Source: Rhina ancylostomus (Eukaryota). Taken from it: DNA of 59,456 nt. Shown here piece after piece: positions 1 to 59,456 of this stretch. How positions within the stretch are numbered: the first letter of the stretch is position 1; each line of letters starts with the position of its first letter. The translations under genes and the position numbers were made by a program. The notes under the pieces are model-generated. The model was given only the letters and a program-made list of their open reading frames with translations. It was not told the origin of the DNA and did not search any database. The stretch is taken from positions 22,368,168-22,427,623 of the forward strand of contig JARFYF010000054.1 of assembly GCA_030265395.1 (NCBI GenBank), read 5' to 3'.

Positions 1-29
1 AGCAGCAATGCAATATGAATTTTTTTTGT

Positions 30-570
30 GGTGGAGGAGCACAGAGGTGGCGGGGTGGCGCTCAAAGCGGACCCAAAAGGGTGAAGGCAGGCCTGGCCTC
101 AAGTGGACCTGGGAGGAAGACGGTAGGGTGAACCAGGCGCAGGGATGGACGGAGCGAAGGGGCAGCAGGGTGAGGTGGGGGGGGGGAGAGGGTGGTCGAT
201 GGCAACATGAAGTGGTGCAGGGCGACGAGCCAGTGCACCAGGTAGGGGAGGGAGCATGACCCAGGCTGAGGAGGCAGAGCAGGGGCGAGGGCGAACCAGG
301 CGGGGCGTGCAGGGAATGGGCGGCGGAGTGGAGCTCAAAGCGGACCTGAAAGAGAGAAGGCAGGGCAGGGTTGAAGCGGACGTGGGAGGAAGACGGTAGG
401 GCGGAGCTCAGGCGGACCCGAAAGGGTGATGGCCGAGCGGACCGTGTAGGGTGAACCCGGTGCAGGGATGGACGGAGCGAAGGGGCAGCCGGTCAAGTGC
501 CGTGTGAGGCGGGGGGGGGGGGGGGATTGGAGGTGGTCCGGACAATGTGAAGAGGGTGAAGCCGAAAACG
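30..570. repeat. G-rich, CpG-rich low-complexity block with internal duplications
   Basis: A 44-bp segment at 123-166 recurs at 446-489 (42/44 identical). gggaggaagacggtaggg occurs at 111-128 and 384-401, and gctcaaagcggacc at 60-73 and 333-346. Long G-runs and many CpGs compared with the rest of the window. Confidence 0.8.
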
Positions 571-576
571 ATGCGG

Positions 577-657
577 TTAAATGGGATTCGTGTAGGTGAG
601 GCGGCATAGACACAGAGGGCCGAAGGGCCTGTTTCTGTGCCGTATGATGCTATGACT
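577..657 (+). mobile_element. 3' tail of HE1 SINE / HER1 (CR1-clade) LINE
   Basis: gggccgaagggcctgtttctgtgccgtatgatgctatgact matches the elasmobranch HE1/HER1 3' end and other copies in the window (e.g. 39010-39058). Confidence 0.75.
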
Positions 658-689
658 AAGAAATTTTCAACCTCTCTGGTTTGAACAAA

Positions 690-2346
690 GGGTTACAGTG
701 ATGACACAGTTACTAAATTACCAGAGTAATCCTGACACCCTAGACTAATGAACTGGAGACCTCAGTTCAGACCCTACTGTGCTACATTTCAAAGTTAAAC
801 TCAGTACATAATTTGGAATTTTTTAAAAGTTTATGAGGAATGATCAGCAGGAAACTACTGTATTGTCAGACAACCCCATTCAATTGATTAATGCCCTTTC
901 GGAGAGAAACTCTCCCATCCTTACCTGGTCTGGCCAACATGTGACTAACAGATCCACCAATATGGTTAATTCATTGCCCTCTGAATCGGAGCAGTCAGAC
1001 ACTCAGATGTACCGTATCCACTGTGTTGAAACAGAGAAAGAATAAGATTGCAAGAAAAATCTGATTATCAACCTCAGCACTGAATACAACACAATAAAGT
1101 TGATCTTGCAAAGTCCTCCTCATGAATGTCTTGAAACTGGTGACTAAATTGAGAGAGCTGTGCCACAGACTGGTTAAGCCACAGCTTGATATGGTTGTCC
1201 ACAAAGAATCACACAAACAACATGCTAGGATCATCTATCATATTTCCTGGGGATGTCCTGTTGTACTATGGGACAGACCCACAGGAGTGTATTCAGGCAT
1301 GTTGGAATAGACATGGGAATCTTCAACCAACATTGACTGGAAACTCCACAAAGTCCACAGAAGTGAGGAAATCACCTCCTGTTTCCAACCCACCGTCCCC
1401 CCTCAGCTGCTGATTGCCAGCACTTGGAAGGAAAAGTAAAGCAGCAGGCATTAGACAGAATGTACTCTGTGCAGAGGACTTGTATATCAATCACAAGAAC
1501 AGCTCGGTAGCATCAATACTAACTGAACTGTAAGTGTCCTGAAGGACACAACTGCCAGATTGGTAAGTAGCAAGTGAACCAACATGATCTCATCTTCAGC
1601 AACCTACCTGTTGCAGATGCATTTGACCATAAAAGCATTGGTAGAATAACAAGGACATAGTCCATAATATTGTGTGATATGACAGTCATGTTGAATGGAA
1701 TAGATGCAGAACAGAACTAGCAGTTCATAACTGGGAACCCATGAGGCACTGTGCACCATCATCAGCAACAGAAATGTACAGTGTAATTATCCGTAATCTC
1801 ATGTCCTGGAATCTCCCTTACTCTATCTTCCCATCAAATTGGGAGATCTGCACTTGTTCAATGAGGAATGTAGAGGGACAGAACCATGTTTATCTGAAAA
1901 CAAGGTGCCAATCTGGGGAAACCACAACACAGGGCAACGTGTGTGCTAAATAGCAAACACAGCAGGCAGTACGCAGTGCCAAGTGATCTCACGCCCATTC
2001 CCTCCACCGCTGGTACACAGAGAGTGCGCGGCATCTGCAAAATTTACTGCAGGTACTCAGCTAGGCTGCTCCAGTCGCACCTCCCAAGCCTGCGATCTTT
2101 ACCACCAGTCAGGACAAAGGCAGCTGGCTCATGAGAACACCACCCTCTGCAGGATTCCCTCCACATCACATACAATCTGGACATGGAAACATATCCCTGT
2201 TCCTTCGTTGTCACTGAATTTAAATCCTTCAATTTCTTACCTAACGCCATTATTGGAGTGCCTTCACCAGAAAGGCTGCAAAGTTTCGAGAAAGTGACTC
2301 ACCAATATCTTCTCAGGGCAATTAGAATGGTTAACTAATGCTGGCT
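690..2346 (+). mobile_element. Decayed CR1-type LINE: tRNA-like 5' head, APE endonuclease remnant and 3' end; RT region missing
   Basis: ORF 1122-1310 (NVLKLVTKLRELCHRLVKPQLDMVVHKES) resembles an APE N-terminus. GDFN-like and DL/SDH-like remnants lie at about 1470-1650. Segment 1995-2346 is homologous to the LINE 3' ends at 45410-45915 (+) and 2870-3230 (-). Confidence 0.7.
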
Positions 2347-2350
2347 AGAG

Positions 2351-2601
2351 CAATTAAACACTGACACTGTACCAAGTAAACTTGTGTCAGGAGGGATTAA
2401 ACACTGACATAATACCAACTTTATAACCAACTGACTCAGTGACAAGAGGGATTAAACCCTGGCACAGCACCAAGTAAACTCAGGATCGAATGGATTATTT
2501 ATTAGCATTCTTCCATGTACCCAGTGACAGGCCGGATTAAACACTGACACCATAGCAAGGGAATTTATGAGGAGAATTTAAACATCACCATGAAACCAAG
2601 A
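2351..2601. repeat. Degenerate minisatellite, unit core GGATTAAACACTGACAC...CCAAG
   Basis: Core recurs at about 2353, 2394, 2449, 2534 and 2577 with irregular spacing. Confidence 0.6.
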
Positions 2602-2869
2602 ATTAATAGGACAGATTACGTCAAGTGGGCAAAACACAAGAGCAGAGGTAAGAAACCCTGAGATGAACGTTGATGAAACTTGTTCCGTTTCTCTAATGGG
2701 TTGTTTGATGCGCTCTTCAGATTTGTTTTCCAAGTGGTGAAGATGAACATTATGCCTAAAACGGTTACGCAGACATTAAGTTCCCTTTATTCACCATGGG
2801 GTGAGCAGACTACTGTAGCAATGTGTCTTTGAGCCTCTGTCAGTACCCTTCAATCTAGTAGTATCCTTT

Positions 2870-3470
2870 TATATTCATATTTGGGATCTGGGTGCTGCCA
2901 CCATTTACTGCCCTTGAGGTGGTGGTGAGCTGCTTTCTCGAACTGCTCTAGTCCTCTGGTACTTCCACAGGTCTCTTGGATGGGAACTTTTAGGATTTAG
3001 ACCCAGCATAGGTGAAGGACTGGCAATACATTTCCAAGTCAGGATGATGTGTGGGGTGGGGGATCTGCAGTTGGTGGTGCTCCCATTCACTTATCCTTCA
3101 GGGTGGTCGAGATCATGGAGTTGGAGGTAGTCAGAGTGACTGTAGAGCATTTTGCAGATGCCACACGCTGCAGCCACTGTGCATCGGTGATGAAGGGAAT
3201 GAAGTTTAGAGTAGTTGAAGGGGTTCCAATCAAGCAGATTGCTTTGTTCTGGGTGGTGTCCAGCTTTTTGAGAGCTGCAGGCACAGCACCAAAACTGGCA
3301 AGTGGAGAGTAGACTATCACATTCCTGATTCATGCCTTGTAGATGCTGGAAAGGTTTTGGAGTGTCAAGGAGGCGAGGCACCTCCTGCAGGATATCCAGC
3401 CTCTCACCTGCTCTTGTAGCCATGGTATTTATATGGTCTAACAGGTTCTATGGTCAATGGTGCCACAATA
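2870..3470 (-). mobile_element. CR1-type LINE 3' fragment (same family as 690-2346)
   Basis: Minus-strand ORFs read LKKLDTTQNKAICLIGTPSTTLN, a typical ORF2 C-terminus. The 3' UTR is the reverse complement of 1995-2346. Confidence 0.75.
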
Positions 3471-4274
3471 TGTGCAGCACCGTGTAAGGACAGGTGAGAA
3501 AGTGAGATGTTTATGGATTTTTCTGACTCCATGAATTGAACTGAGATGCGTGGGGAAGAAAAGGGTCATGGTGGGTGTGTAAAATTGATTCTGTTGCTGT
3601 ACAACAGTATACTGGTTTACCAGGAGACAGTGCCTCTGCTGTTTACGTCATTCCCTTTCCTGTTAAAAGGCAGCTACGTAATAACAGATTCTGCAACTAA
3701 AAGATGTGGAATGAGGAGTCTGAGGCAATTTGCACTAAAGTGCTTTTGGAAAAGTAAATTTAATTCAACATAAACTGTCTCTTCCCTGACCCACCACCAA
3801 ATTTTACGTTATGCCACATTTCACTCTACCTCTAATACGAAGCCGCAATGCATGGAAACTTGTTTTGCTTCCAGCTGGGATAAACCTGTGGAAAAAAAAG
3901 CTTCAAAGGCAATAAAAAGCAAAAAAACAAACATTTCCTGCAGAGAACGGGATCTTCACTGCTCCAAGCATTCTGAAGCCTGTGGTATCAAGTACTTTGA
4001 AATCTTTCTTGGATGAATCGAACTTGATCCGATCCCTGGTGTTAGAGGAAGATCATTATCAGGGAACTATATGCACCAGAGCAACTAAAGCAACTGGTAT
4101 CCAGGTTTCTGTTGTACTTCAGATGGCTGCTGGGATCAGTGCTGCAGTCCCCAGTTATTTTAGCAGGCTCATGCGAGGTTTTTGACAAATATTCCCTTTA
4201 ATGAGGTGTCCATTCACTTGCAACAAGGGACTAGACACACGTGGCGCGGCAGTCAGCGCAGATATTCCTTAAAA

Positions 4275-4400
4275 AAGGCCAAATGTTAGAAAGCTGAAAT
4301 GCAAATAAAAATTACTAAGTAGAGTCAGTAGACCAGGGAGTGCCTGTGGAGAGAGAAATGGAATTAATGTTTCAGGACAGTGACGTTTTGTCAGAACCAA
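4275..4400 (-). mobile_element. Old Penelope-derived terminal repeat fragment
   Basis: ctgtggagagagaaatggaattaatgtttcagg...gtcagaac resembles copies at 21535-21625 and 50840-50920. Confidence 0.55.
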
Positions 4401-4849
4401 ATAATGTGCATTTTATTGTTGCTGGAATAATAGGGATGTGTATTGTTATAGAGGCAAGTGCACTCCTTGCACATTGTACTGCTTCACTCATGTGTAGAAA
4501 TACAGATGGATCTCTTGATGGTACGTGGCCTGTAATCTGAAAATAAAAACAATGTAAGCCACAGACTTGAAGAGGTGTTAATAAGAAACAAAACTCGGGG
4601 CAACAAAAGGTAACTCAAATGAATAAGATTCCCTATCGCACAAATAATGTAAGTGGTCATTTTGACTCTTCAAAAAAAAATTTAACCCAACTTGCGGTGA
4701 TTGTGTTGGCTAAAAGTGCGAATGACTGCCTGCCGTGAACCAGGAGGTCAATGACGTTGTGGAGGAGTTCAGAAAATTTAAGCAAAAACGTGAACTGACT
4801 TTCAACAGTTTACTGAAATGTGAAAGCTACGAAGAAAAGGTCAGCTATA

Positions 4850-5152
4850 TAGACTCATAGAATTATACANNNNNNNNNNNNNNNNNNNNNNNNNNNNNNN
4901 NNNNNNNNNNNNNNNNNNNNNNNNNNNNNNNNNNNNNNNNNNNNNNNNNNNNNNNNNNNNNNNNNNNNNAATTATACAGCACAGAAACAGGCCCTTCAGC
5001 CAATCTTGTCCAGGCCGACCAAGCTGCCTATCTGAGCTAGTCCCATTTGCCTATATTTGGCCCATATCCTTCTGAACCTTTCTTATCCATGTACCTGTCC
5101 GAATGTCTTTAAAACATTGTAATTGTGCCCACCTCTACCACTTCCTCTGGCA
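4850..5152 (-). mobile_element. HER1/CR1 LINE 3' end, spanning a 100-N gap
   Basis: cagcacagaaacaggcccttcagcc...cccatttgcc...ccacttcctctggca is the reverse complement of the HE1/HER1 tail. Confidence 0.75.
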
Positions 5153-5159
5153 ATAAACT

Positions 5160-5262
5160 TGAATGTAAATTCCCGAGCTTCAAAATTGAACTCATGTTTC
5201 TGGAGCAATGGGCCAGAACTCTGGCTGCTGGCCTAGTAACCTAACCATTATGCTACCATACC
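5160..5262 (-). mobile_element. tRNA-like head of the 690-2346 family
   Basis: The minus strand has an A-box, TAGCATAATGG (5245-5255), and similarity to 690-810. Confidence 0.55.
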
Positions 5263-7169
5263 CACTTGTTTATAGATGGGAGAGACTGGATTGAATCTTC
5301 TCAAAAGCTGGGAGGTTATTCTGGAAATCAATGAGTCAACACCTTGAGCTGAAATTAAATCACCAGATCCCCAGATAAAAGTTTGAGTACCTGAGATAGG
5401 AATTGTGTGTGGCTGTGGATGATTTCCTTACAAGGCTTAGAAACACAGGCAACTAATGTATGTTAAAGGAAATGGGTTAGTGAACCAAATTGTTTGGGGA
5501 TCAACATATCAGAGAAAGAGAAAGCTTTAATCCGGAAGGAGAATTTCACCATTACACAGGCTGTAGATACAGCCAGGCACAAGAAGCCACAAATAAACAG
5601 ATGAAGATATGGACCACTCAAACAGCCAACCAAATCAGTTGTGGGAACAGAAGCTGGTCTAACACAATTGGGCAACACAAACAAAAGAATGAAAACTAGA
5701 TTGAAAGAAGAAGTTCTGGACAAGTACATGAGCTCACAGAATACATAAAACCACTCTCCTTATGTGTGGTAAGCTGAGGCACTGGGAGATGTTCAATTCA
5801 CAAGTGAAATCCTGTAGAGGAAATGCCAAAGGAAGAATAAAAAGAGCACTGGAATAGAAATAAAATCTGACCATCCATACAATGGACAATGGCAGGGAAC
5901 TTGAAGATGCAGCAGATATTGGAACCGCATGTGTGCATAGAATCACTGGATGGACCAGCAGATGACTTGGAGCAGAATTCATCTGTAGTCTATTGCAGAA
6001 TAACAAATTAGAGAACATCAGCAGCAGTGCTGGGTGTAACTTCTACAGCAACTGAATTAGCTGCCACTACATCACCAACTTACCATACCAACTCAGTGCT
6101 GAGAGGGTTGACTCCATAAAATAGTGGTATAATATCCCAACACCTGAATGATGTGAATGTTTTTAAAGCTTGCAAATAATGACGCAAAATTTTACAACAG
6201 ATCCATCCAAGTTAAAGGTCTTAAGAAAATGGGGAATTTTTTTACCTAAAAAGGAAAAGTGATTTTATGTAATTGCAGGAAATGGGATCTATGGTATTAC
6301 ATGTAAGTACACTATTAATACTTAGTCCACTGCAATTTTGCACTATTTTCATTATGAAATCACATATTGTATCTCTTGACAGTGCAGGGCTTGTAGTCTG
6401 AAAATAAACACGATGTGAGCCACAAATTTGAGTCATAGAGTGTAATTAGGTAACCAATCTCTGTGAACAAGAGGCAACGGTCTAGAAAGGAAGTATTTCT
6501 TTGTTAATTTACAATCCAAGAGCAGTGCAGATGTGAGGCAGAGCCATAGATTACAGCCACAGGTAGAATTGGCCATTGCTGTTAAACCAGTTTTATACCA
6601 GATGCTCCTCTGTCATTCAGGGAAACCTATTAAATCTCTGCATTGGGAGTTGTCCAACAAAAAAAGAGCTTCTTTGTATATAAACATTGCCGCAACAGTA
6701 ATATGTTGGTTAAAAATAACAAACCCATTAACACCAAGTATTAAGCAACAAGGATTGGAAGCTGGTAAGCACACTCAGCAGTTAACCAAAATCCACACCA
6801 CTTAGAAAGCTCACTCCAAGCTTTCGGGGTGGAAACACTGCTCTGCTGTTCTCCTCCAGCCAACAACCAATATGTTGCCCTCTTAAGGAAGAACTGGGGT
6901 TCCATTCAGACAGGACAGCCCCTTCTGCTTGTGCAAAGTGATTGACAGAGGCTTGGAGATGCATTCATTAATGAATTGATACTGAAGAACTAGAGCTTTC
7001 TTTAAAGTTACCTGTGGGAAATATAGAATATTGATCTCTGCTTCTATTGGTGTCAGGCAAGATTCATTTGCTATTGATGTAAAATTGATGTAGTAGACTT
7101 CAAATTTGCTGCCGAGCAAGAAGAGTGGGCAGTATAAGGATCTAATTCAGTTGTATTGATCAAGTGCCA

Positions 7170-7900
7170 GGCATGGTACAGTGGTTGCACTCTTGCCTGT
7201 GAATGGGAAGATCCTGGGTTTAAGCTTAATTGCAGAGGTCTAAACGTGTGATTCAACCCAACATTTTGGTGCTGCATTAAGAGAATGCTGCATAGTTGGA
7301 GGTTCCTTCTATAGAATAAAGAACATAGAAGAGTACAGCACAGGAACAGGCCCTTTGTCCCACGATGTCTGTGCCAGACATGATGTCAAATCAAACTAAA
7401 TCTCTTCTTGCACACGATCCATATCCCTCCATTCCCTGCATATTCATGTGTCAATCTAAAACCCCCTTAAATGCCACTCTCGTATCTGCCTCCACCACCA
7501 CCCCTGGCAGTACGTTCCAGGCACCCACCACTCTCTGGGTAACAAAAAAACCTTGCCCTGCACATCTCCTTTATACTTTCCCCCTCTCACCTTAAATGCA
7601 TGTCCTCTAGTACTAGACATTTCCACCCTGGGGAAAAGATTCTTACTATCTATCCTGTCTATGCCTCTCATAATTTTATAAACTTATAATGGGAAGAGAT
7701 ATTAACCAAGGGCTATGTAACATGTTCCCAGGGCAAAGAGAAGCAGATAATCTTTCTCGAGATTTATTCCAAAAGTTGAAAAGCTAGTCATTAGCTCACT
7801 ACTATTTTGGGACTTTTAAACTAGCCGCCATATTTTCTATATTGCAATAGTGAGTAAACAGTGTCAGTATTATGTCAGCATGAAGCCCTTTGAAAGCCCT
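7170..7900 (+). mobile_element. DeuSINE-like (SacSINE1/AmnSINE1-type) element interrupted by a CR1 tail
   Basis: tRNA-like head at 7170-7230. The Deu-like domain gaatgctgcatagttggaggt breaks at about 7310 and resumes at about 7690 (gagatattaaccaagg), followed by the tail gccgccatattttctatattgcaatagtga. Confidence 0.55.
7311..7690 (-). mobile_element. HER1/CR1 LINE 3' fragment
   Basis: Minus ORF 7456-7671 (MRGIDRIDSKNLFPRVEMSSTRGHAFKVRGGKYKGDVQGKVF) is a typical CR1 ORF2 C-terminus with the TRGH motif. Confidence 0.85.
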
Positions 7901-9939
7901 TTGGCTGTAGTAATGTCCTATAACAACATAGTTGTTTCTTTAACTGTCTGGTAACTCTTGTCTGCAATTGCTAATTGCGAGGGAGCATTGTGGTGCTTCC
8001 AAGGTTGAATATCCCCACCACCTAGAGTTGTAGTTTGCACTTGAAGAATAAGCAAGTGTGTGGAAGTGCCAGATGGAATTAGGAAAGTAATGGAACATAA
8101 TAGGGAGAGGAGAAAGCAGTCAGTCATAACTGTACCCTTGAAGGAACAAGATTCACTAAATTTGAATGAATTATGCGTGATGAGGCAGTTCTTTTATGTA
8201 TCCAACTTGTGTGGTGAAAGTAATGATCCAGCAACAATGTGGAGAATTAACATACAATCTTATGGAATCGTCAAAATGTTATAGTGCTTCTGGGCATCAC
8301 TGGTGTTCCTGACATATCAGATAATTGGGGACATAAATAAAAACAATGGTTGAAAATATCCAGTGAGATACCTTGAGAGGAACAATCGTGTAAAGTTTTG
8401 AGTAGAGGCTCTTTGTTAGAGTGGTATAGCACTATGCAACAAAACCACTGTGACCTTCAGTTATATAACACTTTTAAAACAGCAAAAGACCCTAAAGCAC
8501 TTAACACGAGTGTTACCAAGAGACAAAACACCACTAAAGTGCAATAAATATATCTGTATACATATCAAATTGTAAATAATTAACATTGTGATATTGTTTA
8601 TAAAAAGTCATTGAAAATCCCAAAACTATTCAGAGCATTTTGCATTTCATAGATTTCAATATTTGCCCCAAGAATCCTTTGGTTTGCTATAGGCTGAGCC
8701 TTTAGAAAAGTACTTTCCTTAGCTTCATGAAGGCTTTTTTCCAGTAAGTATACTGCTCAGTACTTTAACACAAAATACTTGATCACAAGTCATAGTAATT
8801 GGGCATGTTAATTCTGAGTTATGGAGCAGAAAATATCTGTCTCTTGATAACTACTGAAAGATGTGCAATAGAGTTTGTGAGCTCAGTTCCAGATATCCAA
8901 TGAGGTCCAGATTAGGCATGGCTGTTCTGTCACTGCAACTTTGGACAAGTTTTGGAATATTTGATCCCAGTAAAACCTTGTATCTCCAGGTAATAGGGAA
9001 AATCTCTTTGTTTTTTCTGAGTCTGAGCTATTTTTCATGTTATCCATTATACTCCAGAGCTTCTGAAGTAACCTCCACTTGTGCTGCTATTTAAACAGAA
9101 CACTACATGGAAACTAATTTATGCCTCCTCCTTGAAGTGGCAGTGCTGAATTTAATTCAGTATGCAAACACTTGCAATTTGTGACATGATGTATGAAATG
9201 CTTTCTTTTGGCACTCACAATTTGTTGTCGAGCCTCTTACATCAATCAGTCCAAATGCACCATTTAAGAGAGATGACTTTACTGCTACATTCTGCAACTG
9301 TTGTCTGCTCAGCATTTCAAGATTAATATTCTCTCAGTCATCATATTGTGTTTTGCTGACACTCACATCGACTGTTGTGAAGCTGCCCTTATAAGTGCCT
9401 TATTTAAGTCTGGGGAGAAGGATGTGGAGCAGTTTTGATCCTCAGCAATGCAGAGCACGGGCAATATATTCTTGTCTTCTTCGTCAGGGAGATTCTTTCT
9501 CTTTTCAGATGAAGATGCGTGGGGAGCTGACAGAGTGGAACGAGTTAGATTGGGTTTTACTGAACTGTAAAAAGTGCACTTTCTGTTGGTGGTCCATGGC
9601 AAATGATGACGGACAGAGCTGGAGTCTGTCTAGGACAGCAAGGTGCTGCTGAGGGCAACATTATAAATGCAGGAATCTTCTGACAATGCAAAGTCATTCT
9701 TTATCCAATAGGACTTTGAAATATTTGAATTAAAAGAACATAAAATGCTTTTTCAAAAACCCAATTGAATTTCAGTTATCTTATAATCAGTGTCCCTGTC
9801 GAAGGTGACCGCATTTTTATTGGCTGTTGATAAACCCAAGGGCAAAATACAGAAGAGGAAGAGATAAGGTCATCAGAGTGGGAACGGAAGCCGTTCCCCG
9901 GGGATGATCTCGCTACAATTGGATAGATAACAGTGAAGT

Positions 9940-10135
9940 CATGTGAGGGCAGTCCCACTGAATTGGAAAACGAGAGAGTTGTTGGAGGAGAACACCATGA
10001 TTGACCTTGTCAAGGGTTTGGGGGAGGTCGAGGAGGACAAGTGGGATAGAGCGCCGTGGTCATAGACAGCGGATGTTACCTTGGCGGAGGCTGTTTCACT
10101 GCTTCTGTGAAGTGGAAAGCTGAACACTTAAGCAA
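9940..10135 (-). mobile_element. L2-clade LINE RT fragment
   Basis: Minus ORF FSFPLHRSSETASAKVT resembles GFRPxHSTETALxKVT. A frameshifted LLDLxxxFDxVxH follows. Confidence 0.65.
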
Positions 10136-12029
10136 CCTTGAATGAACGGGAGAGGTGGTTTACTACAGTTTTCCTAAAAAAGGTCTTGTCAGCAAAGCTT
10201 TAATTTATGTTATAAAGTATTACAGTTGCTGCCAAAGTTGAACATTTTGTGTTGGCTAAGCAGAAATTTTGTTGTAATCTTTACTACAAACTCACAAAAA
10301 TATGATCCATATTACCCACTGAACTCTCTCCTTCATGGATGACCTTTAACTTCCAGGGAGCAACTTTGGTGCAGGTGTCTTGTATGTAGATACATACAGA
10401 CCGAGTTTTCTATCTATTGAGATAATTTAGAATTTAGTCAGAACAAACTTCCCTTCCTAGATACATTCAGCAGAGCAGCATTGTGATTAGTTCAGACAAC
10501 TGGAGTAGAGTGATTTCAGGGTTGAGAAGGACTCATAATTTTCATGTCCATACACATTAGGTTAGTGTTAAGCAGCTTATGGCTTCAATAAACACATTAG
10601 GCCTGTAGCAACAGTTCCAGCTTCTTGAGACCTCTTGAACAGGGATTGTAGCTAATTGGTTTCATTAATGTGCAATAAAGTCAAGAGAATTGTAACCCTC
10701 TTTTTCACATTTCCATTATTAATATTAGGATCTCTTTGGATAAGTAAAAGCTGAGGCTATCGCCACAGAAACAACTGCCAAGAAATTCCAGTGCACCAGT
10801 AGGGTCCCCTTGAATGCCACAGATGAGGGGATGAAGACCATTTTAATCCACCATATTAAGCGTCACTGCATCTGAGGTCTAGACCGGGCATTGCAAGTTC
10901 TTGCAGGTAAAAAATATGCCGCCTGGCTCTTGTTTCCCAAGGCCAGACTCTAGAGGTTGTAGGTCACAGATTCAGTTCGAGAGGATTGGTGGCATTGGAA
11001 GCTGACGAGTGGGGGATGTTGTGGGTTGTAACCCGAGACCAGGAGCAAAGCAGTATTATCAGGATCATTTGCAAAATGGGGGTGATTGGGACCATCGAGA
11101 GGAATTGCAGGATCAGAAAGGATTGGGGGTATGCAGTTGGGTAGAGACCAGAATTGGGGTGTACCAGATTATTTGCCTTTTGATTAGCTTACAGGCCTCC
11201 CAGATTAGCATTGCAGGTTTTCAAACCATGTTGTCCTAGAAGTGCTGAACAATGGGGTGTTACCAGGATGATGTGGTCCAAGTTCACTTGCATTTTATTA
11301 CATTGGGAATGATGTCATGCTCTGCAGCCCGTGACATGTAAGTAGCATTGGGCTTGCAGGAGTGACTAACATTGGAAATGCCTGGTTGAATTTTCTGAGT
11401 ATACAAATGACCCAGAAATGCCGATTGCTGTATTTCACTCCGGAAAATATCGACTTTCAACTGCTTAATGCTGAAAGGAAAAACAGCACTCTGCAATTGA
11501 ATTGTTCATCCCCAGTAAAGAATTTATAGTCACTAAACAGTCTTAATTAAGTATTTGCATTTTTCACAGTAACATTGATTTGACTTTTTCTGGATAAAAC
11601 CACCACTCCTGAGTCAGGTTGGTGTCAGATTGGTGCTATGTGTGTCTGTCCTGCAGGATTTGAGATTACACCTGCTCATTTCCCAGTAGGGGGTAGACTC
11701 ATTGATTTGGACTGAATATGAAGCTCGGGGTCACAGGCTGAAGGTTCACAGAGCAGCTGGCTGCATCAACTAGTTTTCATGAAAGTTCTCATTGATCCTG
11801 AAAAGTGCTGAGTACATGATAAGGGCACTACATTGCGCAGAGATGGGCTTTTCGGCCCAACAGCACATGCCAGCATTTATACTTTGTGTGTCCTCTGCTT
11901 GCTCATTTCCTTTAGATCGGTCATGGTTTTCTTCCATCACATGCCCAGCCAGTTTCCCCTTGTTATGATATTCACCTTAATTTAGCAAAGTTCCACTTTC
12001 TTATCTCTTGATTCTTGATTTATTAATCT

Positions 12030-12200
12030 TCCAGAGTTGTTGAGTATGGGAACAGGCCCACTGGCGCACCAGCTACACGCTGACCATCAAGTGCCTATTT
12101 ACATTAATCTTATACTCATGTTCCACATTCCCACCAAGTCCCCCTCCAGAGTGTATCACTCACCTGCACACTCGGCATTTTATAATGGCTGTCAGTTTTG
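12030..12200 (-). mobile_element. HE1-like SINE fragment
   Basis: Similar to the minus-strand copies at 30875-31135 and 40441-40745. Confidence 0.55.
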
Positions 12201-12744
12201 TACTGTCCACGTGGAAGTTCTTCTGCGTGTCCACAGAATGGAAGCCCTTCAAAATTAAAAAGAACTCCATCAGGTCACCTCACTTTTCCAGAGAGGGGAA
12301 CCCCATTGAGTACCTGGAAGCTGTACCCTCATCATTATTGTGAATCATTTTCTCCGTCCTCCAGTGTTTTTCTGGTCTTTATTGAGACCAGAACTGTGTA
12401 AAAAATACTCTTAAATATCACTGAACCAAGGCTCTTCTTTTGAAGTCACTTCTCTGTTCTTGGATTCCAATGTAACTTTATCCAACTATGATGGATTGCA
12501 TTCCATTTTAAGTACAACCGTGGTATGGCAAGAGACAGCATGCCCAGTGGAATATTGGGTTGTCCACACCATTACTTGTTCCAGTCACCCTATAGCTGTG
12601 AAGAGGTTATTTATCTCAGATGGTTAGTGCAGAATTAGAGAGCAAAGGTTTACAGGAACATATCACAAGCTGCCCTGGAGGTTTTAATGGAGCTTCCTTC
12701 AAGAGAAGTGGTCTCAGGTAATTACTTAAAGTAACTGAAAATAA

Positions 12745-13380
12745 AAAAAAAGAGGATGCTTTAAATCTGAAATAAAAATATGAAGTGCAGGAAATACTTT
12801 GCAGATCAGGCAGTGTTAGTGGAGAGAGAAGCACAATTGACATTCCAGCTCAACGATCCTTCATAATAACTGCAAAAAGGAGAAAAATAAATGGGTTTTG
12901 TGGGGGAGAGATGGATAATACAAAGGGAATGTTGGTGATAGGGTAGAGACCAAAGTTGTCAAGGGAGTGCAATATTTTCTGTGTAGCGTAGTTAATAAGT
13001 GAATGAGGGCTGTTGGAGATGGAGAAAAAAATCTGAAGAACATGCTTGAACTCTGAGATACTGAGGCAGAAATGCAGCAGTGGCTGGAAATAAAAGAGAG
13101 AATCCTGGGAAAAAGCAGCAAATCAGGCAGCGCCTGTAGAGCACGAAAAGCAGTGAATGTTGCTCGCTACTTCCAACACAGAGATCAAAGGCTGGTCATC
13201 TGATATCGTTGAATTTAACATTGGGTCTCGAAGGTTACAACACATCCACACACTCACTGTGTTCTGACGTTTGGCTCCTTGATGGCCTCAACAGCAACAT
13301 GCAGCACGGAGTCCATTCATTTCAACAGAGGGGAATGGAGTGCACAGTGAGTTCATTCACTTCAGTGGAGGGGAATAAAT
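12745..13380 (-). mobile_element. Old Penelope-like element 3' remnant with terminal repeat copies
   Basis: Terminal repeat at 12750-12870 and again at about 13080-13160. gttgaatttaacattgggtctcgaaggttaca resembles the GIY-YIG C-terminal segment at 51240-51290. Confidence 0.55.
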
Positions 13381-13721
13381 GCATGGAATCTACTTATTAT
13401 TGTGATATTTGCATTTGTTGAATTATTTAACTTTATTTTTTTAATTGTTTAAAAATGTTCTTTAGTGTTTTATTTTCATTTGTTTGTGCTAAATCTTCAA
13501 CTTTTAAATTGATTCATTGTTTTTTTTTAATGGATTTTGAATTTCGGGGACATTAAGAAATGTTAGTCATCATGGACAGCTAGTTTAGCCAGCCATTCCT
13601 CGTATGCCTTCATATCGTACAACATGTGACCATTGCAAAGGATCTCATTGTTTAACATTGGGACCGTTACACGTAGCAGCAAATTCATAAAGGTTTGATT
13701 TTTCATGCAGTCATTCGTGAA

Positions 13722-13854
13722 AAACAAACTGCTGGAGTAACTCAGTGGGTCAGGCAGCATCTGTGGAGAGAAATGGACAGTCAGTGTTTCAGATTGAGAT
13801 CCTTCATCTGTTTGTGACTCCAGGTTCCAGCATCTGCAGTCTCTTGTGTCTCTG
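13722..13854. mobile_element. Short Penelope-derived element with a decayed hammerhead motif and probable TSD
   Basis: Flanked by gtcattcgtgaa (13710-13721) and gtcaatagtgaa (13855-13866), 10/12 identical. The minus strand reads CAGATGA-AGGATCTCAATCT-GAAACACT-GACTG. Confidence 0.7.
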
Positions 13855-14839
13855 GTCAATAGTGAATATGGACAGCTCATCACTGGCACTGAGTCATGGC
13901 ACCCTTGTTCCTTATTTTCTTTCAGTGGTATCTTAAACATTCACAATGCTTTGCATTCTTTCTTAAAATATTCTGGGCCTAATCTCTTCATCTTGCAGAT
14001 AGTATATCATTATCATGAGCATTTTGTTTTAGTGTTAACTTTATGATCTCTGCAATTGATGAAACAGTTGGTTGTGTTAAAATAATACAAACTGTTCATT
14101 GCAATTCCAGCATAAAATTCCTTGAGATTTATTTTCTCCACCTATCATGATCCCATTGCTTTTTGGTGATGCCTGTTCCCAAAAGCATGTATGAACTTAA
14201 GAAATACATGAACTCGAACTTCTTGCCTCATCCTCCTGTTCCAGAGGTTTCTTTCTTCTGTTGGTTGTCACTGCTCTTGCAGGTCATGTAAATTCTTTGA
14301 GTGTGTCTTCAGGCTTTATTTTGTTTTAATAATAAATCTATTCTGTTTGCCCTGTGCCAGGCAGATCTTGGAAGAACAGTAAATTATGCAGACACACCAG
14401 GGATCATGCGAGCTATTGTTCGGCATTGTATCTGTACACAGCACACACTGACAGTGTACTTTATCAGCAGTGCAGAGCTGGTAAATATCTCACTGACTAG
14501 TTATTAAATACATTTTCAATGAATGTCAAGCTCTTAAATTAGATGACCACTTCAAAAAGGATAAAGTGGCATGCTTTTTATTGTAAAACTTATTCACCCC
14601 CATCATGAGGGCATTTGCCGAGGACAGTTTTATGAAACTCAAACTCATCACTAGAAATGGTATGAAGACATCCACTTGTGAGCCATCTGTGACAGTCTTC
14701 CTCTCATATTTATTAAGTAGGAAAGAACCACTTAACTGATAAATGGTTAAAAGATTTGGTCAAAATAGCTGCACCATGATAATATCTGTAGCCCTAAGGA
14801 TATTCTTAATGAGCAGTGGCTCCAAAGGGAAGAAAGGCA

Positions 14840-14995
14840 CCATTTTATTTATATAGCAGTTTTCATTGCCCCTGCATGTCCCCAAGTGCTCAAAAGCAAG
14901 TCAAGCACTTTAAATGCAATTGCCATTGTAACATAGAAAACAGGGCAGCCAGATTTTTGCACAGCAAGTTCCTACAATTAGCATTGTAATAAACA
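14840..14995 (-). mobile_element. DeuSINE-like 3' portion
   Basis: atttatatagc...ggcagccagatttttgcacagcaagttcctacaattagcattg is the reverse complement of the Deu domain/tail seen at 58020-58130. Confidence 0.6.
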
Positions 14996-15971
14996 TTGGC
15001 CTGGGAGAAAAATGTTCTGTAGTAATTGGGTGGGGACTTGTATCTTTCTGGCTTGTGCAGTAAATGCTGCCTTACTGGTNNNNNNNNNNNNNNNNNNNNN
15101 NNNNNNNNNNNNNNNNNNNNNNNNNNNNNNNNNNNNNNNNNNNNNNNNNNNNNNNNNNNNNNNNNNNNNNNNNNNNNNNACTGGTGGAGGAGAATGAAAC
15201 GTGTGTATTCATCCAAGTGGAATCTGAATCAGGGGAATTCTGTAAGATGGGTGTTGTCCAGTTCGCCCAATCCCTTAGGCTGTGACCCCTTCACAGACCC
15301 TGTAAGGCCAATTTTTTTACCCTGATTTATTTTTCCAAAATTATTGCTGAAGAGAAAATGAATCCATGACTCTCAGTTCCCTGTAAATACGATGTCCACA
15401 ACATACCGACTGAAAGCTGCAATCTCCTCAACAACTGGTTTTCCTTCATAATTTTGTATCGATAGATAGAGCTTGGCTCTCCCATTCATTTTGATTTTTG
15501 TTAACTTATATGCTCAGGGTGTTTGCATAGGTTCATTCAGCCTTCCAGATGTTACCTACCTGTTAAGTCATTGGGCTAGACAGGCACTGAATCCTGAAAT
15601 AAAAATTAAAACAATGAACATTGCATATGCCAAAAGTATAAACAGTTTAAAATAAACGGAAGAAATTTAGCTCCCTGATTAACAGTGAAGCTGATGGCAA
15701 TTCCCCTGTTTATATCTGCATGGTGCAGCAATCTCAGACAAGTGAATTTCCAAAGCTGGTGCACCCGGTCACCCAGGTAGTTTCTCGCAGTCTAGATCTT
15801 CTGATTCAAAGCTCCTGGATCTATTTCATAACTCCTGGTTTATACCTCTGTAATTTGGTGGAGATTTGGGACTTATGAGTAGAGGTACACATGTGAACTT
15901 CCACAGAGCTGATCAATGGTCTCAGGACTCCTATCCCTCTCATTCTCCTCAACCCACCACCTATTTTAAAG

Positions 15972-16062
15972 CAACAAACAATCTGCTGGAGGAACTCAGC
16001 AGGTCAAGCAGCATCTGCAGGGGTGGAGGGAGGAATGGTCGACGATCCAGATTGAAACCCTG
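15972..16062 (-). mobile_element. Short Penelope-derived terminal repeat with TSD
   Basis: caacaaacaatctgctggaggaactcagcaggtcaagcagcatctg, flanked by cctattttaaag (15960-15971) and cctattttagag (16063-16074). Confidence 0.75.
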
Positions 16063-17499
16063 CCTATTTTAGAGGCTGGATTTAGGGAAGTGTTTTAGGA
16101 GGAAATTATGTGGAAAATTCAGCTCCTCCTGCCCTCCTTGATTTCAATAAGTGCTTGTGCTACTTGACTGCATTTAAGGTGTAACATTACTTCAAATGGG
16201 ACCATTTTCCTGAGCTCAGTACTCCATTTGTTTTTAGTCAGTGGAAGGAAATAAAATGCAGCCGATTATGTCTTTAATTCTTTGTGTGCTAGGCAGCTTT
16301 ATTTGATTTAAGAGATACATATTTGATTTCCATTGTTCGTTGTCACGTTTGGTGGTGATGGAAAGTATATTTTGAAGAGGATTATGATAGCTGTTCAGCT
16401 TAATTGAGCTAATCCAGAGAATGAGTGCAAACTGAAGAGGAGAAGATATCTTACAAGATGCTGTTAATGTTTCTTACTGAAGTATTTTTACTACTAGGTA
16501 CTGGAAATATCAGTATTTTTTTATTTTCTGACTGCAGATGAATATTCTGAGTAACTAGTATGTTTGTGGCTGCTGTTTGTTACTTTAATAAATCTATCCT
16601 GTGGTTTGCAGCCTAATCATGGTCGATTGTGTTCTACTATATTAAGTTGAGAAAATATCAAGAGAGCTTGTAATGTCTCCTGTAAATTAAATTTAAGCAT
16701 CGTTGTTAGTACGTTGGACAGACTACATAATAAACTATCAGACAAATAACAAGTCACTCCAGTTTTTGGGAAGTTAAACTCCCTTACAGGACCGGTGTTT
16801 GCCACAGAGCACAAAAGAAATATTTGAGTCAAACCCAAAATATAACACCTGTCTCCAGTTAATGAGGATAGTCTGGTTCGTTAAATCAAAACTGGTCATT
16901 AGTGAGTGATTTATAGCAGCTGATTTTAGACAGTTTGTTCCAATAGTATTCTGCATCAGATTTTCAGCCCGAGAACTGACTTGCAAGGCCACATTGACAC
17001 AGATGAGTGGAGACAGAGAACTAACTGAGGTTCAGTACCTGAAGGAAGCAGATTGCTTCACTTTCCCATGTAATTCAGACAAGTTGAATCCTGGTGTGCA
17101 GCTGTTCATCATTAGTCTTGTTTATATGAAGGCTTTAATTCCACTTCCATCCCTATTAAGCTTTATTTAGCTTAATAAGAACTGTGCAAAATGGTATTTA
17201 GTCCTAATTAACATCAAATTCAAATCCTACTTTCCCTGAAGTTGGAGTAATTCTTTTAACCCGTTTGGTACCTGTTAGGGCGATTTGGCTCTTTGTCATT
17301 ACTTGTCCCCCAAATTTCAAAATGTTTCAGCTGTGCTATGTAGGCACACTCCTTGTTCACTTTTGTGGAAACTAAGCTTGTTCAAACACCAGTGAGATGA
17401 ACAATGGCAAAGGCTTTATTTGGTAATCTTGCTAGAGAGGATTATGGTTGGGGCTGTAGGCAACATTCACTCTTCTTCATGTAGTCTACCCTGCCTCTG

Positions 17500-18090
17500 A
17501 ACCTGAGGTGAAATTCAAATCACATTTTCCACTCTCTTCACCCAGCTTGACCACTGTCTCTATTGATTTTCTGCTGAAATATTTATCCATACCATTGTAA
17601 GTTCACATGATTATTCCAGTGCACTCTACAAAGTCTCCCACATTCTGCCCTCTGTAAGCCTGAGGCCACTGAGAGTCATTGTCCTTGTGGTAACTCACAC
17701 TATCCTATGTGCCCATCACTCTTGTGCTAATTGATCTACATTAACTTCAATGAAGCAACGCCATGATTTTAAAGTTCTCATCCTTATTCCTGAACTCCTC
17801 TTTGTCCCTCCCTTTTCTGTCATGTTCTTCATTCCTCCAACCCTTTGATATACATGTACAGTTTTTATGCTTTGGAAAGTCACTCCAATCTCCTCCTCCT
17901 CCTCCCCCCCCCACACCCATCAAATCTCTTTGCATTTCTTTCTCCCTGTAAGACAAAGTTAAAACCTTCCTCTTTAATCAAGGTTTTGATCACCTGCTTC
18001 TTGTCAGGAGTTTTTGATTGATAGTGTTCCTGTGAAGGGCCTTGGCATATTTTGCTGTGTTAAAGGTGATGCATCAGTGCAGGTTAGTTG
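17500..18090 (+). mobile_element. Decayed L2-type LINE 3' region
   Basis: cctatgtgcccatcactcttgtgct, tttaaagttctcatcctta and aaaaccttcctctttaatcaaggttttg are typical L2 3' motifs. Confidence 0.55.
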
Positions 18091-21009
18091 TTCAACAAAG
18101 TGTACCATGGTGCTGAAATCACAAGACATAATGGTGCTAATACACAGCTCGCCCAAACATCTGAAACTCTGTTGTCCGTATCCAAACTCGCACCACCTTT
18201 CTGTGACCTGTATTGGTTCCCATTGTCCAAATGCATCCTTTTGGAGTTTACCCTTCAACCTTTCCAGCGGTTCTGCATGCCTTAAACCAAGATTTTAGAT
18301 CGTCAATCTTGATCTTTTCTCTTTAGCTTCAAGTCAATTTTCCCTTGGATTATCCTCCTCTGAGGCACCTTTAGACAATTCTCGACATGAAATATGTTCT
18401 CTAAGGTGCCAGTTGTTGTTGTTATGCTGAGGCAATCTAGACATAATGGTTAACTCCTGTGTCAGGTAGTTTTCACTCAGTGGTAGCTGGATCTGAACAT
18501 TTCTGTTCAGGGGCAATCTGCTCTGTTTAAAGTGCAAGCAGTCAGTTCCTTTGCTGCCAAGGGTCAACTCTGCTTTCAGGCCAGTGGTTTCTCAGATTCT
18601 ATGCATGCTGTTTGCTTTATACTTATTGAAGGATGGAACTAAATGAGAAGCTGAAAAACATCACCTTTGGTGGTGCTTAATAGTATGAAAGACTTAAAAG
18701 TCTTATTTGGTGGCTTTGAAACACTAGCTTCAGAACATTATCCACTCTATCAGTCCAGGTACAGTTTGTAAATAGGCTTTTATTTACAATGACCGTATTA
18801 GATGGAATTTATAACACAGAAACTTTGAAGTTTTTGGGAGGCAAAATAATGACAGAGAGCTACATCTCCCTGACAGGTAATAAAGAGGTTAAAATAAAAT
18901 AATTTCTTTAACTTCAGGGAAAGTAGGATTTGAATTTGATGTTAATTAGAACTAAGTACCATTTTGGCCCAACTAATTTATGTTCATGCTCCACACGAAC
19001 TCCACCCACCCTACTTGTCTAACCTTCTCAACATGTCCTTCTTTTCCTTTCTCCCGATATATTATCCAGCATCCCATTAAATGTGGCTATGTTGTTTTCT
19101 TCAACAAACTGCCACATAAAGAAATTTCTCTTCAGTTCCTTATTGAATTTATTAGTGGATGTTTAAAGTCTTGAATGCAATAACTTCTGAGTGGATTATG
19201 GTAATTATCACCTTGACCATCTTGTTGAGGATATCAAATAAATTGAAATTAATTAGTTGAAGAGGAGAAGTTGCTGAAGGTTAGCATGGTTTTCTAATTT
19301 TTAGGCAGGGTGAGGAGGTCGTGGTGTTGGATTGGATCATGTGCAGCAAATGACAGTGTGATTGTTAATTAGCCAATGATGAGTATCCCCTTCAAAAGGA
19401 TTTTGAAAGCAGCTTGAGTACTCCCAAGCTGGAATTTCTTGAAATTGAGGCATTTTTTTACATTGCTAATAATTGTGAAACATTCAGGAAATCTGGCAGA
19501 TTGCATTAAATTAGTGGTTGGAAAACTTATAGGCATTTTGGAAATAGTGGAGGTCTAAAACAGTGAAAGTCTGAATGGTGAATTCTAAAACATGGGTTTT
19601 TCAGAGTTGTAAGTTACCTTGTCATTGACTGGACTTGATCTTGCTCCTAGAATGTGATCAAAATCTTTTTTTTAAACCGTTCCACTAGTTAGAGTTGTTT
19701 AGATGGGTAACAAAACAGTGGCAAACTAATTGCCAAAATTGCAAGTATTGTAGAAAGCTGAAAAATCTCTCCCTCAAGTGGCCTGTCTCGGTACTTAATG
19801 AGAATGTTTTCTCTATAGGGCCGTGTGCTCTCTCGTAATGCTGCCTATTTGTAGAATGGACATCTTGTTCCACAAAGGCCCAGGGGAATTGCAAACGGAT
19901 CAGTTGAGCTCACANNNNNNNNNNNNNNNNNNNNNNNNNNNNNNNNNNNNNNNNNNNNNNNNNNNNNNNNNNNNNNNNNNNNNNNNNNNNNNNNNNNNNN
20001 NNNNNNNNNNNNNNGCAAATGTAATGGAAAAATCTATATAATAAAACGGACTATTGGGCTGCTACACTCAATTCAGGGCACTGGCCTTATGAAAAACATA
20101 CTTGATAAGCTTTCTTTGAATTTGAGATGTGAGATAAACCTGTTTGGCCTTTCTGTTATTGTGATATGGGCAGGCCTTACATTACAGGGTCATTTTTTTT
20201 TGTTCCCAGCAGTAGCAAGCTGCTAGCTTGTCTCTCTGCAGTAGAGGGAGACTCAGTAGAGATATACAGCTGACATCCCAGATGAAAGCTGGCAGGAAAT
20301 GACAGTGAAAAATTGGGCATTTAAGAGGCCACTGTCAGGAACGCAGCAAAAGGGCCCTCTGCAGAGCATAAGAAGATTGGAAGGGAAATGCAGCTTAAGA
20401 ATGAGAGAGAATTCCCAGGGACAGGAGAGGACCAAGGATTTCCATTGTGACTGGAAGACTATCACCTGGCCCACAAGCACAATTGCAAAATAAATAATAA
20501 CTTGCTCTATTTTGGACACCTAGTAGTCTTGAATCCAGATTACAATTGTAGTCTGGTGGTGAGAATATTAAGAGTTCAGATTAAAATTGCAGCCGTACAC
20601 TTATGATATTGTCAGAATCTTGGCTGACTGTTTGAAGAGTGACTCCACAGACAACAGTGGCTTAGATTCTTGCAGTTTCTGGTAACGTGGAGTGGGGGGA
20701 TTTAAAATTAACTCTCACTCTATTTCAAACGAGGTGTTTGTATTGATGTTGACATTGATTTTGAAAGGTGAAGCTTAATTTCTTATTTGCAAGGAGGGAA
20801 ATGGAGATTAGGAAACGATTTCATGTGGTAATATGCCTTCAAACCTCTACTTTATTGTTTCTCATCTTTTCTCGTGCTGTAATCCAAGTAAACAAATCTG
20901 ATGCATTATTCTCCTGCATTAGAGCGATCGTTTCATGTTGATCAACTCTGTGCACATGGTACGAAAGTTAAATCTCTTGAAAACAAGCACTTATGAAATA
21001 TTTATGTAC

Positions 21010-21335
21010 AGGCTGTTACGAGTGACAGGAGGTCATGAAATTAAGTCCCACTTCACAACATGAGCATGTAATCTAAGATAATATTACTACTGCTGTCCTT
21101 GAGGAGTGATGTACTGTCAAAGGTGTGATATTTTGGATGTGATTCTGAACTGAGGCTCCATCTGCCTAATCGGATGGATGTAAGTGATTCCTTGGAACTA
21201 CCTGAAGAACAGGGTATACACCTGGTATTCTAGAAGACATTTATCCTGCAACCTGCATTATAGATGCATATGAGTAGCTCGTAGATCAAACTGCATTTTA
21301 TGATCTGGCACTGCCACTTTTCCTTACAATAATTT
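21010..21335 (+). mobile_element. DeuSINE-like element
   Basis: gaggagtgatgtactgtcaaaggtgtgatattttggatgtgattctgaactgaggctccatctgcc...ggatgtaagtgattccttgg resembles the Deu domain. Confidence 0.65.
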
Positions 21336-21504
21336 GTTGTTTTTGTGACTAGTCATTGAGTCATGCAGCACAGAAACAGGCACTTCTCCCCTCTATGCTC
21401 ATGCCAACTATTGTACTCATCTATAATAATCCCATTTACCTGTAGCCTTCTCTTTTACTGTATTTTTTCATGTTGCATGGAATATATGTAAACCTTGAAT
21501 ATAA

Positions 21505-21692
21505 AACAAACTACAAATGCTGAAAATCTAAAATAAAAACAGAAAATGCTGGAAATACTCAACAGGACAGGCTGCATCTGTGGGAAGGGAAAGAGAGTTC
21601 ATGGTTCAAGTTGAAGGTCTTTCATTAACTCTGACTCTCTGCCCACAGATGTGGCCTGACCTGTTTGAGTATTTCCAGCATTTTCTGTTTTT
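21505..21692. repeat. Palindromic Penelope-derived element (long hairpin)
   Basis: 21535-21562 is the exact reverse complement of 21665-21692 (28 bp). The stem continues with few mismatches to about 60 bp. Confidence 0.85.
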
Positions 21693-22794
21693 GTATGAAT
21701 GATTCTTTACTGAATGATCAAACAATTAATTATTGCTCAGCAACCCTCTCTGTTCCTTAAGATACAAATTTGCTGTGTTTGGATTTTACTTACTTTAGAT
21801 TATTTTAAAATAAAAAGGATTTAATGTTTTAAACAGTTTGTTTATGACATCCAAAATCTCAACTGCATTTGTCAATCTTTATTCTGTTCTCACTAAAAGT
21901 TGATTGAAAGGTTAATTTTAAAAATATGCTTTTTATACCCTGGTTTGTTGTCTGTTAAAATTCTTCACTATGATCTTAACGGTGGCTCAAAAGTCGTTTG
22001 TTAGTTTTGAAGCCTTTTTGGCTGTCCTGAGGAGGTGGTAGTCGCTATTAAAATGCACATTTTGCAATGTATAAGTTGTAGCACCTGCTGTTTCACACCA
22101 AACAGCTGGTGATAGAATGATACAAGGCTTTTAAAACCTAGCACGTGTGTGCCAAATAAAAAGGGCATTGTTCTTTGAACTCTTTAACCTACAGTGGTTC
22201 CCACTGGAATACATTGCTGAGGGCACAAAAGGTTATGTTGTTAGCATAACTGCATGTGCCTGGCACAGAACTGCTTTTTTTGTCTCTTGATGTGTCACGT
22301 GATTTTTATTGAGTTTCACTGTGACAGATGTTTTTTGAGCACTAGGACCAATGTCTTCACACTTCAGTGGTCCTATAGAAAAAAAAGCTATTGGTTTTGA
22401 GTTGCTTTGGTGCTGTTGAATGCAAACTGAAAATAGCAAGCACACTGAGGCTGAGGTTTCTCTTTCCTTTGGGGCCAAGACTAAATCCATCCCAAGGGGA
22501 TTTTGGTGTTAAATCCTCTTGCATTTCTGCCAGTTGAACAGAGCCTGAAGGGAAATGTGTCTGGACAATTTCAGTCTAGCTCCCAGTGGGTGTGCGTCCA
22601 TAACACAGCCTCTGTGCTCAATCCTTCACTAACGGAGCAACCTTATGCAGACAGCTCATAATAATATGCTTTGTGAGAAACAAAAATAACATTTCAAATT
22701 TAGTACTTTTGTGTAATTACAGTTCAGGGGATCTGGTGTGTCTGGAAAAATTTGGGTTGCTTGTGACTTGTGGCTGCACTTCGAAGTATAATTA

Positions 22795-22950
22795 TAGAAT
22801 CACACAGCACAGATATAGGCCTTTTTAGCCTACCTCGTCCATGCCAACCATGATGCCTACCTATGCTAATCCCATTTGCCTGCATTTGGTCCATATATCT
22901 CCATGCCTTTCTTAGCTAAGTAATGTCCAACTTCCTTTAAGCATTCTATG
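22795..22950 (-). mobile_element. HER1/CR1 3' tail
   Basis: cacagcacagatataggcc...gtccatgccaacc...cccatttgcctgcatttggtccata. Confidence 0.7.
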
Positions 22951-22959
22951 TCCACTGCC

Positions 22960-23285
22960 TGCCTCGATCAACTTCCATCTTCTTCAGCCCTTTGTCACTT
23001 CGACCTCTCACGTTCTGGCTTCTGACATTATTCCCACTCTCCTCCCTCATCTGCCTATCACCACCCCCACCTGGATCCACTTATCATCCAGCTCTTGCTC
23101 CACCCCTTCCCTGCACATTTTTTATACTGGCTGTCTCCCCTCTGTCTCTCCAGTCCAGATAAAAGGTTGTGACTCGAAATGTCGACTGCCCATTTCCCTC
23201 CATAGATGCTGCCTGACCCGCTGAGCTACTCCAGTGCTTTTTGTATTGCTCCAGGTTTCCAGCATCTGCAGTCTCTTGTGTCTCT
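22960..23285 (+). mobile_element. Penelope-like element 3' UTR/terminal repeat with a core-mutated hammerhead motif (23151-23188)
   Basis: Pyrimidine-rich PLE 3' region, then CAGTC-CAGATAA-AAGGTTGTGACTC-GAAATGTC-GACTG, ending gcagtctcttgtgtctct. Confidence 0.75.
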
Positions 23286-24886
23286 GTTATAATTGTATCG
23301 TTGTAATTGAATACAGTGTCAATTTTGGTATAAAAAGCATTGAACTGACTGAAATACAAAATGCAATTATCTTGAACAAGACCAGAATGATGGCAGTGGC
23401 CAGCATTCTCTTTAGGTTTTGGATTTTGAGCTCTTGCAGTCTTTTGCTGCAGCTGAAGTTATCTTGTACTTGGAGTGCTTCTTGGAATTGATGTTTATTT
23501 TTAAAGTAAGAATGCATTTGTCAGCTCTTGAATAAATTCTCAGCCACAGATTGTTTATTGGCTTGGTTCTGTGTACTGAGAAAGACTAGGTTCACTGAGT
23601 TGCAGGAAGGAGGCCATTCAAATCATTAAGTCTGTGATGGCTCTCCACAAGAGCAGGCCAAACGATCCCATTCCTCAGCTCTTTTCCTAGAGCCCTTGAT
23701 TTTTATTTTCCTCTTGGGTGTCCATCCAGTTCATGATGATTGCATTTCAGACAGTGAATTGAAACTGTGACTTCTCCGTCCTTTCCTGTTTTGGCCGAGG
23801 TTTTATAGTTTGGATAGAGTTCCCATTCAGGGTCATGCTGCCATGCCTTCGTAGAAAAGCCCATGTGTGGATCTTGGTAGAGTACAGGAAGAGGCTTGTC
23901 AGTGATGCACCCTCCCCAGGACAGTGTAGCTTGTCATCAGTAATTCCTGAATCAAGACATATGAGGACAAAATAATTGGTATCCATGATCCAGTTTTGTT
24001 CATTTGATCTCAGCGATTCTTTCTCAGTTTCTTGGGCCTTCATTGAACAAGATCCCCATTCAACAAATAGGTATCAGCCAACTCATAATAGTACAAACAA
24101 GACCATTCAGCCCATTTAGTCTAATACTATGGAGACTAAAGAGGTTGCCTCACAAAGAAAGCATTCTGATTGAGTACCTCATCAAGCCACATATGGCAGA
24201 GACTTTGTCTTTTGTGACACTTGTGTGATGTTAATTATTTCACTAATGTTTTATTACTCTCATAACCCAGTCAGTATGTCAGTACACTTAAGAAAAACTA
24301 CATTTCATTAATATCTTGCTAAAATGTGTTCTAGTATCTTTTTAAAAAGTAGATCGATTGTCTGGACAGATAAGTCATTTGCAATCTGATATATCTGAGA
24401 TTTTAGATTACAGGACTGCAAATAGTAAACATCTGGAATAAAGCAGGCTAGGAGAGAAAGCAAGAATTAAAAATATCTGAGCCAAGTACTGATTTAACCT
24501 GCTTATAGTTTGACCAAGATAAGAAACAAATGCTGTCAATTCCAAAGACAATAATTTTTGTTAACTACTTAATGTTACCACTCTTATGTATTGTTTCTGT
24601 GTTCTGTTGGTCTTCTAATGTTATTCTGTAATGTGCATTAGGAAAGATTTATTGATAATTTTATACCACAAGACCTGAATTTATAGAATTAGTTATTGAT
24701 TTGTAAATTTAAACAGCACTTTGTCCACTTGAATGATCTTCCATAATGATGCAATCCTTGCAATTCAATCAGATTGGTTTCTGCATGTTGAATAGTTAAA
24801 GTTATGAAATACTTGGTGAATGAAGTAAAAATATTGATATGATGGTAGTAAACAGTTTGATATATAGAATGCCTTTTTTATTGCAG

Positions 24887-25096
24887 AAAGACATCGCATT
24901 AAAACCCCATGAGCGCTTGGAGAAGCTTCAGAATCCCCTTGCAAAGAAAAAACGCAACGAACTGCAAAATGGCTTAAGTTTCCATGCCAACAAGAATAGG
25001 CACAGCTACCGCCATGGAAGTTCTGACAGGGAAAATGACCACAGCTTGAGTCACGGCCATGGAAAGCAGAAGCGCTTTCAGAAGAGGCACAGACAG
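24887..25096 (+). CDS. AUTS2: Internal coding exon (exon 2 equivalent) of an AUTS2-family gene (AUTS2/FBRSL1/FBRS); best match AUTS2
   Basis: Acceptor gccttttttattgcag (AG at 24885-24886) and donor CAG|gtagga at 25096/25097; 210 nt, phase 0/0. Translation [70 protein letters not shown] aligns end to end with recalled human AUTS2 exon 2 ([71 protein letters not shown]), with the same exon boundaries. KPHER is FBRSL1-like, so the paralog assignment is less certain than the family assignment. Confidence 0.88.
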
Positions 25097-25999
25097 GTAG
25101 GATAATATGGGACTCCCCCTAAATGAAGGTTTACCCCATTACATTTTGTTTTACTGATGTGGCATGTTCGTTCATCAACAGTTCCCTAAAATCAGAGTGA
25201 GCAGGTCATGCATAAAAGTAATTGGTGGGCACCCAAATATTTTCAGATCTGTCTTTCATGTTTTATGAACTTAGTTGTACTTTATCTCACATAATTTATC
25301 GTCCTATCTCAGAGTACAATGCAAACCCAATGTGTAATGTGAAATAATTCAGAAATCTCAATCTTGAAGTTGTATGATTGGCAAATGTGTGAGATGAAGA
25401 TGTGACTCTGCCTCAAATCCTGTGACAGGTTCGGCAGAACATCGACATTGGTTTTTATGCCCCAGCTTTCTAGCTAATCACCAGTACATGGTGTTTTTTT
25501 GAAAGGTGGCTACCAATTGAGCTGATGAGAGTAGTCCTTTAGCATTGGTGTCTGTAGTTGGTTATTCACAACACTGATATCATTAATTTTATTTGACTGC
25601 CAAGAAGTTGGGGAATTATTGGGGTGATGGGACTAATAGCCTGAATAGCTCTGACCCAAAATGGTTGACTGAATTTTACTTTAAAAAAAAGAAATTTCCA
25701 GGACTCAACTTAAAAATTTCAGTTTAGTTGAATTGGTCACAATTTCTTCATTGCAGGCCTTTGGCTCAAATCCTGAGATGTTCAGAGCCAGGCCATAAAC
25801 TGGAAGAATACCACCTTCTGTATAACTTCTAAAATCTCATGGATTAGAATGAGAAACTGCCTAACAGCACATAGTGACTAACATGAGTAGTCAACTTGCC
25901 GTGTGAGTGGAGATTCAGGAAGTGCAGTGACTTCAGAAAATTTGGAGAACACCTTCTCACAGAGCAAATCAGATTTGCCTGCATCACATTAGATTTCTT

Positions 26000-26390
26000 G
26001 AATGTATTTATGGTTTGTGGGTGTCATTGGCAAGGGCAACATTTATTTCCAATGCCTAAATCCCCTTGAGAAAATAATGGTGAGTCACCATCTTGAACCA
26101 CTGTAGTCATTCTGGTGACAGCACGCCCACAATAGTGTTGAGTAGTGAATTCCAGGATTTACACCAGCCACTGGTGATACATTTTCCTGTCAACATGGTG
26201 TGTCACTTGGAACCTCCAGGTGGTGGTGTTCCGATGTGCCTGCTGTCCTTATCAATGTGGTGGGTTTGTAAGGTGCTTTTGGAGTAGTCACCATGAGTGA
26301 TTCAGTGCATTTTGTAGGTTGATGCATACTGCAGCCATGATGTGCTGGGGGAGTGAATATTTAAGGTGGTGGAGAAGGTTCCAAGCGGAC
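26000..26390 (-). mobile_element. CR1-type LINE 3' fragment
   Basis: Homologous to 2870-3230 (cccttgagaa...ggtgagtcaccatcttgaaccactgtagtc). Confidence 0.7.
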
Positions 26391-29300
26391 AAAGTATATT
26401 TCATGAGTAGAAATCCTCGCAGCTCTTTGTTGAGATAAACAAGAATAGACCTGTTGTTTGTCAGAGAACTGATTATGCCTCAGTTCTTGTTCATAACATT
26501 TCCTTCTGATTTCGCTCTGATGGTGTAGTTTTGGTTGAACTCTTCAGTGGTTTGAACATAGGATTCCCAAGATACTAATAAAGTGATTCATTGCCATTAT
26601 GTTCATTACCCTCATGATAGATTAACAATTTCTGAATGGCAACTGACATTTCTAGTCCACGATCACAGCTCATTGTTATTCAATTCAAGCACACGCTCTG
26701 CAATATTATTTGTCTGTGGCTTAGAATAAGGGCAGGCAGTTGCAACTTGAAGGTAATGGATATACAGAAATAGATACTTGTTAACTTGATCTCTGTTCAA
26801 TAAAGATGGAAGACTGAATTAATGGAGCTCAAGTTATGTGTGTGAACTGCACAGAAACCAGGTCATACAGGCTTGATAGAAGTAAGAACTGAGCCTCTAC
26901 TGAATAAATGAGCCAGCAAGGGTAAAAGTTAAAGTAGCAGAGCAGGGTGAAGTGTTGATTTAGATCAAATACATTCCTAGGTGAGGAGAACTGGAGCAAG
27001 TTCTGAAGTAGCTATAAGGAGTGTTCACATTTCATTGTCGTTTGATGTTTATTCTCATTGAAAAGAGTGTTTACGTGATTCATCCAAAAGTATAATTTAC
27101 ACCCATTATACCAGCAAGTATTACTGGTAGTGCCATTTTCAAGTTAATTAATACAATTAATTAGGGTTATTTAAACTTTTGAAGATTTCTGTAATGCTTT
27201 GATCCAAAACAACATTTTTAATCAGGGAATACATCCATCCAGTCACAATGGTTGCTTGAACCTGTCAATTGGAAACCATATGTTGGCAATTGCAGGAGAT
27301 TCTGTAACAAAAATCATCCTTTACCTATTAGAAGAGACTGGCAATTATGCTTTGAATTAATTTTGATTTAATACAACTGCTTTAAAAAGTGGAGTTCGTC
27401 CTCTTTTGTTGCAGTCGATGCTCATGTAAATTCAGTTTTCTGGAAAGCGCTTGTGAAACTGAGCAAAAATAAATGCTCAAAGTAGCATTATGGTACTTTG
27501 CACATCAACTCATGTGCCAAGACAGGACTTGTGCAGATCCCATTAGAAATTGAGGGCAGAGCTCACAGCTGCTGCGTATTACTGCTCCGACCAGGGGGGA
27601 GGGGGTGGGGTTAGGTGTTAAAGAACCTCTTTCCAGTGAACCCAGCGATTAGCTGTAGAGAAAGCTGTCATGGAGGTGAGGGGAAAAAGCAGAGAAGGGG
27701 GAAGAAGTGTCAGTAGCCACTTCCAGTGCAATCCAGTACCCTGATCAATTCTCACACCACACGTGGCTCTACACCACAGTGATCTACAGGCTGGTCAGTC
27801 TGGTGGCTGATGTCGCATGTAGATGCATGGTACAGAAATGCTGTTATTATTTGAGGAGCACACTGTGATGTTTGCACAGAGGAACTGAGCATGGTAAACC
27901 GAATCTGGCAGAGGCTGTGAGTTAACCATCTATATCACATCTGGATCCTTCAATTCACGTCATTTTGCCAGTCTGCTGTGGAGTTTGCTCCCTGTTTTCT
28001 TATTGTGCCTAATAAATTAGGGTCGTAGGCTGCACCTTCATGCAGCAAATAGTTCAATGAAGGTGGAAATGGCTACAGCATGACCAAAGCCAGAAATGTG
28101 GCACCCTCACTAAGAGGAATTTTGCACAAAAACACTCAGGCCCATTTCCGTTTCCCAACGGACGCAAAGCAACCTGGAAGTGATCACGAGTGCAATCTAA
28201 CCCAAAATAAAACTCCTAAGCATGATTTGTGCATTAAAAACGTGCACAAAGGGTTCAACTTCAAGGCTAATATTTTTAAGGCTTGTATTAAGGACTTTTC
28301 CCAACAGTTATATCATACTGAGAAGGATTTTACAAGGTTTGCTGTTGCAGTGCAATGCAATTGACCATTTTTTTTTGCATAAATTGGACATCAGCAAAAT
28401 GCAACAAAGAATCCCAGAGTGTGTGAGATGTAGTGGTCTCTGCAGTGTGAGAACAAAATATTACTGGCTGACTCCCCAGGCAATTGCATCGAGTTGGTTG
28501 AATTCCTTAGTTAAGATCGTGGATACAGATCAAACTCGCCACGTGAAAAAGTTAGAGCTTATCGCTATAAGAATCCTTCTAACAGCAACATTGATTATCA
28601 AATGCTATTTGGCACTGCAAGTCCACAAATGTGGGGTCTAATAGAATGTTTAATTTTCTTTTGAGGTTTCTTTTCAAAAGAGCTATTTTCTCTCTTTACT
28701 GATTGTATCTGCCCATGCATTATAACTTATAGCAGATCCAAGATTGGCCTTGCATAGTCACACTGACTTAAGTGATGTAAGAATTGTTTGGAAGATGCTT
28801 CTATTAATTGCAAGAGAAATAAGAGATCCCTTCATGGATATCCAGTGCATAATTGTATCACTTGATCATTTCCTCATCAGTAAATTGCTCTTCTCATAAG
28901 GGACATTTTTGGGAGAACACGGGAAAAAGGGAAGGGGGAATCATCCCCAGCATTTCTGAAATGTTTTTGAATTCATGGCTGGAATTTCAGAGAAAAATAA
29001 TTTCCACATATGTTACAACAGAAGCCATGTGTGTACTTTGAAAATTGCAAAGGAAACGTAGCTTGGTGAAGGTTAATCTCTGAGCAATTGGCTTCTTTCC
29101 CAGCCAAGATAAATACAATACAAGCCAATTATGGGCATCCTGCTAATGACAATGTTTCATTTAAAAGGAACATTTAATCAGACATTGAGTAATTCCCCAT
29201 GTATTTCACTATTAATATGAACAATTACACTTAGAAAACATTTTCTTTATCTCTGTGGTGTTAGCTAAAGATTGCTGTTGTTTGTTGAACGCAGTGTGGA

Positions 29301-29532
29301 TTTAGTGCTGTGACTTCTGAAAGGACAACATCGCCCAGCTTGCTTAATTTTGAATTTGTTTTGTATTTCCTGTTTACATTTGTCAAATCTTAGCTGATAA
29401 AGCCTGTGGTGAAAACACTTCCTTACTCCTGGAAGAAGGAGGCAGTAGGTTGATGGCATTGGTTTGGAGCAGCTTGTGTCTTATTGAATGGAGGGGCAGG
29501 CATGAGGAACTGAGAGGCCTTCTCCTGTCTGC

Positions 29533-29762
29533 AGCAACACAGACAAAATGCTGGAGGAACTCAGCAGATCAGGCAGCATCCATGGAGGGAATCAAACAGT
29601 TGACGTTTCGGGTCGAGACCCTTCATCAGGACAGTAAAGGCTCTCGACCTGAAATGTCGACTGTTAATTTCCCTCTGTAGATGTTGCCTGACCTGCTGAG
29701 TCCCTCCAGCATTTTGCGTGTGTTGCTCCAGATTTCCACCATCTGCAGAATCTCTTGTGTTT
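29533..29762. mobile_element. Inverted-pair Penelope-derived element
   Basis: The left arm (about 29535-29630) is the imperfect reverse complement of the right arm (about 29637-29727). Confidence 0.8.
29597..29634 (-). ncRNA. Minimal type I hammerhead ribozyme motif, core intact
   Basis: Minus strand: CTGTC-CTGATGA-A-GGGT(CTCG)ACCC-GAA-ACGT-C-AACTG. Conserved CUGANGA/GAAA/UH boxes, perfect stem II, palindromic ACGU in place of helix III; stem I has 2 mismatches. Confidence 0.7.
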
Positions 29763-30874
29763 CCTGCTTCCGTTTCTTATTTTCTTGACCTGATATCCAT
29801 TCACTCATTCTTAACTTGATAAAGGTGACTTTATCTGTTCTCAATGACAGATAACAACACATGCAGTGTCTCCCTTATTAGCTGGTGAGCTTGGCTATGT
29901 GACAGCTGGTGTGTTTTTAGAAACTGTACATCGTGTACCTTCCTCCATCCCAAAGCATTGTCAATGGCTGCAAGTAAAATGGACAACTAACTGAAGCTGC
30001 TGTAATTGTGTGGTGTTTAATTAGTGTTTACCCAGTCTTCCCCGAAACTTAGGCAAGCTATAACTGTGGCAGCACAGTGTGGGAGGTTGGGAGTCAGGGG
30101 GTGGGGGGAATATTCAGAGTAGAGTGAACAGATGGAATGGAGTGGAGCTGACTGAGCTTTCCCAGCACGCATTGACAGCATCAGTAACAAGCAATTTACA
30201 ACGTGCTATTTACAGCTTGGGTTACAGTTCTCCATTGGTTCAGAGTGCTCTTTAGCAGCTGCTTTCATTAATAACTTTCTGTGAGCTGTTAATTGAACAT
30301 GGAAATGTGTGTGGGAGGGGTTCCTCAATGGCAGGCAATCTTGTTTCAATGAAGAAGAAAAGACGTGTAGTATTGTAATGGTAATGGAGGCAGCTATCAC
30401 ATGCTCCCTTTCATGACTGAACAACCACAAGTGACAGGCGCTGCCGGCTGCAATAAAACGCGGCATGGCTCCCTGCAATTCAAGGAACTACTGGACGGCG
30501 CAGATTAGTTTACCATGTAATGCGAGGTTCTGCAGCCAGAGAACTAATCATTCTGTGATGAAGCAACGGATGTTGCGTTCGCTTTGTGGACTCACAATAT
30601 GCAAGGTGTTTGCTGTTATGGAATCTGTTCCAATTCCCCTTGTGGTCTCGGTGATCGGTGCATCAACTTAATACTTACTGTTGTAACATTCTACTCCGAA
30701 AGAGGAAAGGTGGTCACATCCAAGTGATGGACTTGTGTGGGCTGCTCAAGATTTCATTCTGGCTCCTGAGACATCCATCCACTGTTGCAGCAGTTTTAAT
30801 GGGTGATGGCACTATGGGAAGCTTGGGATGGTTCTTCCCCTTTACTGGGGAAGTGGTGCAGCCTGTCCGTAGAG

Positions 30875-31135
30875 TTATAGAGAGATACATCATGGAAACA
30901 GACCCTTCAGCTGACAAATCCATGCTAACCATCAAGCAAGCATCTTTTACTGACACTATCCAAGCCCATTTTAATCTTCCCTCATTTGCAAGAAATCCCC
31001 CCAGATTATACCACCCATCTACACTTTGGGGGTAATTTACTGAGGACAAGTAAGCTGCCAACTGACACATCTTCAGGATGTGGGAGGGAGCTGGAGCACC
31101 CAGAGGGAACTCTATTAGGATGTCCAGAGTCAGCA
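30875..31135 (-). mobile_element. HE1-like SINE
   Basis: Tail catggaaacagacccttcagc and V-domain-like ggatgtgggagggagctggagcacccagagggaac. Confidence 0.65.
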
Positions 31136-31199
31136 CAACACACAGTTGATGAATTATAAATGTAATGTTATTGATGTGACCAATTGTTGCAAATTATCC

Positions 31200-32340
31200 T
31201 TTCATAATACATATTTATAAAGCATCCTTACATCACAGAAGATACTAACGCCCTTCACAGAAGGGTTAGCCAACTGAATCAGCCAGCTCGGGAGATTTTA
31301 GAGCTGATGAGTGGTACCTGGCCCAAAGGATTGTGTTTAAAAAGGAGAAAAACAAGGTAGAAATGCCGAGATTGGGGGGGTGGGGGTTAGTTCTTGTGCT
31401 TGGGTCTTGATATTGCAAGGCATGGCCACCAATAAATGCAGCAATTAAATTCAGTGATGGGCAACAGGCCAGGGTAGGGGTAGTATCTAGGAGGATTTTG
31501 GGCTGCAGGATATGACAGAGGTAGGAGGAGCAAGGCCTTGGAAAGATTTGTAGATAAAGTTCTAATGAAAGGTCATCAACCTGTCTTATCGGCCCTGTTT
31601 CTCTCTCAATGGATGCTGTCTGACCTGCTGAGTATTTACAGCATCACCTGTTTTTATTTTAAAATTATGTCTTCATGGGACCCAATGTACTTTGTGAATG
31701 CAAGGTTGTTGGGACTTGGCATGGGTTAGGGCATAGATTTTGGATGGCTCCAGGTTCACAGAGGGTAAATCAAGGGAGGGCCTCAGAATTATCAAATTGA
31801 GGTAACAAATGCATGGGTGATGATTTCAACAGTGAGTGAATTTGGCCAGGCTGGAGTTGAATGAAGATACGTAGGTAAAAATCAGCAGCTTTAGTGATGG
31901 CATGGTAGTATGTCTGCCTGTCATCTTGGATTCAGTTATGATACCAGAATACTATGTGGCATAGTTCAGCTTCGGACGGTCCAGAGGAAGAGGGATACAG
32001 CCTGATTTTGTGGCAGTGCTTTTGATCTTCCCAACACCGAGCTGGAAGAAATCTCTGCTCAGACAACCAGTGTGACAGTTTGGAGTTAGTGGAGAGATTT
32101 AGAGATGGGGATGAGGTAAAGTCGATGCCATCCGCATACTTAAAGAAACTGACACTGCACTTATGGATAATGTTGCAGATGGGTGGCTTGCTGCTGGTTA
32201 AGAGGAGGTTGCCAAAGATAGATCCTTGGGAGACACGAGTGATAACCATAGAGGAATGAGAAGAAAACCATTGCCAGTAGTTCTCCAGCTTGCAAAGTGG
32301 GGATGAGGATGGAATCAGGTGGCAGTATCCTCCCCCCACA
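31200..32340 (-). mobile_element. L2-clade LINE fragment containing an old PLE terminal repeat (about 31557-31662)
   Basis: Minus ORF 31932-32339 contains VSQGSIFGNLLL...IIHKCSVSFFKYADG, matching the RT motifs PQGS/YADD. Confidence 0.7.
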
Positions 32341-33614
32341 GATTCTTAGCGCCGCAGCCATAAAACAGTGACAGCATTTGATTGCCGAGAATAGTCAAAC
32401 ATTTTCATGGAGTAAAGCTTTGTTTAGAAAGAGCAGGCTGTGGTGAGCCTCTAGTTCCCTTTAGTAGCAAGCTGCTCAGCAATTAAAAGTGAGTTGATGT
32501 GCAATTAATGAAGAGCTGGAGTGTGGCACCATGTAAGTACATTGGACCGTACAACAATTCCACTACAACAGTAACAACACAGCAGAAGTACTTGATTGGC
32601 TGTGAAGTAGTCTGGGGGATGTCCTTCAGTCATTATTGCTCAGAAACGTGAATGCAAAGTGCTGTGTCGTTTTTCAGTGCAATGGGATTGAAAATCAATT
32701 TAACCTATTCCTTTGAAAGAGGCAAAATGTCTGCAGAAAAAAAACACTCCTGTTTTTTTGAAAGATCTCTTCTAATATTAAAGGTAAACCTTTCCCTTTT
32801 GGTTCCCAAGTGTTCCAGAGCAGATTTCAGTTGTCAATGAAGCATGGTACTGCAAATGCTATTTGAATAGCTTTTTGATTGCAGCCATTGCAAATAATGA
32901 TAGAAATCATGTGAGAACGAGTAAAGATCAGTGGAAGCACTAAATGGATACAAGGCTTGACAATTGGTCATCAATGAAATCAATTACTTTGGATGATTAT
33001 TCTTTACGAAAATGTAATTACATTAGACTGGCAGCTGAACAAAATCTTGTTGGAGTTGTCTGAGGCAAAATTAAGGGCTGTTAGAAAAAGAAAAAGGGTG
33101 GAGATAATTCCTTTGAATCTTCGCCAGCTGTCAGGAGCAAAATGTATGATTACCACCTGATCTTCCAGGGACCGCACTGTCTAATTGTAAGTGCCTTGTA
33201 TTAGGAGACACCCTCTTGCTACCAAACCTATCCTAAAGATATGATCATTTATTCAGTTGGTGAGTAATTCCATCCTTTTGCATTGGAAGATAATCCAAAG
33301 GATGGGGCTGTGGTATATTTAACCCCTTCACTGGAAAGTGCAAGGGTAGTTGACGTTTAAACATTGCACGTGCCTGTCTTATGGGTGGTGGTGGGGCACT
33401 TTACCAAAGACTGACTTAAGGCTTGAATAACCATCTAAATATACATATATAAATATCCATGCAAGTGAGTTGTCATTTAATGCACAGCTAATATTGTGAT
33501 CAGTGCAGCCTGTTTTATCTCTTGAAGGAGCGTCACTTATGCAAACCACTTCCAACCCTCTCAGCTGATCTACTGAGCTATCACTGAGAGTCCCCTGCCC
33601 TGTGGCAAACTGTC

Positions 33615-33855
33615 ATAAACCATAGAGTTGCACAGCAGAGAAATGGGCCCTTCGGTCCAGCATGTACATACTGATCTTTTTGCCCATCTGCACTAACCCC
33701 ATTTGCCGTATCCCTCTACGCCTTTCCTGTCCAAGCACCTATCTAAATGTCTCTTAAACGTAGCAATTGTATCTGATTCCAGCAAGCTCCAGACATCAAC
33801 CACTCTCCATTTAGGGGAAAAAAAACTTTATCCTCAAATCCCCTTTATAACTCCT
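33615..33855 (-). mobile_element. HER1/CR1 3' fragment
   Basis: catagagttgcacagcagagaaatgggcccttcggtcc...ctatctaaatgtctcttaaacg. Confidence 0.7.
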
Positions 33856-34251
33856 GTATAAGACTACAAATTGATCTATGGCCATTGGCCACCCATTGCA
33901 CACCATTATTGATCCCGTGGAAGCTAATATTATTAGTCTGCCCATACTATAGCAACTGTTCAACTCTGCGACCAGAGATCATTGAACAAACTGACTTCAA
34001 TTACTGGAGAAAAACTCCCATTGATGCTGGGGGAGAAATACAGACGACTGGCTCCAGGGTCATGGAGAATCAATTTGTTGAGGCTAGGCAGAGCTTTAAC
34101 GTTCTTCATCACACCAGAAACATTATTTGAAAACTTACCTGGGCAATTGATGGATTGTTTTTTTGTTGAGACTGCTCAGTGTGACCCAATGGTACAAGTT
34201 CCTGCTGATTTTCAGCACAATGATGCCACATTCCCTTCTTGCTGCCTTTTA

Positions 34252-34429
34252 GGGGCAACACGTTAGCATAGTGGTTAGCACGATGCTCTTACAACGCCAG
34301 CGATTGGGATTCGATACCCGTCACTGTCTGTAAGGAGTTTGTACGTTCTCCCGTGTCTGTGTGGGTTTCCTACGGGTGCTCCGGTTTCCTCCCGAATTCT
34401 AAAGACGTACGGGTAGGTTAATTTGGGGT
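34252..34429 (+). mobile_element. Young tRNA-derived V-SINE, truncated by a gap
   Basis: A-box TAGCATAGTGG, B-box GATTCGATACC, V-domain gggtttcctacgggtgctccggtttcctccc; CpGs retained. Confidence 0.8.
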
Positions 34430-34818
34430 NNNNNNNNNNNNNNNNNNNNNNNNNNNNNNNNNNNNNNNNNNNNNNNNNNNNNNNNNNNNNNNNNNNNNNN
34501 NNNNNNNNNNNNNNNNNNNNNNNNNNNNNGTGTCTCAAGGGGGAGAGGCACCCGACTCTGCAGACTCGTAAATAAACGGTTTTCTTGTTTCCACGACTTT
34601 GTCTCTAGCATGGTGATTGTGAGCACGGATTATATCTCACACCAACCATCAAGAACCCATCTATATTAATCTCATTTACCGCACTTGGTCAGTAGCTGTC
34701 TAGGCATCTGCAATTCTAGAAATTTGGGACCCTCAGTGCAATTAGAGAAGAATGGTAATAGGCAAACCAGGAAAAGGTAAGTTTCCAATAGATTGGAAAC
34801 CCTTTCCCTCCACCTTTT

Positions 34819-34940
34819 TGAAGGGTCTCGACCTAAAACGTTGACAGTCCATTTGTCTCCATCGATGCTGCCTGATTTTCTGAGTTCTGCCAGCACCTTT
34901 AGTGTTGCTCCAGATTCCAGCATCTGCAGTCTCTTGTGTT
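34819..34940 (+). mobile_element. 5'-truncated Penelope-derived terminal repeat with a 14-bp TSD
   Basis: gtttccaatagatt at 34781-34794 and 34938-34951. The insert begins inside the hammerhead motif (tgaagggtctcgacctaaaacgttgacag). Confidence 0.8.
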
Positions 34941-37900
34941 TCCAATAGATTATCCCTTCTCGGTCAAATTGACAATTTCATTTTTTACCCAAATGATGCA
35001 TTTTCTTGCCTAATCACTTAAATGTCATGTAAGTTTTAAAGGTCTATTTGTAAGAGCTACATGGAGAATTTTTAAAGGAGGACAGACCATTTGAAAGTAC
35101 ATGCCCACCTTCATAAGGATTTCTTTTTCTTAAAAGTGAGAGTTGCCAGTAAGTAAAATTTGCAAAAACCTTGTATCAAGAGTGCTGATGAGGGGGAATA
35201 AATGCCAGGAAAAACAGAACATTCTGGAAATGGAAACTGCAATATGCAACTGAAGCAAGGGGTTGCTGGACTTCAAACAGAGCAACCATATTGAATAAAC
35301 ATTGTGACAGCATAGATATTAATCTGTAGTGCCCAGGGAGCCATTTCAGTCCCTCTGTTCAAGGACTTGATCCACTTAGTGTTTTCAAAATTTGAAACAA
35401 GAGACAAGTGAGTTCTTGAAATAATAATCTTTTTATTTTATTTTTTTGATTCTGCAGAACTCCCAATAGATATGCAGATGGCTTGTTGCCAGACCTTTTG
35501 ATAATTTCAAGTTCGCCATTGCTGCCTGCAATATTAGAACCAATTGACTTTCCTATTCACCTTCTAAAGATTTATAGGCTGGGAGCTTGTGGTCAGTGAT
35601 GATGCAGTGTTCCTTGTGGTTCATTATGCTTGCTGCTGCCCACAGGTAATTGGTAAGGGTTTAAGTTGCAACTTGCAAGGATGATAGTTTTATTTTGACC
35701 TGCGACCCTCCACACTAGAACCAGAGTATGCATGAGTAGAGAAAGCAGCATTGGCAAACCCTTGCCAAGCTCCGTAGACTCCAAACCAGAATTATAAATT
35801 GAAATTTTAAAGAACTTTAAGTACTGGAAATTCTCATCATATCAGGCAGCATTTGTATGGCAAAAGGCTTAGTTAATATGCTGGATCAATGCCCTTTCAA
35901 TAAAACTACAAAAATTTGAATATTTAATACAATTTAAGATCATGGACATAAAGCAAGTAATAAGCAAAACAAAAATGTAATTATAATGGATAAGAGTAAA
36001 AGAATTTAAAAAAGAATCTATTCCTATATTCCTCAAAATAAGAAAAAAATGAGATCCCAGCTTTGTAAAATTAAGTATTCAATGATAATTGAATGATATC
36101 CAATGATATTGTTTAGCTACAACTTAATTCATCACATTGTTAAAAACTCACTCACATCTGAATGCACCAGCCCTAATCTTCTTGGTTTGCTTTATGGACA
36201 GGTAATGGGTCAGTCAGACAGTTTTGTGCCCTTGCTATCTTTTAATCCTAAGTTTAGGATTCAGGTTGTGGTTTACAGATACATATTGGGGGAAAAGGCA
36301 AAAGGGACGGCAGCTTCCTGATTTTCGTGTTCAACTGAGCATGTGCAGACATTGAATTTGCTTCCTAATAGTGAATACTGACAGTCTCACTATTATTCCA
36401 ATTGCAAAATCCAGCTGCAGTATGCTTCCAGGTTTCCTGATACCCCAACTTCCCTGCTCATTTTCATTTGATGATCTTCAATCATCATTCATTCTTCATG
36501 AGGAAGGTTTACCCGTAAGTAATATACCTGCATGAACATCACAGCCAAATAATGTTCTGTTCTTACTTAGTCCTTGACACACATGCACATTTCAATACAA
36601 GTCACCAGACCACATCCAAGAAAATGGATTATGCATACGATGTTTCCCTAACTGAAATCAACCAATCCGGCATATACTTGTGATTGAAAGACCAGGAACT
36701 TTCTACTTGCTGGTAGTTCTAATTCCTTTTGTCTCCGGAATGAGGTCATATTCTATCTGGCAGAAGAACACTCCTATTCTTTCATAATTATGTTGCACAG
36801 TTACAGTCTAAATCTATCATGGTGGGAAGGCAAATGTTCCTTTTTGGGCATTCACGCTTCAAAGCAAATTGGATAAGATATGTAGGGGACAAATCTGAGC
36901 TAATTCAAGAAGAAAGAATGTACTTATAGTGCATTGCGTTTATATTAATATACAAGCACAATCTCATGAATGGTTTAGCATGAAGTATTGATTATCCTTA
37001 TTAGCATGAGTTTTATGCATTAAAGCCCATCTGTTTCTATTCAATATGTAAAATCTATTTTATGGTGCCTTACCTATTTACAACTAGAGTCATAGATTAT
37101 TGAGTTTCTCAGATCCATATATATACCTTACCAGCTTTGATTCTAAGAAAAGGTTTGTCTAACTGACTGCTGTATCCATCTGAGATTTCCGCTGGAGGGA
37201 AACAGTCTATAAAGTTTTGTGGGGTTCCAACTTTATCCATACTGGAATGTTGAGCAGCAGCTCCCAGGCTCCTGATAGTCATGTGGTAGTTTGGATTAAT
37301 TCAGAGCAGCACTTACAGGTCCTGCTGCAGGTTTAGTTGATAGAGGATGAGATTGAGGATGGGTGGCCTGGCCACTCCTGATGTTATTGACATTGTGGGC
37401 AGGGCTCTGAGTCACTGACCCAATTGGAGCCAATAATTGCAATGTTCTCCACTTTACACTGTCTTGAGTACATTCAGTGCTGGCTGTGAGGAACTTTCAT
37501 GCGGCCAAGTTCTCTTAAAGTGCAATGTTTCCCTTATAGTTTCTATTTGTGCTGCTGGCTTGACTGGAGTCAACCATTCCTGCACAGACTAGAAATTGAA
37601 AGACTAGAATTCCTACCACTTACCAGTTGATTTTAGAAGGATCTGGCGAAGGGTCTTCAACTTGAAATAAGACATCTGTTTCTCTTTTCACTGATGTTGC
37701 ATGACCTGTTTGAGTGTTTTCCATTCTTTATGTGCAAGAGCAATGGTAGTAATGTTGAGCCATCATTGTGTATACGGTGACTGCACGCATAAAATGTTCA
37801 TTGAATTAAAGTATATCCCCATCTACTGGCACTTGAATGGGGATTGGGTTGGAAAAAGTCTTCATTGTCATGGCTGCTCTTCAAAGTTGGCCATGAGGTG

Positions 37901-38404
37901 TGGCTCCCTGTGAACTCTCTGTAGGTTCTTTCATATCAGAAAAGCACCTGTATTATTGGCTGGTGGCATGGCTAAAATTTGAGATCTTTTTGTGTTGGAT
38001 ATTACAGGGGTGAATGTTGCAGGTGTGTGCTTTCCAGTACTTTTAAAAGTCAAAGCCAACACACTCTGCCACCTGCTGATCACAGGCATTAAAAAAGAGA
38101 TTCATTTATTCCTATGCCACTCAATCTTGGTGATCACACTGTTGCAAATGAGAGATTGATTTTGTTCTCATAAAATATATGCAACAATCCCTCACTCAAT
38201 GCAATTTTCTGGCAAAATTATCTTGCTTATATTGGGAGAAGCTGCTGTGGTTACTGTTTCCTGAGTAAGCTGCGCTATAAAATACGTGCTAAGAATTATG
38301 TTCCCTGCCCTGCCTGCAGTTCATTGGTTGATGCAGGGTAACCAATAATACTGTTTTTTAAAAAAAGTGGATTAAGCATATGAGAAAATGTTGTTTGCTG
38401 CACC

Positions 38405-38530
38405 CAAATCAGATACTGCAGATGATGGAAGTCTGAAATAAAATCAGAAAATTCCAGAAAATATTCAGGCAGCATGTCTGAAGAGAGAGCAACAGAAAAG
38501 TTAACTTGGTATGATCCCTTTATCAACACA
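38405..38530 (-). mobile_element. Old Penelope-derived terminal repeat
   Basis: atactgcagatgatggaagtctgaaataaaatcagaaaatt...caggcagcat. Confidence 0.6.
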
Positions 38531-38753
38531 GCTCCTGTCGTGCTGTCTGTACACTTTTTCCTCCAAATATAGAGGCCAATGGAGGATAGAAATTTAAATA
38601 TCTCTGCAGGGGATCAACAAGCTGATAAGAAGGGGCAGCAACAATTACAGGAGCTCTAGAGTCTTCAAAATGGAAGGTGGTGACGCTGGTGGTGTTCAGA
38701 GGTGCGCTGGGTGTTGGAATTTGAGAGAAGTGTGACTGAAGGTACGTTGACGA

Positions 38754-39058
38754 AGCTAGTAGAGCTGCTGCCTCACAGCTCCAGTGACCCAGGTTCAATC
38801 CTGACCTTGGGTGCTGTCTGTGTGGGTTTGCACGCTCTCCCTGTGATACTGCAGGCTTTCTCCCACGTCCCAAAAATGTGCAGGTTGGTAAATTAATCGG
38901 CGGCTTTAAGTTGCTGCTAGTGTGTGGGTGAGTTATGGAATCTTGGGGGTGTTAATGGGAACACGAGGAATAAATGGGATTATTGTAAAAGGGTGGTTGA
39001 TGTCAGTATGGACTCGGTGGGCTAAAGGGCCTATTTCCATGCTGTATCATTCTATGAC
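38754..39058 (+). mobile_element. HE1-like V-SINE
   Basis: B-box GGTTCAATCC, V-domain-like core, and HER1-type tail ggtgggctaaagggcctatttccatgctgtatcattctatga. Confidence 0.8.
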
Positions 39059-39189
39059 AGAGTCAAAGGGTTACACTGCAGGTTACACTTTCCTCCTGTC
39101 TCCCATCATTGTAAGTGTGAACAGCTGGTACCCATGTGCTGTAAGAACACCTCACAGTTGTGTTAAGGAGAGAGTGCAACCACTTTGAT

Positions 39190-40380
39190 CTAAGCAGCGA
39201 CTGAATGTCCAAGTCAGAATGGTGTATAACAAAAGGGTGGTGGGCATTTCCATACCACTCTAGTGCTTCTAGGCTGTAAAGGGAGATGGTTTGCTATTTG
39301 CTGTCAAGGAAGGCTTGCTGAGTTGTTGCAGTGCATTTGTAGGTGTTACATCCAGCAGATGTGCACCAGTGGTGATTGGAGGAAACATTGAAGGTGGAGG
39401 ATGACATGTCATTTGAACAGGTTACTTTGTCCTAATTGCTGCTGAGCTTCCTGAATGAATGTGTTGGAGCTGCACCCAAACACAAACAAGCAAATGGAAG
39501 TTACTCCATCATTTTCCTGACCTTGACCGTTGTAGATAGTGAGAAGGTCAAAGGGAGTCAGAAGGTGAGTCACTTGCCACAGAGTATTCAGCCTTAAACC
39601 TGCTATTGAGTCCTTGTATTTATACTGTTGGGCCAGTTTAGTTTCTGATCAATGATGGTACCTCCACAGTATTGTTAATATCAGCAATAGTCATACCATT
39701 GGCTTGCCATGAATAGATGGTTGGAATCTGTGTCACTGGAGATGTTAATTGCTTGGCACTTGCATTATACAAAGAATACCTGAAGCTTTAGCAGCCTGCT
39801 CGGGTATAAATTAAAAACCCAAACTCAACCACAGCCTATACAAGCCCAAGAAATTGCATTTTTTTCATACCTAACTGTCCCAATCTGACCATCAGTAAAG
39901 AATTCAGAACATGGTAATCGGAACAGTGCTGTAATTTTGCACAAAAGAGGTTTAAAAAAGTCTCGCCAGTGCTAAACTGTGGAGTGCTGAACCTGACTAG
40001 TCCAATGTGAAGTTGGTATATGGTCAGAATATATACCCAATGTGAACCCAACACGTAAAGTTCTGTGTCATTGGGCTCAGGCCAGTTAGCCTGGCTTGTT
40101 GATACTTATCTTCTCTAGTCTGAATGCTGCACTTGTAGGACATTCAGATGCTTGGAGGCTTTCCTCTGTGTGAGCATAAAGTTCTTCATTTTCTGAATGG
40201 TTTTGCTTTCTTCAATCTTCAGCAACTATTCCAGTTCTGACCTCGAGATGGAAGTAAGATCATTGATGAAGCACCAAAAGATGGTTGGGTCCAAGATTCT
40301 ACCCTGAGGAACTCCTGCATCCCTGTGACATTATTGACCAACAGTGACCCCAATCATCTTCTTAAGTACAAGGTGACTCT
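39190..40380 (-). mobile_element. Fragmented, decayed CR1-type LINE
   Basis: Segments homologous to 3030-3470, plus an RT-region piece (gttctgacctcgagatggaagtaagatcattgatgaagc...ccctgaggaactcctgca) complementary to 44380-44470. Confidence 0.6.
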
Positions 40381-40440
40381 GGACAAAACCATTGCCATAT
40401 TTACTTATATTTATAAGGCATTATTAGAAATAGCATTTAT

Positions 40441-40745
40441 CATCATGGAGACGCAGCACAGAAAAAGGCCCAATGGCTCACCATCCACCACCTTTTTGCA
40501 CTAATCCTACATTAATATAGTTTTTTGTTCTCCCCACATTCTCATCAATTCCCTCCAGATTCTACTGTTCACCTGCACACTGGTTAACCTACCGATCCAA
40601 TGTCTTTGAAATGTAAGAGGAAACTGGAACACCCTGACAGAGAGAATGTGCATACTCCACACAGATACCACCTGCAGTCATGATTGAACTCAGTATCCTG
40701 GTGGTGTGGGGCAGCAGCTCCACTGGGTGTCCCACAGTGCTGCCC
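40441..40745 (-). mobile_element. HE1-like V-SINE
   Basis: Reverse-complement homolog of 38754-39058. Confidence 0.75.
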
Positions 40746-42019
40746 AAATGATGACGATGACATGGTTGGCACCATTTCCCATCAGTGAGGCCTGTCCTGG
40801 AAAACTGACATGGTCCATTAATGACCAGCCCTTCAATTATAGAATAAATCTTCTCCTCCCAGGTGTGTCCACTGCAGTGCACCTTGCTGAAAACACACAA
40901 GTGTCATCTATACTCTCTAGAATGTGGAACCAGAAATTAAATCTGTCTTCATGGGGACATAAAAAATTTTCAACGATTGAATGTTAGGAAATTTCCGAAC
41001 ATCTGTTTGATAATTGGCACTCCACTGTGTTTTATTGTAAATTTAATTAGAGACCATTTTGATCCTGACTGTTTCTGGTTTGTGATGTTGTTAAATGGCA
41101 TTAAAAATCGAGAGCAGTGTGAATTGAAAGGAGAGGACAAAGAAAATGTGACGCTGCATAGTCCATACATACTAAGTGTGTTTGTTATTTGTGGTTGTGA
41201 TTGGAACAGCCAATCTGTGCTTGCACTCCAGTCAAAAAGGTGGCCACCAGGGGCAAGGCACTTTCTGCTTCTGTTACCCAGTGAGTGCTGCTTGAATGGA
41301 ATCCAGTGACATGATGTAGAACAAAGTGGAGCATGGCACAGGGGAGCAGATGTCATTTCCACCTGTTAACCTCTCTTTTCTTCTATTCACCTCTTGGGTA
41401 TTGGCTTTCCACTCTGACCTCTGCCCCCGCCCCCCCCCCCCCTGCTTTGCTCCCACTGTCTCTTACACACACCCCCAACACTGTTCACGGCCACTGAACT
41501 CGTTTCTTGCCTGAGGGCAGACTGTCAGCTGAAATTTTTCCCTTCAGGGATCAGCCAGCTGATTCTTTCTCTGCCTCACAGGATTCTCAGTGTGTGAAAC
41601 CACCACTAACTGTGTAACAGATGCATCCCATCGAACACACTCGCCAGGGCTCACATGCCAATAAGTGATCCGTGTACAGTGAGTGAAATGTAATTTTTTT
41701 GAAGCAGCCTCTAGTGCTGGCATTGTTTTTCCAAAGGTACAGAAACAATAGGGAAACGCCAGTACTCCCAGGCCTATAGTGGATGTCAGTAGTAATGTGC
41801 ATAATCAATCGTAATCTGGACCAATGTCTGAGTGCAAACTGCCGCTAGGCAAAACTTTGTCTGGCTATGTGTACTCAGGATTAATTCCCTTGCTATCATC
41901 CTCCAGACAGCATCAGTTCAATCACCCATTAAATCTAGCCCTCTCCCTTAACAACAATGTGTCATGTCTTTGCAAATGAGAAGGCCTTTATCCAAATCCT
42001 CAACCGCTTTCCCTCCTTA

Positions 42020-42815
42020 GATAGAACATGGAACGATACATCACAGGAACAGGCCATTTGGCCCATGATGTGCTGACCTTGATGCCAATCCAAACTCATC
42101 CCATCTGCCTGCACGTGGTCTATTATCCATTCATTCCCTGGTTGTTCATGTGCCTGTCCAAATGCCTCTTGAAAATTGTTATTGCCTCTGCTTCCACCAT
42201 TTCTCCTGGCAGCCCCTTCCAGACACCGACCACTTACCGTGTTTTTAAAAAAAAACCTTGCCTCACAAATCTGCTTTAAACTTTCCCACTGTCATTTTTC
42301 ATATTTGATATTTCCACCCTGGGATAAAAAGACTTTATCTACCCTTCTCATAATTTTCTATACTTGCATCAGATCGTCCCTCAGCCTCTGACCCTCCAGG
42401 GAAAACTAGGGGCAGGAATGGTAGTGTAGCGGTTAGCGTAACGCTATTACGGCACCAGCTACCTGGGTTCAATTCCGGTATGGAGTTTGTATGTTCTCCC
42501 CGTGACTGCGTGGGTTTCCTCCGGGTGCTCCGGTTTCCTCCCACATTCCAAAGATGTATGGGTTAGGAAGTTGTGGGCGTGCTGCCAGCTGCCCCCAGAA
42601 CATTCTACGCAATGATGCATTTCACTGTGTGTTTTGATGTACATGCGACTAATGAAGAAATTTTATCTTCAAGGTAATGGTCTCTAATCCAGACAACATC
42701 CTGGTGAACCTCTTTTGCACCCCCTCCAAAGCTTCCACATTCTGTAATGCAGTGAACAGAACTGCATGCAATACTCCAAATGTGGCCTAACCAAAGTTCG
42801 ATGCAGCTGAAACTT
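42020..42815 (-). mobile_element. HER1/CR1 3' fragment interrupted by a V-SINE
   Basis: Minus ORF 42684-42905 contains RTLVRPHLEYCMQFCS, the CR1 ORF2 motif LVRPHLEY; tail at 42020-42400. Confidence 0.8.
42409..42669 (+). mobile_element. tRNA-derived V-SINE with a Rex1-like tail
   Basis: A-box TAGTGTAGCGG, B-box GGTTCAATTCC (42466-42476), V-domain, and tail tttcactgtgtgttttgatgtacatgcgactaat. Confidence 0.8.
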
Positions 42816-42859
42816 CTTTCTGGAGTGTGGGTTTTCTCTCCTTGAGATTGGGACTGTGA

Positions 42860-43160
42860 CTCTTGTCATCATAATTATTTTGGGGATATCACAGTTGACT
42901 CCCATTGAGCATTTTGCCAGAACGCATCCTCTAACAGATGGTCACTTGGGAACAAATTATTGGGAATGGGGACTGTTTCTTCTTCTCCTCCTTCCATCTC
43001 TAGAGATGCTGAGGTCAATTGTAGTATCCTGATGCTCTGCTCAGCGTAAGTGAGAGCAGCTGAACTCAAATCGGCCTGTGATTGAATCTTTGACCTTCCT
43101 GACATTGTTCTATTAGACACTGATCAACAAACTTAGCAGCTGATTCAATGGGGCAGCTTG
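42860..43160 (-). mobile_element. Ancient unclassified SINE-like repeat
   Basis: The minus strand reads caggaaggtcaaagattcaatcacagg...ctacaattgacctcagc, resembling an old chondrichthyan tRNA-SINE recalled from memory. Confidence 0.4.
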
Positions 43161-43739
43161 CAAGGCTCATTAATCTTCCTTTGGTTAAGGATTAGCATGC
43201 AAATCCATTGGTATTTCTTATTTATTTTAATGACTGCTAGATTGTGTGCACATGGGGACTGATACACAAGTCGCTGGTTGACTTTTGAGGAGTTTCTCCC
43301 TCACTAATTGACCATAACTAATTTACCACACCAAATTCTTTTTGTTGCCATCTGGATCAAATAAGCTGTGGGCCGTGCAAACTGCTGGCAATGCTGGAGG
43401 AATCTGTGAGGTACAAGCAGGGACTAATGCTTCTTCACAGACCATGCTGTGGTTTTGGTACTTAATGGGAAGCATACTCGAAGTGCAGAAGCTGCACAGT
43501 CGTCTGGCAGCATTGTCTTATTTCTGCTTGATAAACTGTCCAAACACGGAGGATTTGATCCTCTGTTGGAGGGTGTGCCTGGTGAAATGTTCAATGAGAA
43601 GCAATGGTGATTGCCCTTGAAATTTAGTTGCAACAGTGATGGAGTAATCACAGTGCTGACTTCATTAAACACCTTCATCTTGACCCTGATTCAAACAAGA
43701 TATGTGGACAATCATCGGTGATTGTTATCTAGCAGGGAA

Positions 43740-44185
43740 ATATCCTGGATGCTGGAACTCTTATGCTCGAATAGTTCCTGGAATAAGGTGCTTGACTTTT
43801 GAGGAAAGATTATGCAGCTCTGGGAGTGAAAAGAACGAAAGGTGGTCTCACTGAAATAAAGTGAGATTCTAAGGAAACTTGACAGGATAGATGCTGAGAG
43901 GTTGTTTCCTAGCAGGGGTGCCTACAAATCAAGGGCAGAGTAGAGAATCAACCGTTTCTTTTGGAATTTTTCTCAAAGGGTCATGAATCATTGGAGCTCT
44001 CTTAAAGAGCTGTGGATGCAGTAGTTCTGAGTATTCAATGCTGAGGTAGATTTTTGGACAATACAGATTATGGGGATCAAGCAGGAAATTTGAGACTCAG
44101 CATCAAGTCAACCATAATCTCACTGAATGGTGGAGCAACCCAGAGGGCAGTATGGCCTGTGCCTGCTCTGTTTCTTGTGTTCTTA
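43740..44185 (+). mobile_element. CR1 LINE 3' end (second subfamily)
   Basis: cttgacaggatagatgctgagaggttgtttcct...aatggtggagcaacccagagggcagtatggcc...cttgtgttctt. Confidence 0.65.
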
Positions 44186-44349
44186 CACTCTCTGATGTAA
44201 TTATCAGAGAGTTATTTCTTAAATCATGATCATGAGATTCCCTAAAATGTTCAATAGCTTATGAAGTTTTGAAGACTTGAGTTTGGGCAATGTGGAAAAT
44301 TGCCCAACTTGGTCCCGCTCATCCAGAGGTTGGAGTTGTACTTAGCACA

Positions 44350-45917
44350 AAGCAATCACCCCAGCACCAAGACATCACCTGCAGGATTCCTCAAGGCAGC
44401 GAATTAGACCCAAACATCTTCCACTCCTTCATCAATGACCTTCGTTCCATCATAACGTCAGAAGTGGAGATGTTCGCAAGTGCAATTTACAAATTGCATT
44501 TGTAAATCCTTGGTAAATGAAGCAGTCCCTGTCTGTGTGCAGCAAGACCCTGACAGTTTATAAGCATGGACTGATAAGTGGCAAGTAACATTCACATTAC
44601 AGAAGTGTCAAGCAATGACCGTCTCCAACAGGAGAAAGTCGAAATATTTACTCTAACCCAACAAACAATCTGCTGAAGGAACTCGGGCCGAGCAGCATCT
44701 GTGGGAGGAAAGGAATCCTTGACATTTTGGGTTGAAACCTGCATCAGGACTGAGAGCAGAGGGGTGTGATGGACAGTATGNNNNNNNNNNNNNNNNNNNN
44801 NNNNNNTCCATCTATCATTCGCCTACCACTGTCTCCCAAGTCCACCTCCCCTATCTGGCACAACCTGTCTGTTATCTTGCACCCCTCCTCAGTGCACCAA
44901 TCACCTTGGGCTCCGTTCTCACTACTGCTCTTCCCCTCTTTATACTGGCCATCTCCACTCTCAGTCCTGATGCAGGGTTTTGACTCGAAACATCAACAGT
45001 TCCTTTCCCCCACCCCCCACCACGGATGCTGCTCGACCCGCTGAGTTCCTTCAGCAGATTGTTGCTCCAGATTCCAGCATCAACAGCCTCTTGTGTCTCC
45101 ACTTACCCTAGACGTTCAATGGCATTGCCATCACCGAATCCCCCACCATCAACATTCTGGTCACTATTGACCAGGTGCTGAACAGGACCAGCCACAGAAA
45201 TTAGTGGCTACAAGAGCAGATTAAACTCTGGGTACCCTGCGGCAAGTGACCTGCCTACTGACAGTGTGCGGCCCTTCTACCGTCAACAAGGCACAAGTCA
45301 CGAGCTCTCCACTTGCCTGGGGTGAGTACAGTAGCAGCAATTCTCAAGAAAGATTGGCACCATTCAGGATAATGCAACCTGTGTTATTGGTACTGCATCA
45401 ACCACCCTAACCATTCATGCCCTCCACTACAGGGGCTACAGTGGCTGTAATGTGTACTGTCTACAAAATGTGTGTCATTACCAGGCTAAGTTACTCTGAC
45501 AGCACCTCCCAAAGAAAGGCACAGAAGGATACAAACCTCATGCTGCCAAATGGGATTACTGTAGATGGGCAAGATGCTTGACATGGACATGTGGGCCAAA
45601 GGGTCTCTTTCTGTCCTGTACAACTTTGACACTAAGCCTCATCTCCACCATCAAGAAAGACGAGGGCAGCAGATGGATGGGAATACCACTACCTCCAAAC
45701 AGCACACCATCCTGACTTGGAAATCAGCCCTTCCTTCATTGGTGCTGGGTCTGAATCCTGCAGACTCCCTAACCAACAGCACTGTTGAAGTACCATCATC
45801 AGAAGTACTGTAGTGTTTGAGAAGATGGCTTACCGCAATCTTCTCAAGGGCAGTAAGGGATGGGGAATAGATGTTGGCTGCCCTGGAGATGCGCAGATCC
45901 CGAAAATGAATAAAAAG
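44350..45917 (+). mobile_element. CR1-type LINE RT-to-3' fragment with two nested insertions
   Basis: ORF 44290-44505 contains IPQGSELDPNIFHSFINDLRSIITSEVEMFA (RT motifs) and ends in the family 3' UTR. Nested PLE element at 44656-45099 and HER1 tail at about 45511-45633. Confidence 0.8.
44656..45099. mobile_element. Inverted-pair Penelope-derived element, CTGATGCA hammerhead variant
   Basis: Hammerhead-like motifs at about 44716-44752 (-) and 44962-44999 (+). Possible TSD tatttactcta / cacttacccta (8/11). Confidence 0.75.
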
Positions 45918-46004
45918 AAATTGTGCACTCAGTCTCACAAATAAGGACAAGGCAATGAATAGATATCTTTTCATGATATTGATTGAGAGGTAACCCTGGA
46001 ACAC

Positions 46005-46512
46005 ACAGTCATAGAGCATGGATACATTGTCCTTCAGCCCATCGAGTTCCAACTGTTGATTGACTATCCATTTCTACTAATCCCATTGTATTCTCCCCAC
46101 TATTTCCATCGATGCATCGCAGATTCTACCACTCACCTTTACGCTATTGGCAATTTGCAGTGGCCAATTAACTTATTACCCTGCACAACTTTGGGATGCA
46201 GGAGGAAACCCACACAGTCGAAGGGAGAAAGTGCAAACTCCACACAGAGCGCCAGAGGTCAGGATGGCTCAACCAGCAGTGCCAAATTCCTTTCGGTTGC
46301 ACCTCTCCCAAGTTCCAACACGCAGCACATCCCTGAACTCAACCACCATCATCGCCCTCCACCTTGCAGCCTCTTTACACTCCTGTAACTGCTGTTGGCC
46401 CTCCAACAAGAGAAATTATTGGGTCTGGAAACAATGACAGTCGTCAGGATTGAACCCAGGTTACTGGAGCTGTGAGGCAGCAGTCCCACGAGCTGTGCTA
46501 TCGTGCTATCCC
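46005..46512 (-). mobile_element. HE1-like SINE split by about 170 bp of other sequence
   Basis: Tail and V-domain at 46005-46265; tRNA head at 46440-46512; gtcaggat occurs at both break points. Confidence 0.65.
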
Positions 46513-46539
46513 AGGAGCCTTTGAACAGATCTTTAAAGA

Positions 46540-46650
46540 TCATCCAACAGGCCAGATTTAACATCTTGCTTGAAAGTCACTTCCAAAAGTACAATGGTCC
46601 CTGTGCTGTACTGAAGTGTCAGCCAAGTTTAGATGCTCAAGTCCCAAGGG
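46540..46650 (-). mobile_element. DeuSINE-like fragment
   Basis: gatttaacatcttgcttgaaag...gtactgaagtgtcagccaagtttagatgctcaagtc. Confidence 0.5.
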
Positions 46651-46684
46651 TGGCACTTTATTGTGATCACATTGGCCAGGGGAA

Positions 46685-47535
46685 ATTGGAATTGGTTTAT
46701 TATCATCAAATACCAAAGTACAGTGAAAAACTTGTCGTGCATACCATTCATACAGAACAATTCACTGCACGCTGCATTGAAATAATACAAGGTAAAACAA
46801 TAATAGAATGCAGAATAAAGCAAAGCAGTGTTGGATCTGGAGATGATATTGTCCAGAAGGTTCTTTGGAACTCAAGAATGATCCTCAAGTCTTGTGGTTA
46901 CAGCCATTTTATTAGATGTTCACGACAAAGAAATGACAGTAAAAAAACTGCGAGCAAGTAACACAGCAGCAAGTAACTAGGAGTAATTAACTCTAACAAA
47001 GAACCTGTCTCATGGTCTTTTTTTTATATACTGAAAACTGGTTCAAGCTGGATAGATAAGGGAATCTGCTCTGATAAGAACAGCCTGTGAAACAAGAACA
47101 GCCTGTGAAACAAGGACAGCCTTGATTTACACTGCCATGATATCTCAGGGTTACAGACAAAGGAATTACAGAAATACAGAACCAGCTGTACTACAAATTA
47201 CTGAAAATCAACTGAACATTCACAGGCAAACAGGTGATTATACAAACATATAAGCAAGCATAAAGAAAGTTAAACTACAAGAAAAATAACAATTTAGACC
47301 CCAATCCAACAACATGTACAGAAAAAGTGCAGATAGACAAGAAGGTGCAAGATCATCACGAGGTGGACTGTGAGGTCTAGAGTCCATCTTATTGTACCTG
47401 GGAACCGTTCAATAGCCTCATAACAGCGAGATAGAAGCTGTCCTTGAGCCTGGTGGTCCGTGCCTTAGGAGCAGACAGGAGCATGTGCCCCGCCCCCTTC
47501 CTGAAGTCAATGACCAGCTCTTTTGTTAGGCAGGT
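46685..47535 (-). mobile_element. Rex1/Babar-like LINE 3' fragment interrupted by a solo LTR
   Basis: Homologous to 51946-52240 on both sides of the insertion. Minus ORF contains TKELVIDFRK and RTTRLKDSFY. Confidence 0.75.
46829..47311 (-). mobile_element. Probable solo LTR (483 bp)
   Basis: TG...CA ends with an 8-bp inverted repeat (TGTTGGAT/ATCCAACA). On the minus strand, 18-bp tandem repeats come first, then TATATAAA (about 47023-47030), then AATAAA (about 46908-46913), i.e. U3-R-U5 order. It cleanly interrupts a LINE fragment. Confidence 0.7.
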
Positions 47536-48269
47536 TTTCTTCTTAAAATACTTCTGTGAATCAATTGTCACTCAGTTAATAATTTCAGAGTGACTATTTT
47601 ATTTATTTCAAACTTATGTACTGGAGTGAATTTAAGTTCTTAAACTGCCACAGTGACCCTTGAACTGTTGAAATGTATCGTTACTCTCTGCCTCTTGACT
47701 GTGAATAGAGGAAGACAGCTACTCTGCTATCATTTGTCTGTACTTTCCAGACATACCAGATGCAGGATCTGGTTAGATAGAATTGTGGAACAGAGTAGGG
47801 AATGAACTAATTATGAAGATAATACTTGTAATTAGATCAAACTATTGATTGTGGAATCTTGTGAAGTTGGATGTGCTGGCCAGTTAAAACTGCATGTTCG
47901 AAAGTTGTTGATCTCACAGTTCAAAATGATCCTTATTCATTAGTTACCTAATAAAGCTCAGTTTATTTAACACCTTGGTAATGGACTTCCTTGAAATCAC
48001 ACCAACAATTGTTTGCAGAGAGCGGGTAAAGTAATAGTTGGATGGGTGGGTGTTCAGCGTTGCTACAGTGTCCCTGTTACTGCCAAAGAGCGTGCTTTTT
48101 ATTTGTACTCCTGGTAATTTACCAGGATCAGGAATTTTCAACATTCCTGAGACAATTGGTTACTGCAGGACAGTACAACCCAAGTATCTTAATGACACTG
48201 GAGGTTCTCTCTCGATTGTAAGGCAAGGTGGAAAATATTGCGATGAAAGGAAGAGCAACAGTATCTTCA

Positions 48270-48790
48270 GAATCCAAATCAGAATCAGGTTTTATTGTAA
48301 CTGACATATATCGGGGAATTTGTTGTTTTTGTGGCAGCAGTACGGTGCAAGGCACTAAATATTTATTTATTAGTCACATGTACATTGAAACACATAGTGA
48401 AATGCGTCTTTTTGTGTTAACAGCCATCACGGTCTGAGAATGTGCTGGGGGTAGCCCACAAGTGTTGCCACGTTTCCGGCAGCAACAAAGCATGCCCACA
48501 ACATCCTAACCCATACGCCTTTTTTTTGGAATGTGGAAGGAAACCAGAGCACCTGGAGGAAACCCATGCAGTCACAGGGAGAAAGTACAAACTCCTTACA
48601 GACAGTGGTGGAATTGAACCCGGATCGCTAGCACTGTAATAGAGTTACACTAACTGCTACACTACCGTGCTGCCCATTACTATAATTTACAAGCAAGTTA
48701 TAAAATTACTATGTTACAAAAATAACCAAATAGTGCAAAAGAGGAATAACGAGGCAGTGTTCATGGACTGTCCAGAAATCTGATGGTGAA
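48270..48790 (-). mobile_element. Rex1-like LINE 3' end interrupted by a V-SINE
   Basis: agaatcaggttttattgtaactgacatat...cagcagtacggtgcaa resumes after the SINE as aaatagtgcaaaagaggaataacgaggcagtgttcatgg. Confidence 0.6.
48361..48675 (-). mobile_element. tRNA-derived V-SINE (42409 family)
   Basis: Full-length reverse-complement homolog of 42409-42669 and 49340-49628. Confidence 0.8.
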
Positions 48791-49339
48791 TGCCTTTAGC
48801 ATGGAGAAACAGTTCAGAGGAAAAGGTACATAGAAAGTGGAGATCTTGAAATGTTGGATTAAAACAATGGGGAGATTTTGAGAAGTGAAGACCTTTGGGA
48901 AGGAATTTCAGTGAATGGAAGAAAGTGATTCTACCATTGATGCTGGAAGGATGGTAATGAAGGAGTATACAATGTCAGCCAGCAAAAGAACGTGGAAGGG
49001 GATTTAAGGCTTGTGAACATAGCAGGCTTGGTGCAATAAAGCTAGTCATTTTAAATTCAGCTGACTGGTAATGCATACTGATGGATGACAGGAACTTTGT
49101 GCATGATAGAGTTCATTTGGCTCATCTGGAGTTGATGGAGAATTTAAGGTGGAGGCCAGCAAGATGCATGAATTGTGCCCACTCTAGCAGGTGGTTAGTT
49201 ATCTAATCTGTTATTTCCTCCATATCACAGATATTAAATGAACATTTTTTTGAGAAAACCTGTCTATAAAGACATTTATTTTCTTTCTCATAAGTAATAG
49301 GATGGGTGTGAGAAACCTGTTGGGCACTAGATCTTACCA

Positions 49340-49628
49340 TGATGTTGGTGTAGCGGTTCGAGTAATGCTATTACAGCGCCAGTGACCTGGGTTCAATTCC
49401 CGCCAATGGCTGTAAGGTGTTTGTATGTTCTCCCCATGTGTGTGGGTTTCCTCCGGGTGCTCTGGTTTCCTCCCACATTCCAAAGACATACATGTTAGGA
49501 GCTGTAGGCATGTTATGTTGGCGCCAGAAGACTGGCGACACTTGCGGGCTGCCCCAAGAACATTCTCAGTAATGCAAAAAGACACATTTTACTGTGTGTT
49601 TCGATGTTCATGTGACTAATAAATATCC
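49340..49628 (+). mobile_element. tRNA-derived V-SINE (42409 family)
   Basis: A-box TGGTGTAGCGG, B-box GGTTCAATTCC, V-domain, and tail gttcatgtgactaataaata. Confidence 0.8.
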
Positions 49629-50834
49629 TATTTTGAAGCCTGCCACAACCAAGAACAGCTTGTGTTGGACTTCCAGACAAAGCCATTTCAATAGTTCAAC
49701 CATTTTTGATGTAATATCAAACAGATGTTGAGCCTAACCAAGTGGTTAATTGAATTATCTCGGGTTATTTTGAGCATTTTGCAGTATGATCCTTGAATAT
49801 GCAGTAACTGTGGTGGGGCTCTACAACAATGATCCAAGATATTTCATTTAATGTACTGTATTATGTCTTTAGTAAATAGTTTAAAATAGTGTTCACTGAT
49901 ATTGCCATTCAAGACATAATTTACTTATAATTCCATGACTTTTTTTGTGAGAGATCCTCTCTAATATTGAGTTGTTTGGTCACTCAGACAGCAGGCCAAA
50001 ATGTACTCAGCTTTTGCCAGTGGTTCACAAGAAAACTGCCAGTAAGATGCCCATTAATGTGCCAGTTGGGCTGATCACCCACTCTGCCACTGGACTCAGC
50101 ACTGATCCAGGGACTAAGCTGAAGGACCATGTATGCTTTGAAAGTGACCCCTAAACTTTATGCCTGCCATAGTTGGTGACCGAATGCAGACCAATTCAGA
50201 GGAATGGGATCATCTCCTTGGATGATAAAGCTAAGTGGTTTGATTTTAAAAAAACTGTATTTAATATAAATGTTTTAAACATCACATATGTTAAATGGGC
50301 TGTGATATTGGTTTAACTTTAATTTTTTAATATATTTTCAAAATTATTTAAATCTATTACAATTGTTTTTATTTGTCCTGATTCCAGGTTCACTGAGAAA
50401 CAGTTGATAAGACCTTTCACTGTATGAACCACCGAAAGGCCATCAGGGCAGTTCAGGGTGTGACCTCAGGATCTGCTGCCTGAGGCCTGGTTGCCACTCA
50501 TGGCCAGCTCTGCTCTGTGGGATGGCCATAGCAGTGAGTCAATGAATTCGGTTAGACTCAGGGGGCAATAAATAATTAGTGGGACCAGAAGATTTGCATG
50601 GGATTGGGGAGAGTGAGGGGCTGGGTTGAATGTGATTGCTGAAAGGTCCAACCTGTGATGACGCGAACTGTGAAGCCACTTGTTTCACCAGATCTGGAGT
50701 TAGATTGGAGAGTCTATTCATGCCTGCATCATATGTGCAGACTGTTTTGTGTGCCAATGATAGTGGACAAAGTAAATTGAAATGATCAGAATGTCATTCA
50801 AGTGTCTGAATCAGACAAAATTAAATTCTACGAA

Positions 50835-51935
50835 CATAAAATAAACCACAAAATGATGGAAGTACTTGGCAGATCAGGCTGCTTCTGTGGGAAGAGAAAC
50901 AGAGTTAATATTTCAGGCCTGTGAAGGAGAATAAAGAAGTTTCAGGGAGGATACAGGAGAGAGGATGTCTCTGGGGTAAAACAGGGGTGGTCATGGGGAT
51001 AAGCTGTAGGTAGGTGATCTGGTCATGGGTCAATGGGAGCTCTTAGAGAGTGAGAGCAGAAACAAAACAACATGGATTGTAGGAGTTCAAAATACAGAGC
51101 AGGAAGACGTTCCCGGCAGGTGAAGCTGGGCATGTCTTCCATTCCCAGAAAAAAATGAAAAAAAAAGATTTAAAAAAAAACAAGCTGAGCCAATATCACA
51201 GATTGATGACTGATACAGAGAGAAATGAAGTTACAGGAAGTTATAGAATTCAATACTGAGTCCAGAAGGCTGCAATATGCCCAGACCCAAGATGAGGTGT
51301 TGATGCTCAAGCTTGCATTGGGCCTTGTAACAATTCAGGAGCCAGGAAACTTGGGCTCGCCCCTGCAGACTGAACACGGGTGCTTCGTAAAGCAGTCACC
51401 CAAACTGCAATTGGTTTTTCCAGTGTAGAAGAAACCACATTGTGAACGCTGAATGCAGGACACCAGATTGGAAGAAGTGCAAACGAATCACTGCTTCATC
51501 TGGAAAGATTATTTGGGTCCCCTGATAGTGGGAAAGGACAAATGTTGCATTGCCTGCGGTTGTGAAGGGAAGTAACGCAAGAAGGTGGTTGGTGGGAATG
51601 GAAGAGGCACCAGGGAGTCATGAAGGGAACTGTCATTGTGCAATGCTGGAAGGGGAGGAGAGGAGAAGATGTCTGGTGGTGAAATCTCTTTGAAGGCAGC
51701 AGAAATTGGGGAGAATGATTTGTTGAATGCAGAGGTTAGTGGGGTGGAGGGTGAGAACCAGGGGAACTCCACCTGTTATCCCCCCCTGGAGACGGTGTGG
51801 GAACAGAGCCACAGAAAATGGATGAGATGCAGTCAAAGGCTTTGTTAACAATGGTGGCTGTTAAGCTCCAGTTCAGGAAGAAGGAAGACAGTTCAGTTAT
51901 ATGACTTATTGGTGTTTTTAATCTATCACCAATAA
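50835..51935 (-). mobile_element. Penelope-like element remnant: linker, GIY-YIG endonuclease and terminal repeat (pseudogenised)
   Basis: Minus-strand translations: VPLVLTLHPTNLCIQQII; FVCTSSNLVSCIQRSQCGFFYTGKTNCSLGDCFTKH (degenerate VY...YIG...R...H); CKLEHQHLILGLGILQPSGLSIEFYN (PxGLN motif). Stops and frameshifts present. Ends in the terminal-repeat family at 50835-50920. Confidence 0.85.
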
Positions 51936-51945
51936 AGACTGAACA

Positions 51946-53383
51946 GGAATGGAATTGGTTTATTATTGTCACTTGTACCTCTGTACAGTGAAAAAGTTGT
52001 CTTGCAGAGTGTTCATACAGATCAATTCATTGCAACAGTGCATTGAGGTAGTACAAAGTAAAACAATAACAGGATGCTGAATAGAGTGTTACAGCTACAA
52101 AGAAAGTGCAGTGCAGGTAGACAGTAAGGTACAAATTCACAACCAGGTAGATTGAGGACAAGAGTCCATCTTATCATACGAAGGAAGCATTCAATAGCCT
52201 TATAACAGCAGGATAGAAACTGTTCTTGAGCCTGGTGGTTCATGCTTTTGTATCTTCTGCCTGATAGGAGAGGGCAGAAGAGAGATTGGGCGGGGTGTTT
52301 GATTATGTTGGCTGCTTTACTGAGGCAGTGAGAGATATAGACAAGAGGCCATTGAGGGGAAGCTGGTTTCCGTGATGTGCTGAGCTGTGTCCACAACTCT
52401 GCAGTTTCTTGTGGTCATGGGCAAAGCAGTTGCCATACCAAGCCATGGTGTATCCAGATAGGATGCTTTCTGTGGCGCATTGCTAAAAATTGGTGTGTGT
52501 CAAAGGGGACGTGCCAAATTTCTTTAGCCTCCTAAGGAAGTAGAGGCACTGGTGAGCTTTCTTGGCCATGGAATCCACGTGGTTGGACCAGTACAGGCCA
52601 TAGGTGAAGTTCACTCCAAGGACTTNNNNNNNNNNNNNNNNNNNNNNNNNNNNNNNNNNNNNNNNNNNNNNNNNNNNNNNNNNNNNNNNNNNNNNNNNNN
52701 NNNNNNNNNNNNNNNNNNNNNNNNNNNNNNNNNNNNNNNNNNNNNNNNNNNNNNNNNNNNNNNNNNNNNNNNNNNNNNNNNNNNNNNNNNNNNNNNNNNN
52801 NNNNNNNNNNNNNNNNNNNNNNNNNNNNNNNNNNNNNNNNNNNNNNNNNNNNNNNNNNNNNNNNNNNNNNNNNNNNNNNNNNNNNNNNNNNNNNNNNNNN
52901 NNNNNNNNNNNNNNNNNNNNNNNNNNNNNNNNNNNNNNNNNNNNNNNNNNNNNNNNNNNNNNNNNNNNNNNNNNNNNNNNNNNNNNNNNNNNNNNNNNNN
53001 NNNNNNNNNNNNNNNNNNNNNNNNNNNNNNNNNNNNNNNNNNNNNNNNNNNNNNNNNNNNNNNNNNNNNNNNNNNNNNNNNNNNNNNNNNNNNNNNNNNN
53101 NNNNNNNNNNNNNNNNNNNNNNNNNNNNNNNNNNNNNNNNNNNNNNNNNNNNNNNNNNNNNNNNNNNNNNNNNNNNNNNNNNNNNNNNNNNNNNNNNNNN
53201 NNNNNNNNNNNNNNNNNNNNNNNNNNNNNNNNNNNGCCGTGAGCAGCCGCTCGAAGTGCTTCATGATGGTGGATGTCAGAGCCACCGGGTAGTCGTCATT
53301 AAGGCACATTACCTTGCTTTTCTTAGGTACTGGGATGATAGTGGTCTTCTTAAAGCAGGTGGGAACCTCAGATTGAAGAATGG
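51946..53383 (-). mobile_element. Rex1/Babar-like LINE fragment spanning a 610-N gap
   Basis: [22 protein letters not shown] (RT N-terminal motif NDYRPVALTS) and CLSKAANIIKHP...LFCPLLSGRRYKS (Rex1-type C-terminus). Confidence 0.8.
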
Positions 53384-56300
53384 AATGTTTATTGGACTAA
53401 AGAAAGCCTTCCTTTGGAAGCCACAGTGCTGAGAATTACATGTAAAAGAGAACAATCACAACTTTGCAACAATAAGGAGCTGTGAAATAAAATCTTGACG
53501 GGGAAGCTTGGAAGAGAAATTATGCCTTCTTGGCAGATGGGGCATAAGCTGTGTGAAGACCAACATACAGTCACAAAACAGCCTGCTTTGAAGATGGTAT
53601 TGCCAAAATCCAAGAAAATTTAGCACATTTGGAAGGCTTCAGTTTTGAATAGCTGCTTTATGTTTGGTGCAATATATGATGGTAAACATGAATCTGGTGG
53701 AGTGAGGTAATTAAGGGCTTCACTTCTCTTCAGCTATTCATATAGATCATTACTAAACCTTTTTATAACTCCATATGCCTGCCTTGGCTCCATTACCCTT
53801 AATGCTCTTATTTGACATCTATCTGTCTTAATTTTTAATTGACTTTACCTTGGACATGTTGAAGGGAGTCTCAGGTTGACAGAGTGATGGTCAAGAAATA
53901 TTTCTAAACAGCATCAATTAAAAGCTTGGCTTAATTTTTTGCTACCTGCTGAATCCCCACCAGAGGAAATAGTTTCTATTAAGCTAGTTTGAACTGCCCA
54001 GTTTCCTTCATTTCCCATGTTCAAGGGTATCTAAGGAAATTTAATTACACTGACAACTGTATCTCACATTGTGCTTGCATCTACCTGGAGAACCTTCCCT
54101 GCAGATGTCCAACTTTCACACCAATGAGTCGATGGAAACATTCCCACCGCACTAACCAGGTCAAAACTAAATTAGAAAGCATCCAGCAAGAGCAATAACT
54201 GGCATTTTTTAGCATACCTTACTGAAGTTTACAGATGGAGCATAATACTGTGTGTCTGCAGTTTCTGCTTCAATACTATCGATCGCAAATAGCCCCCGTG
54301 CATCACAAAACTATGGGCTGATGATGTGCTAAATGAGAATACTGGCCAGTGGTCAGTTTCTCCCGTGAGTTGTATCATCATGGAAGTAAATAGATGATCT
54401 GTTCCCAGACAGCCTCCTGCCAGTAGCATGAATGCCCGAGACACAAGAAACAAAGGAGCATTTAGAGACACTAGTCGGCATAAAGAAACTTGTTATTACA
54501 AGAAAGAGGATTACATGGGAATTCGGATGATTGCAAGCCATCTTTATTCTGTTTAAACTCCCACTATAATTTGATTTTTGGCATTGTGAAATGCTTCATG
54601 TTCCAAATGAAATCCTATCTGTGACATTCTTATTTTATGAGGATAACTGTAATTTACTTGCAATTTCATTGCTTATGAGTTATCCATTTAGTTTCACTCA
54701 TGATAATGAAATACGTATTACACAAGGGGGCTTTTCTGTTTAAACTGTGAAGGTTTAATCATATTTGCCAACCCAAGCAACATTGAATGACAGATATTCC
54801 TGTCTCAAAATATCCAAAACATAATCTTGAATAGATGATGTCCAGGCGAAAGTTTTCACCAGAGAGGATACTTTAATGTAAAGCAAACCTTAACTGGAGA
54901 AGGTTGCCATTTGAGTTTTTTCCCCAGAGTGTGTCTAACCACTTTCCACTGCAGTTGAATCAGAATACTCCTTGTTAAAGAGGGAATCTGCAATAACCAT
55001 TTGGGTTGCACCTAGCCGTCAAGTGGTTGAGTTACTCTGAAAGATGAAAACAGTTTTGTGCAAACGTTGTTCAGAGCGCCTTTGGCGCCAAAATGGTGTC
55101 ATCCTGGCTGGAATCCCGGGAGTCTGTCTTCCAGTGACGCACAAAACCAATGAAGGGCTATAGCAGCGAGAAGCTTAAAGTGTCCCCTTCTAAAACAACA
55201 TGGCCCATAGAAGAATACAATTTCAAGCTTATTTTCTCTATTGCCAAAGTAGGGACTTTGGGGAAAATGTTATGTTTTGTGATGGGCTGTGAATTAAGTG
55301 GTAGCAAATCTGCAGCCTGGGTGGGATGTATCCTGCTTTGATTTTCCTTTTGAGTAACTTCAGTTGAAGTCAATGGCATGGGTGCATTATGGGCAACTCA
55401 TTTGCTGCCATCCATTTTCTGCTTTTGCTGACATGCAAATGTCCCTCAAGGTCCAACAATTTTTCCTGTTGCAATCCATGCTACGATGCTACACATTTAT
55501 TCACTAGATTCTTCAAGGTTAAATATTCTCTGGGGTACAAGCACAGTACTGGCTCAAAGCAGTAAGAAAGCTCACAGTAGTTGGTCAGCATTAGAGATGA
55601 TTGACAATCACTAACACCTGCCACTTAGCATCACCTGAAATATCAGTATGATTTCAGGAGAGGCAATGCATAAGGGCACAGAAAACAACGGGTTACCAAT
55701 AATTATTATGTGCAGTTGACAGACAGGAATGAGAAAGCTATGTTGAAAATATTTAAATTTCTCTCAGCAAATTTCCATTTTAATATTTAGAAAATAACAT
55801 GCAGTTTTCAGATGCAGAAGAGAATGTTAGGTGTAGCATTTTAATAGTGAAATCTAATTTCTGGGAAAAAATATTTATCAGAAGCTAACTGATGGTTTGA
55901 AATGGATGCCTGTAAATAGGAGTTGAGTTATTGCAAAGCGTCACTTCATTTTCAAGTTAAACTGGGCAGATTGATTAAAAAGGTCTCAACTTAAACAAGG
56001 TTAAATGTATGCGAGATAGCATAATTAAGGATGAAGTGGTTAAGCACCATGATAAGTTTCAACTGATCAGAGAGAGACAGCTTGCATTTGTGACAGGCAG
56101 GTCTTATGTGAAACCAACAGCTATAGATGCCACTTCTGTGGACTTTCAACTGGCCTTCATTAAGATCCCTCAAGAGACCATTAGCTGAACTTGAAGTTTG
56201 TGGACTTTTAAACAAATTGTTGACCTGGTGAAGGGATTTCTCGAATATAGAGAAATAGAGTAGGGATAGTGTGTAGGATGTGACTGATAACATCCTGCAG

Positions 56301-57814
56301 GCATCCATGTTAGGGCAACAATAATTCATCATACTTGGTTGGAACTTTGTTGACCAGTTACAACATGGCTCCAAATTTGCCCATGACACAAGTTAAGGTT
56401 GGGTTTTAACAAATGCAAAGAGCAGGATGGAATTGCAAGGACCTATCAAAAAGCTAAATAAAAGGGAAAAGCTGTGGCAAATGGAATGTGAGGTCTTTTA
56501 TTTGGAGCTAAGTAAGAATGGACCAGAGTACTTTCTGAACCATTGAAGATCCCCACCCAGCCTTTTATTCATTAAAAGTGGTTTGTAAGTAAAGTTAACA
56601 AGAAATTTGAAGTATGCTCTTCTCTTGACACCAATATTGTAGCAGCCTGTTGAATTTTCCTTCTGAAATTTGGTTCCATTGAAGTCTGGTGCACCACTGA
56701 GCCCAAGGGAATAGTCTAGAAGGACCAACATTTCTAGCACAAAATAATGGAAGAGTAATCTCAAATTCTCAACCAACTGGATAGTGGTTAAATTTAATAA
56801 AGTAATATTTGGACAGATCTTCTATTTACTTCAAAAAGAACTTGAACTATTTTATATGACATAGTCCATTTGTGAGCTTGCTCTCAGTGAGGAGTTAAAA
56901 ATGAGCTCATACAGGTTTAAATATTAAACATGGTTGAAGTAGGTGATTGCTTTGCAGAATTGCTGTTGCTTTTATCATTATGGATAAATGTTATCTGTCA
57001 ATATAAAATTGGTGAAAATCTGGCTATTTTTCTGCATAGTTATGATGAAGGTACCAGTTTTCCAGTGAACTAAAATGGCCAAAGGAGCCAACTTTGAATG
57101 TCGACTTTTAACTTAATTCTGTAATATGAATATGTGACACATTGTAAGTATCTTCACTCCCCAGTAAAATCATAAATTAGGCTAAAGATCAATAGCTTAC
57201 TTTGTTGTTTTATTCAGGCTGAGGCAAATTGTTGTTGAATGTTTGATTCTGACTGATAGATGAATGCAGTCTTACCATCATCAAGATCACTAGGGTGAAG
57301 ATTAAAATCAGTCTGCCCTGTCATTAACTTGGGAGAGTAGGGAAGCCATTGCTCTGGCAACCTGCCTAGTAGCACACTTCACTCTTGGTGGAATAAACAG
57401 GATGCAGTTGACTCCAGATGTGTTTGATCCAAGCATAGAGTGCCATTGAGGAAAACTGCATCAATCCATCTCCATTATGTTAAGCTTTTGATCTGAGCTG
57501 TGCTTTCCCCTTTTGTCTGTCTGTCAGAGACTAGCTGTTAGTGAAGTTTTACTTTGAATTCAGAGTTGGATGTACAGCATTGCCAAAGAAGTGATTTTAT
57601 GACTAAATTAAAAGACCGTAAAAAAAAACAAACCAAAGACNNNNNNNNNNNNNNNNNNNNNNNNNNNNNNNNNNNNNNNNNNNNNNNNNNNNNNNNNNNN
57701 NNNNNNNNNNNNNNNNNNNNNNNNNNNNNNNNNNNNNNNNNNNNNNNNNNNNNNNNNNNNNNNNNNNNNNNNNNNNNNNNNNNNNNNNNNNNNNNNNNNN
57801 NNNNNNNNNNNNNN

Positions 57815-58005
57815 CTGTGCCCACCCCACCTCTCCCCCCGTTTGTCCACCTACCACTGCCCTGCTGTTCCCTCCTATATATTGGGCTTCCCCTTTTTCTA
57901 TCTTCAGTCCTGAAGAAGGGTCCTGACCTGAAACGTTGACTACCTGCTTTTCTCCACGGATACTGCCTGGCCTGCTGAGCTCCTCCAGCATCATAGTGTT
58001 TATCA
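57815..58005 (+). mobile_element. Penelope-like element 3' end / terminal repeat
   Basis: Pyrimidine-rich PLE 3' region after the gap, then the hammerhead motif, then gctgagctcctccagcatc. Confidence 0.75.
57906..57941 (+). ncRNA. Minimal type I hammerhead ribozyme motif, core intact, sense to the host pre-mRNA
   Basis: AGTC-CTGAAGA-A-GGGT(CCTG)ACCT-GAA-ACGT-T-GACT: 4-bp stem I, 4-bp stem II (one G-U), palindromic ACGU, GUU triplet. Confidence 0.65.
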
Positions 58006-58014
58006 CAGCGATTT

Positions 58015-58132
58015 TATTTCTGGTGTTCCATCCAATATTTATCCTTCAACAGACACCACTGTAAGAGATTATCTGGCCATTATCTCATTGCTGTTTGTGA
58101 ACATCTGGTGTGTACAAAGTAGTTGCCACCAA
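58015..58132 (+). mobile_element. DeuSINE-like Deu-domain fragment
   Basis: ccaatatttatccttcaacagacaccactgtaagagattatctggccattatctcattgctgtttgtg closely matches the recalled AmnSINE1/SacSINE1 core. Confidence 0.7.
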
Positions 58133-58867
58133 AAGTCATTTCCATGACTCCTTCAGATATTGTAGACTTTCCAAGATGATCAGGAGGGCAGTTTGAGCTG
58201 AAGTACTGGTTTAGATTGCATTTAGCACAAGATGACATCTTGAAAATGATACCAGACTTCAGTTAGGAGGGGCTTCCTGGAGTACCTGGTAACTGGTTTG
58301 CAACTTAAACCATTAATGAGATTGTGCAGCTTTTGCAGGATAGCATTTGGTCACATGTCTTTGATGTAATATAATCAGCTGATTTGGAATGAACGAGTCA
58401 TTGCTGAGGACCTTGAGCTCTACTTAAATGTACTGTTTATGTTGCTGAATGTTGGACACTTTCGATGTATCCTGTGATGGTTTACTGAGCCTTCAGGAAC
58501 AATGTAGACATTTCTTCCTGAACTTCTCTGAGGCAACACCTTAAAAGAGTAAGCATTGGTCTCCTCTGTTATGTCGGACGCCATGTAGGAGTTACTTAGA
58601 GAGAGTACTTGGTCTAGTCCATCTCAATAAAGGTTTCTCTTGACCTGCATATTGTCTGAGAGGAGATAATGCCAGCCAGATCAGCATCAGGGAGGAACAA
58701 AGGGGCAAGGTGGACTCTTTCCCCTCTGTAGCTACAGGAAATTCCTTTCTTTCTGGACCTTCTCAAACAGGAGCTTCTGTTCTGTACATCCTCTTCCTCT
58801 GCTTCTGAGGTGCATCAAAATCTTTCGACTTTGTGGTGTCCAACATCGTGTTCACTTTCAGTGGAAT

Positions 58868-59082
58868 ATGAACAAAAAATGCTGGAAATATTTAAGTCAG
58901 GTAGCATCTGTCAAGAGACAAACAGAGTTAACAATTTCACGTCGCTGAGCTTCCATCAGAATTTTGGTGTAGAATTGATGAAAGCTTATCAAGCTGAAAC
59001 AAAAACAGCAGAAGCTCAGTTTCTTTCTCTGCAGGTGCTGCCTGACCTACTGTGTATTTCCAGCTTCACCAGTTTTATTTTG
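58868..59082. mobile_element. Older inverted-pair Penelope-derived element
   Basis: gctggaaata...gtcaggtagcatctg on the left versus caggtgctgcctgac...tatttccagc on the right. Hammerhead-like TTGATGA-A-AGCTT(ATC)AAGCT-GAAAC at 58975-59000. Confidence 0.7.
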
Positions 59083-59284
59083 CTTTTTGATCATTTTCAG
59101 TGGAAGTGGGTGAGTGAAATCCAAACATTACTGCTCCACAAGAGTTGCTTCTAATTGGAACTTTGTGCTAAACCAGCAGGTGTCTGTTTTTGCACCTCCA
59201 GGCAAACTTAAATTATAGAGAAATTAGGCCAAAAATTGCACAGCAAATTCAAACAAGCGTGTCTTCTTAGCCTCATGCTCATTT

Positions 59285-59456
59285 AAGATAAGATTTCTTC
59301 ATTAGTCACATGTACATCAAAACACAAAGTGAATTGCATCGTTGTGTAGAGTGTTTTGGGGATAAGCCGCAAGTGTCGCCACGCTTCCGGCACCAACATA
59401 GCATGCCCACAACTTCCTAACCCATATGTCTTTGGAATGTGGGAGGAAACTGGAGC
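59285..59456 (-). mobile_element. V-SINE (42409 family), runs off the end of the window
   Basis: attagtcacatgtacatcaaaacac...tttggaatgtgggaggaaactggagc. Confidence 0.75.

Follow-up and report, generated by a model that had tools for sequence, protein, structure and literature searches.

Does a short repeat scattered through the window, by which we mean the whole 59,456-nucleotide stretch of Rhina ancylostomus DNA analysed here, carry a hammerhead ribozyme, and if so, what kind of element brought it there? The initial annotation had singled out one copy, at 29597..29634 on the minus strand, and had read the repeat as a ribozyme-bearing, non-autonomous Penelope-like element (PLE) family spread through a neurodevelopmental gene. 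We examined the motif, its copies and their surroundings in turn.

Structure and chance expectation of the flagged motif

Read on the minus strand from 29634 to 29597, the flagged copy is letter-exact with the earlier reading and holds all the hammerhead core boxes. It comprises the helix I 5' arm (29634-29630), CUGAUGA (29629-29623), an extra A (29622), stem II (29621-29610), GAAA (29609-29606), C-G-U-C (29605-29602) and the helix I 3' arm (29601-29597). The CUGANGA, GAAA and UH boxes stand in type I order, as they do at 57910 on the plus strand, and the extra nucleotide after A9, the G10.1-C11.1 pair and a stem II of at least 4 bp are all present. Stem II had been called perfect; its pairing stands as 4 bp around a CUCG loop but does not extend to a fifth pair, because that pair would close a 2-nt loop. 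The palindrome in place of helix III (15.1-16.1) was also as described, ACGU in this copy. Helix I is broken here: its closing pair is C.A, a CpG-type change, and its fourth pair is U.U. Overall, it was right to read the motif as a PLE-like minimal type I hammerhead; its pattern agrees with the >80% consensus that the PMC4209133 supplement gives for PLE minimal hammerheads.

A descriptor that asked for the core, at least 4 bp in stem II, the N-N' palindrome and UH found two sites in the window, 29629 (minus) and 57910 (plus). In 300 dinucleotide shuffles of the window the same descriptor, without helix I, gave a mean of 0.023 sites, with at least one site in 7/300 and two sites in 0/300. When helix I of at least 3 bp was added, 57910 alone passed (shuffles, 0/300); the flagged copy did not, because its helix I is broken.

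It is highly improbable that the hammerhead likeness arose by chance, given that two core matches, or one full match, occurred in 0/300 shuffles, that the majority sequences of two subfamilies (S1 and S2, below) each spell a complete motif with different, compensated pairs, and that the motif occupies its known place in a PLE. What speaks for chance is that an Rfam scan returned no hammerhead family at E ≤ 10 (nine unrelated sub-threshold matches), that isolated motifs (n = 4) folded with z of −0.04 to 0.91 and took the hammerhead form in none, and that covariation among copies did not exceed shuffles.

Census of the repeat family and its two subfamilies

A profile built from 10 window copies, with segments accepted at E ≤ 1, found 22 segments in the window (20 at E ≤ 0.01), equivalent to ~17 insertions (Table 1), and no segments in the reversed window. 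All eight of the other places named in the initial annotation (8/8) belong to this family; besides 57906-57941, none of the remaining seven has an intact core. Counted by loci it is the window's most common repeat, as had been claimed, with 18 segments against 11 and 8 in the two families that follow it; in bases covered it ranks second (2257 vs 2470).

Two subfamilies, S1 and S2, were set by eye before leave-one-out identities were compared, and in that comparison 20/20 arms were nearer to their own group, one marginally. The S1 and S2 majorities (7 and 8 copies counted) are each a complete minimal hammerhead, and helix I closes the core in both as well as at 57910. They differ at the helix I closing pair (C-G vs U-A), at one loop nucleotide, in GUC vs GUU and at the stem II base (G-C vs A-U), where G-C is assigned to S1 by taking the T at 11.1 (3 C, 4 T) for a product of CpG decay.

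Table 1 Features of the window, with copies of the hammerhead-bearing family.
Feature	Position	Strand	Remarks
Flagged minimal type I hammerhead motif (S1)	29597..29634	−	Predicted scissile bond 29602/29601
Sense arm, 5'-truncated PLE 3' end	29533..29642	−	Begins ~6-11 nt upstream of core
Second copy, inverted head-to-head	29637..29763	+	Begins inside hammerhead, without CUGAUGA; bears tail
Optional 36-nt 3' tail	29728..29763	+	Plus arm only; same end point in 5/5 S1 tail-bearing copies
Broken PLE ORF remnant: RT thumb end, Zn-finger linker, GIY-YIG	about 51232..51918	−	Frameshifts, stops
Family 3' end with 3' UTR, in one ~1.1 kb element with the ORF remnant above (S2)	50810..51231	−	Family match E 3e-12
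Copy with the window's only fully intact minimal hammerhead	57815..58002	+	Core at 57910; host-gene sense; 5' end hidden by N gap
S1 copy with tail and 200-300 nt upstream 3' UTR	22856..23284	+	Core mutated; 5' limit uncertain, overlaps another repeat up to 22940
S1 head-to-head pair around N gap (44781-44806)	44651..45099		Tail on plus arm only
S1 copy (minus) from hammerhead core, with inverted tail-only arm	13718..13854		
S2 head-to-head pair, junction within hammerhead	21500..21696		
S2 head-to-head pair, both arms from near core	58869..59085		11-bp target duplication
S1 copy with tail, first box lost	34795..34942	+	11-14-bp target duplication
S1 copy, begins after first box	15965..16066	−	9-bp target duplication
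S2 copy	12736..12892	−	Upstream weakly like UTR of ORF-bearing copy
Decayed S2 copy	31549..31665	+	
Decayed S2 copy	35819..35909	−	
Decayed S2 copy	37640..37709	+	
Decayed S2 copy	4325..4398	−	
Strongly decayed copy with tail, subfamily marginal	38411..38525	−	E 0.086
Short decayed copy	13094..13162	−	E 0.004
Host coding exon, AG...GT bounded	24887..25096	+	Only one found; not part of element

Other repeats were also recorded in the window. The second family has 11 segments and 2470 bases (30874-31110, 34253-34414, 38631-39058, 40604-40741, 42410-42672, 46002-46507, 48358-48675, 49342-49625 and 59282-59456). It looks SINE-like; ARAGORN found no tRNA in it. A third family has eight segments (602-658, 4970-5152, 7320-7589, 21350-21451, 22789-22940, 33621-33770, 42023-42294 and 45498-45625), and its frame at 7459-7683 (minus) looks like a CR1-type LINE 3' end. 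Another minus-strand frame flanks an N gap (52110-52625 and 53236-53400), with related pieces at 47326-47466, 46687-46820 and 51950-52086, and its translation looks to us like a degraded non-LTR reverse transcriptase. Pfam gave 0/5 on five such repeat-derived frames, including 7459-7683 and the 52110-53400 region. A purine-rich, imperfectly repeated block occupies positions 1-700 (segments 46-200, 319-401 and 446-527).

Linkage of the repeat to a Penelope-like reading frame

That the repeat derives from a PLE, as first proposed, is borne out by its linkage to an RT/Zn-linker/GIY-YIG frame. One family end (50917-50810, minus) lies ~300 nt downstream of a broken frame on the same strand. The remnant of this frame, at 51237-51918, is collinear in four segments with a whale shark (Rhincodon) protein bearing RVT_1 and GIY-YIG (E 4e-27) and matches a Hypanus protein at E 2e-30. 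When named proteins were compared with the window, 14/15 matched at the ORF remnant only and 1/15 gave no match. A 50-aa piece of the remnant scored 0.93 with GIY-YIG clusters in Atlas and recovered 16 proteins by HMMER, one of which led to RT + GIY-YIG proteins of Rhincodon, Stegostoma, Hypanus, Chiloscyllium and Mobula. Pfam did not detect GIY-YIG in three frames of the remnant, a word-index protein search with the 50-aa piece returned no match, and bacterial and archaeal genomes scanned for stray eukaryotic contigs with PLE protein yielded none. The combination of RT with a C-terminal GIY-YIG (CCHH) was found through the remnant and its relatives together, the catalytic RT core itself being absent from the window.

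The shark and ray relatives have a CxxxxCxxC linker, which is degraded in the window remnant, and two cysteines between the endonuclease halves. According to the available text of PMC8557442, these features mark Neptune/Nematis, and of the two only Neptune is reported in vertebrates in the accessible part of bioRxiv 10.64898/2026.07.22.740005. Called by these motifs rather than from an RT tree, the element is probably Neptune-type.

The sole ORF-linked copy in the window is S2 (its 50810..51231 part is 80% identical to S2 and 62% to S1), and a deletion has removed the initial half of its hammerhead; the flagged copy is S1. For S1, the zebra shark protein P0022 (GIY-YIG, RT motifs) continues for ~120 codons past the endonuclease, through the 3' UTR, and 10/11 residues at its end are identical to the translated flagged motif, the sole such match among 104 proteins (E 3e-4; pairwise E 2e-4). 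The read-through portion of P0022 further aligns upstream of the 23.1 kb copy (22856..23284) at E 0.006, in low-complexity UTR. Similarity between the UTRs of copies is weak (z 2.6-3.7); the 12736..12892 upstream region compared with the ORF-bearing copy's UTR gave z 3.7 (1/200 shuffles), as one of 17 comparisons. Both subfamilies therefore appear tied to the ORF, S1 less firmly, through the 11-residue match in another species and the E 0.006 match.

P0022, P0024 and P0091 are shark/ray gene models with PLE frames or read-through of PLE 3' UTR. Two of the three carry host-gene names, which suggests that they are annotation chimeras.

The element runs in the order RT, Zn-finger linker, GIY-YIG, a pyrimidine-rich UTR of ~300-370 nt, hammerhead, ~70 nt and an optional 36-nt tail, and its 3' end is what recurs as the short repeat. 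The best explanation, to which we give a probability of about 0.88, is that the motif is a minimal hammerhead in the pLTR of an elasmobranch Neptune-type Penelope-like retrotransposon.

Anatomy of the insertions

The flagged motif forms the apex of an inverted repeat (arms 29528-29623 and 29637-29732, 96 nt, 83% complementary), a setting absent from the initial annotation. The insertion at 29.5-29.8 kb is made up of two 5'-truncated copies in head-to-head orientation, and only one arm carries the tail; the sense arm (29533..29642, minus) stops at the short 3' end, without a tail. No convincing target duplication was found when one was looked for at this insertion. Head-to-head arrangement was seen in 5 of ~17 insertions (13.7, 21.6, 29.6, 44.8 and 58.9 kb). 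Two discrete 3' ends occur among S1 copies; the five tail-bearing arms share their end point, and in S1 inverted pairs one arm has the tail. Three of the 17 sites examined showed a target duplication (9, 11 and 11-14 bp); at the other 14/17 none was convincing.

A palindrome of this sort might instead be a MITE, a DNA transposon with terminal inverted repeats in which the hammerhead-like centre is incidental, and both the 205-bp inverted repeat with its 83% complementary arms and the four further inverted pairs would suit such an origin. We find it scarcely credible, since most insertions have a single arm, the junctions differ, the tail is confined to one arm, the target duplications vary from 9 to 14 bp and the linkage of the sequence to RT-GIY-YIG contradicts it. 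Across the copies we found neither the constant terminal inverted repeats nor the short duplication of set length expected of MITEs. In the parts of PMC8557442 and PMC3846280 available to us, 5' truncation, an inverted copy, a one-sided tail and variable target duplication are described as PLE features.

Two details of individual copies were also recorded. The S2 palindrome at 21535-21692 is old; the outer 28 bp of its arms are 100% complementary and the inner arms 79%, an identity that may reflect arm-to-arm conversion or chance. In the stretch 34781-34800, a short inverted version of the left target-duplication copy stands between that copy and the start of the element.

The 29.5-29.8 kb region had a predicted fold of −152.8 kcal/mol (z −14.9), in which the stem II pair probability was ~1e-12, and forcing stem II together with unpaired boxes cost at least 22.6 kcal/mol. 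The corresponding hairpin in plus-strand pre-mRNA was −151.8 kcal/mol. Cleavage by the flagged copy is unlikely. It is most likely an inert fossil, mutated and held in a hairpin. Its broken helix I, its antisense orientation relative to the host gene and the long hairpin into which any read-through RNA would fold all point that way.

How the copies may have been made

By analogy with other PLEs, the PLE protein (GIY-YIG) would nick DNA and reverse transcription would begin at one of two internal sites, giving a tail or no tail. Uncleaved RNA would be copied, usually stopping after 100-300 nt, and self-priming would often produce the head-to-head inversion. In model positions (core at 19, cut ~46), 18 of the 22 segments start at ≤23, another three at 36-42 and the last at 83, none of them at the scissile position. 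This agrees with PMC11167929, whose accessible text gives unprocessed RNA as the main substrate and has the hammerhead cleaving only with protein. The ACGU duplex (4 bp) is worth ~−1.7 kcal/mol, and the parent-RNA hammerhead would be a weak ribozyme requiring a partner copy or the PLE protein. No head-to-tail tandem of two hammerheads was found in the window. After insertion, the genomic copies would decay neutrally.

Decay of the copies

All departures at four CpG sites (17/17, among 28 dinucleotides) were to TG, CA or TA, the deamination type, and the genomic copies are decaying as neutral DNA, by CpG loss. Core identity was 82% in S1 and 75% in S2, vs 87.5% and 82% for the 3' block, the latter being favoured by the way in which copies were found. 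Covariation across 14 decayed copies was no higher than in shuffles (122/500 at least as high), this set leaving out 6/20 arms of the larger alignment that miss part of the motif or have indels in it. The initial annotation had offered a lack of excess core conservation as one of the grounds for refuting the ribozyme, and among the window copies no such excess was seen. Neutral decay after insertion predicts the same lack, which therefore argues against activity of the copies and not against a ribozyme in their parent.

Truncated ends or a short master

The copies do not establish a separate non-autonomous family. The series of 5' ends is nested and reaches as far as the ORF, and the copies look like the 5'-truncated or inverted ends of autonomous elements. 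Among hammerhead-bearing arms, 13/18 are without the pyrimidine-rich upstream UTR and 5/18 have it (0.74-0.79 pyrimidine; 1.3% of background at ≥0.76). In most alignments of the S1 short arms, similarity starts at ~−13 to +9 of the core, and inverted junctions lie at or inside the hammerhead in 4/5 cases; the 5' boundaries of S2 are noisy, and the sample is small. This cluster of 5' ends near the core could reflect a structure-linked stop, run-off at the transcript 5' end or a short master.

It is possible, though we think it unlikely, that most short copies came from a 130-165 nt non-autonomous master with its start at the hammerhead, mobilised in trans by the PLE protein, or from 5'-leader run-off of the PLE transcript (solo pLTR). 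The 13/18 arms without upstream UTR and the S1 arms beginning near the core would fit, as would two statements in the consulted parts of the literature, that sequence can be mobilised in trans by pLTRs on their own (PMC3846280) and that retrozymes are proposed as non-autonomous PLE derivatives (bioRxiv 10.64898/2026.07.22.740005). However, the short arms share no 5' nucleotide and grade into copies of 150, >300 and 1100 nt, the S2 boundaries are noisy, no tRNA-like head was found, and the window is without a head-to-tail tandem of two hammerheads.

Truncation of autonomous Neptune-type elements remains our preferred reading of the series. More tentatively, and with less than even odds by a wide margin, the hammerhead in elasmobranch Neptune elements might set where copying stops or folds back; the motif would then have been selected across at least two subfamily waves, and the short hammerhead-plus-tail unit would be a self-defined product or SINE-like. 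If so, this unit would be very abundant, and shark and ray genomes would form a large natural data set on PLE hammerheads. With two compensated subfamilies and 5' ends at the motif, genome-wide breakpoint counts could test the ribozyme's effect on insertions.

Host gene and the intact copy at 57.9 kb

The exon at 24887-25096 is 91% identical to a hypothetical protein of Scyliorhinus torazame (catshark), whose next exon falls outside the window; the copies are thus probably intronic. The elasmobranch origin supposed in the initial annotation is supported. We presume that the host gene resembles the AUTS2/FBRSL1 family. No gene name was obtained from Pfam, Atlas or the supplements of PMC5555464 and PMC9454499. 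The supposed tie between the repeat and a neurodevelopmental gene came down to intronic position, with the gene name unconfirmed. Segment orientation was unbiased (9 plus and 13 minus of 22, p = 0.52), and any effect on the host gene is probably small, at most long intronic hairpins in plus-strand pre-mRNA.

One or more copies, the best candidate being 57906-57941 (plus), might nevertheless be active or co-opted intronic ribozymes acting on host pre-mRNA. The 57910 copy (4-bp helix I, GUU) passes the full descriptor in host sense, its hammerhead lies only ~7 kcal/mol from the local optimum fold, and domesticated intronic hammerheads exist in amniotes according to the portion of PMC6155905 consulted. 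We nonetheless judge this very unlikely. At the base of its stem II a G.U stands where the conserved pair is G10.1-C11.1, the copy lacks helix III or a nearby partner, its predicted helix pair probabilities are ~0.01 or less, and in the accessible text of PMC4209133 monomeric minimal hammerheads gave no cleavage. There is no strand bias, and one intact core among ~18 decayed arms requires no selection.

Comparison with known systems

Minimal hammerheads in PLEs are already known from PMC4209133, whose available parts place them in Xena, Poseidon and Neptune of bony fishes, lamprey, coelacanth, frog, turtle and snake; its Table S1 and Figure S3 include no cartilaginous fish. The window family shares with them CUGANGA, the extra nucleotide, G10.1-C11.1 (in the S1 majority), GAAA, the palindromic N-N', UH and a short helix I, as well as a distribution mostly as dispersed singles with opposite-strand pairs close together. 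It differs in the short stem II of the window copies (4-5 bp) and in the A-U at 10.1-11.1 of the S2 majority.

Non-LTR retrozymes, as presented in the consulted portions of Li et al. (bioRxiv 10.64898/2026.07.22.740005) and Cervera and De la Pena 2020 (PMC7229834), are likewise non-coding, carry a type I hammerhead and are pLTR-related, and they are reported from one chondrichthyan genome with a mean unit of 363 bp. They are, however, head-to-tail tandems in which each unit has a hammerhead, whereas the window copies are single or head-to-head and 70-300 nt long. We rejected identity with retrozymes on the absence of head-to-tail hammerhead units from the window. Since one chondrichthyan genome was screened, the supplement of the 2026 preprint may already name the present family. 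Our literature search, to which Repbase, Dfam and most subscription papers were external, found no description of a hammerhead in this elasmobranch repeat. PLEs are also abundant in shark introns, as in the whale shark expansion (bioRxiv 10.1101/443036; PMC8455134), in the accessible text of which no ribozyme is mentioned.

Poseidon PAc of Anolis carolinensis (Frangieh et al. 2024) offers a close parallel in the parts of PMC11167929 consulted, with a hammerhead ~100-130 nt upstream of two tail-separated ends and insertions from uncleaved RNA, a likeness to the window family. PAc belongs to a different clade without the Zn linker (per the available text of PMC8557442), its ORF starts within the hammerhead, and protein-assisted cleavage has been shown for it.

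The Neptune PLEs of Craig et al. 2021, as described in the available text of PMC8557442, share the RT, the CX2-5CxxC linker, the C-terminal GIY-YIG with CCHH, heavy 5' truncation, an inverted 5' copy, a hammerhead near the 3' end and a 30-40 bp tail at one end. Unlike them, the window sites show no microsatellite targeting (by eye) and the window, which holds no full-length copy, has no tandem pLTR structure. The role of PLE hammerheads is still open in the consulted parts of PMC8557442 and PMC11167929. The present results add a very common repeat of sharks and rays to the carriers of PLE minimal hammerheads and identify it as probable Neptune-type 3' ends, which could be mislabelled as MITEs or miRNA-like hairpins.
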